Source: Candidatus Moraniibacteriota bacterium (GTDB lineage Bacteria > Patescibacteriota > Minisyncoccia > Moranbacterales > UBA2206). Taken from it: DNA of 64,000 nt. A program made the translations under genes and the position numbers. The stretch is from positions 9,182 through 73,181 of the forward strand of contig DPJH01000036.1 of NCBI GenBank assembly GCA_003543115.1, given 5' to 3'. The notes below the pieces were generated by a model, which worked only from the letters and a program-made list of their open reading frames with translations, was not told where the DNA came from and ran no database searches. Below, one piece after another: positions 1 to 64,000 of this stretch. Every line of letters begins with the position of its first letter. Position 1 is the first letter of the stretch.

Positions 1-207
1 GCATCCATCAGTCGCACCTGTTTCATTACTGAGTTTTCTTTACCGCCCTTTATCAAAATAATTTCTTCTGGATTAATATCGGATAAATCAAGTTTCGAAA
101 CAGAATATACTTGCCTATATCCGGATCCTTTTTCTTCGGTAGGGAGATTAAAATGTCTATGATATTTAGCGGTAATTTTAAAGAATTCATACACTAAGTC
201 TTTCATG
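1..207 (-). CDS. hypothetical protein, 5' portion only (gene runs off window start)
   Basis: The minus-strand ATG is at 207 and the frame stays open to position 1, translating MKDLVYEFFKITAKYHRHFNLPTEEKGSGYRQVYSVSKLDLSDINPEE. I recognised no family. Confidence 0.3.
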
Positions 208-556
208 GTTTTCTCCTTTTCGAATTTTGAGCCCGATAGTGGACGAGGTGATAAATTGTCGATGAACTTGTTAAGATGTGTTTCTTTGTTATTTCATCTT
301 AACAAGTAAGTATACCAGAAAAATGGTCAAGGGTCAATTATTATGTCTAGTGATTATTTGTTAAATATGACAAAAATTCAATAAAATAGGGATAAAATCA
401 GTAATATATTGATAGTCGTTTGTAGATGTCAAGATTATTGACTATTTTGGGGGATGTGGTAAGATGGGGTTATAATTGAGTATTTTCACACCCCCTCTTT
501 AATTCTCCCCCTCAAAGAGGAGGAGAGGATAGGGTGCGTAGCTCTATATAAATATC

Positions 557-1336
557 ATGAATCATTTAATTGAACCATTGAAAAATCTAGGTTTATCCGA
601 GAAAGAAGTCTTGGTTTATTTGGCGTTGCTTCAATTAGGCTCAGCTACTCCTTACCAAATCGCCAAAAAATCCGGCATTAAAAGGCCCACTGCTTATGTC
701 ATTGCTGAGGATTTGGTTAAAAAAGGCTTAATCGTGCATGTGCCCGGGGAAGAAAAGAAAAGATATATCGCCAAATCGCCAGAAGCTTTTATAGAGGAGC
801 GAGAAGAAAAGCTTATGGCAGCCAAGCAAATATTGCCGGAACTTAAATCATTTCAAAAAAATAGCGAACAAAAAGCTAGTATTATGTATTTTGAAGGAAT
901 GGAGGGTTTGAAACAGGCTTATCAATATAAAGAAAAAGAATTGCACAACAAAGAAATAGTAGGATTTTTCGCTTCCAATGAGGACGCCACGCCAGAAGTG
1001 AATGATTTTTTTATGAAATGGAATGAATACAAAGAAAAAAATAATACTAAAGTGCGCGGAGTAACCGTAGATACGCCGCTCTTGAAATCTTTTGATAAAT
1101 TTATCAATAAAGATATGCACACTATTACGGCCAAATTTCTACCGGAAAGCATGTATAGCGCCAAAATCTCTATTGAAGCGTGTGACGACCAATTTGTCCG
1201 AATCTTTCTTTATGAAAGCGTAGAAACATTAATTGTGGAGTCTCCCAAATTCACCAAGGCAATCAAAGAAATTTTTGAACTGGTCTGGAAAAGCCTAGAA
1301 GGAAAATACGATTCACCCTCCACCTGGGAAAAATAA
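557..1336 (+). CDS. TrmB-family HTH transcriptional regulator
   Basis: The N-terminus has a winged helix-turn-helix typical of TrmB (LSEKEVLVYLALLQLGSATPYQIAKKSGIKRPTAYVIAEDLVKKGLI) followed by a C-terminal sensor-like region. Confidence 0.6.
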   Translation: MNHLIEPLKNLGLSEKEVLVYLALLQLGSATPYQIAKKSGIKRPTAYVIAEDLVKKGLIVHVPGEEKKRYIAKSPEAFIEEREEKLMAAKQILPELKSFQKNSEQKASIMYFEGMEGLKQAYQYKEKELHNKEIVGFFASNEDATPEVNDFFMKWNEYKEKNNTKVRGVTVDTPLLKSFDKFINKDMHTITAKFLPESMYSAKISIEACDDQFVRIFLYESVETLIVESPKFTKAIKEIFELVWKSLEGKYDSPSTWEK

Positions 1337-1438
1337 TTTTTAAAATTGTTCTTGAATTTTCCGATTCCGAATGCTAAAATAAATAATAAAAGTTGCATGT
1401 ACTACGAACTATAAACTACTAACCATAAACTAAACGCT

Positions 1439-2158
1439 ATGTCAGGACATTCACATTGGGCAGGAATAAAACATAAAAAGGGCTTAAACGATGCTAAAAG
1501 GGGCAAGGTTTTCACTAAACACGCCAAGATGATCACCATTATGTCTCGAGATGGCGGAGGCAAGCCGGAAATGAATTTCCAGTTGCGCCTAGCCATTGAT
1601 CGGGCGCGTTTGGATAATATGCCTAGGGAAAACATAGAGCGCGCCATCAAAAAAGGCACCGGCGAGCTCAAGGACGGAGCGGAAATCACTGAAATCATCT
1701 ATGAAGGCATCGGACCTGGAAATGTCATGATGCTTGTCAAAACCGCGACTGACAATCGAAACAGGACAGTTAGTGAGATCAAGAGCATCTTCACTAAGGC
1801 CGGAGGGAAATTAGGCGAGATGGGAAGTTCGATGTGGAATTTCAAAAAAGTAGGCAATATCGTAATTCCTGTTTCAGAAGGCGAAGATCCATACGCCGTC
1901 GAAGAAAAAGCTATTGATGCCGGAGCGGAAGATACGCTCTATGAAGACAGCTCGCTCATTGTCTACACTCTTCCGGAAAATTTGAAAAGCGTACAGGAAA
2001 ACCTGGAAAAAATGGGAATGAAAATCGAAGATGCAGGTCTCGTTTATGCACCTTTGCAAAAAACCACCCTTTCCACTGAAGCACAAATCGATTATGAGAA
2101 ACTTCTTGAAACGCTTGATGAGCAAGATGATGTGCAGGAAATTTTCGATAATTTATAG
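1439..2158 (+). CDS. yebC: YebC/PmpR family DNA-binding regulator
   Basis: Starts MSGHSHWAGIKHKKG, the hallmark YebC N-terminus, and has the typical 239-aa length. Confidence 0.85.
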   Translation: MSGHSHWAGIKHKKGLNDAKRGKVFTKHAKMITIMSRDGGGKPEMNFQLRLAIDRARLDNMPRENIERAIKKGTGELKDGAEITEIIYEGIGPGNVMMLVKTATDNRNRTVSEIKSIFTKAGGKLGEMGSSMWNFKKVGNIVIPVSEGEDPYAVEEKAIDAGAEDTLYEDSSLIVYTLPENLKSVQENLEKMGMKIEDAGLVYAPLQKTTLSTEAQIDYEKLLETLDEQDDVQEIFDNL

Positions 2159-2285
2159 TCATAAAATTCATATCTAATCGATACGGCCATAGCTTCTTTT
2201 TTAAAGAAGCTATTTTGTCGCACATGATAAAAATTCACTTCTTAAAATCTATTTTTAAGACTATAATAGTAAGTAAGAGAATATT

Positions 2286-2801
2286 ATGGATAAAAAATTA
2301 ACCACCCAGGTTTCTGGCGTACGGGTTCTCGGCATTGATCCCGGTACCGCAACCGTAGGCTGGGCTATTATCGAAGAAATAAATGGCGTTTTATGCCCGA
2401 TAGCTTTTGGCCATATTTCTACGGAAAAAGACAAGAGTGAAGAAAATCGTCTGTGTGAAATTTCTTGCGACATTCAAAATATTATTGAAAAATATAAACC
2501 TCAAGAGGCTGCAGTGGAACAATTATTTTTTTTTAAAAACAAAAAAACCATCATCAGTATCGGACAATCCAGAGGAGCCATCCTATTGACTCTGGAGCAG
2601 AAAAATGTTAGCATATCCAGTTATACTCCGCTCCAAGTGAAACAGTCTGTAACGGGTTATGGCAAGGCAGAAAAAAGACAAATTCAGCTTATGGTAAAAA
2701 GTATCCTAAAATTAAAATCCATTCCTAAGCCTGATGACGTTGCTGATGCTATTGCTGTTGCAATTTGCCACATAAATAGCCGCAAAATTAATAATTTATA
2801 A
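2286..2801 (+). CDS. ruvC: Holliday junction resolvase RuvC
   Basis: Contains LGIDPGTATVGWAII (the RNase H-like catalytic Asp region) and a C-terminal DDVADAIAVAI motif. Length is 171 aa. Confidence 0.85.
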   Translation: MDKKLTTQVSGVRVLGIDPGTATVGWAIIEEINGVLCPIAFGHISTEKDKSEENRLCEISCDIQNIIEKYKPQEAAVEQLFFFKNKKTIISIGQSRGAILLTLEQKNVSISSYTPLQVKQSVTGYGKAEKRQIQLMVKSILKLKSIPKPDDVADAIAVAICHINSRKINNL

Positions 2802-2810
2802 CCTTCACCT

Positions 2811-3467
2811 ATGGAAACAACTATCAGTCCTATTATAAAATTCTTTATTCTGCAGGGCGTTCCTATGGAAACTATTATTCTTATCCTGATGCTCCCTCTC
2901 ATTGCTACTTTTATAGCCTTTTTACGGCAAGTAGTAGGAATTAAGGCTTTTGGAATATACACTCCGCTCATCATCACCTTTGCGTTCCTCGCCACCAATG
3001 GACTGCGCTATGGAATCGCTATTTTCCTGGTTATTCTTTTTTTAGGCATGCTTATGCGTTTTATGCTAAAGCCTTTCCGTCTGCTCTATCTTCCTCGAGT
3101 AGCTATAATGCTTACAGTGGTAGCCCTATTTATTCTTTTATTCTTATTTTTCGGAGGCGTCATACAAAGAACCGGACTGGCTTCTGTCTCCATCTTTCCC
3201 ATAGTCATTATGATCACATTAGTAGAAAAATTCGTTTCTGTTCAAATTGAAAAAGGCGACAGAACCGCTCTTATTTTGGCTTTTGAAACCCTTATAATAT
3301 CCATAATTGGTTTTTACATAGCCAGTTGGGGAACACTACGCACCATGCTATTATCCTATCCATGGCTAATCCTGCTCACCATTCCAATCAACATAATCAT
3401 TGGAAAATGGACCGGACTTCGCATCAGTGAATATATCCGTTTTCGCAATATTCTTAAAAAGCTTTAA
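2811..3467 (+). CDS. 7-TM integral membrane protein (partner of ATP-grasp ligase)
   Basis: It has about seven hydrophobic helices and lies immediately upstream of the alpha-L-glutamate-ligase-like ATP-grasp gene with a 3-nt gap. This matches the known conserved pairing of a 7TM protein with TIGR02291-type ligases. Confidence 0.5.
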   Translation: METTISPIIKFFILQGVPMETIILILMLPLIATFIAFLRQVVGIKAFGIYTPLIITFAFLATNGLRYGIAIFLVILFLGMLMRFMLKPFRLLYLPRVAIMLTVVALFILLFLFFGGVIQRTGLASVSIFPIVIMITLVEKFVSVQIEKGDRTALILAFETLIISIIGFYIASWGTLRTMLLSYPWLILLTIPINIIIGKWTGLRISEYIRFRNILKKL

Positions 3468-3470
3468 TCT

Positions 3471-4877
3471 ATGTTTCAGTTTTTCAAAAATAGCAAAAAA
3501 CTTCTCGGCATGAATTCAAGAAATCTTGAATTTATTCGGCCTTATAATCTTCGAGGTGCCAAGAGATTGGCTGATGATAAGCTTCTCAGCAAAAAAATTC
3601 TCAGAAAAAATGAAATTGCTATTCCCAGGCTTATCGCTAAAATAAAAACTATTGAAGATTTAGAAAATTTTGATTGGCAAAGCCTTCCCACCAGTTTCGC
3701 CTTGAAGCCTAGCCGAGGTTTTGGAGGAGAAGGAATCGTTGTGGTTTATGGAAAGAAAAAAAACAGAAATGATGCTTGGATAAAAGCCGATCGTTCTATT
3801 GTCACCATAGATGATCTGCGAAATCACATAAGAAACATTCTTGACGGATCTTTTTCGCTTTCCAATACGCCAGATGTAGCTTTTTTCGAAGAACGCTTGC
3901 AGCTGCTCAAGCTTTTTAAGCCTTATTGCTATAAGGGCATACCGGATATCCGTATTATTGTTTTTAATAAAGTTCCGATTATGGCTATGCTAAGACTTCC
4001 CACTAAAGAATCCCATGGAAAGGCTAATTTACAGCAAGGAGCCGTGGGAGTGGGAATTGACATGGCCACTGGCGTCACCACCACTGCTATCCAAGGCAAA
4101 AGCAGTTTCATTGAAAAAATTCCCGACACAGAACTTTCCGTTAGCGGACTTAAAATTCCCTACTGGAAAGATATGCTGACACTGGCTGTCAAAACCCAAA
4201 AAATTTCTAAATTAGGTTTTTTGGGAGTGGATGTGGCGATTGATAAGAATCTCGGACCTGTCATCCTTGAACTTAATGCCCGCCCAGGACTTTCTATTCA
4301 AGTAGCTAATTTAGCAGGACTTGCGGAAAGACTCAAAAGAGTTTCCGGATTAAAAATACAGACTATTGCCAAAGGAGTGCGCATGGGAATGGATCTTTTT
4401 GGAGGAGAGATTGAAGAAGAACTAGAGGAAATTTCCGGAAAAAAAGTAATTGGAACAATCGAAAAAGTGAGGCTCATGGGAAAAAACGGAAAAGAAATTG
4501 AAGTTGAAGCTAAAATTGACACAGGAGCGTTTTCCACTTCTATTGATACAAAAATTGCTCTAGAATTAGGATTTGAAGATGTTTTAAAATACTTTTCTTC
4601 TCTTGATTTGCCTAAAAATTTTTCCAGAGAGGAATCAAAAAAAATAGAAGAGGATCTCAAAAGAAAATATCTTGAAAAACATCCTGATTTAGCTGATATA
4701 ATTATAATATATTCTTCCAGCGGAGTTTCAGTGCGCCCTAAGATAAAAATTTCTTTTATTCTAGATGGAATAACTATTACATCCAAGGTTAATGTCATTG
4801 ACCGCAGCGAATTAAATTATTCTGCTATTATAGGAAAACAAGATTTAAGAAAATTTTTAATTGATGTAAATAAATAA
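3471..4877 (+). CDS. alpha-L-glutamate ligase-like ATP-grasp enzyme fused to a C-terminal retropepsin-like (RimB/'ATP-dependent zinc protease' PF05618-type) domain
   Basis: The N-terminus (MNSRNLEFIRPYNLRGAKRLADDKLLSKKIL...KPSRGFGGEGIVVV) matches the RimK-related alpha-L-glutamate ligase-like family. The C-terminal roughly 130 aa (IGTIEKVRLMGKNGKEIEVEAKIDTGAFSTSID) carry a D-T-G-A aspartic-protease motif like RimK-associated RimB proteins. Confidence 0.65.
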   Translation: MFQFFKNSKKLLGMNSRNLEFIRPYNLRGAKRLADDKLLSKKILRKNEIAIPRLIAKIKTIEDLENFDWQSLPTSFALKPSRGFGGEGIVVVYGKKKNRNDAWIKADRSIVTIDDLRNHIRNILDGSFSLSNTPDVAFFEERLQLLKLFKPYCYKGIPDIRIIVFNKVPIMAMLRLPTKESHGKANLQQGAVGVGIDMATGVTTTAIQGKSSFIEKIPDTELSVSGLKIPYWKDMLTLAVKTQKISKLGFLGVDVAIDKNLGPVILELNARPGLSIQVANLAGLAERLKRVSGLKIQTIAKGVRMGMDLFGGEIEEELEEISGKKVIGTIEKVRLMGKNGKEIEVEAKIDTGAFSTSIDTKIALELGFEDVLKYFSSLDLPKNFSREESKKIEEDLKRKYLEKHPDLADIIIIYSSSGVSVRPKIKISFILDGITITSKVNVIDRSELNYSAIIGKQDLRKFLIDVNK

Positions 4878-4883
4878 TGCCAG

Positions 4884-5798
4884 ATGAAAAAGATCCTACT
4901 TATCGGAATTGGGGAAGAAAATAATCCCAGCCAAAAAATAATAATTGCTCTCAAAAAACAAAAGATCCCCTATATATACACCAAATGGTCCAATCTGTCT
5001 TTTCAAGGAGAAAATGTTTATATGGGATTGGAAACAATCAACTTTAAAAACATAAGATCTGTCATATTTGATATTTTCCGTTTTCCTATAATAAAAAAAG
5101 AAAACAAAGAAGAGATCAATTACAATCTAGAAAATGAATTCAATGTATTACTCAACCTGATTAAAGAAAAAGGGATCTACACTCCAAATCAATCTTTTTT
5201 TTCACAATACCCTTTTTATAATAAATTTTCGCAAATGCACGTCTTTGCTTCAAAAAAAATCCCTTCTATACCTACTGTCCATCTTTGTGACAATAAAAAA
5301 GAAAAGGTCTTTAACTTATTAAAACAGCTCGCCCCCTCTTTTCCTTTGGTGGTAAAAGAAAGTTATGGGGGGGGTGGAAATAATGTTTGGAAAGTAAAGA
5401 CAAAAAAAGAATTGGAGAATTTTATTGAAAAGAGAAGGAATGTAAATATTGTTTTTCAGCCTTACATAAAAAATGATGCGGACTATAGGGCGATTGTCAT
5501 AAACGGAGATTGTCTTGGTATAATGAAACGAAGCGCGCAAAAGGGGCAATGGAAAAATAACTTTTCTCTAGGCGGAAAGGTGGAAAAATATGCAGATAAA
5601 AAAATGGAACGTTTTGCTGTTATGGTTTGTAAAAAATTAGGGCTTGAAATGGCTGGTCTGGATATTCTTTCCACAAAAAATGGCTTTGCAATAATTGAGA
5701 TTAACCTATTTTTCGGGCTTGATGGCTTTCAGTCAGTTTATCCTGAAATAAATGTAGCGGAAAAAATAATCAATTTTGTTAATACTAAAGTTATATGA
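4884..5798 (+). CDS. RimK/glutathione-synthetase-like ATP-grasp ligase
   Basis: Carries ATP-grasp motifs: LVVKESYGGGGNNVW, DYRAIVINGDCLG, NNFSLGGK and AGLDIL...AIIEIN. Confidence 0.6.
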   Translation: MKKILLIGIGEENNPSQKIIIALKKQKIPYIYTKWSNLSFQGENVYMGLETINFKNIRSVIFDIFRFPIIKKENKEEINYNLENEFNVLLNLIKEKGIYTPNQSFFSQYPFYNKFSQMHVFASKKIPSIPTVHLCDNKKEKVFNLLKQLAPSFPLVVKESYGGGGNNVWKVKTKKELENFIEKRRNVNIVFQPYIKNDADYRAIVINGDCLGIMKRSAQKGQWKNNFSLGGKVEKYADKKMERFAVMVCKKLGLEMAGLDILSTKNGFAIIEINLFFGLDGFQSVYPEINVAEKIINFVNTKVI

Positions 5799-6754
5799 AA
5801 AAAGTAATGATCCTTTTCGGAAAAAGCAATTGGCAAAAAGCCAAGCCTTTTTCCAATAAGGAATATCAATATTCATATGAATATTTTTATTCTTTATGCA
5901 AAAAAAATGAGATTCAGATGTATCGCGCTTCTTATCAGTGGTACGATTATAAAAATCATGTTTTTAAATATGCTTGGATTTATGAGGGAGAAAACGGAAA
6001 TTGGAAAAAAGTTAAAAATATCAAACCTGATTTGATTTATGATAAAACCAAGGCTCGCATGGAAACATATTATATGAAAGAATTGATAGGAGAAAATTAT
6101 CCATTCATCAATAATCAGCTTTTTACGAGGCTTATTGATGATAAATTCACCACCAGCCTAATTTTTTCCGATTGGAGCAAAAAAAATTGGCTTATAAAAA
6201 ATACCTCTGAACTAAGGGATGTTCTTCCCAAAATAAAAACAACGAAAATCGTTATTAAGCCTCTTATGGAAAGCGGCGGCAATGGAGTCCAGGTTTTGTC
6301 CAAAAAAGAAGCTTTGAAAAAAGCCTGTCTTCAGGAAACTAATTTAGTTCAAGAGTTCATTGATTCTTCAAAAGGAGTTCCTAATATCAGCCATTCCATG
6401 CATGATTTGCGCATAGTTATGGTTAATGAAAAAATTATTTATGCCTATATCCGAGAGCCGAAAAAGGGAAGTTATTTAGCCAACCTTGCTCAAGGCGGCT
6501 CTTTAAAAATCGTACCCAAAGAAAAACTCCCAAAATCTATTCTTCCTATAATAAAATCTGTCAATGAAATTTTGTCTTCTTTTAACCCAAGGGTTTTTTC
6601 TATAGACTTTATGTTTGATGAAAATAAAAAACCTTGGATTGTTGAACTTAATTCTATGCCGGGACTCTTTTTCACTTCAGAAGAAAAGCCTTATATGCTA
6701 GAAATGTATCAAGAATTATTAAATGTTTTTAAAAAAGAATTAAATTTGATTTAA
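5795..6754 (+). CDS. ATP-grasp ligase (YheC/YheD- or TTL-like)
   Basis: Shows KIVIKPLMESGGNGVQVL, DLRIVMVNEKIIYAYIR, ANLAQGGS and WIVELNSMPGL. Its start overlaps the stop of the upstream gene (ATGA), indicating an operon. Confidence 0.55.
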   Translation: MKKVMILFGKSNWQKAKPFSNKEYQYSYEYFYSLCKKNEIQMYRASYQWYDYKNHVFKYAWIYEGENGNWKKVKNIKPDLIYDKTKARMETYYMKELIGENYPFINNQLFTRLIDDKFTTSLIFSDWSKKNWLIKNTSELRDVLPKIKTTKIVIKPLMESGGNGVQVLSKKEALKKACLQETNLVQEFIDSSKGVPNISHSMHDLRIVMVNEKIIYAYIREPKKGSYLANLAQGGSLKIVPKEKLPKSILPIIKSVNEILSSFNPRVFSIDFMFDENKKPWIVELNSMPGLFFTSEEKPYMLEMYQELLNVFKKELNLI

Positions 6755-6760
6755 TTTCGT

Positions 6761-7249
6761 ATGCCAAGGATAATTAAAAAATTATCTGCTAAAGATAATT
6801 TGATTCTTCTTAAAATGCATAATAAAAATTTTTCTTCTTCTTATTGGGAAGAGGATAATTGGAATCACTTTTTATCACCCGACAGAAAGTCTCTTATGTG
6901 TGCCATTAAAAAGAAGGGTGCTTACGCAGGTTTTATAATGGGAAAACCCACACAAGCAAGCTGTTCTGTCATGCTCCTCAATACTCTGCTTGTAGCGCCT
7001 GCTTATAGAAAAAATGGCTATGGAAAAAGGCTGGTTGCTTTCTTTTTAAGCACTGCCTTTTCCATTCCTCAAACAAGGAAAGTGATTTTGCATTTTCGAG
7101 ATTCAAATAAAAAAATTCTTCTTCCTTTTTATAAGAAACTGGGCTTCGGAAATCATTCGATCAGGGGTTTTTATACTAATGGAGAGCTCAAGCATTATAT
7201 GTCCCTAACAAAAAAATGTTTCCTCAAAGAATCAAAAAGCCTTAGCTAA
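6761..7249 (+). CDS. GNAT family N-acetyltransferase
   Basis: Has the acetyl-CoA binding motif LVAPAYRKNGYGKRLV and is 162 aa. It is the last gene of the ATP-grasp operon. Confidence 0.6.
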   Translation: MPRIIKKLSAKDNLILLKMHNKNFSSSYWEEDNWNHFLSPDRKSLMCAIKKKGAYAGFIMGKPTQASCSVMLLNTLLVAPAYRKNGYGKRLVAFFLSTAFSIPQTRKVILHFRDSNKKILLPFYKKLGFGNHSIRGFYTNGELKHYMSLTKKCFLKESKSLS

Positions 7250-7357
7250 AAACAAGGTTTTTTTGTATACTAGTCATATAAGAACTTTTCTTGTCTAATT
7301 GTTTGAAAAGTCTTTCATTTTACTGTAAAATATAAAGAATATTAAAGTAATAATTTT

Positions 7358-9895
7358 ATGTATATTTTTTCACCTAAAAGCTCAAATAATGATTTTTCCA
7401 GAAATTTTCCACAAAAAAAATTCAAAATAAACTGGAAACTATTAAGAAAAATCTTTCTTTATTCTTTTATTGCAGGAATGCTTTTAGTGGTAGGAATTTT
7501 TGCTTGGTTCGCCAAAGACCTTCCCAGTCCTGGAAAGGTCAATACTCGCGTGGTGGCAGAATCCACGAAAATTTATGATCGCACCGGAGATCATATTCTC
7601 TATGACATCCACGGAGAAGAGAAAAGAACACAAATATCTTTTAATGACATTCCAGAAACACTGCGCTATGCCACTATTTCTCTGGAAGACCAAAATTTCT
7701 ACAGCCATCCCGGCTTTGATATTAAGGGTCTTGTTAACGCGGTTATGTCTAACATACTAAAAGTGGGCGGCGGAAGAGGCGGTTCAACCATTACGCAGCA
7801 ATTTGTTAAAAATTCACTTCTGTCCGGAGAAAGGTCATTATCTCGCAAAGTAAAAGAGTTGATTTTGGCTATAGAAATTGAAGTTAAATTCTCTAAAGAT
7901 GAGATTTTGGGAATGTACCTTAATGAAATCCCTTATGGATCAAATGCTTATGGCATAGAAGCTGCTGCCCAAACTTTTTTTGGCAAGCATGCATCCGAGC
8001 TTACACTCGACGAGGCAAGCCTTTTAGCTTCTCTTCCCCAAGCTCCTTCTTATTATTCTCCTTATGGAAGCCACACAGATGCTCTTCGCGGCAGGCAAGT
8101 ATATGCTTTGTCTCAAATGAAAAACCTTGGCTATATAACAGAAGAGCAATTTATAGCTGCTAAAGAAGTGGATGTTTTAGATAAGATAAAGCCCTCCTCA
8201 GAAAACATTTCTGCTCCTCATTTTGTAATGTATATCAAAGAATATTTGGAAAAAAACTATGGGAAGCAGGTTCTTGAGCAGGGAGGACTAAAAGTCTACA
8301 CCACTCTTGACTGGGACAAGCAACAAATAGCGGAACAAGCAGTTAGAGAAGGAGCTGAATCCAACACTAAAAAATATAAAGCAGAAAATGCCGCTTTTGT
8401 AGCTATGGACCCTAAAACCGGACAGATTTTAGCCATGGTAGGAAGCAAAGATTATTTCGATAAGTCTATCGACGGACAAGTAAATGTTTCTATTCGAGAG
8501 CGCCAACCAGGCTCATCATTCAAGCCCTTTGTCTATCTTACCGCTTTCAAAAAAGGCTACTTGCCAGAAACTCAACTTTGGGATGTAGATACGAATTTTT
8601 CTGTTGACAGCGAAAAAGATTATAATCCTAAAAATTATGACGGAAAAAATCATGGATTGCTTCAAATGAAAGATGCTCTGGCAATGTCTCTTAATGTTCC
8701 CGCCGTTAAAACTCTTTATCTTGCAGGAATTAATGATTCTATCACCACCGCCAAATCTCTTGGCATAACTACGCTTAATAAGCCTGATAATTATGGCCTT
8801 TCTCTTGTTCTTGGCGGTGGAGAGGTAACGCTTCTAGATCATGTAAACGCGTATGGAACCCTAGCTACCGGAGGAATTCATCATAATAAAACCGGCATCT
8901 TAAGAATATCTGATTCGTCCGGAAAAGTTCTTGAAGAATATAAGGAAGATCCGGGTGAACGAGTCATTGAAGAAAAATATGTAGCTATGCTTGATTATAT
9001 ACTATCTACCAATTCTCTTCGCGAATCGGTTTTTGGAAAAAATAATCCATTAAGCTTTTCTGACCGCCCTGTGGCCGCTAAAACGGGCACCACAAACGAA
9101 TGGCGTGATGGTTGGACACTTGGATACACTCCGTCTATTGCAGCTGGCGTCTGGGCAGGAAATAACGATAATACTATTATGGCTCCAGGAGCTGATGGGG
9201 TTCTTGTCGCTGCTCCTATTTGGAGAAAATTTATGGATAATGTTCTAAAAAACTATACCATTGAAGATTTTCCTAAATATGAAGAGGAAAAGGATGTAGA
9301 AAAGGATATTTTAAAAGGCAAATTAGATCCGACAGGGAAAATAGAAGTGTGTAAAATAAAAAAGGATAAGTATTGTTTAGCCAGTGACGCTTGTCCTGAC
9401 GGATATTCAGAGAAAAAAGAGTTTTTTTCCGGTCATAATATTTTATGGTATGTGGATAAAAAAGATCCCCGAGGAGACACGCCTAAAAAACCTGAAGATG
9501 ACCCCCAATATAAAAACTGGGAAAAGGCCGTTCAAAAGTATGCTGAAAAAAATAAAGATTTTAAAAAAGATTCCGCCCCTACTGAAAAATGCGAGTCTGA
9601 TGATTTTTCAAATATAGAGCCTTCTGTTGAAATAAAAAATCCTTCTAATGAATCTACCATAACATCTTTCAATTTCAATATTAGTGCTTATGGATCCTCG
9701 CCTTTTGACATAGATAAGATAACTTTATATATAAATGGCGACGAGGTGGCTTCTAATAGCGGCTCTAAAATTGATTATGAATACAAAGTGCCTTCCGAAA
9801 AGAACAATTCTGACTTAGAAATAAAAGCCACAGTGAAAGACGGAAATAACTCATCAAAATCTACCAATATAAAGGTGCATATTGCCATTCCTTAG
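7358..9895 (+). CDS. class A penicillin-binding protein (PBP1A: glycosyltransferase + transpeptidase) with C-terminal extension
   Basis: Contains the GT51 motifs EDQNFYSHPGFD and GGSTITQQ, and the transpeptidase motifs SSFKP and KTGT. An N-terminal TM anchor is present. Confidence 0.85.
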   Translation: MYIFSPKSSNNDFSRNFPQKKFKINWKLLRKIFLYSFIAGMLLVVGIFAWFAKDLPSPGKVNTRVVAESTKIYDRTGDHILYDIHGEEKRTQISFNDIPETLRYATISLEDQNFYSHPGFDIKGLVNAVMSNILKVGGGRGGSTITQQFVKNSLLSGERSLSRKVKELILAIEIEVKFSKDEILGMYLNEIPYGSNAYGIEAAAQTFFGKHASELTLDEASLLASLPQAPSYYSPYGSHTDALRGRQVYALSQMKNLGYITEEQFIAAKEVDVLDKIKPSSENISAPHFVMYIKEYLEKNYGKQVLEQGGLKVYTTLDWDKQQIAEQAVREGAESNTKKYKAENAAFVAMDPKTGQILAMVGSKDYFDKSIDGQVNVSIRERQPGSSFKPFVYLTAFKKGYLPETQLWDVDTNFSVDSEKDYNPKNYDGKNHGLLQMKDALAMSLNVPAVKTLYLAGINDSITTAKSLGITTLNKPDNYGLSLVLGGGEVTLLDHVNAYGTLATGGIHHNKTGILRISDSSGKVLEEYKEDPGERVIEEKYVAMLDYILSTNSLRESVFGKNNPLSFSDRPVAAKTGTTNEWRDGWTLGYTPSIAAGVWAGNNDNTIMAPGADGVLVAAPIWRKFMDNVLKNYTIEDFPKYEEEKDVEKDILKGKLDPTGKIEVCKIKKDKYCLASDACPDGYSEKKEFFSGHNILWYVDKKDPRGDTPKKPEDDPQYKNWEKAVQKYAEKNKDFKKDSAPTEKCESDDFSNIEPSVEIKNPSNESTITSFNFNISAYGSSPFDIDKITLYINGDEVASNSGSKIDYEYKVPSEKNNSDLEIKATVKDGNNSSKSTNIKVHIAIP

Positions 9896-10183
9896 TTTGA
9901 CAAAACATAAAAAAAGGAGTATACTGAAAATAGTTAATAAGAAACGGGTGATTTTTATCCTCCGTTTTTTATGTTTTAAAACCCCACACCAATTCCTGTT
10001 AATAAATTTTAATTGGAAGTGGCGTGGGGGCTAAAAACAAAAATAAAAATAAAAACAAATAAAGCAGCCTGCGCAAGCAGAATCAAAAAAACAAGGCTAG
10101 GTATTCCTTGCCTTAGGCCCAGAAGTTAATCTTCGAGGGTTCTAAATAAAAAGCGCCTCTCAATAAAATGGAGGCTGCTTTTT

Positions 10184-10462
10184 TTATATTTTTATTTTAT
10201 CTATCGCCTTGCCGCCTATTTCACTGTTAATTTTCCTTACTATTTTATCTCTATTAAGCCATAATTCAGAAGACCAGACGGAGCTGTTGGATTTTATAAA
10301 AATAGTCTTGTCTTTGTAATATTCCGGGCGCAAATTAGCCAGGCCAATATTCCCAAACTCTTCTTTGATTATTTTTTTAAAAATAAAAAAAATAGTCTTG
10401 TCGTCAAGATTTTTTACTTGAAAAACATTCTTTTGGGATAAATAGCTCTTAATTAATTTCAT
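10184..10462 (-). CDS. DUF721/DciA-like protein
   Basis: A 92-aa basic protein sits directly downstream of dnaN with a 1-nt gap. DUF721 (DciA) proteins characteristically sit in dnaA-dnaN operons. Confidence 0.45.
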   Translation of the reverse strand: MKLIKSYLSQKNVFQVKNLDDKTIFFIFKKIIKEEFGNIGLANLRPEYYKDKTIFIKSNSSVWSSELWLNRDKIVRKINSEIGGKAIDKIKI

Positions 10463-10463
10463 C

Positions 10464-11618
10464 CTATCCTTTTATTGGCATTACAATATATATATATTCA
10501 TCTAAAACTTCTCCTGTTTTTTCATTTATCTCCTTAATAGCCACCGGGGAAGATTCATTGTTTAATAAAATTGCCACCTTGCCGGTTCCAATAATATTTA
10601 TTCCATCTAAAAGGTATTTTGAGTTAAAAACTACTTCTTGAGATGGCCCTACGATGTCTACCATAAGCTCTGTTGAATTTTCTCCACACTCTACGCTTCT
10701 CGCTTCAATAAAAAACTTTTCTGCCTCAGAATCGATTTTAAAAACGATCTCGCTATTTTTAGTTTTGGAAAAAACGCTCGACATTTTTATTGCTCCTTGA
10801 ATAGTACTTTTTTCACCCACAACCCTTGTTTGAAATTCCTTAGGCATTATATGTTTATATTCAGGATATTTCCCATTAATAAGCCTTGATACAATATTAA
10901 CCCCATTAATCTCAAAAAATATCTGTCCATCCTCTATGGCTATATTTATTTCTTCATCTATTTCACTGTTTATGATACGAGCTATTTCTGATAGTGTATT
11001 GGCAGGTATAATTATGCTGTCTTTTTTAGAGATAAAATCAAGATAACCATCTTTTATATTACCCTCTTCCAATAAAAATTTATTTTCTACCAATCGAAAA
11101 CTGTCAGTAGAGGCAAAATATAATTCATTTTCTTTAAAAATAAGATTTATCCCTGTTAATTCTTGTCTAGTTTCATTAAAAGCCACGCAGCTAATAACCT
11201 TGTTTATTATATTTTTTAATTTAATACTAGAAAGAGTTAATATATAATCACTATTTTTCCTTGGCAAAAGAGGAAAATCATCTGCCATCAATCCTTTTAT
11301 TATTGCTTTAGATGTACCACTTTTTATTTTTAAATTCTGATTATCCACCTCTATATTAATATTTTCTCCAGAAGGAAGATTATTTATAAAATTACTTATA
11401 AGTTTTGCAGGAATTGTAATTTTTCCTTCCTTTTCAATTTTAGCTCCTATTTGTTTAGAAATACCTATTTCCAAATTTGTAGCGGATATTTTCAAAACAC
11501 CATTTTCTGTCTCAAATAATATATTATTCAAAATAGGCAATGTGTTTTGTTTAGAAACTACCCTTTCTGAATTTAGAATAGCTTTTTTGAATTTTTCTTG
11601 AGTGCATGTAAGTTTCAT
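10464..11618 (-). CDS. dnaN: DNA polymerase III beta sliding clamp
   Basis: It is 384 aa with a three-domain clamp architecture and lies immediately downstream of dnaA. Confidence 0.85.
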   Translation of the reverse strand: MKLTCTQEKFKKAILNSERVVSKQNTLPILNNILFETENGVLKISATNLEIGISKQIGAKIEKEGKITIPAKLISNFINNLPSGENINIEVDNQNLKIKSGTSKAIIKGLMADDFPLLPRKNSDYILTLSSIKLKNIINKVISCVAFNETRQELTGINLIFKENELYFASTDSFRLVENKFLLEEGNIKDGYLDFISKKDSIIIPANTLSEIARIINSEIDEEINIAIEDGQIFFEINGVNIVSRLINGKYPEYKHIMPKEFQTRVVGEKSTIQGAIKMSSVFSKTKNSEIVFKIDSEAEKFFIEARSVECGENSTELMVDIVGPSQEVVFNSKYLLDGINIIGTGKVAILLNNESSPVAIKEINEKTGEVLDEYIYIVMPIKG

Positions 11619-11890
11619 AATATTAGATATATAATATATTATTTAAATATATATAAATAAATAGTTATTATATATAGAAAACAAAATTGTTAATAAGTCT
11701 ATTTTATGGCTATAATAAAGTATTTTATCTGTGGATATTGGTGTGGATAACTAAATGATTTGGTTTATTATAAAAAGGAGTTATTTTTTAAATTTCTATA
11801 AATCACTTAATTCTAAACACCTAATCAGTCAAATACTAGAGGTTTATTTATAGGGAATAGAGAGGAAAAAAACAACTTATCCACAAGTTA
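11619..11890. promoter_or_regulatory. dnaA-dnaN intergenic region with DnaA boxes (oriC-associated / dnaN promoter)
   Basis: Perfect DnaA boxes (TTATCCACA or its complement) are at 11742-11750 and 11878-11886, plus a one-mismatch box at 11731-11739. The region is AT-rich. Confidence 0.55.
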
Positions 11891-13267
11891 TCAAGTAATC
11901 TTATATAACCTTTCCTTTATAAGGGTTATTTCTTCTATTAATTTATCATTATTTTTTAATTCTCTGGTTATTTTATTACAAGCATGAATAGTTGTTGTGT
12001 GGTCTCTTCCTCCTAATTTTTCTCCTATTCCCGGAAAAGAATATTCTAATTCGCTTCTCATAAGATACATCGCGATTTGTCGTGGCTTAACAACCTCTTT
12101 TTTTCTATTTTTAATAATCAGATCATTTGGGTTTATATCATAAAAAGACGAGACAATATTGATAATATGTTTATGGTTGATGCCTTTTTTCTTTCCACTG
12201 GTAATAAGTTCTGATAGAAGGGTTGAAACATATTCTAAAGAAGGCTCTTTTCCGCTTAATTGAGAGGAGACCATAACTCTATTAAAAGCTCCTTCAAGTT
12301 CACGAATATTATTAGTTATGTTTTCAGCTATAAAGCTTAATGTTTCACTGGGAATATTAAAATTTTCATCACGAGATTTCTTGCTTAATATAGCCATTCT
12401 TGTTTCAAAATCAGCTTTTGAAACATCAGCAATCATGCCTCCTTCAAAACGTGAACGCAATCTTTCTTCTAGGGTTGGAATAGCTTTTGGAGCTCTATCG
12501 CTGCTTAAAACAATTTGTTTGTTAAGTTGGTATAAATAATTAAAAATATGGAAAAATTCCTCCTGCGTTTTTTCTTTTCCAGATAAAAACTGAACGTCAT
12601 CTATAATCAAAAGATCTATTTTTTGATAATGCTCCTTGAAATCATTTACCTTTTGTGTTCTAATAGAATCTATAAGTTCACTTGTAAAGCGCTCTGAAGT
12701 TATATATTTTACTTTTCTAGAGGGATTTTTTTGTAATATTTCATTGCCAATAGATTGAAGAAGATGTGTTTTTCCAAGTCCCACGCCTCCGTAAATAAAC
12801 AAAGGATTGTAAATTCTGCCTAGATTTTGAGAAACAGCGTAACAAGCAGCCTTAGCAAGCTCATTGCTTGATCCGACTATAAAATTTTCAAAAGTATATT
12901 TAGGATTAAGATTATTTTCTTGGCTTATGGTAAGGGTTTTTTTAATGAGAGGCTTATTTAAGATAATTTTCTTTGGAGGTTGAATAGCATCCACCCTGTT
13001 CTCTGAAAAAGAAGTATCATCGCTTGTTTTTATAGAACAAACAACCTCTCGTATGTTGTTTTGGGTATTGCGGAGAGCTTTAAGAATATATAGATTATAT
13101 TTATTCTCCAGCCATTCTTTAGCAAATCCATTTGGAACGCCAATAACAACCCTTCCATTTTCACTGGAAAGGATAGAAGTGTTTTTAAACCACGTAATAA
13201 AATTAGCTTTCGAAATTGAAAGTTCTATTTCCCCCAAAGCAGCCCTCCAAAGCTCTTCATTAGTCAT
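11891..13267 (-). CDS. dnaA: chromosomal replication initiator DnaA
   Basis: Has the AAA+ Walker A GVGLGKTHL and the C-terminal DnaA-box binding domain (GGRDHTTTIHACNKI). Confidence 0.9.
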   Translation of the reverse strand: MTNEELWRAALGEIELSISKANFITWFKNTSILSSENGRVVIGVPNGFAKEWLENKYNLYILKALRNTQNNIREVVCSIKTSDDTSFSENRVDAIQPPKKIILNKPLIKKTLTISQENNLNPKYTFENFIVGSSNELAKAACYAVSQNLGRIYNPLFIYGGVGLGKTHLLQSIGNEILQKNPSRKVKYITSERFTSELIDSIRTQKVNDFKEHYQKIDLLIIDDVQFLSGKEKTQEEFFHIFNYLYQLNKQIVLSSDRAPKAIPTLEERLRSRFEGGMIADVSKADFETRMAILSKKSRDENFNIPSETLSFIAENITNNIRELEGAFNRVMVSSQLSGKEPSLEYVSTLLSELITSGKKKGINHKHIINIVSSFYDINPNDLIIKNRKKEVVKPRQIAMYLMRSELEYSFPGIGEKLGGRDHTTTIHACNKITRELKNNDKLIEEITLIKERLYKIT

Positions 13268-13530
13268 GGTGTGATATTAATAAGAAAGATTCGTTATAAA
13301 AATAATTATATCATGCAAAAAAACAGATGTCTAAGCAAAATGTGGATAAAGGTGTGGATAAGCTGTTGTTAATAAGAAATAATCATAAATATATGTTCAT
13401 TATAGAATAGGATGGTAAAAAAGCAAATGGGAATAATTTAAATAAAAAGATAAAGCATATAATTGACTTTAGTAGAATTAATTGATAAACTTCTAATTAT
13501 TCAAAATAATAAAGAATATAATATATAAGT
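13268..13530. promoter_or_regulatory. probable oriC / dnaA promoter region (rpmH-dnaA divergent intergenic)
   Basis: Two perfect same-orientation DnaA boxes (TGTGGATAA) sit at 13341-13349 and 13353-13361, followed by a roughly 150-bp very AT-rich tract. This is the canonical rpmH<>dnaA origin context. Confidence 0.6.
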
Positions 13531-13668
13531 ATGAGTCAAACATATCAACCATCCAGTACTAGAAGAAAAAGAAGACATGGGTTTCGCAAAAAAAATGAAA
13601 CTGCTTCTGGCCAAGCTGTGCTGAAAAGAAGGAGAAATAAGGGAAGAAAAAATCTGACCACCGTTTAA
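13531..13668 (+). CDS. rpmH: 50S ribosomal protein L34
   Basis: Hand translation gives [45 protein letters not shown] (45 aa). It is absent from the ORF track only because it is under 60 aa. Confidence 0.85.
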
Positions 13669-13697
13669 GGTGAATTAATTCATTCGAGTTCATAATA

Positions 13698-14054
13698 ATG
13701 CTTCCTTTTAAAAATCGCCTAACTAAAAAAAAGGACCACGAAAAAGTTCAAAAACTAGGATATTTTGTTTCTTTAGGCAATATAGCTATAAAGAGCTTAA
13801 AGAATGACTTAAAGGAGACAAGGATAGGTATTGTAGTTGGTCTTAAATTTTCTAAAAAATCCACAGAAAGAAATCAGGTAAAAAGAATTTTACGTGATAT
13901 TGTTCATACTGAGCTGAAAAACATAGAAAAAGGATGGGATGTCGTTATTATGGCCAGAAAAAGAGAGGAAGAAAAAAGCAAAAATATTAATTTCAAAAAA
14001 AATATGTTGGCTGTCCTTGAAAAAGGAAAGCTATTATTAAATAAAAAATCTTAA
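13698..14054 (+). CDS. rnpA: ribonuclease P protein component
   Basis: A 118-aa basic protein starting MLPFKNRLTKKKD sits at the conserved position after rpmH. Confidence 0.8.
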   Translation: MLPFKNRLTKKKDHEKVQKLGYFVSLGNIAIKSLKNDLKETRIGIVVGLKFSKKSTERNQVKRILRDIVHTELKNIEKGWDVVIMARKREEEKSKNINFKKNMLAVLEKGKLLLNKKS

Positions 14055-14066
14055 ATAAATAAAAAA

Positions 14067-14840
14067 ATGTCTTTTTTGTTCCACGTGTTTGTTTATCAAC
14101 CAATTTATAATCTGCTGATTTTTGTTTATAATATTATACCTGATTTTGGAGTGGCAATAATATTCAGCACTATTGTGGTGAAGTTTTTTCTTATCCCATT
14201 AAGCAAAAAACAAATAGAATCACAAAAGAAAATGCAAGAATTGCAACCAAAAATAAAGGAAATTCAGATAAAATATAAAAAAGATAAAGAAAAACAAAGC
14301 CGTGCAATGATGGAATTATATAAGGAAAGCAAGACCAATCCATTTTCCGGGTGTTTGCCTATGATTGTGCAATTAATTTTTTTAATAGCTATTTACAGGG
14401 TTTTATTCAATATTTCCACAGCCGGATTGGTGGTTAATCAGTCTGATTTATATTCTTTTGTTGCTAACCCAGGACAAATCAATAAAATGTTTTTAAGTTT
14501 GGTTGACTTGGCGGCGGCTATTGATTTCTCTAATATAACCATACAGAGCATGCCGCACATAATATTGGTTGTTTTAGCGGCAGCAGCTCAATTTATTCAG
14601 ACAAAAATGTTGATGAATAAAAGCCCAATTAAAACCAATAAAAATGAAGAACCGGATTTTTCAGAAATAATGACCAAGCAAATGCTTTTTCTTGGGCCCC
14701 TCCTAACTCTTTTTATTGGAATAAAGTTTCCGGCAGGACTTGCTTTATATTGGCTAGTTTCTACTTTGTTTATGGTGATACAGCAAGTATATATGGAAGT
14801 AAGAGCTAAAAAAACGGATAGTTTAAAAGTTAATAGCTAA
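14067..14840 (+). CDS. yidC: membrane protein insertase YidC (short form)
   Basis: It is a multi-TM protein with Oxa1-like core motifs (PLSKKQ..., GCLPMIVQ) at the conserved rnpA-yidC position. Confidence 0.8.
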   Translation: MSFLFHVFVYQPIYNLLIFVYNIIPDFGVAIIFSTIVVKFFLIPLSKKQIESQKKMQELQPKIKEIQIKYKKDKEKQSRAMMELYKESKTNPFSGCLPMIVQLIFLIAIYRVLFNISTAGLVVNQSDLYSFVANPGQINKMFLSLVDLAAAIDFSNITIQSMPHIILVVLAAAAQFIQTKMLMNKSPIKTNKNEEPDFSEIMTKQMLFLGPLLTLFIGIKFPAGLALYWLVSTLFMVIQQVYMEVRAKKTDSLKVNS

Positions 14841-14851
14841 GTTTTAAATAT

Positions 14852-15340
14852 ATGGAAAAAAAAGAAATTAAACTGGAAGATCTAATAAAGGAAATAGTAC
14901 TTGAATTATTACAAAAAATGGGATTTTCTTGTGAAATTGAAATCATTAGGGAAAAAGACGTGGAACAGGAAAGAGAAAACTTGATTTGCAATATTAAAAC
15001 CGAAGAGTCTAATTTTTTAATTGGCCAATATGGAGTTAATTTGCAGTCACTTCAGCATATCGCTCGAGTTTTAGTAAGGCAAAAAACGGAAGAAAGGACA
15101 AATTTTATTTTAGATGTTAATTCATATCGCAAGGAAAAAAATTCTTCCATAATAAATTTAGCCAGGAGCACTGCGCAGCAAGTGATACAGGAAAGGCGGC
15201 CGATAGTTCTTCGACCGATGTCTCCTTATGAGCGAAGATTGGTCCATATGGAGCTTGCTAAAAATACAGCCGTTATAACTGAAAGCACAGGAGAGGGCAA
15301 TGAAAGAAAAATTATAGTTAAGCCAGTGAATATTATATAA
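14852..15340 (+). CDS. Jag/KhpB-like RNA-binding protein (KH + R3H)
   Basis: Has a C-terminal R3H motif (RRPIVLRPMSPYERRLVHMEL) at the conserved yidC-jag position. Confidence 0.75.
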   Translation: MEKKEIKLEDLIKEIVLELLQKMGFSCEIEIIREKDVEQERENLICNIKTEESNFLIGQYGVNLQSLQHIARVLVRQKTEERTNFILDVNSYRKEKNSSIINLARSTAQQVIQERRPIVLRPMSPYERRLVHMELAKNTAVITESTGEGNERKIIVKPVNII

Positions 15341-15420
15341 GGAAACAAAACTGATTTTAGAAATTAGTTGCAGTTTATAATCAAAGCTCATTTATTATTT
15401 TCAAAAATAGAAATTAATAA

Positions 15421-16860
15421 TTGAGAGTTGATAATTTTAAAGTTATGGTTGTTGCTCGAAAAATAGCCTACAATGTTTTTGTTAGTAGTTTAACCAAGGT
15501 TCTATCTACTGTTCTAGCTTTGGTTTCTATTGGATTTATCACCAGATATCTAGGCAGAGAAGGGTTTGGAAATTACGCCACTGTGTTGGCGTTTTTATCT
15601 TTTTTCGCTGCTATTGCTGATTTGGGTCTTTATTCAATTGCTACCAGAGAGATATCCAGAGATGGAGCGGATGAAGAAAAGATATTGGGAAATATTTTTT
15701 CAATTAGGCTATTTTCGAGCTTGTTGGTGTTTATAATATCGCCAGTAGTAATTTATTTTTTCGATTATCCTGATGAGGTTAAGCGGGGCATTCTTATAAT
15801 AGCAGCTTCTTTTATTTTTTCTTCGAGCTATCAGATCCTTAATGGAATTTTTCAAAAGAATTTGGCTATGGACAGGGTGGCTATGAGTGAGCTGGCGGGA
15901 AAAATATTTCAAGTAGCCTTTGTGATACTAGCAATAAAACTAAGACTAGGTTTTGACTGGATAATCGGGGCATTGCTAATAAATATGATAATCAATTTTA
16001 TAATAATTTATTTTTTAGCAAAAAAATACGTTAGAATAAGGCTTCAATTTGACTTTTTCTATTGGAAGTCTTTTTTAAAGAAATCTCTTCCTATGGGAAT
16101 AGCAGCTATAGTGGTTTTTGTTTACTTTAAAATAGACACTATTCTTCTCTCCGTTATGAAAAGCAGCTCGGATGTGGGCATTTACAATGTTGCTTATAAG
16201 GTTTTGGAGAATATTACTTTTTTCCCGGCTATGATAGTGGGGTTGGTCATGCCTATCATGTCAAAGAATATTTTTTCCAATAAAGAAAAGTTTTTAGATG
16301 TTTCCAATAAAACATTTAAAGTCTTCTTTCTTTTGATAGTTCCTTTGATCGTAGGTGTTTTATTTTTGGCAGAAGATATTATTAGGCTTATTGGAGGCGA
16401 GGGATTTTCGGAATCTGTTGGAGTTTTGCGGATATTGGTTTTTGCCTTGGCTCTAATTTTCTTTGGGCAGTTGTTTAATATCATTCTTGTAGTAGGGAAC
16501 TTGCAGAAAAAATTGATGTGGGCGTTGGCAATTGCGGCGACATTCAACATTGTTTCTAATTTAATTTTCATTCCTGAATATTCTTACATAGGATCTTCCT
16601 ACATCTCTGTTGCTACAGAGCTTTTGGTGGTATTATTAACGGGCTACATATCTATCAGAGAAATAAGGTTTTTGCCTAAGACAGAGGGCTTTTTAAGAAT
16701 AGCAATAGCGGGCTCTCTAATGGCGGGATTTTTATATGTTTTTAAGTCCTTAAATTTTTTCATATTAGCCTTAGGAAGCGCCTTGGTTTATTTTGTTTTC
16801 TTATGGATATTTAAGGCTATTAAAACAGAGGAAATAATGAGTTTGATTGCTAAAAAATAA
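15421..16860 (+). CDS. oligosaccharide flippase (Wzx/MOP superfamily)
   Basis: A 479-aa protein with about 12-14 TM helices showing the polysaccharide biosynthesis protein pattern. It is the first gene of the glycan cluster. Confidence 0.65.
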   Translation: MRVDNFKVMVVARKIAYNVFVSSLTKVLSTVLALVSIGFITRYLGREGFGNYATVLAFLSFFAAIADLGLYSIATREISRDGADEEKILGNIFSIRLFSSLLVFIISPVVIYFFDYPDEVKRGILIIAASFIFSSSYQILNGIFQKNLAMDRVAMSELAGKIFQVAFVILAIKLRLGFDWIIGALLINMIINFIIIYFLAKKYVRIRLQFDFFYWKSFLKKSLPMGIAAIVVFVYFKIDTILLSVMKSSSDVGIYNVAYKVLENITFFPAMIVGLVMPIMSKNIFSNKEKFLDVSNKTFKVFFLLIVPLIVGVLFLAEDIIRLIGGEGFSESVGVLRILVFALALIFFGQLFNIILVVGNLQKKLMWALAIAATFNIVSNLIFIPEYSYIGSSYISVATELLVVLLTGYISIREIRFLPKTEGFLRIAIAGSLMAGFLYVFKSLNFFILALGSALVYFVFLWIFKAIKTEEIMSLIAKK

Positions 16861-16875
16861 TAATCTATTTAAATT

Positions 16876-17739
16876 ATGTCTACCCAGCCCAAGGTTTTTA
16901 TTGTCGTTTTAAATTATAACGGCAAAGACGTTATAAAAAAATGTTTAGCCAGTGTTTTTAAGCTGGACTATTCTAATTTTGAAGTGGTGTTTGTTGATAA
17001 TAATTCTAAAGACGGATCTTTGGAGCTGGCCAAGAGCTGTTTTCCCAAGGCGCATTTTATAAAAAACGAGGAAAACTTCGGTTATGCTGCCGGAAATAAT
17101 GCGGGAATCAGGTTTTCTTTGGAGAGAATGGCTGATTACGTGTTGCTTTTGAACAATGATACGGAAGTAGAAAATGATTTTTTAGCAAAGTTGATAGAGG
17201 TGGCTGAAAGTGATAATAAAATAGGCCTTATCAGCCCTATTATTTTTGAGGGAAAAACGAAAAAAGTTTGGTTTTCAGGAGGTGAAATATTATGGAGAAA
17301 AATGAGCAATTTGCACAAAAAAGACATAGAAAACAAGGATTATTATGATTCGGATTTTATAACTGGTTGCAGCATGTTGGTTAAGTCGGGTGTTTTTAAA
17401 AAAATAGGCTTGTTGGACGAAGATTATTTTTTATATTGGGAAGATGCAGATTTTAGCTTAAGGGCAAAGAAAGGGGGTTTTAGAAATGTGGTTGTGTCTT
17501 CTAGTCGAATATATCATTTTGAAGCAAGTGAAAAAAATAAGGAGAACAAAATTTATTGGCTGGTAATATCAGGACTGATATTTTTTAAAAAAAACACTCC
17601 CTGGAATAAAAAATATTGGGTGAAAACCTATCTTTTAATGAGAAAAGCGAAAAACTTATGGGATGTGATGTTTAATAAAAATGAAATTGCCTTGACAGTA
17701 CAGAAAGCATATAAGGATTTTAAAAATGCCAAAATCTAA
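16876..17739 (+). CDS. family 2 glycosyltransferase
   Basis: Carries the GT2 signature VIVLNYNGKDVIKKCLASV...VDNNSKDGS and a DxD-like YWEDADFSLRA. Confidence 0.75.
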   Translation: MSTQPKVFIVVLNYNGKDVIKKCLASVFKLDYSNFEVVFVDNNSKDGSLELAKSCFPKAHFIKNEENFGYAAGNNAGIRFSLERMADYVLLLNNDTEVENDFLAKLIEVAESDNKIGLISPIIFEGKTKKVWFSGGEILWRKMSNLHKKDIENKDYYDSDFITGCSMLVKSGVFKKIGLLDEDYFLYWEDADFSLRAKKGGFRNVVVSSSRIYHFEASEKNKENKIYWLVISGLIFFKKNTPWNKKYWVKTYLLMRKAKNLWDVMFNKNEIALTVQKAYKDFKNAKI

Positions 17740-18493
17740 AGAAATTAAACTATCAATAATAATCGTAAACTACAGGAGCGAACATTATCTAGATAAATGT
17801 TTAGCTTCTATTTATAGCAAGAGCGATTCAAAATATTTTGAAGTCATTATAGTGAATAATGATCAAGAGACTGAATTAAAAACAATAGAACAAAAATATA
17901 TCCACGCCAAAATATATAATTTAAAAAAAAATATCGGTTTTGGCAGGGCATGCAATTATGGAGCCGAGAAATCTACCGGATCAATATTCTTTTTTTTGAA
18001 TCCAGATACCCAATTCTTGAATAATTTCGTAGAATATATATTGGAGAAATTTTCAAAAAGCGAAGAAAAAATCGGAATAATCGGCCCTCGACTTTTGACG
18101 GATAACGGAGAAACTCAAATTTGGTGCACAGGAAAAGACTTGACTGTTGGACAAAGAATTAAGAATCATTTCTGGATAATTGAAAGTAAAGAAATTTGGG
18201 AAAGCAAGGAGGAACTTATAGTGGATTGGGTTAGCGGAGCTGCCTTAGCGATAAAAAATGAAGTTTTTAAAAAAATATACGGTTTTGATGAAAAGTTTTT
18301 CATGTATGGGGAGGATTTAGATTTGTGTGCAAGAGCGAGGGATTTGGGTTATAAAATATTGTATTGTCCTAAGATTTCTGTTTTGCATAGCGGAGGGAAA
18401 AGTAGAAAAAGTTTTTTTAGGCAAAAAATTCAATTTTTTAAATCCTCTTTATATTATATAAAGAAAAGAAGACAGCTAAATTTGAACAAATAG
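17726..18493 (+). CDS. family 2 glycosyltransferase
   Basis: Shows LSIIIVNYRSEHYLDKCLASI and MYGEDLDLCARA, and its 5' end overlaps the previous gene. Confidence 0.75.
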   Translation: MPKSKEIKLSIIIVNYRSEHYLDKCLASIYSKSDSKYFEVIIVNNDQETELKTIEQKYIHAKIYNLKKNIGFGRACNYGAEKSTGSIFFFLNPDTQFLNNFVEYILEKFSKSEEKIGIIGPRLLTDNGETQIWCTGKDLTVGQRIKNHFWIIESKEIWESKEELIVDWVSGAALAIKNEVFKKIYGFDEKFFMYGEDLDLCARARDLGYKILYCPKISVLHSGGKSRKSFFRQKIQFFKSSLYYIKKRRQLNLNK

Positions 18494-18495
18494 AT

Positions 18496-19764
18496 ATGTA
18501 TCAGTTTCTTCTTGTTATGGTTCTATATTTGCCATTTCAATTGGCCATTAATCCTTGGCCAGGCATTGACTTGGCTTCAATTAGAATTTTGATCCTTGTT
18601 TTGTTTTTTTGGTGGTTGGCGCTAGGTCTAAAAAATAGAAAAATAGAAATTAATGACAATATGCAGACTTTTTTTGTTGTTTCTTTTTTATTTTTAAACT
18701 TTCTATCTCTTATAGCTGCCAGAAATGTTGACTGGTCCATAAGGAAGCTCCTTTTTCTCTTTTCTGTTTTCCCTGTTTATTTTGTGGCCAGCCAGATAAT
18801 TATAAACAAAAAGAGGTTATTAAAATTCATTACTGTTATTGTTTTTGGCGCTGCAGCGGCATCGGTTGTTGGTATTTTCCAGTTCTTTTCTCAGTTTGTC
18901 TTTGGGTTTAAGGCGGTGTACTCTTTTTGGGCTAATTTTGTGGTGCTTCCCTTTTTGGGCAGCAGTTTTGGAGAAGCGGTCTTAAAAAATCCCAGCTGGC
19001 TGGTTAATGTTTCAGGCAAAACATATTTGCGCGCCACTTCTATTTTCCCAGACCCTCATATGTTTTCTTTTTATTTGGGCTTGGTTTTGCCGTTGGCTTG
19101 CGGGATGTTTTTGTATGAAAAAAAAAGAAAAGCTTTTTTTCTGGCAGCGGCAATAATTATTTTTTTGGCGGATATTTTTACTTTTTCTCGTGGCGGATAT
19201 CTAGGCTTGTTTGGAGGATTTATCTTCATAAGCATCTTTTTTTGGAACAAGATACAAAAAAAATACAAAATAACTACAGGACTCTTTTTAATAGCGGCTT
19301 TTCTGGTTATGCTGGTTCCTTCACCGATCTCTCAAAGATTTTTGTCTAGTTTTAATACCAAGGAGGGTTCCAATATGGGAAGGATATTGATGTGGGAAAA
19401 AGCGATCGAGGTAATAGCGGACAATCCCGTTTTGGGCGTGGGTATCGGCAACTATCCGCTAGAAGTAAGCGCTGTTTCCACATATCGAGATCCTATCTAT
19501 GCGCATAACACATATTTGGATATTGCCGCTGAGACAGGCCTTTTGAATGCAATAATTTGGATATCATTGCTTGCTATGACCATGGTTAGTTTTTGGAAAA
19601 AATTTAAACAAGAACCCATATTTTTCTTTGCTCTGCTCAGTATGATTGTTTTTTCAATCCACTCCTTAGTAGAAACGGCTGTTTATTCTCCGGCAGTATT
19701 GACGCTTTTTTTATTGATAATAAGTTTTTCCCAGACAAAAATAAGCAATGAAAGAAATATTTAA
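18496..19764 (+). CDS. O-antigen ligase / Wzy_C family membrane protein (polymerase or O-oligosaccharyltransferase)
   Basis: It is polytopic and has the Wzy_C motif GVGIGNYPL...YAHNTYLDIAAETGLLNAI. Confidence 0.65.
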   Translation: MYQFLLVMVLYLPFQLAINPWPGIDLASIRILILVLFFWWLALGLKNRKIEINDNMQTFFVVSFLFLNFLSLIAARNVDWSIRKLLFLFSVFPVYFVASQIIINKKRLLKFITVIVFGAAAASVVGIFQFFSQFVFGFKAVYSFWANFVVLPFLGSSFGEAVLKNPSWLVNVSGKTYLRATSIFPDPHMFSFYLGLVLPLACGMFLYEKKRKAFFLAAAIIIFLADIFTFSRGGYLGLFGGFIFISIFFWNKIQKKYKITTGLFLIAAFLVMLVPSPISQRFLSSFNTKEGSNMGRILMWEKAIEVIADNPVLGVGIGNYPLEVSAVSTYRDPIYAHNTYLDIAAETGLLNAIIWISLLAMTMVSFWKKFKQEPIFFFALLSMIVFSIHSLVETAVYSPAVLTLFLLIISFSQTKISNERNI

Positions 19765-20947
19765 TTTGAAAAACCTGGCTTACTTTACCATAATGGCAAT
19801 GCCATTATATATATTTAGATTTTCTATTTTAGGTGTGCCGACCAATGTTTTTGAAATATTGGCTATTGTTAGTATAAGTCTGTTTTTTATCCGTGTTGTG
19901 GGCTCCAAAATTAAGCTTGAAGGCTCTAAAACGTATCTTATGCCTATAATTATGGTATTGGCAGGATTGTTGATTTCCGCGCTCTATAATGACGCGCATC
20001 AAAGCGGCTTTGGCATAATAAAAAGCTGGTTTATAATACCTATTGTTTTTTCCTGGATTTCATTGCAGCTATCAGAAGACAGAAAAGATATTTTAAAGGC
20101 CATGCACGGTTCAGCTTTCTTGGTAGCTTGCTTGTCTTTGCTATATTTTATAGCAGGAGAAACAACTTTTGATGGGAGGTTGCAGGCTTTTTATAATTCT
20201 CCAAATTTTTTAGCGATGTTTCTCGCTCCATCTATCATGATTGGTGTTTTTTTATTGAAAGAGAATAAAAAGATTTATTCGATGACTCTCTCTGTGATGC
20301 TGGTTTCATTGTATTTGACTCAATCATACGCCTCTTGGATAGCTGTTTTCATAGCCATGATTCTTTTATTGTTTCTAAAAAAAGATTTATTAAAAAGGAA
20401 TTTTATATTAATCCTAATGCTCATTTTTATTCTATTCTTTTCCTTGCAAAAAGGAACAGACAAGCTTAATCGCTTTACTAATATGGAGGAAAGGTCTTCT
20501 GCGGCATCTCGAATGATGATTTGGTCATCAGCCATGAAAATAGGCTTGGATAATCCGGCAATAGGCATAGGGCCGGGTAATTTTCAGAATAAATACTTGG
20601 AATACCAAAAATATTTTCCGCCCTATCTTGAATGGGCGGTTCCTCAGCCGCACAATCTATTCTTAGCTTTTTGGCTGCAAGCAGGCGTTTTGGGGATTGT
20701 CGGTTTTTTATGGATTCTTTTTTTGTGGTTTAGGAAATTCATACAAAAAAATGAGAAGCAAAAAGAAGATTACATCTGTTTGGGAATAATAATTTATATC
20801 ATGGTTCACGGATTGTTTGATACGACCTATTTTAAAAATGATTTAGCTGTTATTTTTTGGCTTATAATTTTTTATTATGAAAAACATCTATCCCAAGGAG
20901 ATAGATGTGGAGAATATTTTAACAGGAAATGCAAAACTAAAGCCTGA
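19748..20947 (+). CDS. O-antigen ligase / Wzy_C family membrane protein (second paralog)
   Basis: Has the motif GIGPGNFQNKY...PHNLFLAFWLQAGVLGIVG and is polytopic. Confidence 0.65.
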   Translation: MKEIFNLKNLAYFTIMAMPLYIFRFSILGVPTNVFEILAIVSISLFFIRVVGSKIKLEGSKTYLMPIIMVLAGLLISALYNDAHQSGFGIIKSWFIIPIVFSWISLQLSEDRKDILKAMHGSAFLVACLSLLYFIAGETTFDGRLQAFYNSPNFLAMFLAPSIMIGVFLLKENKKIYSMTLSVMLVSLYLTQSYASWIAVFIAMILLLFLKKDLLKRNFILILMLIFILFFSLQKGTDKLNRFTNMEERSSAASRMMIWSSAMKIGLDNPAIGIGPGNFQNKYLEYQKYFPPYLEWAVPQPHNLFLAFWLQAGVLGIVGFLWILFLWFRKFIQKNEKQKEDYICLGIIIYIMVHGLFDTTYFKNDLAVIFWLIIFYYEKHLSQGDRCGEYFNRKCKTKA

Positions 20948-22088
20948 TCCTATATAGCTTATCATCAATTTTATTCACAAAAAACAGATAGCTCTCATTG
21001 TAGCTAAGAAATAGGCCGGTGGCATCGTAAGTTGTTTTAAGTTCTTCCAGCGGAACTACGCGGGTTTTTTCTCCGGTTTTCAAATTAACTTTCCAAAAAG
21101 TGTCGTTGGTGGTAAAGGAACTATCAAGATAGTCATTAGGTAAGATATTTTTTTCTGAAATAGATCCAGGCAAGGCACAGAATACGAAGCTATTGTTTTT
21201 TGACCAAACACATTTGGAAACGAAAGTGGGCAGTCCGATGTTTTTATATTCTCCGCCTAGGCTGTTGGCAAAGCCTAGTTCCATTTTATGCCCACCCTTT
21301 TGGTCTACATTGCTTCGCAAAAACATGGTTCCGTCGCTGTTCCACAAATAATCAGCGCCAAAAACTCCGGATGACAGTACTTTGGTTTCTCCTCCCATAA
21401 TAGGGGTGGACTGGAATAGTGTTTCGGAAAAGGAGTCAGGCTTATTCCAAAAAGAAATAAAACCTGATTTTGGAACAGGAGCTATGCTAATGCTGTCTGA
21501 GGAAAAGGTAGTAATTTTATTCCAATTTTCTCCATTGGGATCAGAAATATTGATGGATTTCTCTTTATTTTTATTGTCGAAGTAGGTATAAATAATTTTT
21601 TTATTGCTTTGCCATGAGACAGCGCCGATGCTTTCATTGAGCCGAGAGGCTTTTTTGGTCAGATAGTCGAAGAAAGAAAATTTCGGATATCCGGCGCCGC
21701 TCGAAAATTTTGAAATGACCATTCCCTGGTTAGGAGACCAATAAACATCAAGAAGACCGATCAGATTGGCATCAGAAACAACCTTTTTTTCTAAAGTCAA
21801 GAGATCCAATTGATAAACCTTTCCGCTGGATTTGGAATAATATTTCATAGATTCATCGTTGTCTGAGAGTATGGGTGAAATAACGGATTCGTCGGTGATT
21901 TTTTGGATGCGTTCTTCGTTGCCGACAATGCTTGTTTTTTCGACTTGGGCATCATCGGATTTTTTACTGACAACAGCTTCTTTTTCCGGAGAGGGTTTTT
22001 TGAAGGAAAAAATATAGATTCCCCAAAACAAAAGAGTAATCAAGAGGATAGAGGATGATGTAATGAATATTTTTTTTGAGAGAAGCAT
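20937..22088 (-). CDS. membrane-anchored TolB-like beta-propeller protein
   Basis: An N-terminal TM helix is followed by repeated WSPxxxxIxF-like blades (VYWSPNQGMVISKF, VSWQSNKKIIYTYF, LWNSDGTMFL, CVWSKNNSFVFCAL) resembling the WD40-like PF07676 repeat. Confidence 0.5.
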   Translation of the reverse strand: MLLSKKIFITSSSILLITLLFWGIYIFSFKKPSPEKEAVVSKKSDDAQVEKTSIVGNEERIQKITDESVISPILSDNDESMKYYSKSSGKVYQLDLLTLEKKVVSDANLIGLLDVYWSPNQGMVISKFSSGAGYPKFSFFDYLTKKASRLNESIGAVSWQSNKKIIYTYFDNKNKEKSINISDPNGENWNKITTFSSDSISIAPVPKSGFISFWNKPDSFSETLFQSTPIMGGETKVLSSGVFGADYLWNSDGTMFLRSNVDQKGGHKMELGFANSLGGEYKNIGLPTFVSKCVWSKNNSFVFCALPGSISEKNILPNDYLDSSFTTNDTFWKVNLKTGEKTRVVPLEELKTTYDATGLFLSYNESYLFFVNKIDDKLYRIRL

Positions 22089-22105
22089 TTTTTTGTATTT
22101 TAAGC

Positions 22106-23185
22106 TTATTTAGCCAAACATTGTTTTTGGTAGTTTTGAACTTTCTGGACATAGTCCCGGGTTTCTTTATATCCTTGCTTGTTGGGGTTGTTTTTATGGA
22201 CACCTTCTCCTTCCACGCTTCCGTCAGCAAAATAAGGGCATTGCCACGCCGGCATGCTTTCAGGATATCCTGCTCGCCCCTTGCAGGCTTGAGATTCGGC
22301 AAACGGGCCAAGTTTTCCTTCACCAGCCTTTGCTCCTCCTCCGCCATTATAGGATGCGATTAAATCGTCATTTCCTGTATAATAACTGCCTCCATCCGGG
22401 AAAGTTACTTTTTCTGTGCCAGGAGTTGTTTGTTTGCTGGTTGGGAATTTTGTATATGAATTAAGCTGGGATTGGTTTGATTTGAGAAGCTCAGCGGCCT
22501 TTTTGATGCTTTTTTCCGGATCGCTTAACTCCGATGCGCTCATACCGGCGGTATCAGGCTTGATTTGCATGAGTCCATAAGCTCCTTTATTGCTGCCTCC
22601 TACATTAGAATTGCATCCGCTTTCCTGCATGGCAATTCCCTTAAGAAGGCATTGGGTTTCTTTATCCGGAGCAGCTGAATTAAATTGTGAATCATATTTA
22701 TCGCATGCTGGAGAAAGAGATCCTAGTTTGACAGGAGTGCCGGTTGTCGGAGGGGTCTCACCAGGCTTAGTTGGTGTTGTTGGTGCTCCTCCTCCCGTTG
22801 CCGCTCCTCCGCCCTTGGTTCCGCAAATGCCATTTATTTGGGTGAGATCCGGATTGATTTCATACAGAATGAGATAGGAAAAAAAAGCGAGCAACAATCC
22901 TACGATAGCATCAAAAATCACTCCTTTGGCTTTTCCCATGCTGGCATTGTTTCCGGCTGACATGATATACATATAGCCTCCGATTATGATCATAAACATA
23001 GCGCAAATACCGATCACCCAAATCCCGAATTTGTAAACAGCAGAAATATAGTTGCAAAAATTTCCATCAGTCGTAACTCCCGGAATTTTTTCCATGGGAG
23101 TATAATCAAAAGAAGCTAAAACATCCAAAGCAGGCATTGCGATGAAGAGAAGAGCAAAAAAAGGAAGAAGAAATTTTTTAAGCAT
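22106..23185 (-). CDS. VirB1-like cell-wall hydrolase: VirB2/TrbC-like pilin-type membrane anchor fused to SLT lytic transglycosylase domain
   Basis: The N-terminal 130 aa comprise a signal peptide plus two hydrophobic helices separated by a short loop, which is TrbC/VirB2-like topology. A Gly/Pro/Thr linker follows. The C-terminus has the SLT motif AMQESGCNS...GAYGLMQI. Confidence 0.6.
   Translation of the reverse strand: MLKKFLLPFFALLFIAMPALDVLASFDYTPMEKIPGVTTDGNFCNYISAVYKFGIWVIGICAMFMIIIGGYMYIMSAGNNASMGKAKGVIFDAIVGLLLAFFSYLILYEINPDLTQINGICGTKGGGAATGGGAPTTPTKPGETPPTTGTPVKLGSLSPACDKYDSQFNSAAPDKETQCLLKGIAMQESGCNSNVGGSNKGAYGLMQIKPDTAGMSASELSDPEKSIKKAAELLKSNQSQLNSYTKFPTSKQTTPGTEKVTFPDGGSYYTGNDDLIASYNGGGGAKAGEGKLGPFAESQACKGRAGYPESMPAWQCPYFADGSVEGEGVHKNNPNKQGYKETRDYVQKVQNYQKQCLAK
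22789..23185. repeat. direct repeat copy A (~400 bp, 100% identical to 23933-24330)
   Basis: Direct comparison of the two stretches, covering the 5' ends of the two tandem paralogs, showed no mismatch. Confidence 0.85.
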
Positions 23186-23214
23186 AAAAACAGTGCGGTT
23201 AAAACATTTACATT

Positions 23215-24330
23215 TTATTTACAATTATAACATACATCCCAATGATTACCTTCTCTTGCATAAGTGTTTCCAGACGGATCTTTATATAAAGTTGCGCCAT
23301 CGCTACGTGTGCCAGTTTTTTTATAGTTTGTCTGGATATAGTTATTGACTACCGGAGTATCATCGATATCAATTTTATATCCATTCGCATGCGAATAATT
23401 TCCACTTGCGTGTGGGCTGCTTTCTGCTCCTCCGGTAATGACAATTGGTGCGCCAACTTCTTTTTGGAAAGCAATGATGCTGTTAATTGAAGTATCTTTG
23501 AGTCCGCTTATTTTAGTTGCGCCAGGACTTGATTCCCATACGCTGATTTGCCCGTTACTTCTATTTGTTAAATCAGTTCTTGAAGTTGTTTCCGAGGCTG
23601 GGGAGCTTTCAGGACAGGGCTCATTGGTTATAGGATTGCCCCCCTCACATCCATCGGGAGACCTAGAGGTTATGAGTCTTGAGTGTGTGGTGCTTCCGGG
23701 CGTGCACAATGTCCAGGGTGAATATTCAAATTCAGTGCAGGTGTTTCCATTATTGCAAGTCCTGCTGGTAGCTTCTGGTGCTTTGCCGGTGCACCCGATA
23801 GGCAGTCCGGTAGCGGTCCTTGTTTGAGTTTCACTGCCTGTACACTGATCCGGTTCCCAGGATGAATAAGTAAAAGCACTGCATTCCTTGCCTTCTCCAT
23901 AAGGCTTTTCTGTTTCAGTCTTTGTCGTCTCCTCTCCTCCCGTTGCCGCTCCTCCGCCCTTGGTTCCGCAAATGCCATTTATTTGGGTGAGATCCGGATT
24001 GATTTCATACAGAATGAGATAGGAAAAAAAAGCGAGCAACAATCCTACGATAGCATCAAAAATCACTCCTTTGGCTTTTCCCATGCTGGCATTGTTTCCG
24101 GCTGACATGATATACATATAGCCTCCGATTATGATCATAAACATAGCGCAAATACCGATCACCCAAATCCCGAATTTGTAAACAGCAGAAATATAGTTGC
24201 AAAAATTTCCATCAGTCGTAACTCCCGGAATTTTTTCCATGGGAGTATAATCAAAAGAAGCTAAAACATCCAAAGCAGGCATTGCGATGAAGAGAAGAGC
24301 AAAAAAAGGAAGAAGAAATTTTTTAAGCAT
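23215..24330 (-). CDS. paralog with identical pilin-like anchor fused to Cys-rich putative peptidoglycan peptidase (M15-like) domain
   Basis: The first roughly 131 codons are nucleotide-identical to 22106..23185. The C-terminal domain has SPHASGNYSHANGYKIDID and a late HWD, reminiscent of the Zn-peptidase M15 H-x-x-G-x-x-x-D / H arrangement; this is tentative. Confidence 0.45.
   Translation of the reverse strand: MLKKFLLPFFALLFIAMPALDVLASFDYTPMEKIPGVTTDGNFCNYISAVYKFGIWVIGICAMFMIIIGGYMYIMSAGNNASMGKAKGVIFDAIVGLLLAFFSYLILYEINPDLTQINGICGTKGGGAATGGEETTKTETEKPYGEGKECSAFTYSSWEPDQCTGSETQTRTATGLPIGCTGKAPEATSRTCNNGNTCTEFEYSPWTLCTPGSTTHSRLITSRSPDGCEGGNPITNEPCPESSPASETTSRTDLTNRSNGQISVWESSPGATKISGLKDTSINSIIAFQKEVGAPIVITGGAESSPHASGNYSHANGYKIDIDDTPVVNNYIQTNYKKTGTRSDGATLYKDPSGNTYAREGNHWDVCYNCK
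23933..24330. repeat. direct repeat copy B (~400 bp, 100% identical to 22789-23185)
   Basis: Same as copy A: the two stretches are identical by eye with no mismatch. Confidence 0.85.
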
Positions 24331-24338
24331 AAGTTTTT

Positions 24339-27167
24339 CTAATATTCTTTTCTTTCCGGAGAGATGCTGAGGATGAGGCTGCTTGAGAATATGATCAGAG
24401 CAAAGGTTACAATTATTTTAAAAAGGAAGCTTATATATCCAGGCAGGCCTGAGAAAAGGCTGGCTAAAATTTTATTTTCATCTTTTTTCTGATAAGTGAT
24501 TTTTTTCTCTCCATTTATATTATCCGATACTATTACTTTGATTGTTTTAACGATGTCATTTTCCGAAAGGTTTGATCTTGAGATGTTCCATTTGTCATAT
24601 AAGGCTTTTTTTGTGGCTTCGTCTTGTTTGTGCGAAGTGGTGCTAGTTATGGTATAGGAAGCTCCCAGTTGTTTGGTTACGGGAAGATTAAGCGTATTCC
24701 CTCCATCGCTTACGAACGCTTCAATGCTGGAGTTGTTAGTATTTATTATTTCCTCTCCATCTACAGTCCAAGTGGTTGTTCCAAGAGAAGCGGTATTGTT
24801 AGGCGCTTGTAATTTTACCGTAGAGCCTGCTACTGCTTGAAAGAAATCTTTGCTGTAATCATCCCATTGAAGACCTTTGTCCTTATCCACAAATTGTCCC
24901 ATAAGAACAGGCGAAAGATTATTGGGATCGGTAGATTTTATATTGGCAGTTGGCTCGGAGATTGAAAAAGAACGGGTAAGGGTGATTTTTTCGGCAGAAT
25001 CCTTGCCGGCAATATCTAATTTGAGCACATAAGCTTTTCCTATTTCCTCGGTAATAGGAAAATAAATAAGATTATTGTCAGAATTTTCAGGAGAGAGCCT
25101 TTCTCCGTCCAGTGTCCAAGAAAAATTAAATTTGGAAGGATTATATTGTTCAGTTGGAATTCTGGCGGAAATAATTTCATCCGGAGTAACGGGGCATATG
25201 AATTTTTCTGACTCAGCGGTGCATCTTTCTTTTTCTTCATGGGTTAATTTTCCGGTAGCGGCATCAGCCTTAGCGGAATGGACCTTAATTTCTCCTTTGG
25301 AATTTTGAACGGTTATGATCGTAGTTTCTAATCCTTCCTTGGTAACATCAGTTGAAGAATTTTCTTTGGTTTTCAGCGTGGCTCTGACATAAAAAGCACT
25401 GGCATTTTCTGAAATTCCTTTAGCGGCCAAAACCTCTTTCTTAATGGAATCCAGGGGAATGTTCAGTTCTCTCAGTCCGATTCCTTCGAGAGGAAAATTT
25501 CCTCCCAGATCGGTCTGGGTCAAAGAGCGCCAATTGGAAGAATCGGGAGATTCAGCGATAGCCAACTCCCATTTATAATAGGTAAAGCCGCTATCTTCAT
25601 TGTTGGTGGTGTTAGATCGAATGGCAACAGTATCTGAATTTGCTCCTCCGGTGGACGAATCATATTGGGGTTTTGAATTGCTGACAGACAGGTTGTTGTT
25701 TATTTTTTTATAATCCCTTCCAGCGGTTGGTTCAACAAAAGCATCGTCAAGAGATTCATTGATAGATTCTATGGTTGGTTTTTCCGGTTCCTCCTCCCCT
25801 TCTTCCAATTTAGTTTCTGAAGTTTTGCATTCTTGTCCTTCTTCGCCATTATCATCAAAATTAACGCAGACCTCGCAACCTTCGGGATAACTTTTGTCTA
25901 TAAGAATGACTAGATTGGAAGATTCTTCAGCTTTCCATTTGAAAGCAGGGTTGGACTCTTCATATTTTCCAGGTATTCCGGGATTAGCAAATGCTTTGGT
26001 GGTGTTTTCCGAAGAACAGGATATTTGAACGTTGCAATCTCCATCTTTTCCTCCGCAATACGCATCACCTTTTTTATTAAAATGGAAATACCAGTCTCCA
26101 TTTTCTTTTCCATTTCCCATGGTTTTTATAATATCCGGGTTGTTGGAAATAGCCCACATAGTCTTGAAGGAAGAGTCTTTGGTTGAGGTCGAGCCGGTGG
26201 AAATTCCTTCCACTGCCACTCCTATTTTGTCGCCGGGAGAATAGATCCATTTGAATTCCATTTTTCCAAGGCCGGCTACGCTGGCTTCATCCATCACTCC
26301 GCTGCTGGAAGTATCATTGGAATTGGGATCGGTTCTCCAAAAAGATTCTTCTTTGGCTCCGAAATGTCCATCGCCCACTTTCTCATCTTTGAGTCCCGGA
26401 AAAGAGCTGACATCGGGAAAAAGATGTTCACAGCTTTCCATTTCAATGTCCTCTCCCGTCTCTACGTTACGGGCAAAACAATAACTGTTTTTTCCTACCT
26501 GGTCATCTCCTCCGAAAACAGCCAAATATTCGTCGGAATCGTTATTGTTGCCAGATTCACCTTCATATTGATTGGGCAAGGAACAGTGATCAGGCGGATA
26601 TTCGCTTGTACAGTTCGGATCATCTTTGCCAAGAATTTTTTGCCATTCAAAATTCCCCGAAGCGATGATTCGCATAGCTTCAATTTTATAGTCTTCTATA
26701 TCCGTTTCCCCGTCTTTGTTATAATCGCATGATCCGGGCTCTTCTTCGCAACGAGCTCGTTTTAGGAACCATGTAAAATACATATCATTGGGCTTGTTGC
26801 GAAAAAGGGACGTTTCAGCTATAGCGGTCAATTCTTTTCCGGGAATCGGATTGGTCGGAACGAATTGTACATTTACTTGCGGAGCATCTGTTTTGTAACT
26901 CATGTAATTTACTTGGGAAGTCGCCTTTAGAAGCTCTTCTTTTTCCATGCCGAAATCTTCCAAAATCTGAGTGATAATTTTTTTAACACCTGGATCAGCT
27001 TTGATCAATCCGGCAGAGGAAAAAATTCCCGCTTGTCCAAAAATAGAACTGAGAACGTCTCCTTCGGAAGTGTCTGAAGAATCAGCTTTGGATATAAAAG
27101 GAATATTAAGGCCGAGAATTAACGACAAAATCAAGATAAAACAGGATGTCTTTTGAAAAAAATGCAT
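24339..27167 (-). CDS. large (942 aa) Cys-rich secreted/surface protein with C-terminal TM anchor
   Basis: Has an N-terminal signal peptide (MHFFQKTSCFILILSLILGLNIPFISKA), many Cys, Asp/Glu/Asn/Ser-rich stretches, and a C-terminal hydrophobic anchor (IIVTFALIIFSSSLILSI). It is embedded in the T4SS-like operon. Confidence 0.5.
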   Translation of the reverse strand: MHFFQKTSCFILILSLILGLNIPFISKADSSDTSEGDVLSSIFGQAGIFSSAGLIKADPGVKKIITQILEDFGMEKEELLKATSQVNYMSYKTDAPQVNVQFVPTNPIPGKELTAIAETSLFRNKPNDMYFTWFLKRARCEEEPGSCDYNKDGETDIEDYKIEAMRIIASGNFEWQKILGKDDPNCTSEYPPDHCSLPNQYEGESGNNNDSDEYLAVFGGDDQVGKNSYCFARNVETGEDIEMESCEHLFPDVSSFPGLKDEKVGDGHFGAKEESFWRTDPNSNDTSSSGVMDEASVAGLGKMEFKWIYSPGDKIGVAVEGISTGSTSTKDSSFKTMWAISNNPDIIKTMGNGKENGDWYFHFNKKGDAYCGGKDGDCNVQISCSSENTTKAFANPGIPGKYEESNPAFKWKAEESSNLVILIDKSYPEGCEVCVNFDDNGEEGQECKTSETKLEEGEEEPEKPTIESINESLDDAFVEPTAGRDYKKINNNLSVSNSKPQYDSSTGGANSDTVAIRSNTTNNEDSGFTYYKWELAIAESPDSSNWRSLTQTDLGGNFPLEGIGLRELNIPLDSIKKEVLAAKGISENASAFYVRATLKTKENSSTDVTKEGLETTIITVQNSKGEIKVHSAKADAATGKLTHEEKERCTAESEKFICPVTPDEIISARIPTEQYNPSKFNFSWTLDGERLSPENSDNNLIYFPITEEIGKAYVLKLDIAGKDSAEKITLTRSFSISEPTANIKSTDPNNLSPVLMGQFVDKDKGLQWDDYSKDFFQAVAGSTVKLQAPNNTASLGTTTWTVDGEEIINTNNSSIEAFVSDGGNTLNLPVTKQLGASYTITSTTSHKQDEATKKALYDKWNISRSNLSENDIVKTIKVIVSDNINGEKKITYQKKDENKILASLFSGLPGYISFLFKIIVTFALIIFSSSLILSISPERKEY

Positions 27168-27183
27168 AAAATTTAAAAAATAA

Positions 27184-27843
27184 TTACCTTACTAATTCTA
27201 TAATATAAAGGTCTAAAAACAAAATAAAAACAATCCCGGAAAAACAGGAGAAAAGAAACGAACGGCTGTAATAGGAGGCTATTCCTCCGGTTAGGGAAAA
27301 AATAATAAGAGGCGTATATTGCCAGGTCAGTTTTTCGATGAAAAATAGAAAAGAGATGAAGAGAATAAATTGGAAAAAGGGAGCCCAAAAGCCAAATTTT
27401 TTTTCTAAGGTTGTTTGCAAGAAACCGTGAAAAAAAAAGCTTAGAACAAACAAAATAATTCCGATAACGATCAATTCATAAAAAACAAATGCCCAAAAGT
27501 GATTAATGATAAAAATCGGCACTACATATTTTTCTTCTAAATTAAAAAAATAAAAAAGAATAACAGCAATAAAAAAAGAAAACAAGAGCATCAGAGAGGC
27601 CCCAAAAATACCTTTTTTTCTTTCAGAAAAATTTAATCCAAAATCACATAGGTTTTTTTGCAGCACTAGTTTGATAAATAAAGCTGGAAGAAGGACCAGG
27701 AAAAAAGCGATGCGAGAGATGAGTTGCAAGGCGCCCTTAGCAGGAAATGAGATTGCCAAAAATAGGCACGCAAAAGCCACTAGGAAGGTGATTATTTCCC
27801 TTTTCCAATTATGGAGAAAATTAAATATTTTTTGCATATCCAT
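27184..27843 (-). CDS. polytopic membrane protein (possible CPBP/Abi-like)
   Basis: It has about 6 TM helices and lies within the T4SS-like operon. Confidence 0.35.
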   Translation of the reverse strand: MDMQKIFNFLHNWKREIITFLVAFACLFLAISFPAKGALQLISRIAFFLVLLPALFIKLVLQKNLCDFGLNFSERKKGIFGASLMLLFSFFIAVILFYFFNLEEKYVVPIFIINHFWAFVFYELIVIGIILFVLSFFFHGFLQTTLEKKFGFWAPFFQFILFISFLFFIEKLTWQYTPLIIFSLTGGIASYYSRSFLFSCFSGIVFILFLDLYIIELVR

Positions 27844-27871
27844 ACTAAATTTTTTTAGAATTTTTCTGCAG

Positions 27872-28363
27872 CTATTTTTTATTTCCTTGCTCGGCTTTTT
27901 TTCTTTCAGCGAGAGTCATTACGAATGCAACGACAACTAAAACAGTTTCCAGGGGAAGCATTCCTACAGCGGGAATCATTTCGGTAATCGCCGTGCCGAT
28001 CAAAAGAAGGGTTCTTTTGATAATGCTGCGGGCCATTTTTACTTTTCCGGTAGAGCCGGTGATAACCATAATCAGGAAGATGAAAACCGAGATAAAAAAA
28101 GTAAAGATAATGGTTAGAATTTCTCCAATTCCAAAAACGGCGATAAGGACGGTATTGATAATATCCAGCAGATCTTTAAGCATGGCTAGGATAAGCGCAA
28201 TGCCAAACAGCCAATCAATAAAAGGATCGATATATGCGAAAAGCGAAACTGATTTAATGGCAGCGGACGCCCTTTTTCCCCCTTTACTGATAGAATCCTT
28301 AAAAGATCTTTTTTGAACCAGCCTAAGGTTAGAAGCGTAGCTTGAATAAGTTTCTCCTGGCAT
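27872..28363 (-). CDS. small membrane protein of T4SS-like operon
   Basis: Three to four hydrophobic helices sit immediately downstream of the VirB4 ATPase gene. Confidence 0.35.
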   Translation of the reverse strand: MPGETYSSYASNLRLVQKRSFKDSISKGGKRASAAIKSVSLFAYIDPFIDWLFGIALILAMLKDLLDIINTVLIAVFGIGEILTIIFTFFISVFIFLIMVITGSTGKVKMARSIIKRTLLLIGTAITEMIPAVGMLPLETVLVVVAFVMTLAERKKAEQGNKK

Positions 28364-28386
28364 ACTGATTATATGTTAATCATTTT

Positions 28387-30213
28387 TTATTCTCCTTCAT
28401 TATCAAAATCCTTCTTGGCTTGCTCAATTTCAAGCATTTGAGCCGGATCAGTTGTAATAACCTGATCTTCGCCATAAGAAGCTACGACTTTGATAGCTAC
28501 ATGTTTTGTTCCGGCAAAGAAAATTCCTTCACCCACATTGCTTTCAAGAAGAAGGAATTTCTCCTGATCGGTCAGATAAAATGTTTCCGATATGACATCA
28601 ATGGCTGCTGGAGATTGTTTGAGCAAGAGCTGGATAGATGAATTGGTAACGATCGGTTTTCCATAGCGGGAAGAAAGAAAATCATTCACGTCTTGAGTGA
28701 TGGTAGTGAGTCCAGTATAATATTTCCTGCATCTTTTTGCAATTCCAAAAAGGAAAGAAGCGGCATCATCATATTTCATCATTACCCAGGCTTCGTCTAC
28801 AAGAACAATTCTTTTTCGTACGTTGGCTCGCATTTCATTCCAGATGAAATGAAGCACGATATACATGGCGATAGGGCGCAATTCATCTTCCATATCACGA
28901 ATATTGAAAACCACTAATTTATTATCAGCAATAATATTGGTTGGATTGTTGAGAAATCCGGCAAAGATACCATCGGTATATTTTTCCAGCCGAATAGCTA
29001 AATCCTCTCCCCCATCCATGTTGCGCAAAACTTGGTAGAGATCGGTGATTGTCGGGTAAGCTTCTTTGGGAATGGAATTAAAAGGAGTTTGGGCATTAAT
29101 ATCCCGGATAGCATAGGTTTCATGGATGGCTCTGTCAAGAATAGAATCTTCTTCCGGCGTAATATTTCCCAGCATAAGATGAAGAAGGCCTAAAAGGTTG
29201 GCAATGTTGTTTCGCAAAATATCAGCCGGATCCTCGTCATCCGAAATTTTTGGCAAATCAAACGGATTGAGGTGATTGTGGGAATTAAGGGATATTTTCA
29301 GAAAAGACCCCTGGACGGTGTCGCAAAGATGCCTATATTCATTTTCTGGGTCAATAATAATAACATCCGTTCCAATCATCAAAGAGCGCAGAACTTCCAG
29401 TTTTATGGTATAGCTTTTTCCAGCTCCGGATTTGGCAAAAACCACCATATTGCCATTTTCCATTTTGAAGCGATCAAAAAGAATGAGACTGTTATTGTGC
29501 CTATTGATGCCATAAAGAATGCCCTCATCATTGGAAAGCGTGGAAGAGACAAAAGGAAAAGTGGTGGAGAGAGGAGCGGAATTCATGTTGGTGCCGATAT
29601 TAATTTCATCATTGGCAAGCGGTATGGTTGAATTGAATCCTTGCTCTGTTCGGAATATGGCAGGCTTGGTATAAACCAATTGTGCTTCCAGAATAGACTC
29701 GATGCTTCTGGCTGATTTTTCCAATTCTTCTTCACTTGCTCCGTAAACAGTTATATATAAGCCGAAACGAAAGAACTTTTCCGTTCCTTGTTGCAGCTTG
29801 TCTCTCAGTTCTTCAATGTCATTGATAGCGGTTTCCAGAGCTGGGTCGCGAATCATCCCACTTTCTTCTTCAATATGGATCTGAGATTGCACTTGTGTGG
29901 AGCTTCTGCGAAGATTTTTAAGGATATCATAAGTGTCGATGGGATGCACGAACATGGAAATATCCATAGGCATGTCTATGTTTATGATCGGAGAGAACCA
30001 GTTGCTGTGAAGATATCGAGGATAGGAAATTACGAAAATTGTTCGAGCAAAAGTCTCTCCCATGCGGATTGATTTGGGAGTTATTTTAATAGAAGCAGGC
30101 GCTATGATATCTTGCAGCTTGGCTATTCCTTCTTGATAATATTTTTCTGAAGCAAGGATCTCATCTCTTTCTTCAGGCTTCATGGCGCTTTTTTTATTAA
30201 AAAAATCGAACAT
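28387..30213 (-). CDS. VirB4/TrbE/CagE-family type IV secretion ATPase, ATPase portion
   Basis: Walker A is VVFAKSGAGKSYTIK and Walker B-like is RKRIVLVDEAW. At 608 aa it lacks the usual roughly 200-aa N-domain, which is encoded by the upstream ORF. Confidence 0.75.
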   Translation of the reverse strand: MFDFFNKKSAMKPEERDEILASEKYYQEGIAKLQDIIAPASIKITPKSIRMGETFARTIFVISYPRYLHSNWFSPIINIDMPMDISMFVHPIDTYDILKNLRRSSTQVQSQIHIEEESGMIRDPALETAINDIEELRDKLQQGTEKFFRFGLYITVYGASEEELEKSARSIESILEAQLVYTKPAIFRTEQGFNSTIPLANDEINIGTNMNSAPLSTTFPFVSSTLSNDEGILYGINRHNNSLILFDRFKMENGNMVVFAKSGAGKSYTIKLEVLRSLMIGTDVIIIDPENEYRHLCDTVQGSFLKISLNSHNHLNPFDLPKISDDEDPADILRNNIANLLGLLHLMLGNITPEEDSILDRAIHETYAIRDINAQTPFNSIPKEAYPTITDLYQVLRNMDGGEDLAIRLEKYTDGIFAGFLNNPTNIIADNKLVVFNIRDMEDELRPIAMYIVLHFIWNEMRANVRKRIVLVDEAWVMMKYDDAASFLFGIAKRCRKYYTGLTTITQDVNDFLSSRYGKPIVTNSSIQLLLKQSPAAIDVISETFYLTDQEKFLLLESNVGEGIFFAGTKHVAIKVVASYGEDQVITTDPAQMLEIEQAKKDFDNEGE

Positions 30214-30239
30214 AAGGTATGAATTTTATAATTTTTTAA

Positions 30240-30926
30240 TTATTGTATTTCCAGATTATTTACATCCCCGATTTCTGGATTGGTAAATAAGTTAGGGTTA
30301 TAGGAATTATATAGCAGCTCAACTATTTCTTGTGTTTTGAGCGGAGTGAGGCGGAGTCCGATGCCGGAAAGAGACGCGGTGATATGATCCAGTCTTTGGA
30401 AAAGCTGATTTTTATATGTTTCAAAATGCTCTCTTTTTGCCTGGATACTTTTTCGGGGATTAAAATGGTCCATCATATTGCCTAAAAAACCCTTACCCTC
30501 ATTTTCTACCGGGGAAAACGGAACAACAATGTAGAAATTCTTATCCATAATATTGGAAACAGAAACTAATTGCTGGATAAAATTTTGGTATTCCGAAATT
30601 TGAAATTTCAGAAGATCGTTTTTCTGTTGGCGTGATTTTTTCTCAATGAAATCAAGATAATCGGAAATATTGAGCTTTCTGGAGCTTATGACGATTTGAA
30701 CCGGAAAATCAAGGGAATTGAGAAAAGCTTGATATTGCATTATTATAGCATCTTGTTCCTCGGTTGATTTAAGATCAAAATTAATGGCAGAAACAGCCAT
30801 TATGGCTCTCATTGAGCCATTTTTTAGAATAATAACATCTTCTTTCACTTCAGCTACGTCTAAAAATATTTGGGTGGCTGAAGCGTTATTTTGGCCGGAT
30901 AGTTTGTTTGAATGTAAAATTTCCAT
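30240..30926 (-). CDS. VirB4 N-terminal domain encoded as separate ORF
   Basis: ILKNGSMRAIMAVSAINFDLKSTEEQDAIIMQYQAFLNSLDFPVQIVI matches the conserved start of Gram-positive-type VirB4 proteins (PINFxLKSxxEQ...Y..FLxSL.FP.Q). It lies 26 nt upstream of the ATPase ORF, in a different frame. Confidence 0.55.
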   Translation of the reverse strand: MEILHSNKLSGQNNASATQIFLDVAEVKEDVIILKNGSMRAIMAVSAINFDLKSTEEQDAIIMQYQAFLNSLDFPVQIVISSRKLNISDYLDFIEKKSRQQKNDLLKFQISEYQNFIQQLVSVSNIMDKNFYIVVPFSPVENEGKGFLGNMMDHFNPRKSIQAKREHFETYKNQLFQRLDHITASLSGIGLRLTPLKTQEIVELLYNSYNPNLFTNPEIGDVNNLEIQ

Positions 30927-31330
30927 TATTTTTTCTTTATTTCTAGCAATTGGGATACTTTTTTAATTTCTTCAAGGCTGATTTCTTTGTTAGTGTGAAC
31001 GGATGACTTTTCATTGATTATTTTTGTGTGTTTGAATAAGTTTTTGGTGTCTGGCATTCTTCTCCACATATATATTTTTGGCTTGGAGAAAAATATGAAT
31101 ATTGATCCTAGAGCGGATATAAGAGGTTGTCCATTGGGCCGATAGAAAGCCAGTCCTCCAAAAATAAAAGCTACAAAAAAAGTTGACACAACAAAGGCTG
31201 CCAAATCAAGAACGCTCCAAAGTAAAAGAAGACACACTCCTCCTGCTGCCAGCCATCCTAATTGTTTGGCGGTCAAAGGGCCGACGATCTTATCTTCGAT
31301 ATCAATAAATTGTGGGATGTTGAATATCAT
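30926..31330 (-). CDS. VirB3-like small membrane protein
   Basis: A 134-aa protein with two TM helices immediately upstream of VirB4, overlapping it by 1 nt. This is the typical VirB3/ConD-type position and topology. Confidence 0.4.
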   Translation of the reverse strand: MIFNIPQFIDIEDKIVGPLTAKQLGWLAAGGVCLLLLWSVLDLAAFVVSTFFVAFIFGGLAFYRPNGQPLISALGSIFIFFSKPKIYMWRRMPDTKNLFKHTKIINEKSSVHTNKEISLEEIKKVSQLLEIKKK

Positions 31331-31348
31331 GGAATTAATTTTTGAATT

Positions 31349-32635
31349 TTATATCTCTCTTAAGTTTACCACATTTTTTCCGCTTGGTCTTGGAGGTGCG
31401 GGCTTTTTTTCGAGAACGACAGTGTTTGTTTTCGGTGTGGATGATTGGTAGGGCTTGACCGGCAAATTATCGGGTGATTGCGGAGTCGAAAAATATTTTT
31501 TTTGTTTCGCTATAGGATCCTTTTCATATTCATAAGGAAGTTTTTGGGGAGAGGAAAAAGTCATTTTGTTAGTTTGCAGTTCGCTTGCCTGCTCGCCTTG
31601 CTCTCGACTCGTCGAAGCGGGCCGGCGAGGCGGGTAGTTCGTAGTTTGTGGCGAGTTGTTGTCTGTGTATGGTTGGCCGTGGTCATTTTTCTTGTTAGCT
31701 TCAATTGGTCGTGACGTAGATGATTCTGTTTCAGCGATAGATGTTGCCGGTGCAGTTTGAATTTTGGGCTTCAATGTTTCTGGAACGTTTCTGCCTGCTG
31801 CGGGAGAGGTGAAAGGCGGAAAAACTATTTGTCTGGTTGTTTTGTTGATGGAAATGGGAGTTTCATCGTTGAATGATTTTAGGATATATGTCAGTTTTTG
31901 TCTGTCGGAAGAACTCATTTTCTTGGTGTTTTCACTATGAAATAGATAGTTTCCGATTTCAATGGCGCTATGTTTTTCATATCCGAAATATGAAGTGTAG
32001 TCAGCTAGCCAGTTTGCAAGCGATGGACGCACCGATTCCGGAAAGCTGAGAATCTTGATGCGTTGCGAGGTGATGATCTGTTCTCCGATGTCCGGAATCT
32101 CTTTGAGTGCCTGAAAAATAGGCATTTTCATCAGTGAGGGCGCGTTTTGTTCTTGTGATCCGACAGAATTTTTGGAGAGTGGTTCCTGCAAGGACAGTTC
32201 GCGTGCCTTAGAAAGAATTCTAGATGAAATATCTTGCGCAATTTGATTGCAGGCCGCTGAATCTATGCCAAGATTTTTTTCTAACAGGCCATTGATATCT
32301 TCCCATTCTTTAGTTCGGCACAATTGCCATACGATGTGGGGCAGCGCATCTCTTTGTTTTTGGGATAGATTGAATTTTTTAGCCAAATCATCATAGAAAA
32401 GGGCATGCTCAAAAGAAAGCAGAAAAAAAATCAAATTACTGTCCATTCCAGAGAGGGTGTTGGGAAAAATTTGCGCATTGGCGTTTTGTTTCTTCCATTT
32501 TTCCAGTAATTCTTTTTTTGTTTCGGCTATTTCTTCGGCTATTTTTTGTTTTTCCAGTTCTAAATCATAGCCTTGGTATGAAGGATTGCTTTGATTGAAC
32601 CTATTGTAATCAGTCTTATTTTGATATGTTGGCAT
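31349..32635 (-). CDS. hypothetical soluble protein with Pro/Ser/Thr-rich C-terminal tail
   Basis: No TM helix. The C-terminal third is low complexity (PQTTNYPPRRPASTSREQGEQ...) and is encoded by a locally GC-rich stretch at 31560-31700. Confidence 0.4.
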   Translation of the reverse strand: MPTYQNKTDYNRFNQSNPSYQGYDLELEKQKIAEEIAETKKELLEKWKKQNANAQIFPNTLSGMDSNLIFFLLSFEHALFYDDLAKKFNLSQKQRDALPHIVWQLCRTKEWEDINGLLEKNLGIDSAACNQIAQDISSRILSKARELSLQEPLSKNSVGSQEQNAPSLMKMPIFQALKEIPDIGEQIITSQRIKILSFPESVRPSLANWLADYTSYFGYEKHSAIEIGNYLFHSENTKKMSSSDRQKLTYILKSFNDETPISINKTTRQIVFPPFTSPAAGRNVPETLKPKIQTAPATSIAETESSTSRPIEANKKNDHGQPYTDNNSPQTTNYPPRRPASTSREQGEQASELQTNKMTFSSPQKLPYEYEKDPIAKQKKYFSTPQSPDNLPVKPYQSSTPKTNTVVLEKKPAPPRPSGKNVVNLREI

Positions 32636-32655
32636 TTTATATAATATTTTAAATT

Positions 32656-33054
32656 CTAAAATTGAAAAACTGCCTGATTGTCTTTGATATATTGAATAAT
32701 CATATTCAATCTTTGTTGATTTTTGGTTGCGTTTTCTCCTAAGTTTTTATCCATGGCTTCAGAAATTTCAAAAGCTTCTTTTGTGATATAATCTTTTCTG
32801 ATTGTTTCAAGAAGCTCTGTTTTGTAGTTTTCCGGAGCATTTTTGCCGATATATTCTATATTAGCTTCTGAAATGCCGGCTATTATGCTCGGATAGGAAA
32901 AGGAATATACGCTTGATAAGAGAAGCTCTTCCCCTTTGAGGGACAGTATGTGTTGGGCTAATGCAACTTTTTGTTGGATAGTGTCTTGCGGGAAGGCAAT
33001 GTGGGGTATCGCAAATTTATCTAAAATTTCTTCACTAATGATATCGCTAAACAT
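32656..33054 (-). CDS. small hypothetical cytoplasmic protein
   Basis: A 132-aa intact ORF within the operon. Confidence 0.35.
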   Translation of the reverse strand: MFSDIISEEILDKFAIPHIAFPQDTIQQKVALAQHILSLKGEELLLSSVYSFSYPSIIAGISEANIEYIGKNAPENYKTELLETIRKDYITKEAFEISEAMDKNLGENATKNQQRLNMIIQYIKDNQAVFQF

Positions 33055-33071
33055 GTTTTTAAGTAAAATAA

Positions 33072-34964
33072 TTAGGTCCAGAGAGCGTCAACCACTCCCC
33101 TGGCTTTTGCTGCGGCAGTATTAATTTCTGGCGTTGTCGGCTTATCGTTTGTTTCTGCAACTTTATGCGCTTGCTTGGCCTTATCATTAAGCACTTTCCA
33201 ATTGAGAGCGATTTGTTGCTTGATATAATTTTCTTTTTGTTCAGAATTTTTTCCTTGCATATTTGTAGCGTGCATTCTATTTCTTGGATCGAGAACCTCG
33301 CTTCTTACTTTCAATTCAAATTCATCCTTTTTGCTAGTATCAGTTTTAAGATGATGTAGCATGGATGCCACTTTAACAGCTTCTCCATATCGTTTAGACG
33401 GATCTTTGTGGTGTAAGTCAGCTTTTAATATCTGATGAACAAGACTGTCTTTTCCAATCGCATCAATGTGATCATTTTCATCAGCTTTTTCCTTATATTT
33501 CTTTCTGAATTCTTCCACCCTCTTGTTTTTACTGGCATCTTTCCATCCTTTTTTGCCTCCAGTGACTCCTCCTGCAATTTGAGACTCTCGTTCTTCTTTG
33601 CCGCTCTTAAATAAGAATCTTGAATATTTATTATCCATTCCAAAAATTTTCCCGCTCTTTCTTGTGTTTTCCCATCCTTTCTTTATTCCACCTGGAATGC
33701 CAGTTGTGTTCCATGCGCCTTTTCCAAAGCTTTTCGCCATACCAATGCCTTTTCCGCGCACTTTTCCAAGAATTGATCCTGCTCCGTCAATTCCCTTCAC
33801 TGCCATGCCCATTCCTATCCAAAGTATAACAATAGGAGGAATAAATCTTGTCATACCTATAACAATATTGTTGGGCGCTGCTTCCATGCCTCCTATAAAC
33901 CCAACATCATTAGTTACGGCTGCCAATGTATTCATTAATTGTGTTGATATATAAAGAACCAGAGCGATAATTGGTCCAGCCATGGCATATTTGAAAAGAT
34001 TGTTCCACCATTCTCCGCCCTTTCCAATAATAGATCCTGCAAACCCGATAGGAGAAAAAATTATTATAATTCCTAGGGCAATAGTTCGTATGAGCAGTAT
34101 GAAGGCGAGAGCTAAAATAGTAAGAGCCAAGACAAAAATAAATATAATAGAAGCAAGCATTTGAGGAATATTAGCTTTTTTGTCTGTTATGATAATTTGC
34201 AGGTTATCGAAGGCAGATATGCTTGTTATTATTTCTCCCCCAGATTTATTGCTACCCATTAAGTTGTCAAGCAGGGTATACATAAGGGAATTGCTAATAT
34301 CAATAATAAAACGAGTAATAGGAAAACTGAAGTTCACTAAAAGTGCCATAATAACCAACCAAAGCAGTATATTTTTATAGTTATATTTGCTATATTGAAA
34401 AACAGTGGAAAAAGCGGAAAAAAGAAGAACTAAAATAAAGCCTATATTGCAAAGATCTCTGACTTTGCTCCATATTTCATATATAGCTGGATCAGAAAGC
34501 ATAGCTGAGGCAGTGTTTGCATCAATTACTTTTGAAAATAACAAAACAGCTAGATTGAGTATCCATCCAGTAAAATAAAGGACGCCCTGAAGTAACCACA
34601 TAATGGCGCCTTCAGCTGCATCTCCAACAGCTCCTGTAAATTCCTTGTCATTCTTAACTTCTTGTATTAGTCCAGCTGATTTTGTGAAAAATGGATATCC
34701 CGATGTACCTTTTTTTATAAAATCTGTTCCATATTTATAACGTCCACCATTTGATCCGCATTTTTTTTCGCATGCCTCTTTTGTCGGAGCTGTTGTTGAA
34801 TCGCCTGTTGCATAGCTTACAATATCACCAATATTTGCCTGAAAACAAGTACATGTATTTGATGCGGCTAAAATAGGCGTTGTATCAAAAAACAAAAAAC
34901 CGGCAGATATGATAAATATCGCTAAGAGTGTTGTGAATATTTTTTCCCTTTTTTGGTCTTTCAA
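33072..34964 (-). CDS. VirB6/TrbL-like polytopic membrane protein
   Basis: A signal peptide and Cys-rich extracellular N-domain are followed by about 6 TM helices and a Lys-rich cytoplasmic tail. Size and position are typical of VirB6 in Gram-positive/CPR T4SS loci. Confidence 0.5.
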   Translation of the reverse strand: MKDQKREKIFTTLLAIFIISAGFLFFDTTPILAASNTCTCFQANIGDIVSYATGDSTTAPTKEACEKKCGSNGGRYKYGTDFIKKGTSGYPFFTKSAGLIQEVKNDKEFTGAVGDAAEGAIMWLLQGVLYFTGWILNLAVLLFSKVIDANTASAMLSDPAIYEIWSKVRDLCNIGFILVLLFSAFSTVFQYSKYNYKNILLWLVIMALLVNFSFPITRFIIDISNSLMYTLLDNLMGSNKSGGEIITSISAFDNLQIIITDKKANIPQMLASIIFIFVLALTILALAFILLIRTIALGIIIIFSPIGFAGSIIGKGGEWWNNLFKYAMAGPIIALVLYISTQLMNTLAAVTNDVGFIGGMEAAPNNIVIGMTRFIPPIVILWIGMGMAVKGIDGAGSILGKVRGKGIGMAKSFGKGAWNTTGIPGGIKKGWENTRKSGKIFGMDNKYSRFLFKSGKEERESQIAGGVTGGKKGWKDASKNKRVEEFRKKYKEKADENDHIDAIGKDSLVHQILKADLHHKDPSKRYGEAVKVASMLHHLKTDTSKKDEFELKVRSEVLDPRNRMHATNMQGKNSEQKENYIKQQIALNWKVLNDKAKQAHKVAETNDKPTTPEINTAAAKARGVVDALWT

Positions 34965-35011
34965 CTTTTTCGTATATGAAATGATTTCTATTATTTTATC
35001 CAGTCAATTTC

Positions 35012-35965
35012 CTATGTCGGATTGTCCGGATTGACCCATGGTTTGGCCTCTCCTTCCGGTGCTTCATTTTCTTCGCTATTTTGAGCGTCTTGGTCTTCTT
35101 CTCCCGTGTTTTCCTGAGATTTTCCGATTCCGTCTTGAATGGTTTGGGATACGAATTGGGTGACCATTCCGGCTATCACATCTTGCATGCTGGTGGCGCT
35201 GGAAATGGAATCAAAGCTCATGGCATTGGCATTGCTTAACTGGGAAGCGATATAGGCTCCGGGAGTGACAACCTTTCCATTTTTTTCGGTCCCCTTATAT
35301 CCCATGCCGGCGATAGCTTTGACCTCGGCGATTTGTCTTGTTTCTTCCAGTTTCTTTTGATACATGCTCTGGACATATAGTTGGTAGGACCAGGGATTGT
35401 TGATTCCGGAAAGATAGGAATTAAAATTGTTGAGATTCCCATCGCTAAAGAGATTTTCACTTGGATTGCCCACATAAGTCGTTTTCAATTTCTTGGTTTC
35501 TGATTGAATCATTGATTTAGCCATACTGGAGAGTTGTTTTTTGAAGTCAGCTCCTCCGCTGCCTTGAGGAAAATAATCGCCAATGCCTTCAGCTGAAACA
35601 TAGCTGCTCAGATCTTGTCCGCCAACACTTTCACTTATATAGTCATTTATATAGACTTGGGCGCTTTTTTCCGATTGGGTGAAAAGATAGTCCTTATAAT
35701 TGCTGATTATTTTGCTGTCTTTCGAGCTGCTTCCCCCGACAACATTGCTTACTTGTTCGCTGATCATCTTGATTGCCATCTGTTTCATGGCGCCGGTAAG
35801 AATATTTTTGACCATGTCTTGCACATAAGCCATGATTCTGTTTACCAAAGTAGCCGGTATGGCCATCCAGGCATCGGCTTTTTGGGCTTGGACAGGAGCA
35901 AAAGCCAAGCCGATAGAAAAAATAAAAACAAAAATAATTTTACGAAAATTTGATTTAGACTTCAT
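35012..35965 (-). CDS. secreted protein (signal peptide), possible VirB5/pilus-associated component
   Basis: Begins MKSKSNFRKIIFVFIFSIGLAFAPVQAQKADA. The mature protein is predicted helical and ends in an acidic tail. Confidence 0.35.
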   Translation of the reverse strand: MKSKSNFRKIIFVFIFSIGLAFAPVQAQKADAWMAIPATLVNRIMAYVQDMVKNILTGAMKQMAIKMISEQVSNVVGGSSSKDSKIISNYKDYLFTQSEKSAQVYINDYISESVGGQDLSSYVSAEGIGDYFPQGSGGADFKKQLSSMAKSMIQSETKKLKTTYVGNPSENLFSDGNLNNFNSYLSGINNPWSYQLYVQSMYQKKLEETRQIAEVKAIAGMGYKGTEKNGKVVTPGAYIASQLSNANAMSFDSISSATSMQDVIAGMVTQFVSQTIQDGIGKSQENTGEEDQDAQNSEENEAPEGEAKPWVNPDNPT

Positions 35966-35971
35966 ATTGGT

Positions 35972-37003
35972 TTATTTTATTTCCTCGAGAAAATTATCAG
36001 AAACGGAAACCCCATAATCGTTCAGTTGCTTTTGCATATTGGAATCAAGTTTCAAGTCATACTGCTCTATCTTTTTTGTAATAGAGTCGGAAAAATCAGA
36101 AACAAGCATGGTGGCGCTTTGGATGTTTGAATAATTCACTAGATTGGTCAGAGGATCATCTTGGACCGAATTCACCGAGTTTTTGAGCTGATCGACATAA
36201 CTGATCAGCTGGAGTCCCTTGATGTGGTCCTCAGTCATTTCTTCAGGCACTTCTATATCTTTTATTTGAGAGGATATTTTCTTTAGGGACAAGTCCAGAT
36301 CTTCGATGGAGCTGGAGTTTTGAGAGCTAAGAGCGCTTCCTATTTTCTCCATAACAGAAGAGTTGAGCTTATTGATGTCATCGTTTGAGTTGATCGGTTC
36401 CGGGGAATTGGAAAGTAAGACATAGGAAATTCCGGTGATATAGTCGCTCATATCCTGCTTTTTCTTTTCCAGCTGTTTTTCTTTGGATAATCCATCATAA
36501 TCCTGCTTTTTTATTTTTATTTGCTTGGGGTCTGCAGGAGGCGGGAGTTCTCGGGCGGATTTTTCCTGTTCTATGGATTCATTGACAATAGTTTTTATCT
36601 GTTCGATGGTTTCCTGCTGATTTTCGGAATCTGCATTTTTCAAAGTGGTGGAAATTTTTTTAGAAACCTCTTTGGTGAGATTTCTTTTGTCGGAGTCGTT
36701 ATTTTTTTTATCAGAAAAAGTGTTTGCATCCGGAATCAGCTTGTCTCCGGGCGATGGTTTTTTGGGATCATAGCCGCTTTTTACTTCTGCTCCGTCAGAA
36801 TATCCATCTCCGTCAGTATCCGTTTTGTTGGGATTGGTGCCATAAGTTTTTTCTTCATCATCCGAAAGGCCGTCTTGATCGCTATCAAGGAAGATGTTTT
36901 TAGTGGTGATTGATTTTTCTTCAGCATAAGCATAGAAAGAAAAACTGCTGACGATAAGTATCAATAAAACAGCTAAGGATATTTGAAAGTTTTTTATTTT
37001 CAT
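35972..37003 (-). CDS. secreted protein with thrombospondin type-3-like Ca-binding repeats
   Basis: A signal peptide is followed by DSDQDGLSDDEE...TDTDGDGYSDGAEVKSGYDP (DxDxDG motifs). Confidence 0.5.
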   Translation of the reverse strand: MKIKNFQISLAVLLILIVSSFSFYAYAEEKSITTKNIFLDSDQDGLSDDEEKTYGTNPNKTDTDGDGYSDGAEVKSGYDPKKPSPGDKLIPDANTFSDKKNNDSDKRNLTKEVSKKISTTLKNADSENQQETIEQIKTIVNESIEQEKSARELPPPADPKQIKIKKQDYDGLSKEKQLEKKKQDMSDYITGISYVLLSNSPEPINSNDDINKLNSSVMEKIGSALSSQNSSSIEDLDLSLKKISSQIKDIEVPEEMTEDHIKGLQLISYVDQLKNSVNSVQDDPLTNLVNYSNIQSATMLVSDFSDSITKKIEQYDLKLDSNMQKQLNDYGVSVSDNFLEEIK

Positions 37004-37145
37004 CGGATTAGTTTTTGAAGCTAGAAAAATGGGCTTTTTGTAAAATAAATTTCTATAAAAAAAATTTCCAAATCAAGAAGAAGCAGAATATTTCCTATGG
37101 AGAAATTATATCACAAAAAGAAAAAAACAAGAAGTTTTCGAGTGG

Positions 37146-38852
37146 ATGTTCGGCTTGTTAATTTCCAGCCGGGCTGGTATTATGGGTGGTATGACGGGAA
37201 TAAAAAATAAATTCAAAAAACTGGGAAAAAATTTAGCCAATATCTTTCCTCAAGAATTGAGTCCTCTTTTTTTGATGCTTAATTTTTTAGGAATTATCGG
37301 CCTTCGGACTTTCGAAGATAAGTTCTTGGCCTCTTCTAGTTCTCCCTGGGAAGATGTTATGATCGAACTGATGCATAATTTTTTATTCTTTTCACTGACT
37401 TCTCTTCTGGTCTGGTTGATTTTAAGCTTTTTTCTAAAGAAGAAGCCTCGAGAACTGATTTCTTTAGTGGCTTGGTCCAATCTTTTGGTTCTTCTTCCCC
37501 CGCTTTTTGATATGGTAAAAACCAAAGGGAATGTTTTTTGGAGTTTTTATTTGTTGAGTGATATAAAAACTCTATTTTGGCAATTTTTGACTATTTTTGG
37601 CAATCTTCCGACCGGTATTGTTTATTTCGGAACAAAAATAACCTTTTTAGTAGCAATTTTCTTGATAATGCTGGTTATTTATACAAAAACCAGAAAAATA
37701 ATCAAAGCTTTATCGGCCGGGTTGGTCGTCTATATTGCTTTATTTCTTATGGGCAGTTTTCCCTCCTGGTTTGTTTTTTTAGCGCATATGTTTCAAGGGA
37801 AGAGTCCATGGGAAGTTAATGCAATAACCATAGTTCAATTCTTTGGATCGCCAGTAGAGATTTTGGGTTTTGGAACTGCCACTTTGAAATACGCCTTTGC
37901 TTATCAGATAGGCATGATTTTTTATATGCTGCTGATTTTTCTAGCAGCCGCTATTTTTTATTTGAATAATAAAGAAAAATTCTGGGCTATAATCAAAAAT
38001 GCTCGCTTTCCTCAACTAATTTATCATCTCGGCCTCTTGATAGTGGGAATGGGGCTGGGATTTTGGATGTATCCCCAGAATTGGCATTCCAATTTGTTTT
38101 CTATTTTAGCCATATCAATAGTGGCTATAAATATTGTTCTCGCTTGGCTGGCATCGGTCGTTTTCAATGATATTTATGATTATAAAATAGATATCATTTC
38201 TAATTCCTACCGGCCCTTGCAGAAAAAAATTTTTACGATGGAAGAATATTGGCAATTAGGGATAATTCTATTCATTCTTTCTTTGATAGGGAGCATGACG
38301 GTAAGCGTGTTTGGTTTCATACTATTGCTGGCTTATCAGATAGTGGCCTGGTTTTATTCCGCTCCTCCTTATAGATTGAAAAGATTTCCTTTAATAGCGA
38401 CATTTTTTAGTGCTATTGCCTCTCTTTTGATCCTTTTTTTAGGGTTTATTATGTTTTCAGGCGAAGAAAAATTAGCAATTTTCCCTTGGCGCATCGGTTT
38501 TATGTTTTTGTTCGGTTTGACATTGTCTTTGCCAATGAAGGATTTTAGGGATATTGAAGGAGATAGAAAAGACGGAGTGCTTACTTGGCCGATTATTCTA
38601 GGCTATGATTTGGGGGCCAAAGCAGTCGGATCGGGAATTTTTATTTCATTCGTGATGAGTGTTTTTTTTCTTAATGAGCTGAAGCTTTTTTGGTGGGCGG
38701 TTCTTTTTGGTGGAATTTCTTTTTGGATAGTAAATAATCCTGCTTGGAAAGGCAGGATGAAAAAAGGAGAATTGGTGGGGTGGATTTTGTCAGCAGCTAT
38801 GATCTATGCTTTGGTGATGGCTAAGATATTATTTGCTGATATGATCAAATAG
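37146..38852 (+). CDS. UbiA-family prenyltransferase with large N-terminal membrane extension
   Basis: The C-terminal half has the NDxxDxxxD motif (FNDIYDYKIDI) and multiple TM helices. The N-terminal roughly 290 aa form an additional polytopic domain. Confidence 0.55.
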   Translation: MFGLLISSRAGIMGGMTGIKNKFKKLGKNLANIFPQELSPLFLMLNFLGIIGLRTFEDKFLASSSSPWEDVMIELMHNFLFFSLTSLLVWLILSFFLKKKPRELISLVAWSNLLVLLPPLFDMVKTKGNVFWSFYLLSDIKTLFWQFLTIFGNLPTGIVYFGTKITFLVAIFLIMLVIYTKTRKIIKALSAGLVVYIALFLMGSFPSWFVFLAHMFQGKSPWEVNAITIVQFFGSPVEILGFGTATLKYAFAYQIGMIFYMLLIFLAAAIFYLNNKEKFWAIIKNARFPQLIYHLGLLIVGMGLGFWMYPQNWHSNLFSILAISIVAINIVLAWLASVVFNDIYDYKIDIISNSYRPLQKKIFTMEEYWQLGIILFILSLIGSMTVSVFGFILLLAYQIVAWFYSAPPYRLKRFPLIATFFSAIASLLILFLGFIMFSGEEKLAIFPWRIGFMFLFGLTLSLPMKDFRDIEGDRKDGVLTWPIILGYDLGAKAVGSGIFISFVMSVFFLNELKLFWWAVLFGGISFWIVNNPAWKGRMKKGELVGWILSAAMIYALVMAKILFADMIK

Positions 38853-39653
38853 CCTTTTCCAATTATTAACAGTTAATTCCTGGGCCCGAACATTTTTATC
38901 TAAAGACACTAAAGACAATATTTCTTCTATTGTCTCTTTTTTTATTTTCAGGCTGGTGGAAAGATTATTAAGAAGCGTCTTTCTTTTGGAGCAAAATCCA
39001 GCCTTGACTATTCTAAAGAATTTTTTATCTTCTTCTTTGTTGAATTTTTTTTGAGGAACTATTTTTATAACCGAACTGTCTACTTTTGGAACAGGGGAAA
39101 ATGCATTCTTATCTACATCAAAAAGAATTTCTGCGCTGGCATAATATCCTACAGAAACCGCCAAAATGCTCATCTGTCCTTTTGCCGCCACAATTCTTTG
39201 AGCTACTTCCTTTTGGATCATGAGAATCATTTCTTTAGGCTGGATCAGTTGCTCAAGAAAGAGTCTTATGATAGGAGAAGTTATATAATAAGGGATATTG
39301 GCGACTACTTTATATTGTATGCCTGATTTGCAACTTGAATCCTGCATGCGCGTTGCATATTTTTCTATTAATGCCGGCAAATTTGTTCTTAAAATATCTT
39401 CATGGATGATTTCTACATTTTTGTTTGGTGAGAACTTATGCTTTAAATAAGGAATTAATGCGTCATCTAGCTCAACGGCAATAATTTTTTTTCCAAGCTC
39501 GGCTAGCTTTTCGGTTAAAACTCCTTTTCCCGGACCGATTTCCAATACAAAATTAATATCAGTGATGTCTGATGATTGGATGATTTTTTCCAAAATAGCA
39601 GGATCTTTCAAAAAGTTTTGTCCTAGTTTTGTAGGCATAATTTTATAAATCAC
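38829..39653 (-). CDS. rsmA: 16S rRNA (adenine1518/1519-N6)-dimethyltransferase
   Basis: Contains LGQNFLKD and the SAM-binding motif EIGPGKGVLTEKL. Confidence 0.85.
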   Translation of the reverse strand: MIYKIMPTKLGQNFLKDPAILEKIIQSSDITDINFVLEIGPGKGVLTEKLAELGKKIIAVELDDALIPYLKHKFSPNKNVEIIHEDILRTNLPALIEKYATRMQDSSCKSGIQYKVVANIPYYITSPIIRLFLEQLIQPKEMILMIQKEVAQRIVAAKGQMSILAVSVGYYASAEILFDVDKNAFSPVPKVDSSVIKIVPQKKFNKEEDKKFFRIVKAGFCSKRKTLLNNLSTSLKIKKETIEEILSLVSLDKNVRAQELTVNNWKRLFDHISK

Positions 39654-39794
39654 AAAACCAAAATCTCAAATACCAAATAAATTCTAATGTCAAAGTTCAA
39701 ATTTCCAAAGTGGTTTTGAATTTATGGCTTAGGACTTGTAATTTATTTGGAATTTATAACTTTAGATTTGGTATTTTAAGGTTGATTATGTGTG

Positions 39795-40775
39795 CTAATT
39801 TAATACTTGTTCTACTTTCACTCCGATTACTCCCGCTCCGAGCGATGCAATTTTAGTGAAAGCTACTTTGTCTAAATCAATGATTCTTCCTTTTCCTTGA
39901 GGGCCATAATCATTTATCTCTACTATAACAGATTTTCCATTGGCTGTATTCGTGACCTTGGCAAATCCGCCTCTGGGGATAGTCGTACTGGCTGCAAAGA
40001 GGCCTCCTTTGAAAGAATACCATGTTCCTTGTCCTTTTTTAGCCCCTCCAAGTTTCATATAGGTTCCTTTGACCAAAATAGCATTTATAGGTTCTTTGGT
40101 GATATTTTTTTCTAAAATAACGCGCGATATTTCTTTATTGTCCTTATAGGTGATTTTATATTTTATTTCACGAATTCCCTTTTTGCCTGCTTGCTCGGTT
40201 TTTTCCTCTCGCCAACCAAGCTTTCTATCTTCTTTAGTGATGGTTTTGTAATTTATGTCTTCTTCAACAATCTTTTCTTCTACATTGATGCGGGTGACGA
40301 CTATTTTATCTTCGAAGGCAAAGCGAGAATAAAGCGGTTTCGAAACGATATCTAACCGGCCTAAAACAACCCCGTTTTCTTCTAGTATGCCGGAAACAGT
40401 TTTTGTAGAAGATTGATTTTTTATGGTTTTTCCATCAACTTTGATTTCAAAAGGGATTGAATGGTTTATCCTTATATGCATGCCCGAATAAAGAGCTGTA
40501 TTTTTTTCAGGGAATATTTCATCATGGTTTTCGACTTTGATTTTTTGTTCTTGCAGGAAAGATTCCACATTTTGTGCTCGGGTGGAAACATAAAAAACAG
40601 CTTCATTATCCAAAAGAACTATTTTTTTAGAAGCAGAAGAGAAATCCAATGTTCTTTTCGAAAGAAAAAGCGGCTTTTTGAAGAATAAATATTGTCCAAT
40701 AAAAAAAAGAGCCAGCAATGACAAGCTTAAACTGAATAATTTTAGAAGGGATTTTTTTCTGGACATAAACGCCAT
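39795..40775 (-). CDS. YabE-like protein: TM anchor + G5 domain + 3D (RlpA-like DPBB) domain
   Basis: The C-terminal 3D/DPBB region reads GTWYSFKGGLFAASTTIPRGGFAKVTNTANGKSVIVEINDYGP. A G5-like central region and an N-terminal TM helix precede it. Confidence 0.6.
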   Translation of the reverse strand: MAFMSRKKSLLKLFSLSLSLLALFFIGQYLFFKKPLFLSKRTLDFSSASKKIVLLDNEAVFYVSTRAQNVESFLQEQKIKVENHDEIFPEKNTALYSGMHIRINHSIPFEIKVDGKTIKNQSSTKTVSGILEENGVVLGRLDIVSKPLYSRFAFEDKIVVTRINVEEKIVEEDINYKTITKEDRKLGWREEKTEQAGKKGIREIKYKITYKDNKEISRVILEKNITKEPINAILVKGTYMKLGGAKKGQGTWYSFKGGLFAASTTIPRGGFAKVTNTANGKSVIVEINDYGPQGKGRIIDLDKVAFTKIASLGAGVIGVKVEQVLN

Positions 40776-40813
40776 TATTCTATCATGGATTGATTAAATC
40801 AGCAATTAACACT

Positions 40814-42340
40814 CTATTCAGTTTTAAAGCGGTATTGAATGGCTTCGGCAATATGGGACGGTTCAATATGGTCAAACTCTCCTAAATCAGCAACAGTTCT
40901 GGCCACCTTTATGATGCGATAGTATGCGCGAGCGCTAAGATGCAGGTTTGTTACGGCAGTTTTCATTAATTCTATGCAATTTTTATTAAGTTGGCAAAAT
41001 TCCTTTATTTCTTTGCCGCCCATTTCGCTGTTGGTAATTATAGGTGAATTTTTGAAGCGATTTTTCTGAATAATTCTGGCTTTTTCTACTCTTTGGCGAA
41101 TAGAAAGCGAGCTTTCAGAGGTGAAATTTTCTGCTAATTTTTCAAATTTTATTCTTGGCACTTCTACATGAAGATCTATGCGATCAAGGATTGGCCCCGA
41201 AATTTTTCGCTGATACTTAATAATTTGAGCAGGAGAGCAAGAGCAAGCCTTTTCTGGATCAGTGGCATTGCCGCAAGGACAAGGATTCATGGCTGCTACC
41301 AGAGTGAACCTGGCTGGAAATTCAAGGGTTCCTTGAGCTCGAGAAACGGTTATGATTCCGTCTTCCAGTGGCTGGCGAAGGTTTTCTAGGACGTTTCTTG
41401 AAAATTCAGGAAATTCATCCAGGAAAAGCACGCCTCTATGGCTGAGACTGATTTCTCCTGGTTTAGGATATGTTCCTCCTCCTACGAGTGAAACTGCACT
41501 GGCGCTATGATGCGGAGAGCGAAACTGTCTTTTTGTTATAAGCGGAGTGTTGGTTGGAAGTTGGCCGGACACGGAAAAGATTTTGGTGATTTCTAGAGCC
41601 TCAGGGACGGTAAGTTTGGGCAATATTGAAGGCATGGTTTTAGCTAAAAGAGTTTTTCCAGAACCTGGAGGACCATTAAGAATGACATTATGCCCTCCGG
41701 CAGCAGCAATTTCCAATGCTCTTTTGGCATGCTCTTGTCCTTTTATAAGAGACATTTCGCATAAGTGATTTTCAGCAGTAAAAAGACTGTCTAAATCTAA
41801 TTGAGCGATAGGCATCATTGTCTTTTGTCCAGTGAGATGGGAAATCAGCTCTAACAGGTTGTTAACCGAATAAATGTTTAAGCCTTCTATTACTGATGCT
41901 TCCGGAGCATTTTCACTAGGGACAAATATTTCTTTCAATCCCATTTTTTTAGCCATAATGGCCATAGGCAACACTCCTTTGACCGGCCTTACAATCCCAT
42001 CAAGGGAAAGTTCTCCTAAAAACAGTTTTTGAGCATGATCAAATTTTATTTGTTTGGTAGCTAAAAGGAATCCTAGAGCGATAGGCAAATCATAAGCAGG
42101 ACCTTCTTTTTTAAGATCGGCTGGCGCCAGATTAACAGTAATGCGACCGCATTGATGTGGGGGCTTGAATCGGCTATTTCTGATGGCAGCAGCTACTCTG
42201 TCTCGAGCTTCTTTTACAGCAGCATCAGGCAGCCCTACGATATTAAATTGGTGAAGACCGGCTGAAACTGCATCAACTTCAATTTCGATTAGTTCGCTTT
42301 TAAGGCCGATATTGGCTGTAGAAAGAATTTTTGATGACAA
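40814..42340 (-). CDS. comM: YifB/ComM family Mg-chelatase-like AAA+ ATPase
   Basis: Walker A is GPPGSGKT, with Lon-like N-terminal and MCM-like AAA+ features. It is 508 aa. Confidence 0.85.
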   Translation of the reverse strand: MSSKILSTANIGLKSELIEIEVDAVSAGLHQFNIVGLPDAAVKEARDRVAAAIRNSRFKPPHQCGRITVNLAPADLKKEGPAYDLPIALGFLLATKQIKFDHAQKLFLGELSLDGIVRPVKGVLPMAIMAKKMGLKEIFVPSENAPEASVIEGLNIYSVNNLLELISHLTGQKTMMPIAQLDLDSLFTAENHLCEMSLIKGQEHAKRALEIAAAGGHNVILNGPPGSGKTLLAKTMPSILPKLTVPEALEITKIFSVSGQLPTNTPLITKRQFRSPHHSASAVSLVGGGTYPKPGEISLSHRGVLFLDEFPEFSRNVLENLRQPLEDGIITVSRAQGTLEFPARFTLVAAMNPCPCGNATDPEKACSCSPAQIIKYQRKISGPILDRIDLHVEVPRIKFEKLAENFTSESSLSIRQRVEKARIIQKNRFKNSPIITNSEMGGKEIKEFCQLNKNCIELMKTAVTNLHLSARAYYRIIKVARTVADLGEFDHIEPSHIAEAIQYRFKTE

Positions 42341-42383
42341 CTTATTATATTTTTTTATCCGGCACGAGAGATAAAAACTTAAA

Positions 42384-42761
42384 TTAATTTTTATTTTTAA
42401 AAATAGACGATATGGTAATTATAGCACCAAAAAAAATAAATACATCAGCTAAATTAAAAATTGGCCAAAACTTCAAATTTATAAAATCGATTACGCATCC
42501 AAATGTCAATCGATCAATTATATTGGAAAAAGCTCCGCTAAGAATAAGTGTTATTCCGATAGATCTCAGTTTTTGATTTTCAGTTTTTGAAAAAGTATAC
42601 GATGTCAAAAATGCAATGAATATTATCCATAACAGCCAAAATAGGGCGGTTGGCATTTTCACGCCAAAGGATATGCCGGAATTGCAAATATAAAATCCGC
42701 CCGAAAAGCGGATTAAATACTTAGACAATTGGTCAAGTAAAATTGTAAATACAAAAAGCAT
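42384..42761 (-). CDS. lspA: lipoprotein signal peptidase II (short form)
   Basis: Has the LspA motifs NSGISFG, DRLTFGCVIDF and FNLADV. Confidence 0.75.
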   Translation of the reverse strand: MLFVFTILLDQLSKYLIRFSGGFYICNSGISFGVKMPTALFWLLWIIFIAFLTSYTFSKTENQKLRSIGITLILSGAFSNIIDRLTFGCVIDFINLKFWPIFNLADVFIFFGAIITISSIFKNKN

Positions 42762-43118
42762 CTAATTGCAGCTTATACAGGTTTTTGCAGAGGGGTTAGC
42801 TTTCAATCTCTCAATATCAATTTCTTGTTTGCATTTTTCGCAAACACCGAATGTTCCTTTTTCTATTTTTTCTAGCGCTGCAATAATATCTTGGAGCTTT
42901 TTTTCCAAAGTAATCTCTACAGGAAGATTGTCTGTATATTCTTCTACTTCAGTCGCATTGTCTTCTCTATCGCTTCCGATATCGTCAAATGTTGTTTCAT
43001 AGTCGCCTTTTTGCGTGTTAATGGGCTTAGCTATGCGTCTAAGATTTTCTTCGAGTTCTTTTTTTTCTTTCAAAAGAGAATTTTTTATATCAGAAAGAGT
43101 GTTTTTATCAATTGTCAT
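42762..43118 (-). CDS. DksA/TraR family C4 zinc-finger regulator
   Basis: A coiled-coil N-terminus is followed by a CxxC-x17-CxxC finger (CEKCKQEI...CISCN). Confidence 0.7.
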   Translation of the reverse strand: MTIDKNTLSDIKNSLLKEKKELEENLRRIAKPINTQKGDYETTFDDIGSDREDNATEVEEYTDNLPVEITLEKKLQDIIAALEKIEKGTFGVCEKCKQEIDIERLKANPSAKTCISCN

Positions 43119-43275
43119 AATATTATTTTCCTTAAAATTGTTAAAAGTTAATCGTAGCTTTATTTTAGCAAAAATATCGGCAGATGTCTATTGTTTGGGT
43201 TTGTAAGGATAAATCAAAAAACTAATCCATATTACAACATATCATATAAATAATTGCAGATAATGCAGCTTTAAA

Positions 43276-43698
43276 TTAGGAAAGGTAAATGTTGGGCAGA
43301 TGCTTTATTTTGGCTCGCCGCGTTTCCCAATCAAGCCAAACAGAGATAGCATCAAATCTGTACGATTTATCTTCCCAATGCATTTTTCTAAGGTATACGG
43401 AGGCTATTTTCGCTAGTTTTTGTAATTTTTGATAATTAATATTCTCTTCAGGCATAGTCTTGCCATATCTGGCATAATCCCTGCTCTTTACTTCTACGAA
43501 TATGATCTCGTTTTCTTTTGTGTCTCTGGCTATAATATCAATTTCTCCTATCCTTCGTCCGCAGTCATTCTTAAAATTCATTGCCAATATTTCAAAGCCT
43601 TTGCTTCGGAGAAAATTAGCCGCAACTTGCTCACCTGTTTTTCCTACGGATTGGGTATTTGGAATGATTTTCTCTTCGCTCATGACTATATTATACAT
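43276..43698 (-). CDS. yraN: YraN (UPF0102) family endonuclease
   Basis: Contains GEQVAANFLRSKGFEIL, GEIDIIA and FVEVKSR. Confidence 0.75.
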   Translation of the reverse strand: MYNIVMSEEKIIPNTQSVGKTGEQVAANFLRSKGFEILAMNFKNDCGRRIGEIDIIARDTKENEIIFVEVKSRDYARYGKTMPEENINYQKLQKLAKIASVYLRKMHWEDKSYRFDAISVWLDWETRRAKIKHLPNIYLS

Positions 43699-44511
43699 AA
43701 AATTTCACTTTTGGAAACAAAAAAAACACCTCTATGGGTGATATAGAAACCTAGGGTGTTACAGAGGTATGTACCTAAATAATAAAATATTGGACAACAT
43801 ATAACACCCAAAGGTGTTCGTCAATGTGAACGCGTCGGACTTTTTGAGTCATTTGATTGGGTGAGAACCATTTAACCACTAAAAGGTCTAGCGTGTAATG
43901 TTATTACTTACACATTGAAAAGTTTAGTATTATTCTGACTTTACTTAATACTTTTTGACTCTCTTACCATTCTCTGGCACTTGGCCTTTGAATCGTCGGT
44001 AACTACTTGGAGAAGCATTTATCGAATTGCTGCTCGAAGTAGTTACCAACTTGTTTTAAAGAACATTTTTTATTTTTTGTTTTTATTTTAATAAAAATTT
44101 TTTTGTTTTTATTTTAGGGTCCTCCGGTCAGAAGTCGGAGGCGGCTTCAAGATGTTACTTGAAACACTTGAACAGTAGAGAGGTTTCAATCGCAAATAGG
44201 GGGAAATTGCGATTGAAGCTCCTCTACCGTTACTGGAATTTAATTTTCAAGGATCACTATGAACTTATTATAGCAAAAATAAGCGGCTAGGTCAATCATT
44301 TGGATCATCATGGTTAAGAAAATGCAGCATTCATGGGATAAAAGATATTTATAGTTGGATGTATGCTATCGCAATGTTTTTTTGTTGAATAAATAATTAA
44401 AAACTCTTTTTTTAAAATGAAATTTAATTTTAGATAAAAGCGGGTTATTCAACAAGTTATCCACAGCTTATACTATTAATTCCAAATAAAAGGTATTGTC
44501 GGCAGTCTAAA
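43699..44511. ncRNA. candidate structured ncRNA locus (unidentified)
   Basis: The 813-bp region has no ORF of at least 60 aa and is locally GC-richer than its surroundings. It holds multiple strong hairpins (44121-44141, 44173-44229, 43994-44053). I found no tmRNA, RNase P or SRP signature motif. Confidence 0.3.
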
Positions 44512-45585
44512 TTATAGATTTGCTTTGTCTAGGATGGATTCGATTGTGAATTTGGTTGTTGTTATAATAAGTTTATTTCCTTGAAACGCATAATCAATCG
44601 AAAGCTTTTGGGCGGAAATCAAATTTTGATATCTGATAGTATGATTTTTGTATTGAGTGCTTTCAAATGGGGATGTGGGAATTGCAAAATCTGAATATGG
44701 CAGGATGGAAGCAAGCTCCTTATATAAAGAAGTTTCTTCTTGGGAAATTTGATTATTTGCCAACAGGGGATCTGTGGTATTTAAAACCAGACCCACTCCG
44801 AAATTTCCATTATCATCAAACAAAAATAAGCTGAATTTTTTTTCTAGAGAAGATAATATCTCAGCAGAGAGGGTTATATCGGCCATCTTTGCAAAATCAG
44901 AAAATGATATAGGATTATTTTCTTTGTCTACTACTGTAAATTCTATCGGTGTTTTTAATTTGGCGGTAACAATGTTTTGAATTTTGGATTCTAATGTTTT
45001 TTTAAGCGATACCGGATCAATACTGGCAATGTCTATGACAAGATAATTAGGGCTTTCTGCGCTTATTGTCAGAGCAGTATCCTTTTCTTCTAACGGATTT
45101 TCTTGAGCAATATTTAATGATGGGCTGCTTTGAATTTTATTTTCTGGGGATTTTCTCGTAGTAATGAAATAATATGTTCCAATGCCAACAAAAATAATAA
45201 TCAAGAAGCTCAATAAAAGCAGAATTTTTTTTGAACCGGACGACTCGGACATTTTAATATTAGAGTCGATCTTGGGTTGGATGATCTTATTTATTTGTGC
45301 ATAATCTTGTTTTGATTTCGGCCTGCTTTCATCTGAAAGATTTGATTTTTCGGGGGGAGTAAGAAAAGGACTGCTTTTTTGCTTCTCGTTCAATTGCAAT
45401 GATGGATTTTCAGGAGATGATTTTTCCGGGTAAAGAGTTTTCTTCATTGAAGGATTTTCAATTTCTTGGATATCCTTTTCCATTGTATGAATAATGATAT
45501 CTTCAATTTTGTAGTCTTTTTCCTGGCTTAAATTATTGTTATTTTCTTGGTTTTCATCAACAAATGTGCTTTGATTTCTAAACAT
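44512..45585 (-). CDS. hypothetical bitopic membrane protein
   Basis: It is 357 aa with a low-complexity cytoplasmic N-region, one TM helix (ILLLLSFLIIIFVGIGTYYFI) and an extracellular domain. Confidence 0.45.
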   Translation of the reverse strand: MFRNQSTFVDENQENNNNLSQEKDYKIEDIIIHTMEKDIQEIENPSMKKTLYPEKSSPENPSLQLNEKQKSSPFLTPPEKSNLSDESRPKSKQDYAQINKIIQPKIDSNIKMSESSGSKKILLLLSFLIIIFVGIGTYYFITTRKSPENKIQSSPSLNIAQENPLEEKDTALTISAESPNYLVIDIASIDPVSLKKTLESKIQNIVTAKLKTPIEFTVVDKENNPISFSDFAKMADITLSAEILSSLEKKFSLFLFDDNGNFGVGLVLNTTDPLLANNQISQEETSLYKELASILPYSDFAIPTSPFESTQYKNHTIRYQNLISAQKLSIDYAFQGNKLIITTTKFTIESILDKANL

Positions 45586-45626
45586 TTATTTATATTTTAA
45601 TTTTTTTCATCGATTGTTTATATAAA

Positions 45627-45657
45627 AAATAGAGACAATCTTAATTGTCTCTATTTT
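45627..45657 (-). terminator. rho-independent terminator downstream of pnp
   Basis: A perfect 11-bp stem (ATAGAGACAAT/ATTGTCTCTAT) with a 4-nt loop is followed by a T-run on the minus strand. Confidence 0.6.
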
Positions 45658-45678
45658 ACAATAAAATATTCTTTTTGG

Positions 45679-47787
45679 CTACTGGGTTTTTTTGGCAACG
45701 GCTTTCATAGAAAGATTTATTCTTCCTTGAGCGTCAATTTCGCGAACCTTTACAGGAACAATATCTCCAACACTCACCATATCTTCAACTTTTTCCACTC
45801 TTTTTTCTGACAGTTCTGAAATATGAATAAGTCCTTCTTGTCCTGGCAATATTTCAGCAAAAGCTCCGAAAGTCATGATCTTAGTTATCTTGGCATTGAA
45901 TATTTCTCCCGCTTTTACTTCATGGGTAAGATTGTCAATCCATTCCTGTGCTTTCTTAGCAGCCAGGGCATCAGGAGACGTGATGAAGATTGACCCATCA
46001 TCTTCAATGTCTATCTGGACTCCGGTTTCATCGATAATAGCGTTGATGATTTTCCCGCCAGTTCCGATGACATTTCTAATTTTATCCGGATTAATATGCA
46101 TAATGACAATTCTTGGCGCGTATTGGCTCATTTCAGTTCTTGGTGATGGAATTGTTGTTATAATCTTTTCCATTATTTCTAGCCGGTTGATTTTGGATTG
46201 TTCCAATACGGCTTTCAGCATTTCTAGCGTCACTCCTTGTACTTTTACATCCATTTGCAAGGCGGTGATTCCAATTGTTGTTCCGGCAGCTTTGAAATCC
46301 ATATCGCCATAATGATCTTCCAATCCTTGTATATCAGTCAAAACCTTAAAATTCCCTTCTTTACCAACGATTATTCCCATAGCAATTCCAGAAACTGGCC
46401 GTATAATAGGAACTCCGGCATCCATAAGTGAAAGTGTTGACCCGCAAGTTGAAGCCATAGAAGAGGATCCGTTCGACTCAAGAACTTCTGAAACTAAAAG
46501 AATTGTATATGGAAAAACCTCTTTAGCTGGCAAGACTGGGATTAGCGCTTTTTCAGCGAGCGCTCCATGACCCACTTCTCTTCGTCCCGGTCCTCTCATC
46601 GGCCTCACTTCGCCAACAGAATAGGGAGGAAAATTATAGTGATGAATATATCTTTTTTTCATATCTACTTCCATGGTATCTATGATTTGTTCATCTCCAG
46701 GCGAACCTAGGGTGGTTACTGTCAGAGCTTGAGTTTCTCCGCGGGTGAAAAGTCCGGTGCCATGAGTCCTTGGCAGGATTCCAACTTGGCAGTCGATGCG
46801 GCGAATTTGATCCAGCTTCCTTCCGTCTGGTCTTTGCTCTTTGTCTAAAATATTGATATGCACGATTTCATCAGAAACCTCTTCAAAAACTTGCTTGGCT
46901 ATTTCTTTTAATTTATCGATATCTTGCGTAAAGTTAGTTGAAATATATTCACCAACTTTTTCTTCGATAGCCTTAGTTTTTTCTTCAATAACGGCTTTAC
47001 TAGGATCATAGAGAGCTGATTCCAGCCCCTCGGAAATTAAAATTTCTTTGACTTTCGCTTCAAATTCTGGAGTTCCTTGTAAAAGCACAGGCTCTGATTT
47101 TGTTTTTCCAATCTCTGAGGCAATATCTTCAATGAAATTAGCGATCTTTGTGATGGCTTCTTGCCCAAAGGCAAAAGCTTTTATGATAGTTTCTTCAGGA
47201 ACTTCTTTGGCGCCAGCTTCTAGCATATTGATTTTATCTTTTGTGCCAGAAATTACTAAATCCAACTTGCTTTCAGTCAGTTCTCCATTAACGGGATTAA
47301 GAATAAATTCCCCATCGACTTCGCCTACGCGTACTGCTGCTACTGGTCCATTCCAAGGAATGTTAGAAATAGCTAAAGCTGTTGAGGCTGCAATAACGGA
47401 AACTGTATCCGGGTCATTTTCTCCATCAATGGAAAGTACAGTTACAATTACTTGCACTTCATTTCTCATTCTTGAATTGAAAAGCGGTCGAATAGTTCTA
47501 TCAACTACTCTTCCGGTGAGAACAGCCTCGTCAGATGGACGGCCTTCTCGTTTAATGAATCTTGAGCCTTTAATTTTTCCAGCGGCATAATATCTTTCTT
47601 CAAAATCAACCATTAATGGAAAATATCCACTAATACGTGAAGCTCCCTTGCTCATGACAGCTGTCGCTAAAACCACCGTATCTCCATAACGTACGGTTAC
47701 GGACCCATTGGCTTGTTTGGCTAGAAGCCCTGTTTCGATTTCAAGCATTCTCCCTCCAATTTGAAGGGACCATTTTTTTTGTTCCAT
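45679..47787 (-). CDS. pnp: polynucleotide phosphorylase
   Basis: Two RNase PH domains plus KH and S1 domains, 702 aa, downstream of rpsO. Confidence 0.9.
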   Translation of the reverse strand: MEQKKWSLQIGGRMLEIETGLLAKQANGSVTVRYGDTVVLATAVMSKGASRISGYFPLMVDFEERYYAAGKIKGSRFIKREGRPSDEAVLTGRVVDRTIRPLFNSRMRNEVQVIVTVLSIDGENDPDTVSVIAASTALAISNIPWNGPVAAVRVGEVDGEFILNPVNGELTESKLDLVISGTKDKINMLEAGAKEVPEETIIKAFAFGQEAITKIANFIEDIASEIGKTKSEPVLLQGTPEFEAKVKEILISEGLESALYDPSKAVIEEKTKAIEEKVGEYISTNFTQDIDKLKEIAKQVFEEVSDEIVHINILDKEQRPDGRKLDQIRRIDCQVGILPRTHGTGLFTRGETQALTVTTLGSPGDEQIIDTMEVDMKKRYIHHYNFPPYSVGEVRPMRGPGRREVGHGALAEKALIPVLPAKEVFPYTILLVSEVLESNGSSSMASTCGSTLSLMDAGVPIIRPVSGIAMGIIVGKEGNFKVLTDIQGLEDHYGDMDFKAAGTTIGITALQMDVKVQGVTLEMLKAVLEQSKINRLEIMEKIITTIPSPRTEMSQYAPRIVIMHINPDKIRNVIGTGGKIINAIIDETGVQIDIEDDGSIFITSPDALAAKKAQEWIDNLTHEVKAGEIFNAKITKIMTFGAFAEILPGQEGLIHISELSEKRVEKVEDMVSVGDIVPVKVREIDAQGRINLSMKAVAKKTQ

Positions 47788-48003
47788 AGAACATTAGCCT
47801 TGAACTAACGACGTTATAAACACGATATTAATTTCAACGTATTGAACTTAATATTGTGCCTGTTACGCGTTAAACCAAGGTGTGTTAAGTTGTTAAATCG
47901 CAGTATTTTCAAGCATTAGCATGAAATACCACATTTAAAGATTAGCTTATTTTTTTTGCTTTGTCAAAGCAAAAAGCCATTAAATGGCTTTTTATCCGGG
48001 TTA

Positions 48004-48501
48004 TTATATGAGAAATTTTTTCTTATTTTCACTTATATTAGTAAATTCATCTACTTCTTCTACGAGTTTGGCGCTGGTGGATTCAAGAAAGGCCATAATT
48101 TCTACACGACATCCGGTGGTGCTTTGAATATACTTTACAAGCGGTATGTAATCTCCATCTCCAGACATAAGTATGAGAACATCCAGGCTCTTGGACATTT
48201 TGATGGCGTCTACTGCGATTCCTACATCCCAATCGCCTTTTTTGGCTCCTCCTGGAAAAATTTGCAAATCTTTGGTCTTAACTTCAAATCCTTGTTTTTC
48301 CAAGGCTTCAAAGAATTTTTCTTCTTGTCCCTCAAGAGTTTTAATTCCATAGGCAATGGCTCGTATAAGCTTTCTGTCTCCCACTCCATCTTTAAGCAGA
48401 GCTCCAAAATTAGCCTTTTTCTTATGTAGAACCTTAGCTGAATAGTAGAGATTTTGAATATCTACTAAAACCCCTACTCGTTGTTCTTTGAATATAGACA
48501 T
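48004..48501 (-). CDS. NYN-domain (LabA/DUF88-like) protein
   Basis: Carries the NYN motifs VGVLVDIQNLYY and DVLILMSGDGDY. Confidence 0.65.
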   Translation of the reverse strand: MSIFKEQRVGVLVDIQNLYYSAKVLHKKKANFGALLKDGVGDRKLIRAIAYGIKTLEGQEEKFFEALEKQGFEVKTKDLQIFPGGAKKGDWDVGIAVDAIKMSKSLDVLILMSGDGDYIPLVKYIQSTTGCRVEIMAFLESTSAKLVEEVDEFTNISENKKKFLI

Positions 48502-48562
48502 GGTTTGAAATATTAATCAGTTAATAAACAAAAGCAGGCTTCCACCCGCTTTTATATTTAAG

Positions 48563-48832
48563 TTATCCTTTGATTTCAAGCTTTTTTACTATTGTCTTGT
48601 AAGTTTTTTCGTTAGTTTTCTGCAAATAAAGCATTAGCCTTTTTCTTTTTGATATCATCTTCAGAAGTCCTCTTCTGGAATGGAAGTCCTTAGCATTTTT
48701 CTTGAGATGAGAAGTGAGTTTTTTAATTTTTTCTGTAAAAAGAGCAATTTGATATTCTGGAGAACCAGTATCTTTTTCATGTCTTTTTACATCTTCTGTG
48801 ACTTGGCCTTTTTGCTTGTGGGTAAGCGCCAT
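48563..48832 (-). CDS. rpsO: 30S ribosomal protein S15
   Basis: An 89-aa protein starting MALTHKQKGQV with HSRRGLLKMISKRKRLMLYL. Confidence 0.9.
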   Translation of the reverse strand: MALTHKQKGQVTEDVKRHEKDTGSPEYQIALFTEKIKKLTSHLKKNAKDFHSRRGLLKMISKRKRLMLYLQKTNEKTYKTIVKKLEIKG

Positions 48833-49021
48833 ATTTTTTTCGGCTAAACATCAGTTAGGTCTTGCTTTTTATCACAATCCGCAGACCCTATTGGTCAACC
48901 AATGTTTGCTAATAAATTATTACTTTTCAATTTTAGCATAATAAATACATATTGTCCAGTTTTAACGGTCAAAACATGAAGTTTATGCTACAATTAAAAA
49001 ATAATCATAAAAAATGTAAAA

Positions 49022-51184
49022 ATGTTTGATATATTGGAAAAATTAAACTTGGCTCAAAGAGAAGCTGTTGAAAAAACGGAAGGTCCAGTTTTAGTGATTG
49101 CCGGAGCGGGTTCAGGAAAAACAAAAGCTCTTACTCATCGGGTGGCATACTTGATTCGCGAAAAAAAAGTTTCTCCGGGAAACATTTTAGCCGTAACCTT
49201 CACAAACAAAGCTGCTCAAGAAATGAAAGAGAGGATTCTTGATCTTCTGGGGGGAAACAAGAACAGTCTTCCATTAATTGGAACTTTTCATTCGATTTGT
49301 GTAAGGATTTTGAGGACAGAAATTGAAAAAATAGGATATAAAAAGACTTTTAATATTTTTGATACCCAAGATCAGGAATCTTTGATGAAGAAAACTATGC
49401 GGGAACTGGAAATCGACATGGATCAATTTAAGCCCAAAACAATATTGGGGACGATTTCTAGAGCAAAAAACGAACTTAAGGATGCTAATGATTTCTTTCT
49501 TCAAATTGACGGTTACTATGAAGAAATGGTGGCTAAAATATATATCGCTTATCAGAAAAAATTGAAGGAGCAGGATGCTTTGGATTTCGATGATATTATA
49601 ATGCTGACAGTAAAAATACTTAATAGTGTCCCGCAAACATTGCAAAAATATCAAAACCTATTTCGCTATATTATGGTAGACGAATATCAGGACACAAACC
49701 ATGCCCAATATACCTTGGTGCGAATGTTGGCTCAAAAATGGGGAAATATTTGTGTCGTAGGGGACGATTGGCAGGGCATTTATTCTTGGAGAGGTGCTAA
49801 TATCCAAAACATTTTAGATTTTGAAAAAGATTACCCTGAAGCTAAAGTAATTAAATTAGAGCAAAATTATCGCTCTACACAAAACATATTGGATGCAGCT
49901 TATGGAGTTATTTCTCAAAATATAAATCGAAAAGATAAGAAAATATGGACTGAAAACAAAGGAGGACACTTGGTGAGTATATACGAAGCTTCTAATGAAA
50001 GAGACGAGGCTGAATTTTTGATCTCTGAAATTATTAAGCACAAGGAAAGAAATCAATCCAGCTTAAATGATTTTGTGGTTCTTTATCGAACCAATGCCCA
50101 ATCCCGCATAGTTGAAGAGGCTATGCTTAGGAATTCTTTGCCGTATCGCATTATTGGCGGATTAAAATTCTATCAAAGAAAAGAGGTGAAAGATATTATT
50201 GCATATCTGCGCTTGATTCAAAATTTTAATGATGAAATATCTTTGGACAGGATTATTAATGAGCCAAAAAGGAATATTGGAGAAGTGACTTTGAAAAAAA
50301 TAATTTTACTGGCCAAAGAAAACAACATAACCCCGATTGAAGTAGGTTCTCAAATAAAAGAACTTAATTTGCAAATTGAAAAAAAATCTAAAATCCAAAA
50401 TTCAAAAATCGATGCGATTGTAAATTTTTGCGATTTTATCGTTAAGGCTAAAGAAAAAAGCAGCAAGGTGACGGTGGCAAAATTAATTGAATTTACTTTT
50501 TCTGCAAGTGGCTATGAAAAATCATTGCTCGATGGTACGGACGAGGGTCAAGCCCGTTATGAAAATGTGCGTGAATTGCAAACGGTAGCAAAAAAATATG
50601 ATGATTATGAAAATGCAGAGGGCTTGAGTTTGTTTTTGGAAGAAGTGGCCTTAATTGCGGATACGGATAATATTGATCAATCCACTGAGTCAGTGCATTT
50701 GATGACTCTGCATAGTGCCAAGGGATTGGAATTTAAAACAGTTTTCATTATCGGCTTGGAAGAGGGGATTTTTCCTCATTCTAGAAGCGTTATGGATGAT
50801 CGTGAAATGGAGGAAGAGAGAAGATTGATGTATGTGGGCATTACCAGGGCCAAAGAAAAGGTATATTTGCTCTATACTCGAGAGCGAAATATTTTCGGAT
50901 CTTTGCAGATAAATTCACCTTCACGGTTTATTGATGATATTCCTGTTCATTTAATGGATGATGCCCCTAAAGAGAAAAAAAATCTTCTTTTTCAAAAAGA
51001 AAAAGGGGCTTTCCAAGAAAAGAAACTTCCTAAATCTGATTATGTTGATGGAGACAGAGTGGATCATCCTGTTTTTGGGACAGGTCTTATTATTTCTTCT
51101 CAGGGAGATATTTTGACTATAGCCTTTTCCAAGGCGGGCCTTAAAAAACTTTCCGCTTCTATAGCACCGCTTAGAAAAATATGA
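49022..51184 (+). CDS. pcrA: ATP-dependent DNA helicase PcrA/UvrD
   Basis: Has UvrD motifs I (AGAGSGKT), II (DEYQDTN), and V/VI (TLHSAKGLEF, VGITRAK). Confidence 0.85.
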   Translation: MFDILEKLNLAQREAVEKTEGPVLVIAGAGSGKTKALTHRVAYLIREKKVSPGNILAVTFTNKAAQEMKERILDLLGGNKNSLPLIGTFHSICVRILRTEIEKIGYKKTFNIFDTQDQESLMKKTMRELEIDMDQFKPKTILGTISRAKNELKDANDFFLQIDGYYEEMVAKIYIAYQKKLKEQDALDFDDIIMLTVKILNSVPQTLQKYQNLFRYIMVDEYQDTNHAQYTLVRMLAQKWGNICVVGDDWQGIYSWRGANIQNILDFEKDYPEAKVIKLEQNYRSTQNILDAAYGVISQNINRKDKKIWTENKGGHLVSIYEASNERDEAEFLISEIIKHKERNQSSLNDFVVLYRTNAQSRIVEEAMLRNSLPYRIIGGLKFYQRKEVKDIIAYLRLIQNFNDEISLDRIINEPKRNIGEVTLKKIILLAKENNITPIEVGSQIKELNLQIEKKSKIQNSKIDAIVNFCDFIVKAKEKSSKVTVAKLIEFTFSASGYEKSLLDGTDEGQARYENVRELQTVAKKYDDYENAEGLSLFLEEVALIADTDNIDQSTESVHLMTLHSAKGLEFKTVFIIGLEEGIFPHSRSVMDDREMEEERRLMYVGITRAKEKVYLLYTRERNIFGSLQINSPSRFIDDIPVHLMDDAPKEKKNLLFQKEKGAFQEKKLPKSDYVDGDRVDHPVFGTGLIISSQGDILTIAFSKAGLKKLSASIAPLRKI

Positions 51185-51188
51185 TCTA

Positions 51189-51239
51189 TTTCTGCATAAT
51201 AAAAAATCTGCTTAAAGCAGATTTTTTATTATGCAGAAA
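51189..51239. terminator. bidirectional terminator / 23-bp perfect palindrome between convergent pcrA and LysM-CHAP genes
   Basis: TTCTGCATAATAAAAAATCTGCTT-AA-AGCAGATTTTTTATTATGCAGAA has T-runs in both orientations. Confidence 0.55.
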
Positions 51240-51246
51240 TCCGTTT

Positions 51247-52509
51247 TTAATAAATAAATCCTTTAACCACTCGATTGCCAATGCTGATCGTTCTAGTTGA
51301 TTTTTTGGCAAAGCCTCTATAATTCATTTCAGAAACTGTAAACTCGCCTCCTCTAACGCTTTCTACGATAGCCACATGACCCCACCATGACTCAGAAGAA
51401 ACCATGATTGATCCGACTTTCGGTGTTTTCCCTGTTGCATATCCCATGGATTTGGCACGATATAACCAAGTTCCGGCGTTGCCTGACCAAGGAACATATT
51501 TTTTAGAGGCTACATACCATGTGCAATATCCGTAAGGAAATTTATGTCCATTCCCATTGGCTGATCCAACTTTTTTGCCGGATACTTCGAAAGATTCATA
51601 AGGTCTTGCGGCTATTGGAGCAGAATTGTTATTGCGGGCAATATTTGAGTTTGGAGTGGAGACCGGAATATCTTTTTGGCCATCTGGAATGATTATTTCT
51701 TGGCCGTCCTTCAGGTCTCCATTGGCTGGCAAATCATTGAAAGATATGATTTTCTCCTTGTTAGCTTTATATTTTTCACAAATTGAATCGATGGTGTCAT
51801 TCTTTTTAACAGTATAGCTCAAACCTGAAGTAGGTAAAATGAATATTTTATCGCCTGGCATGATAGAGTCAACATTGTCAATTTCATTAGCCCAAAGAAT
51901 AGTATTGACTGAAATATGATGCTTTAATGCTATGGCATTGACAGTGTCACCTGATTGTACTTCATAAATTTCTACCCCTCCATCTTCTTCAGGATCTTTT
52001 TTGACTGGGCTGGTTCCTGCTATCAGAGCCTGACCCTGCATAGTTACGAGAGAAGCAGCATCTTCCTCCTTAAGTGTCGGATCAGGGGCTGTGCTGGCTT
52101 GAGCGATAGGAGCTAGGGCTATTCCTCTTTTTTTATCGGATTCCAAAAAAAGTTTTTTCTCAAGTGGATTTTCAAGATTATCCTCAGCTGATCCAAGATA
52201 TCCAAAAAGAAATCCGCTGGATTCTTTTCCTGATGAAATGTTGGTAGCTGAAACAAGAAAAGCACTTGAAATAACAACAATAAGAGCGGAATAGCTCCTA
52301 AATATATGGAGTAATTTTATGGTTCTTCGCTCCTTTATAAAATTAATGATATTCTTTTGTCCTAGATGAATCTGTTTGAGCAGATTTTTTAGGTTGTCAC
52401 GGCCTAATAAACTTTGGGATAGCGAAATAATTAGTTTACTAATGGCATTGATCTTTCTTTTTGGTTTTGGTTTTAGATAGAAAGCGTATAAGACTCTCTT
52501 GATCATCAT
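51247..52509 (-). CDS. LysM-LysM-CHAP peptidoglycan hydrolase
   Basis: An N-terminal TM helix is followed by two LysM motifs (YEVQSGDTVNAIA, YTVKKNDTIDSIC) and a C-terminal CHAP domain (GYCTWYV...WGHVAIVESV). Confidence 0.7.
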   Translation of the reverse strand: MMIKRVLYAFYLKPKPKRKINAISKLIISLSQSLLGRDNLKNLLKQIHLGQKNIINFIKERRTIKLLHIFRSYSALIVVISSAFLVSATNISSGKESSGFLFGYLGSAEDNLENPLEKKLFLESDKKRGIALAPIAQASTAPDPTLKEEDAASLVTMQGQALIAGTSPVKKDPEEDGGVEIYEVQSGDTVNAIALKHHISVNTILWANEIDNVDSIMPGDKIFILPTSGLSYTVKKNDTIDSICEKYKANKEKIISFNDLPANGDLKDGQEIIIPDGQKDIPVSTPNSNIARNNNSAPIAARPYESFEVSGKKVGSANGNGHKFPYGYCTWYVASKKYVPWSGNAGTWLYRAKSMGYATGKTPKVGSIMVSSESWWGHVAIVESVRGGEFTVSEMNYRGFAKKSTRTISIGNRVVKGFIY

Positions 52510-52701
52510 TCCAGAACCCTAATTTTTATTAATAACAAGTATATATTGAATAGGGTCGTTTGTCAAACATAAAATTAGCATAAATTAGCAAATTACAAAC
52601 AAGGCTTGGTTAAGATAAAAAAATTATAATTATGCAAAGATATAAAAAAATTTTATTTTTTCTCATAATTAGATTATTATGGATACAGGCTTAAAAGAAA
52701 T

Positions 52702-53658
52702 ATGGATATAAATTATTATAAAAAACAATTTCTTGATTATTTGGAAATTGAAAAAGGACGGTCAAGAAAAACAATCGAAAACTATGATCATTATCTGGAT
52801 GTTTTTTTGGATTGGGCTAAAATTGATTCTGTTGGGCAAATAAATGGAGATCTGATCAGAAATTTTAGAATCTATTTGAATAGATTGGAAACAAAAAATG
52901 GGAATACTCTAAAGCGAGTTACGCAGAATTACTACATCATTTCCATAAGAAGCTTTCTTAAGTATATGGCTAAAATTGATGTTAACACTTTGCAGGCAGA
53001 AAAAGTTGAAATCGGAAAGGCAACTAGCAGAGAAGTCGATTTTCTTGAAATTGATGAAATTTATAGGATATTGGCAGCAGCTGAAGGAAATGGCTTTAAG
53101 ACATTGCGCGATAGGGCTATTTTGGAGCTGCTATTTTCAGCGGGCTTGCGTGTTTCAGAGCTTGTTAATATAAATAGGGATAAAATAGATTTAAACAATC
53201 AAGAATTCAGTGTGAGAGGAAAAGGAGATAAGATTAGAATTGTTTTCGTTTCTGCTCAAGCAAAAAAATGTTTAAAAAAATATATAGACATGAGGACTGA
53301 TATTGATCCAGCTTTGTTTGTGCGTGATGCAAGGGCTCTAAAAAAATTTGAAAGCAAGAATAAGTTGCGTGCTGGTAAAAAAGACAATGTGGGTGACGAT
53401 TTAAGATTGACTTCCAGAAGCGTGCAGAGAATAGTCAAATATTATGCGGCTAAAGCTGGAATAATCAAAGATGTCCATCCTCATACGCTGCGCCATTCCT
53501 TTGCAACAAATCTCCTTATGAATGGAGCTGATATAAGAAGCGTTCAGGAAATGCTCGGTCATTCGTCCATAACTACAACCCAGGTATATACTCATATTAC
53601 GAACAAAAAATTGAAGGAGGTTCACTTAAGCTTTCATGGAAAGAGGAATAAAAAATAA
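52702..53658 (+). CDS. tyrosine recombinase XerC/XerD-like
   Basis: The C-terminal catalytic region reads HPHTLRHSFATNLLMNGADIRSVQEMLGHSSITTTQVYTH, and a SAM-like N-domain is present. Confidence 0.8.
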   Translation: MDINYYKKQFLDYLEIEKGRSRKTIENYDHYLDVFLDWAKIDSVGQINGDLIRNFRIYLNRLETKNGNTLKRVTQNYYIISIRSFLKYMAKIDVNTLQAEKVEIGKATSREVDFLEIDEIYRILAAAEGNGFKTLRDRAILELLFSAGLRVSELVNINRDKIDLNNQEFSVRGKGDKIRIVFVSAQAKKCLKKYIDMRTDIDPALFVRDARALKKFESKNKLRAGKKDNVGDDLRLTSRSVQRIVKYYAAKAGIIKDVHPHTLRHSFATNLLMNGADIRSVQEMLGHSSITTTQVYTHITNKKLKEVHLSFHGKRNKK

Positions 53659-53716
53659 CACAGTTGACTAGAAATATATTTTTCAGTAAGATTAGAAATG
53701 TTATTTATGAAATTTT

Positions 53717-53790
53717 GGTCGCTTAGCTCAGTTGGTTAGAGTATCACATTGACATTGTGGGGGTCAGTGGTTCGAGTCCACTAGCGACCA
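53717..53790 (+). tRNA. tRNA-Val (anticodon GAC)
   Basis: Cloverleaf read by eye with a 7-bp acceptor stem (GGTCGCT/AGCGACC), anticodon loop TTGACAT and T-loop GGTTCGAGTCC. CCA is not encoded. Confidence 0.8.
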
Positions 53791-53805
53791 CATATTTTTA
53801 AATAA

Positions 53806-53877
53806 GGGACCATAGCTCAGCGGTAGAGCAGGCGACTCATAATCGCTTGGTCGCTGGTTCGAATCCAGCTGGTCCCA
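53806..53877 (+). tRNA. tRNA-Met (anticodon CAT; elongator or Ile-lysidine type)
   Basis: Acceptor stem GGGACCA/TGGTCCC, anticodon loop CTCATAA, T-loop GGTTCGAATCC. The anticodon stem lacks the three G-C pairs of an initiator. Confidence 0.8.
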
Positions 53878-53885
53878 CTACTAAA

Positions 53886-53913
53886 TTAAAAACCCCTTTT
53901 TAGGGGTTTTTAA
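53886..53913. terminator. bidirectional rho-independent terminator (tRNAs / ftsH)
   Basis: AAAAACCCCT-TTTT-AGGGGTTTTT sits between the convergent tRNA genes and ftsH. Confidence 0.7.
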
Positions 53914-53925
53914 TTTGAAGATTTA

Positions 53926-55881
53926 TTATACGCCTTCAACTGGATTGGGATCAGGAACAGTTTTTTTATTCTTTTCAGAAGGACTCTTGGATGGAGAGCC
54001 TTCTTTTTTTGTGTCAATTTCCACTGGTTGGTCAAGATCGGGTTTTACAGGAGCGGTAGTTCTCTTTTTAATCCCCATGATATTATTGAATTCTTCTTGT
54101 TCCATGGTTTCTTTTTCGATGAGTTTAGCTACCAAATCTCCCATAACATCCTTTTTATCAAGTATGATTTTTTCAGCTACCTTATAAGCATCAGCAATAA
54201 ATTTTGAAACTTGTTTATCGATATCTTCAGCTGTCTTTTCTGAGTAATTTTTTTCTTCATGCATTTCCTTTCCCAAAAAAACCATTTCTTGCTTGTGTCC
54301 AAACGTACGTGGACCAAGTTCGCTCATTCCGTATCTGGTTACTAGATTTCTGGACATTGAGGTAGCTCTTTCCAGATCATTAGAGGCTCCGGTAGTTACG
54401 ACTCCAAAGGCGATTTTTTCGCTCACATAGCCTCCTAGGAGAACCGATAGCTCGTCAATAAAATAATCCCTGGATAAAAGTCTTTTATCTTTGGCTGGAG
54501 CACTAAGGGTATATCCGCCTGCGTGACCGCGAGAAATGATAGATATCTTTTGAACAGGATCGGTGTTTTTAAGGCTTGCTCCTACTAGAGCATGCCCAGC
54601 TTCATGATAGGCAATGATTTTCTTTTCTTCTTCGTCAATAATGCGGCTTCTTCGCTCAGGTCCGAGAATAACTTTTTCAATTGATTCTGTAAGTTCTCGC
54701 ATGAAAATTTCTTTTTTCCCTCTCCTGGCGGAAAAAATAGCTGCCTCATTCAAAAGATTGGATAAATCAGCTCCGGAAAATCCCGGTGTCCTTTCGGCAA
54801 TTACCCGCAAATCAATATTATCGGCTAAGGGTTTGTTTTTGGCATGTATTTTAAGTATTGCTACTCTCTCTTCAATATCAGGCAGATCCATTGTAACGCG
54901 CCTGTCAAAGCGTCCTGGACGAAGAAGAGCGGGATCAAGCACATCTGGCCTGTTGGTAGCAGCTATGACAATTACATTGGTGTTAGTGTCGAAACCATCC
55001 ATTTCTACCAATATTTGATTGAGCGTTTGCTCTCTTTCGTCATGTCCGCCTCCAAGACCTGCTCCACGATGACGTCCTACGGCATCTATTTCATCAATGA
55101 AGACTATAGCAGGCGCATTTTTCTTGGCTTGTTTGAATAGGTCTCGCACTCTTGATGCTCCCACTCCTACAAACATTTCTACAAATTCACTTCCGGAGAT
55201 ATTGAAAAATGGCGCATTAGCTTCGCCAGCCACAGCTTTAGCAATAAGAGTTTTTCCTGTTCCAGGAGGGCCTAACAATAGAACTCCTTTAGGAATTTTC
55301 GCTCCAAGCTTTAAAAATTTACCGGGAGTTTTTAAAAATTCCACTATTTCCATGAGCTCTTCCTTAGCTTCTTTGGCTCCAGCGACATCTTTAAATGTAG
55401 TTCGAAATCTTTTATCTTTTGGATCAACCACTCTGGCTCGGGATGAACCGAAGGAAAGAGCCTGGCTGTTTCCTTTTTGCGCTTGTTTTAGCATAAACCA
55501 AATAAATCCGGCAATAAGAAGGAATGGCAATAGGAATGGCAGAACTGTTCCTAGCCAAAATGACGAAGAAGCGTTATCTTTGATATTTATATTAACTTCA
55601 GCCAATTTTTCCTGGCTTACTCCATAATTTTTTAGAGTTTCTGTAAGTCCGGCTTCCTTTTCCTTGATAGATGTTTCTTTTTTATCATTTTTCAATGATA
55701 TTACAAGACTATTCTCATCTACAACTATCTCTTTCACCAAAGACTCATTTATTTGCGAGGCCAGCTCACTGAGTGAAATTTCAGCTGGCTTTTCTTCGGG
55801 CCCTTTATAGAGAATAAAAAGACCGGAAAAGAGAAGAACAAATAGTATGATTAGACTGATGTTTTTATTTAAATTTTTCAT
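53926..55881 (-). CDS. ftsH: ATP-dependent zinc metalloprotease FtsH
   Basis: An N-terminal TM helix, the AAA motif GPPGTGKT, and the HEAGH zinc site. Confidence 0.9.
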
Positions 55882-55965
55882 GTAATATGTTGGAACCGCG
55901 ATTTTCGCATCTATATATTTGCTTAAATAATATACGAATCCGCCAATTCAATTTATAAATTAATT

Positions 55966-56916
55966 TTATAGTTTGCTAATAGTAACTTTATCACCCTTTC
56001 TGATGATTTTCAACCCTTCGAATGAAATAGTCTGATTCTTACCTTTAGTACTTTTTATTGCTTTTAAAATTTCTTCAATATGCAAAGCGTGAACATTTTT
56101 TTTATCCATCTTTTCACTAGCAATAAAATTGATAATTATCCTTTTTTGAATAGCGGGATAAAGGGAAGTTATTTTTTTTATTGACAAAGACTTGTCATTT
56201 TCGAGATAGCTTCGAGCAAAATCATCTAAAAATGAATTATCTTCACTAATAGAAAGCGTTGCATTAAACAATGTTTTTTTAATATTGGGATTATAATTTT
56301 TTTCCAAATAAGGAATAAGCTGGTTGCGAATTTTATTGCGAAAAAATTTGGATTCCAGATTTGTCTTGTCTGTTCGATAAGTTAAATTTTTTGTTTCAAG
56401 ATAATGCAAGACGTCTCTTCTTGAAGCTGCTAGTAAGGGGCGAATAATACATCCATTTTTAAATCTCATAGAGCCAAGCCCGCTTAATCCGGAACCGCGC
56501 AGAATTCTCATGAGAAAAGTTTCAGCCTGATCATCGCGATTGTGGGCAACAGCGACTAAATCAAAATTATTATCTTTTCGGATCTTTTCAAAAAAATCAT
56601 AACGGATTTTACGTAGCTTTTCTTCTGTGTTTTTTGAGGTCGTTTTTGGTGGATGCAGAATTTGAATAGGAATATTGTATTTTTCTGAAAGACTGGTAAC
56701 AAATTTTTCGTCCATCAAGCTGTCTTTTCCTCGCAAACTATAATTGACGTGGGCAATAATCAATTCCAGGGAATATTTTTTGCTCAGTTGAAAAAAAATA
56801 TCCAAAAGACAGGTTGAGTCTGGACCTCCGGATACACCGATGACAATTTTAGATTTTTTTTGCCAAAGATCGTATTGATGGGAAATGTTTTGAAATTGTT
56901 TAATTAGATTTTTCAT
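55966..56916 (-). CDS. tilS: tRNA(Ile)-lysidine synthetase
   Basis: PP-loop SGGPDS in an N-type ATP pyrophosphatase fold, 316 aa. Confidence 0.8.
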   Translation of the reverse strand: MKNLIKQFQNISHQYDLWQKKSKIVIGVSGGPDSTCLLDIFFQLSKKYSLELIIAHVNYSLRGKDSLMDEKFVTSLSEKYNIPIQILHPPKTTSKNTEEKLRKIRYDFFEKIRKDNNFDLVAVAHNRDDQAETFLMRILRGSGLSGLGSMRFKNGCIIRPLLAASRRDVLHYLETKNLTYRTDKTNLESKFFRNKIRNQLIPYLEKNYNPNIKKTLFNATLSISEDNSFLDDFARSYLENDKSLSIKKITSLYPAIQKRIIINFIASEKMDKKNVHALHIEEILKAIKSTKGKNQTISFEGLKIIRKGDKVTISKL

Positions 56917-57475
56917 TTATAAATGTAATAATTTCTTCAAAAACATCATTAATGTCGAGATTTGTTGTGTCTAAAACAAAATCATAATTTTTTTCATCAT
57001 CCTGCCTGATTCCATAAAGAGAAAAGTATCGTTCGCTATCCTCTTCTCTTCTTTTTAGGATGCTTTTTTCTATGTTTTCAACAGTATTTAAATTGGCATC
57101 TTCATTGTCTCGGTTATTTTTTTCGCTTATATTTTTGAAAATTCGCTCAGCTGCAATTTTTGAATTAACCCGCAGGTAAATCTTTATGGATTGAGGAATG
57201 AAATGCCACGCAGTCCGGCTTTCTATGACGAAGCTTGCTTGTTTTTGCGGAAGTGAAGCTACAAAGTCATCGATCTTATTGTCGAAGCTGGGATCCGCAT
57301 CGCATATTTTTCTAAATTTTGGGAGGGATAATCCTTTTTCTTTAGCCATGTCCCTGTATATTTGTCCCATATAGTAACGTGGGATTTCGAGTTTTTCCGC
57401 TATCATAGCGGCCATAGTGCTCTTTCCTGAGCCTTCTTGTCCATTAAGGGATATGATAAGTTTTTTATGTGGCAT
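56900..57475 (-). CDS. cmk: cytidylate kinase-like P-loop kinase
   Basis: P-loop NGQEGSGKST, 191 aa, at the conserved position upstream of rpsA. Confidence 0.55.
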   Translation of the reverse strand: MPHKKLIISLNGQEGSGKSTMAAMIAEKLEIPRYYMGQIYRDMAKEKGLSLPKFRKICDADPSFDNKIDDFVASLPQKQASFVIESRTAWHFIPQSIKIYLRVNSKIAAERIFKNISEKNNRDNEDANLNTVENIEKSILKRREEDSERYFSLYGIRQDDEKNYDFVLDTTNLDINDVFEEIITFINEKSN

Positions 57476-57532
57476 ATATTTTTTTCAAGTGATTATATTA
57501 GTATAATACCATTAAATGAATTAATCAATAAG

Positions 57533-57566
57533 AAAAAGCTCTAACAAAAATATTAGAGCTTTTCAT
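57533..57566 (-). terminator. rho-independent terminator downstream of rpsA
   Basis: AAGCTCTAA/TTAGAGCTT stem followed by a T-run on the minus strand. Confidence 0.55.
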
Positions 57567-57588
57567 TATAGGAATTTCAAGACTCGGA

Positions 57589-58830
57589 TTATTTCTTTTC
57601 TTCTTCTGTCTTAATTTCTTTGGATTCGCTTTTTTTGGCTTTCTTGTCAGCTAAGACGAGTCCCATTCTGTGATCTTTAGCTTCGATAGAAAGAATCTTC
57701 CATTCATATTCTTGTCCAGGAGCAATTACTTCATCAATGTTTTTTCCTGGAAACATTTCTGACATTTCACTGATGTGCGCTAATCCATGGATATCTCGAT
57801 CTAGATAAACAAAAGCTCCAAATGGATTGATCCTATTGACCACTCCCTTAACCACATCTCCGACGTGATATTTTTCTTCAACTGCGCTCCAAGGATCTTT
57901 TTGAAGAGCTCTGATGGAAAGGGATATTTTGTCATTATCAATCCCAATGATTTTGGCTTGTACCTTATCACCTACTTTGGTAATGTCTCTTGGGTTTTCA
58001 ATTAATTGCCATGCAAGTTCAGAAATATGAACAAGTCCCTCTAGCTTATCTTCTTCTGTCGGCTTTTCTTTTTCAGGATTTGGCTGGAAGAACTTAACGA
58101 AGGCTCCAAAGTCGACAACACCGCTTACCTCTCCTTCTACAACATCGCCTACTTTAAGATTGGAAATGGTTTCCTTGTCTTTTTCGCTTTGAGCTGCTTT
58201 TTCGCTTACAATAAGCTTTTCTGATTCCCTATCAGCATCCAGAATGCGAACTTCAAGTTCTTGGCTAACCAATTTCTTGAGAAGAGTAAGGATCTTATTC
58301 TTATCTCCGTCATCAACGCGAGGATAGTTCTTGCTGGAAAGTTGAGATACTGGCAGGAATCCAGATATTCCATTAACTTCCACAAGAAGCCCTCCTTTAT
58401 TGGCGCTAAGAACTTTTGTACTGATTTTTTCTTGAGTATCACGTTTGCTTTCAATATCTTCCCAAGCTTTTTCATAAGATGCTTCACGAACAGAAAGTTC
58501 AATGTAACCATCTTCATTCTCTAGGTCAATAATTGTAGCTGCGACCCTGTCCCCTTCTTTGAGTTTTCCGGAACCCATACCGTCCTTGATTTCTCTTCCT
58601 AAAACTATTCCAGTTCCAAAAGGATCGATATCGAGATAGATAGCGTTAGAAGAAACCTCAATAACCATTCCTTCTACTACATCGTTTACCTTAGGGAAAC
58701 GTAATTCGCTTGTTTGAAGCAATTCTTCCATTGGAGATAGTTCAGCTTCATTGGTGATTGCAGACTTTTTTGGCTTAGAATCATCTATTTTGTCCACTTC
58801 AGTTGCTAGTTTGTCTAAGATATTAGTCAT
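57589..58830 (-). CDS. rpsA: 30S ribosomal protein S1 (four S1 domains)
   Basis: Repeated S1 OB-fold motifs (GxV.G.V....FGAFV) over 413 aa. Confidence 0.8.
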   Translation of the reverse strand: MTNILDKLATEVDKIDDSKPKKSAITNEAELSPMEELLQTSELRFPKVNDVVEGMVIEVSSNAIYLDIDPFGTGIVLGREIKDGMGSGKLKEGDRVAATIIDLENEDGYIELSVREASYEKAWEDIESKRDTQEKISTKVLSANKGGLLVEVNGISGFLPVSQLSSKNYPRVDDGDKNKILTLLKKLVSQELEVRILDADRESEKLIVSEKAAQSEKDKETISNLKVGDVVEGEVSGVVDFGAFVKFFQPNPEKEKPTEEDKLEGLVHISELAWQLIENPRDITKVGDKVQAKIIGIDNDKISLSIRALQKDPWSAVEEKYHVGDVVKGVVNRINPFGAFVYLDRDIHGLAHISEMSEMFPGKNIDEVIAPGQEYEWKILSIEAKDHRMGLVLADKKAKKSESKEIKTEEEKK

Positions 58831-59169
58831 TTTGTTAAGTAATTACATCTCAATTTATCCTTATTATGATATAAATTGAGATTTGCGATAACATCAAATC
58901 GCGTTAGTTATTAAATTGATGTTGGATATTTTTTTAGAATAAAATAAAAAAAATCCTTTTAAATAAGGAAATTACTAAGAATTATCATTAAAGAGATTGG
59001 AACTTGAATGTTTAAAAACAAAAAAGCATCTCAATATTCAGTTTTCTTAATAATTAACTATAAATTAATCATATATCACATTGGTTGTTTTGGCAAGGTC
59101 TAGTCTATTTTGCCTCGACAGTGCAATTTTGATATGCTAAAATATGTTTATAACAATAAAGAATTTATT

Positions 59170-59820
59170 ATGAATATTCAATACTATGGACATTCTTGCT
59201 TTAAAATAACAACGAAACCCGCAGGAAGAGGCCAAGAAGATATTAATGTTTTTCTTGATCCTTTTGATAAAAAAATCGGTCTTCGCCCGCCTCAAGGGCA
59301 AGCCGATTTAGTGCTTATAAGCCATGATCACTATGATCATAATAATGCAGAAGCTTTAAAAGGAGATCCAACTATTTTAAATATTCCAGGCGAATATTCA
59401 ATTAAAGGTCTTAATGTGGTTGGAATGTCTTCAAGTCACAGTGAGGATGCAAAGGAACCCAACACTATTTTCATTATTGAATCAGAAGATATGAGAATTT
59501 GTCATTTGGGAGATCTTGAGTCTGATTTAAGCGAAAAACAGCTTAGCGAGGTAGATGGAATTGATATTCTAATGATTCCGATCGGTGGAAAATACACTAT
59601 TGATGCAAAAAAAGCGATTGAAATAATTAAAAAACTTGAGCCGAAAGTAGTTATTCCTATGCATTACAAGATGAACGGCACAACTTTAGACATTGAAGAT
59701 GAGAAATTTTTCTGCAATGAGATCGGTAATTGTTCAAATATTAAAACTTCTAAATTAAATATAAAAAAGAAGGACTTAGAAGAGAAAAGAATGGAAGTGT
59801 TGGTGATGACGATTGAATAA
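59170..59820 (+). CDS. MBL-fold metallo-hydrolase (UPF0173-like)
   Basis: HDHYDHN metal-binding motif. The track ORF begins at 59110 but the conserved N-terminus MNIQYYGHSCFKI starts at 59170. Confidence 0.65.
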   Translation: MNIQYYGHSCFKITTKPAGRGQEDINVFLDPFDKKIGLRPPQGQADLVLISHDHYDHNNAEALKGDPTILNIPGEYSIKGLNVVGMSSSHSEDAKEPNTIFIIESEDMRICHLGDLESDLSEKQLSEVDGIDILMIPIGGKYTIDAKKAIEIIKKLEPKVVIPMHYKMNGTTLDIEDEKFFCNEIGNCSNIKTSKLNIKKKDLEEKRMEVLVMTIE

Positions 59821-60202
59821 AAGATTTATGAATCTAGCTGAAAAAATAGAAAAAATAAAAAAAGAACCAGAACATATCAGATTGCGTTATATTTGGTTTT
59901 GTGTTTTTATTTCCATGTTTTTTATAATTATGCTTTGGATTTTTTCATTGCAGATTGGAAACACGGAAAAAAGATCTGAAACAAGTGATGTTCTCGATTT
60001 GGATTCTTTGGGAAGCAGAATTGAGCAGGAAAGAGAAACATTGAAAGAGATAAATGAGAATATTAAAAATAGCAGTGACGAAATCATATCTCAAAACAGC
60101 GAGAGTAAAATAGATGAAAATTTTGAAGAAAATCAAACAATAAAAAATACACAAGAATCTATGGTGGAAAAAGATGCGCCTCTTTCTTTCCCTGTTAAAT
60201 AA
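59813..60202 (+). CDS. hypothetical membrane-anchored protein
   Basis: A 129-aa protein with one TM helix (YIWFCVFISMFFIIMLWIF) and an acidic C-terminal region. It overlaps the upstream gene end by 8 nt. Confidence 0.4.
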   Translation: MNKRFMNLAEKIEKIKKEPEHIRLRYIWFCVFISMFFIIMLWIFSLQIGNTEKRSETSDVLDLDSLGSRIEQERETLKEINENIKNSSDEIISQNSESKIDENFEENQTIKNTQESMVEKDAPLSFPVK

Positions 60203-60312
60203 GTTTTGTGTTAATCATAAAATAGAAAATATAATTTATTTAAATAATAAAATTTTTTTATTCACTTTTTGTTGCGTTCGGCATAGTGAATAAAGAAAAT
60301 TAAAGAATTAGA

Positions 60313-62745
60313 ATGGAAATTGGAAACATCAATTCAAGAGAAATAACTAAGGAAATGTCGCAATCTTATCTGGATTATGCTATGAGTGTGATTGTTTCCA
60401 GAGCTTTGCCGGATGTGCGCGATGGATTGAAGCCGGTTCACAGAAGAATACTCTATTCTATGTGGAATACGGGGCTGCGTTCAAACGCAAAATTTAGAAA
60501 ATCAGCAACGGTTGTCGGAGAGGTGCTGGGAAAATATCATCCGCATGGAGATGTGGCGGTATATGACTCAATGGTTCGTATGGCGCAGGATTTTTCTCTT
60601 CGTTATCCCATGGTAAAAGGACAAGGAAACTTTGGATCCATGGACGGTGATTCTCCAGCTGCTTATCGTTATACAGAAGCCAAATTGTCTCAAATGGCAG
60701 AAGAGATGCTTATAGATATTGAAAAAAATACGGTTAATTTTGTACCGAACTTTGATGGTCAACATAATGAACCGATGGTTTTGCCATCCAATCTTCCCCA
60801 GCTTCTTTTGAATGGCAGCATGGGAATTGCTGTTGGTATGGCTACAAATATTCCACCGCACAATCTAGGAGAGCTTATAGATGGCATATCGCATCTGATA
60901 GATAATCCGAATGCGACAATAGAGGATTTGGCGGAATTTGTGAAAGGGCCGGATTTCCCAACCGGAGGAATTATATATAATAAAAAAGATATACTAGAGG
61001 CCTACAAGACAGGGAGGGGCAAAATATTAACCAGAGCTAAAGCTGATATTTTTGAAACAAAAGCTGGGGCATTCCAAATTATTATAACGGAAATGACCTA
61101 CGCGACAAACAAAGCTGCTATGATTGAAAAAATGGCAGATCTTGTTCATGAAGGAAAAATTGTCGGCATAAGAGATATTAGAGATGAATCTGATAAGGAT
61201 GGAGTAAGATTGGTGATTGATCTAAAGAAAGACGCCTATCCGCAAAAAGTTTTAAATAAGCTATATTCCCTTACTGACCTACAAAAGAATTTCGGAGTTA
61301 ATATGTTGGCTTTGGTAGATGGAATCGAACCGACAGTTTTGAATTTAAAAGCTATTTTAGAATATTATATCATTCACAGAAAAACAGTAATAAGAAGAAA
61401 AACTCAATTTGAATTGGATAAAGCTAGAGACAGGGCACATATCTTAGAAGGATTGAAAAAGGCGCTGGATCATATTGATGAAATTATTGAGACGATTAAA
61501 AAATCTCAAACCAGAGAATTGGCTCATGCAAATTTGATGAAAAAATTCAAATTTTCAGATAGACAGACTACTGCTATCTTGGAAATGAGATTGCAAACCC
61601 TTGCCGGCTTAGAAAGAAAGAAAATTGAAGATGAATTGAAAGAAAAACTAGCTCTTATAAAAGAACTGGAGGCAATATTAAAAAGTGAGAAAAAGATCTT
61701 GGATATTGTAAAAAATGAACTTATTCGTGTAAAGGAAAAATTCGGAGATGAAAGAAGAACAAAGGTTATTAAGTCGGGCGTGGGAGAATTCAAGCAAGAA
61801 GACTTGATACCGAATGAGGAAGCTATAATAACTATTACCGAACAAGGTTATATTAAGAGAATGGATCCCAATGTGTATAAAGTTCAAAAAAGAGGTGGAA
61901 AAGGCGTGATAGGCGCTGTTACAAAAGAAGAGGATGGAATCAAGAAAGTTTTGGCTGTAATGACTCATGATGATCTTCTTTTCTTTACTGATTCAGGAAA
62001 AGTTTTTCAAACAAAGGCTTATGAAATTCCAACATCATCGAGAATTGCCAAGGGTCAATCTATCGTTAATTTCTTACAGCTTTCCCAGGAAGAAACCGTA
62101 ACCGCTATAGTTCCATTTATAAAAGAAGACAATTTTAAATATCTTTTAATGACCACAGAGCTTGGGACTGTTAAGAAAACTCCAATGGAAGATTTTGCAA
62201 ATGTCAGAAGAAGCGGTCTTATAGCAATTAATTTGGCCAAGGATGACATGCTTAAATGGGTGGAGGCAACAACCGGTCAGGATGAAATTATTATTACGAC
62301 CTCTAAAGGTCAAGCTATTCGCTTTAAGGAAAGTGACGTTCGGCCGATGGGAAGAAGCGCAGCAGGCGTCAGGGGAATTAAATTAAGAAAAGAGGACAGT
62401 GTGGTTGGAATGGACGCGGTATTTAAGAATCAAAAAGGAAATCAATTGATGATTATAACTGAAAATGGGTTTGGAAAGAGATCGGACCTGAAAGCTTATA
62501 AGATTCAAAAAAGAGGAGGATCGGGAATAAAAACCGCAAATGTAACGACTAAGACTGGAAATGTAGTGGGAGCTAATATTGTGAATATGGATGAAATGGA
62601 AGAAGATTTGATTTTAAGTTCTGGTAAAGGTCAGATAATAAGAATTCCACTAAATAGCGTGCCTACCTTGGGTAGAGCTACTCAGGGAGTAAGAGTTATG
62701 AAGCCACAGCCAGGAGATAAGGTGGCAGCTACGACTGTTTTGTAA
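60313..62745 (+). CDS. gyrA: DNA gyrase subunit A
   Basis: Has the active-site region [26 protein letters not shown] and C-terminal beta-pinwheel repeats. Length 810 aa. Confidence 0.9.
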
Positions 62746-62754
62746 ACCAAGGAG

Positions 62755-62790
62755 AAAAAAAGACGAGTATGAATACTCGTCTTTTTTGTT
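62755..62790 (+). terminator. rho-independent terminator of gyrA
   Basis: A perfect stem (AAGACGAGTAT-GAA-ATACTCGTCTT) is followed by TTTTTT. Confidence 0.75.
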
Positions 62791-63070
62791 TGCTATTTAT
62801 GGCTAATATAAGCCATAAATTATTAAAATAATTTCTTGCATAAAAAATTCGCCTATAATACAATTTTTAGAATTTAAATGTATCAGACTATGTTAATTAG
62901 GCGTTGTTTTTTAAAAAAATACTCATAGTTAGAAATAGATGAGCTTTTATGGGCATTAAACCGTTTCATTTTATAATCTAGTTTTTTAAGATAGGCAAAA
63001 AATTGAGCTGTAAGCATAATATGTAAAAATACTATATTATGCAATATATAATGCATAATGTCAAATATAA

Positions 63071-64000
63071 TTAATTTTTTATATCATTACTATAACCTGC
63101 TAATGCAAATGTTATAAACAATAATATTTCTCCTTGTTGAATATCCCATAAATAATGGTCAAATAACATGATAAAAATTAAGCCCAATAAGACACCTCTA
63201 CTTATTTTAGATATATAGTAGATCTTTGTAAATGTTCCACGTGGAACATTATTTATTAAATTACTTTTTTTATTTAATTTATTGTTCCACGTGGAACAAT
63301 TAACATTAGTGATTATATTCGATTGCTTTTCTTTACTATTTATTAATCTTGTAAAAAATAGTTTATAAAGTAATGTGATAAATATAATTAATCCTATTAT
63401 TCCTAACTCGCTAAATATAAGAAGAAAAACATTATGAACAGGTTGAAATTGCCAATCTAATAAATTGAGATTTGTATAAGATTGCATTTGAGTAACAAAT
63501 TGACCTGATCCTAAGCCAAAAAATGAATTGCTTAAAATTGTTTCACGTGAAACATTTAAATAGATCATTCTTTCATCCAATGATTTAAATAATAAAGAAT
63601 AAATATTCGGCTTAGCTATTACAAAAAGAGTGGTTATAATTAAAGAAAATAAAAATAATTTTTTGGTAATAATTGTTCCACGTGGAACAATTAAGCTATA
63701 TCCAAATGTAATAAGTTTTGATTTATGCCATTTTTTTAAACTTGGCTGAGGAGGAATGCTTATTTTAAATATGTATAGAGCGGTTATTATTAGCCCTAAG
63801 ATAGCTGATTTCGAGAAAGTAAATAAAAGAGCGATGATTTGAATGGAAAATATTAGTTTCTTATTAGATATTATATATAGAATGTCGCCTGATATTTTAT
63901 TTAAGATGATTTTTTTATTGTTCCACGTGGAACAATAATTCACTTTATTCTTAGATAATTGTTCCACGTGGAACAATTTATAATAAATATAAGTGATGCT
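63071..64000 (-). CDS. O-antigen ligase/Wzy_C-like membrane protein (partial; 5' end beyond window) carrying six in-frame palindromic insertions
   Basis: Wzy_C motif FGLGSGQF...PVHNVFLLIFSELGIIGLI. The reading frame stays open to the window edge, and the track's start is a TTG inside a palindrome. The translation contains the repeat-encoded peptides VPRGT (twice), VSRET, CSTWNN (twice) and FHVEQ. Confidence 0.45.
   Translation of the reverse strand, partial: SITYIYYKLFHVEQLSKNKVNYCSTWNNKKIILNKISGDILYIISNKKLIFSIQIIALLFTFSKSAILGLIITALYIFKISIPPQPSLKKWHKSKLITFGYSLIVPRGTIITKKLFLFSLIITTLFVIAKPNIYSLLFKSLDERMIYLNVSRETILSNSFFGLGSGQFVTQMQSYTNLNLLDWQFQPVHNVFLLIFSELGIIGLIIFITLLYKLFFTRLINSKEKQSNIITNVNCSTWNNKLNKKSNLINNVPRGTFTKIYYISKISRGVLLGLIFIMLFDHYLWDIQQGEILLFITFALAGYSNDIKN
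63231..63250. repeat. palindromic element copy 1 (AATGTTCCACGTGGAACATT)
   Basis: A perfect 20-bp palindrome with a CACGTG core. Confidence 0.85.
63281..63300. repeat. palindromic element copy 2 (ATTGTTCCACGTGGAACAAT)
   Basis: A perfect 20-bp palindrome. Confidence 0.85.
63539..63554. repeat. palindromic element copy 3, variant (TGTTTCACGTGAAACA)
   Basis: A perfect 16-bp palindrome with TTTCAC arms instead of TTCCAC. Confidence 0.7.
63670..63693. repeat. palindromic element copy 4 (TAATTGTTCCACGTGGAACAATTA)
   Basis: A perfect 24-bp palindrome. Confidence 0.85.
63915..63938. repeat. palindromic element copy 5 (TTATTGTTCCACGTGGAACAATAA)
   Basis: A perfect 24-bp palindrome. Confidence 0.85.
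63957..63978. repeat. palindromic element copy 6 (AATTGTTCCACGTGGAACAATT)
   Basis: A perfect 22-bp palindrome. Confidence 0.85.

What the first reader, a model, noticed from the sequence alone, without database searches (positions are those of the whole stretch)
63231..63978. Six copies of a perfect 16-24 bp CACGTG-core palindrome inserted in-frame in a Wzy_C-like gene
TTGTTCCACGTGGAACAA-type perfect palindromes occur at 63231, 63281, 63539 (variant), 63670, 63915 and 63957 with irregular spacing (pairs about 50 bp apart). All lie inside one long open reading frame that also carries a genuine O-antigen-ligase motif. The palindrome is translated in all three frames across copies (VPRGT, CSTWNN, FHVEQ), as expected for a DNA-level repeat colonising a gene without breaking it. 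This is reminiscent of in-frame palindromic elements such as Rickettsia RPEs, but much shorter. The two other Wzy_C paralogs (18496-20947) lack it. Alternatives are a dense operator array for a CACGTG-binding regulator, or a hotspot structure such as cruciform or phase variation. The element reaches the window edge, so more copies may follow.
Basis: seen in the sequence. Interest (0 to 1): 0.7.

Follow-up and report, generated by a model that had tools for sequence, protein, structure and literature searches.

The report
Centromere (parS) array inside a gene
The repeated palindromes are copies of parS, the site where the ParB protein grips a bacterial chromosome for segregation. In this group of ultra-small bacteria the whole cluster is written into the coding sequence of one membrane-protein gene, and the cluster has been kept inside this gene in all 80 related species examined.

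Summary
Six perfect palindromes of 16-24 bp lie at the stated coordinates (0.04 expected by chance). All sit in one minus-strand reading frame that runs off the window. A seventh perfect copy and one split copy lie just beyond the edge.

The core TGTTCCACGTGGAACA is letter for letter the parS site of Pseudomonas aeruginosa, P. putida and Myxococcus. One copy is the canonical TGTTTCACGTGAAACA. The array lies about 50 kb from dnaA, dnaN and a group of DnaA boxes.

In 80 species-representative genomes of Moranbacteria and relatives, every orthologue carries 2-18 sites. That is 641 sites in 141 kb of gene against 10 in 1,158 kb of flanks, about 520-fold. The sites are read in all three frames and lie mostly in loops. 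Arg is encoded by CGT at 276 of 278 site positions, against 11% elsewhere.

Neighbouring sites 75 bp or less apart are almost never a multiple of 3 bp apart (6 of 240). Intergenic parS pairs of other bacteria show no such rule.

The best reading is a ParB-loading centromere array embedded in a gene. ParB itself was not located. This is a new variant of a known kind.

The parts
63231..63250 (.). parS copy 1. AATGTTCCACGTGGAACATT, a 20-bp perfect palindrome, read as VPRGT on the minus strand.
63281..63300 (.). parS copy 2. ATTGTTCCACGTGGAACAAT, read as CSTWNN. It lies 50 bp from copy 1, in a different frame.
63539..63554 (.). parS copy 3. TGTTTCACGTGAAACA, the canonical pan-bacterial form, read as VSRET. 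It lies inside a helix of the Wzy_C domain and is the most widely conserved position among homologues.
63670..63693 (.). parS copy 4. TAATTGTTCCACGTGGAACAATTA, a 24-bp palindrome, read as VPRGT.
63915..63938 (.). parS copy 5. TTATTGTTCCACGTGGAACAATAA, a 24-bp palindrome, read as CSTWNN.
63957..63978 (.). parS copy 6. AATTGTTCCACGTGGAACAATT, a 22-bp palindrome, read as FHVEQ. It lies 41 bp from copy 5, in a different frame.
63071..64000 (-). Host gene, a WaaL/Wzy_C-type polytopic membrane protein. The window holds its 3' 309 codons. The full gene is 536 aa and would run to window-equivalent 64681 (L001 12759-14369). Beyond the edge it holds a 7th perfect parS (L001 13924-13937) and a split copy, GTTCCAC + 21 nt + GTGGAAC (L001 14074-14108).
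60313..62745 (+). gyrA, the conserved neighbour. The order CCA-adding enzyme, tRNAs, Wzy_C, gyrA, metallo-beta-lactamase-fold protein, S1, cmk, tilS, ftsH is shared with the related genomes.
11619..14066 (.). Probable replication origin region. It holds dnaA (11891-13267, minus), flanked by perfect DnaA boxes at 11742, 11877, 13341 and 13353. dnaN lies on one side (10464-11618) and yidC/jag on the other (14067-15340). The parS array is about 50 kb away.

Best explanation
The palindromes are chromosomal parS sites, the 16-bp inverted repeat that a ParB (Spo0J) dimer recognises. Together they form a single compact centromere-like array of seven intact copies in about 1.0 kb, roughly 50 kb from oriC.

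The proposed mechanism is inferred from what is established for ParABS systems. ParB dimers load at each copy, bind CTP, close into clamps and slide onto neighbouring DNA. Many adjacent loading sites then build one dense partition complex. That complex marks the origin-proximal region for segregation and for SMC loading.

The unusual feature is that the whole array is written into the coding sequence of a functional WaaL/Wzy_C-family membrane-protein gene, mostly in its loops. This works because the TGTTCCACGTGGAACA form has no stop codon in any frame, whereas the canonical TGTTTCACGTGAAACA contains TGA in one frame. The arrangement is ancestral to a whole lineage of ultra-small bacteria (Moranbacteria and relatives).

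Close neighbours are nearly always out of frame with each other. My inference is that a slippage deletion between two such copies would frameshift the gene, so selection on the protein protects the array from collapsing.
For: Sequence identity:
- The 16-mer equals P. aeruginosa parS2/parS3 and the P. putida site. It differs by its last base from the 22 M. xanthus sites, and it fits the consensus TGTTNCACGTGAAACA.
- All 8 papers listed of the 9 that contain the string are about ParB/parS or partition (stabilisation) cassettes.

Independent association with par genes:
- Among the first 120 metagenome contigs that hold two copies 29-59 bp apart, 59 encode ParA and/or ParB. The pair lies a median 152 bp from the par gene.
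- Other such contigs carry the pair beside dnaA, dnaN, yidC, jag or mnmG.

Location:
- dnaA, dnaN, yidC and jag lie in the same window, with four perfect DnaA boxes flanking dnaA.

Restriction to one place:
- There are 0 other copies in the window, in L001 or in L086.
- In 80 species, 641 sites lie in the gene against 10 (mostly 1-mismatch) in 1.16 Mb of flanks. Every orthologue has 2-18.
- The loci were retrieved with peptide patterns unrelated to the palindrome.

Selection at the DNA level:
- All three frames are used (290/159/198).
- Arg inside sites is CGT in 276 of 278 cases, against 148 of 1,369 outside.
- Conservation extends symmetrically to AAWTGTTCCACGTGGAACAWTT.

The host gene is real:
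- Pfam Wzy_C.
- 26 invariant residues across 76 homologues.
- Six of 8 site peptides lie in low-confidence loops.

Frame staggering:
- 6 of 240 close neighbours are in frame, against 35% expected. The distribution is uniform beyond 120 bp.
- The control set of non-coding pairs is uniform at 40/50/45, against 2/98/84 in the gene.
- There are 30 out-of-frame against 3 in-frame classes of loop and frame pair.
Against: - No ParB or ParA gene was found in the window, in 18 kb of adjoining contigs, or within about 10 kb of the array in any of the 80 genomes. This was tested by Pfam scans, by tblastn with a validated Spo0J and by profile HMMs. Whether the lineage encodes ParB could not be tested with these tools.
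- Genome size is unknown, so 'origin-proximal' rests on the 50-kb distance alone. GC skew shows no switch inside the window.
- Only about 20 kb per related genome was seen, so further parS sites elsewhere are not excluded.
- The deletion-protection idea is an inference from a spacing statistic. Related species are not independent samples. In a coding region spacer lengths can change only in steps of 3, which freezes whatever frame relation a pair started with.
Confidence: 0.85

Rival explanations
1. A selfish in-frame palindromic mini-element, like Rickettsia RPEs, inserts into genes and is tolerated because it keeps the frame open.
For: - Copies are read in all three frames without breaking the gene.
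- Protein length rises by about 9 aa per site.
- In L003 a three-site module with a nearly identical spacer occurs in three different loops.
Against: - The element is confined to one orthologous gene in 80 of 80 species.
- It is absent from 1.16 Mb of flanks and from the paralogous Wzy_C genes.
- The sequence is identical to a known protein-binding site shared with distant phyla.
- No transposase or target-site signature was seen.
Confidence: 0.03
2. The palindromes are an operator array for a different dimeric CACGTG-binding regulator, or a ParB paralogue of the Noc or KorB type, that controls the Wzy_C gene or gyrA rather than segregation.
For: - The sites are symmetric, and conservation extends beyond the 16-bp core.
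- No ParB gene was located.
Against: - The sites lie throughout the coding region, not in a promoter.
- They match the parS consensus exactly, not the Noc or KorB sites as I know them from general knowledge.
- In other bacteria the same close pairs sit next to parAB.
Confidence: 0.06
3. The palindromes are a structural hotspot. They extrude cruciforms or promote slippage, giving phase or length variation of a surface-polysaccharide enzyme.
For: - The palindromes are perfect and 16-26 bp long.
- The gene belongs to a surface-glycan family.
- Site number varies from 2 to 18 between species.
- One copy is split by a 21-bp insert.
Against: - Two independent assemblies are identical over the region.
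- Out-of-frame spacing makes slippage destructive rather than switchable.
- This reading does not explain identity to parS or the conservation across 80 species.
Confidence: 0.03
4. The repeats are a protein-level motif needed by the enzyme.
For: The VSRET/VSRGT copy lies in a confidently modelled helix of the Wzy_C domain and is present in 80 of 120 homologues.
Against: - Three unrelated peptides (VPRGT, CSTWN, FHVE) all derive from one DNA word.
- Codon choice is fixed: CGT in 276 of 278 cases.
- The paralogues and Pfam's own family model do not need these peptides.
Confidence: 0.01

Closest known systems
Chromosomal parS sites of P. aeruginosa (parS1-4 cluster near oriC) and P. putida
   Same: The 16-bp sequence TGTTCCACGTGGAACA is identical. 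There are several copies grouped near the origin.
   Different: The window's organism is unrelated, an AT-rich (about 35% GC) member of the Candidate Phyla Radiation. Here 7 copies lie within about 1 kb of one gene. Pseudomonas has 4 spread over several kb plus dispersed weaker sites.
Myxococcus xanthus parS cluster (22 sites, TGTTCCACGTGGAACG)
   Same: There are many copies of the same GG/CC variant in one cluster serving one ParB.
   Different: I could not check whether the Myxococcus sites are coding. In the GC-rich metagenome arrays I did see (L202, L108), the sites form a regular tandem array beside parB, not an array inside a conserved gene.
Bacillus subtilis parS inside the spo0J coding sequence (read as NVPRET)
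   Same: This is a parS carried inside a gene and translated. The Spo0J sequence I used contains VPRET. That this stretch is a parS site rests on my own knowledge.
   Different: In Bacillus it is a single site per gene, with sites scattered over the origin-proximal fifth of the chromosome. There is no array and no frame rule.
Plasmid centromeres made of tandem repeats (for example F sopC, R1 parC; own knowledge)
   Same: These are dense arrays of binding sites that nucleate one partition complex.
   Different: They are non-coding, with regular head-to-tail units and plasmid-specific sequences.
Rickettsia palindromic elements (RPE)
   Same: These are palindromic DNA found in frame inside protein-coding genes.
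   Different: By my own knowledge, RPEs are about 100-150 bp, are dispersed over many unrelated genes and have no known binding protein. The repeat here is 16-24 bp, confined to one gene and identical to parS.

Membership tests
Chromosomal parS (ParABS centromere) | A 16-bp inverted repeat matching tGTTNCACGTGAAACa | tested here: met
   Six intact copies (five in the window, one just beyond its edge) are TGTTCCACGTGGAACA and one is TGTTTCACGTGAAACA. The literature strings are identical.
Chromosomal parS (ParABS centromere) | Location in the origin-proximal part of the chromosome | tested here: met
   dnaA, dnaN, yidC and jag lie 50 kb away in the same window, with four perfect DnaA boxes. Genome size is unknown.
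Chromosomal parS (ParABS centromere) | Few, localised copies rather than a dispersed repeat | tested here: met
   No other copy occurs in about 82 kb of this genome. In 80 relatives, 641 sites lie in the gene against 10 in 1.16 Mb of flanks. Whole genomes were not seen.
Chromosomal parS (ParABS centromere) | The same sequence is associated with parA/parB genes in other genomes | tested here: met
   59 of 120 metagenome contigs with a close pair encode ParA and/or ParB, a median 152 bp away.
Chromosomal parS (ParABS centromere) | A cognate ParB (ParB/Srx N-domain plus HTH) is encoded by the same genome | tested here: inconclusive
   None was found in the window, in adjoining contigs or in 80 x about 20 kb of related loci. 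The query was validated against PDB 6sdk.
Chromosomal parS (ParABS centromere) | ParB binds and spreads from the site in vivo or in vitro | not testable with these tools
   This needs ChIP-seq, EMSA or a CTP-dependent clamp assay.
RPE-like in-frame palindromic mobile elements | Dispersed through many unrelated genes and intergenic regions of the genome | tested here: not met
   The repeat is confined to one orthologous gene.
RPE-like in-frame palindromic mobile elements | Inserted in frame, leaving the host gene intact | tested here: met
   The frame is open and the Wzy_C domain is intact. Protein length rises with site number.
WaaL/Wzy_C O-antigen ligase-type membrane proteins (the host gene) | Pfam PF04932 above its gathering score | tested here: met
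   44.2 bits against a cut-off of 31.7, on the window's fragment.
WaaL/Wzy_C O-antigen ligase-type membrane proteins (the host gene) | Polytopic fold like solved WaaL | tested here: met
WaaL/Wzy_C O-antigen ligase-type membrane proteins (the host gene) | Glycan ligase or polymerase activity | not testable with these tools
   This needs biochemistry.

The most novel reading that the evidence does not exclude
A whole bacterial lineage keeps its chromosomal centromere inside the reading frame of one selected membrane-protein gene. The array is 'insured' by the genetic code. Neighbouring parS copies are kept out of frame, so any repeat-mediated deletion or duplication between them frameshifts the gene and is purged. 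This would be a previously undescribed way in which coding selection stabilises a non-coding repeat array. It would also be a natural case of dense dual coding, with a protein sequence and a ParB loading platform in the same DNA.
Probability: 0.4. Interest if true: 0.8.

Novelty: new variant of a known kind. Interest (0 to 1): 0.65.

Why it matters
parS and ParB are textbook. A centromere array wholly embedded in one conserved protein-coding gene, maintained across at least 80 species and obeying a reading-frame rule, is not something I could find described. Seven literature searches on this question found no paper describing it.

If the reading holds, it does four things:
- It gives a sequence landmark for the origin region in the fragmentary genomes of these uncultured ultra-small bacteria.
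- It provides a natural system for asking how ParB clamps, transcription and co-translational membrane insertion coexist on the same DNA.
- It shows how far a protein's loops can be commandeered by a DNA-level signal. Up to 18 sites fit in one gene, each fixing 5-6 codons.
- It offers a testable idea for how repeat arrays can be stabilised by embedding them out of frame in a selected gene.

There is also a practical use. The peptides VPRGT, CSTWN and FHVE(H/Q) in predicted proteins are a signature of translated parS.

Tried and rejected
**Looking for ParB and ParA**
- I ran Pfam on all 63 window reading frames of 120 aa or more apart from gyrA, which annotates. I also scanned four proteins beyond the edge. 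No ParB or ParA domain appeared.
- tblastn with B. subtilis Spo0J and Soj found nothing in the window or in 85 loci. Spo0J scored 407 bits against PDB 6sdk, which confirms it; Soj was not checked in this way.
- Profile HMMs built from 31 ParB and 54 ParA sequences found nothing convincing in 5,335 reading frames.
- Extending 10 kb upstream of the window also found nothing.
- I could not target a ParB search to this lineage.

**A conserved HTH protein**
A 220-230-aa HTH protein lies near rplS (L001 21142-21804; L005 1342-2034). I considered it as an alternative binder. It shows only weak matches to transposase-type HTH domains and nothing ParB-like.

**RNA and fold searches**
- An Rfam scan of 62700-64000 gave only sub-threshold microRNA-like hairpin matches, caused by paired palindromes.

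**Helical phasing as the cause of the spacing peaks (37, 41, 49-50, 59 bp)**
These spacings do not share a common phase at 10.5 bp per turn. Non-coding pairs in other bacteria show a broad distribution.

**Literature**
Searches for parS, ParB or chromosome segregation combined with Patescibacteria, Parcubacteria, Candidate Phyla Radiation, Moranbacteria, Saccharibacteria or O-antigen ligase, and for the peptides themselves, returned nothing relevant.

**A biased count**
The first homologue search collects candidates by shared 5-residue words. It therefore favours proteins that carry the site peptides. I do not rely on its count of 117 of 120. I rely on the genome scan, whose search patterns were unrelated to the palindrome.

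Full report
**1. The observation**

The pattern GTTCCACGTGGAAC, allowing 2 mismatches, occurs six times in the 64-kb window, all between 63234 and 63974. Shuffled sequence gives 0.04 matches on average and never six.

The maximal perfect palindromes start at 63231, 63281, 63539, 63670, 63915 and 63957.

All six lie in a single minus-strand frame that is open from 63071 to the window edge. They are translated as VPRGT, CSTWNN, VSRET, VPRGT, CSTWNN and FHVEQ. The other two frames are full of stops.

The open frame scores 44.2 bits on Pfam Wzy_C, against a cut-off of 31.7. The two Wzy_C paralogues at 18496-20947 contain no copy.

**2. Beyond the window edge**

An exact look-up of the neighbouring gyrA protein returned a sediment-metagenome contig, L001. 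It is identical to the window over 60001-64000. Three things follow from it:
- The complete gene is 536 aa (L001 12759-14369, minus strand).
- There is a seventh perfect copy at L001 13924-13937.
- There is an eighth copy whose two half-sites, GTTCCAC and GTGGAAC, are separated by a 21-nt GC-rich insert. It is read as VPR-LAYRQAG-GT.

Two tRNA genes and a CCA-adding enzyme gene lie upstream.

**3. What the sequence is**

- TGTTCCACGTGGAACA is printed as parS2/parS3 of Pseudomonas aeruginosa in PMC4368675.
- The review PMC7022226 lists it as the P. putida site, and as TGTTCCACGTGGAACG for the 22 Myxococcus xanthus sites. It gives the general chromosomal consensus as TGTTNCACGTGAAACA.
- All 8 papers listed of the 9 in the library that contain the string deal with ParB/parS or partition (stabilisation) cassettes.
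- The variant copy at 63539 is the canonical TGTTTCACGTGAAACA.

I then tested the identification without relying on the literature. I scanned metagenome contigs for two copies 29-59 bp apart.
- Of the first 120 contigs returned, 59 encode a ParA and/or ParB homologue. The pair lies a median 152 bp from the par gene, and within 500 bp in 57 of the 59.
- Others carry the pair next to dnaA, dnaN, yidC, jag or mnmG.
- Only one of the 120 (L190) is a homologue of the present gene.

So the palindrome behaves as parS across bacteria. Its placement in a Wzy_C gene is a special case.

**4. Genomic setting**

The window contains the following:
- dnaN at 10464-11618 and dnaA at 11891-13267, both on the minus strand;
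- yidC at 14067-14840 and jag at 14852-15340;
- four of the window's eight perfect DnaA boxes (TTATCCACA), immediately flanking dnaA.

The origin is therefore most probably there, about 50 kb from the array. GC skew does not switch sign within the window, so that line of evidence is silent.

**5. The host gene is real**

- The full protein has hundreds of full-length homologues at 34-58% identity, named as Moranbacteria, Parcubacteria or Patescibacteria where a name exists.
- 26 residues are invariant across 76 of them.
- An AlphaFold model built on that alignment has mean pLDDT 77 and pTM 0.83.

In this protein the eight site-encoded peptides lie between hydrophobic segments. In the model they are placed as follows:

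| Position(s) | Placement in the model |
|---|---|
| 88, 237, 250, 332, 462, 479 | Coil or low-confidence loops |
| 145 | A tight turn between two helices |
| 377 (VSRET) | Inside a confident helix |

**6. Conservation**

A scan of one genome per species used the peptide patterns [FM]PHPN[IV][LF]GG and FDHY[LFP]WDI. Neither has anything to do with the palindrome. The scan found 539 relatives and kept the best 80 loci, nearly all labelled Moranbacteria/Moraniibacteriota or Parcubacteria/Patescibacteria. Some records carry what look like mislabelled names.

Counting GTTYCACGTGRAAC with at most one mismatch:

| Region | Sites | DNA searched | Density |
|---|---|---|---|
| Inside the gene | 641 | 141 kb | 4.5 per kb |
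| Flanks | 10 | 1,158 kb | 0.009 per kb |

- Every one of the 80 genes holds 2-18 sites.
- Most of the ten outside matches are one-mismatch sites, in the CCA-adding enzyme or in a protein of about 215 aa. Two lie just 3' of the gene in L071.
- Gene order around the locus is conserved: CCA enzyme, tRNAs, Wzy_C, gyrA, a metallo-beta-lactamase-fold protein, S1, cmk, tilS, ftsH.
- Orthologues of the window's two paralogues, present in the flank of L042, carry no site.

**7. Selection acts on the DNA**

Over 647 sites in 81 genes:
- All three frames are used (290, 159 and 198).
- The Arg codon inside sites is CGT in 276 of 278 cases, against 148 of 1,369 Arg codons elsewhere in the same genes.
- Conservation extends symmetrically beyond the 16-bp core, to AAWTGTTCCACGTGGAACAWTT.
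- 538 of 651 matches are the perfect GG/CC form.

Read directly from the sequence, that form has no stop codon in any frame, whereas the canonical form contains TGA in one frame. This may be why an AT-rich lineage uses the GC-richer variant; that is inference.

Protein length increases by about 9 residues per site (r = 0.55). Sites are therefore partly insertions into loops.

In a protein alignment the sites fall at about ten recurrent positions. Each position is occupied in 30-65% of homologues, often in different frames in different species. Alignment of loops is uncertain.

**8. A reading-frame rule**

- Among adjacent sites 75 bp or less apart, only 6 of 240 are a multiple of 3 bp apart. 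From frame frequencies 35% would be expected.
- Next-nearest sites 76-120 bp apart are also depleted (18 of 121).
- Beyond 120 bp the three classes are equal.
- As a control, 135 close pairs from the other, mostly intergenic, metagenome loci split 40/50/45. The same distance range in the gene splits 2/98/84.

Because related species are not independent, I also counted each combination of loop and ordered frame pair once. There are 30 out-of-frame classes against 3 in-frame. Of the distinct spacing values, 31 of 34 possible non-multiples occur against 5 of 17 multiples.

My explanation is inference. Two identical 20-bp repeats a few dozen bases apart are prone to slippage deletion. If they are in frame, the deletion merely shortens a loop and the pair collapses. 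If they are out of frame, it destroys the gene and is purged.

A caveat applies. In coding DNA, spacers can change length only in steps of three, so a pair keeps the frame relation it began with. How out-of-frame neighbours arise in the first place is unexplained.

In L003 a three-site module (FHVE, then 41 bp, CSTWNN, then 50 bp, VPRGT) recurs in three loops. The spacer between its second and third sites is nearly identical in all three copies. Whole modules are therefore copied or homogenised within a gene.

**9. What is missing**

I could not find ParB or ParA. They are not in the window. They are not in 18 kb of adjoining contigs. They are not within about 10 kb of the array in any of the 80 genomes. 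The searches used tblastn and profile HMMs, and the Spo0J query was validated against PDB 6sdk.

The rest of these genomes is out of reach of the tools. The near-perfect preservation of a two-fold symmetric 16-22-bp word at synonymous positions in 80 species requires a protein that reads it. ParB is the only known reader of this word. That it is ParB here remains an inference.

**10. Verdict**

The finding is real and non-random. It is not an RPE-like colonising element, a protein motif or an operator in the usual sense. It is a parS centromere array embedded in a functional WaaL-like gene, conserved across a lineage of the Candidate Phyla Radiation, with a distinctive out-of-frame spacing rule.

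parS itself is well known. This architecture appears not to have been described in the searchable literature.

Noticed in passing
L001 14074-14108 (window-equivalent about 64386-64420, beyond the edge): One parS copy is split exactly at its centre by a 21-nt GC-rich, nearly palindromic insert (CTGCCTGCCGGTAGGCAAGGC). The insert is in frame and adds LAYRQAG inside VPRGT. It occurs nowhere else in the 87 loci held at the time of the search.
   Followed up: partly
L003 10661-11505: A three-site module of about 105 bp (FHVE, 41 bp, CSTWNN, 50 bp, VPRGT) is present three times in different loops of the same gene. Its second spacer (SQCESYTIAK) is nearly identical in all three. This points to intragenic duplication or gene conversion of whole modules.
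   Followed up: partly
L202 9240-9720 and L108 855-1080 (metagenome contigs, 72-74% GC): These are regular tandem arrays of the same parS. L202 has 10 copies with a period of about 45 bp immediately downstream of a parB gene, plus one copy at its start. L108 has 7 copies at about 37 bp. Dense arrays therefore exist elsewhere, but here they lie beside parB and apparently outside real genes.
   Followed up: partly
L011 2071, L023 3147, L024 2324: A one-mismatch parS-like site recurs at the same position (NVSRET/NVPRET/VSHET) of a conserved protein of about 215 aa, 3-8 kb upstream of the array. It may be a weak outlying site or a relic.
   Followed up: no
window 20937-37003: This minus-strand block consists mostly of large reading frames with no Pfam match. 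Among them are a VirB4/TraG-type ATPase (28387-30213), a PrgI-family protein (30926-31330), an SLT transglycosylase (22106-23185) and a TSP3-repeat protein (35972-37003). It looks like a type IV secretion or conjugation-like apparatus. GC rises to 0.43 at 22-24 kb.
   Followed up: no
window 2811-7249: This cluster holds a 7TM_transglut membrane protein, three ATP-grasp/RimK-like ligases and a GNAT acetyltransferase. It may be a peptide or poly-amino-acid modification system.
   Followed up: no
window about 10184-10462 (minus), from L086 19486-19764: A 92-aa DciA-family protein (a helicase-loading factor) is encoded directly downstream of dnaN. This fits an origin-region gene set.
   Followed up: no
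window 52702-53658: A XerC/D-type tyrosine recombinase lies 10 kb from the array, between a LysM-CHAP hydrolase and ftsH. It holds the same place in L003.
   Followed up: no
L014, L015, L024, L032 and other record titles: Several genomes that carry this Moranbacteria-type locus are titled 'uncultured Bdellovibrionales', 'Ignavibacteriaceae' or 'Brevundimonas sp.'. These are probably mislabelled or contaminated bins.
   Followed up: no
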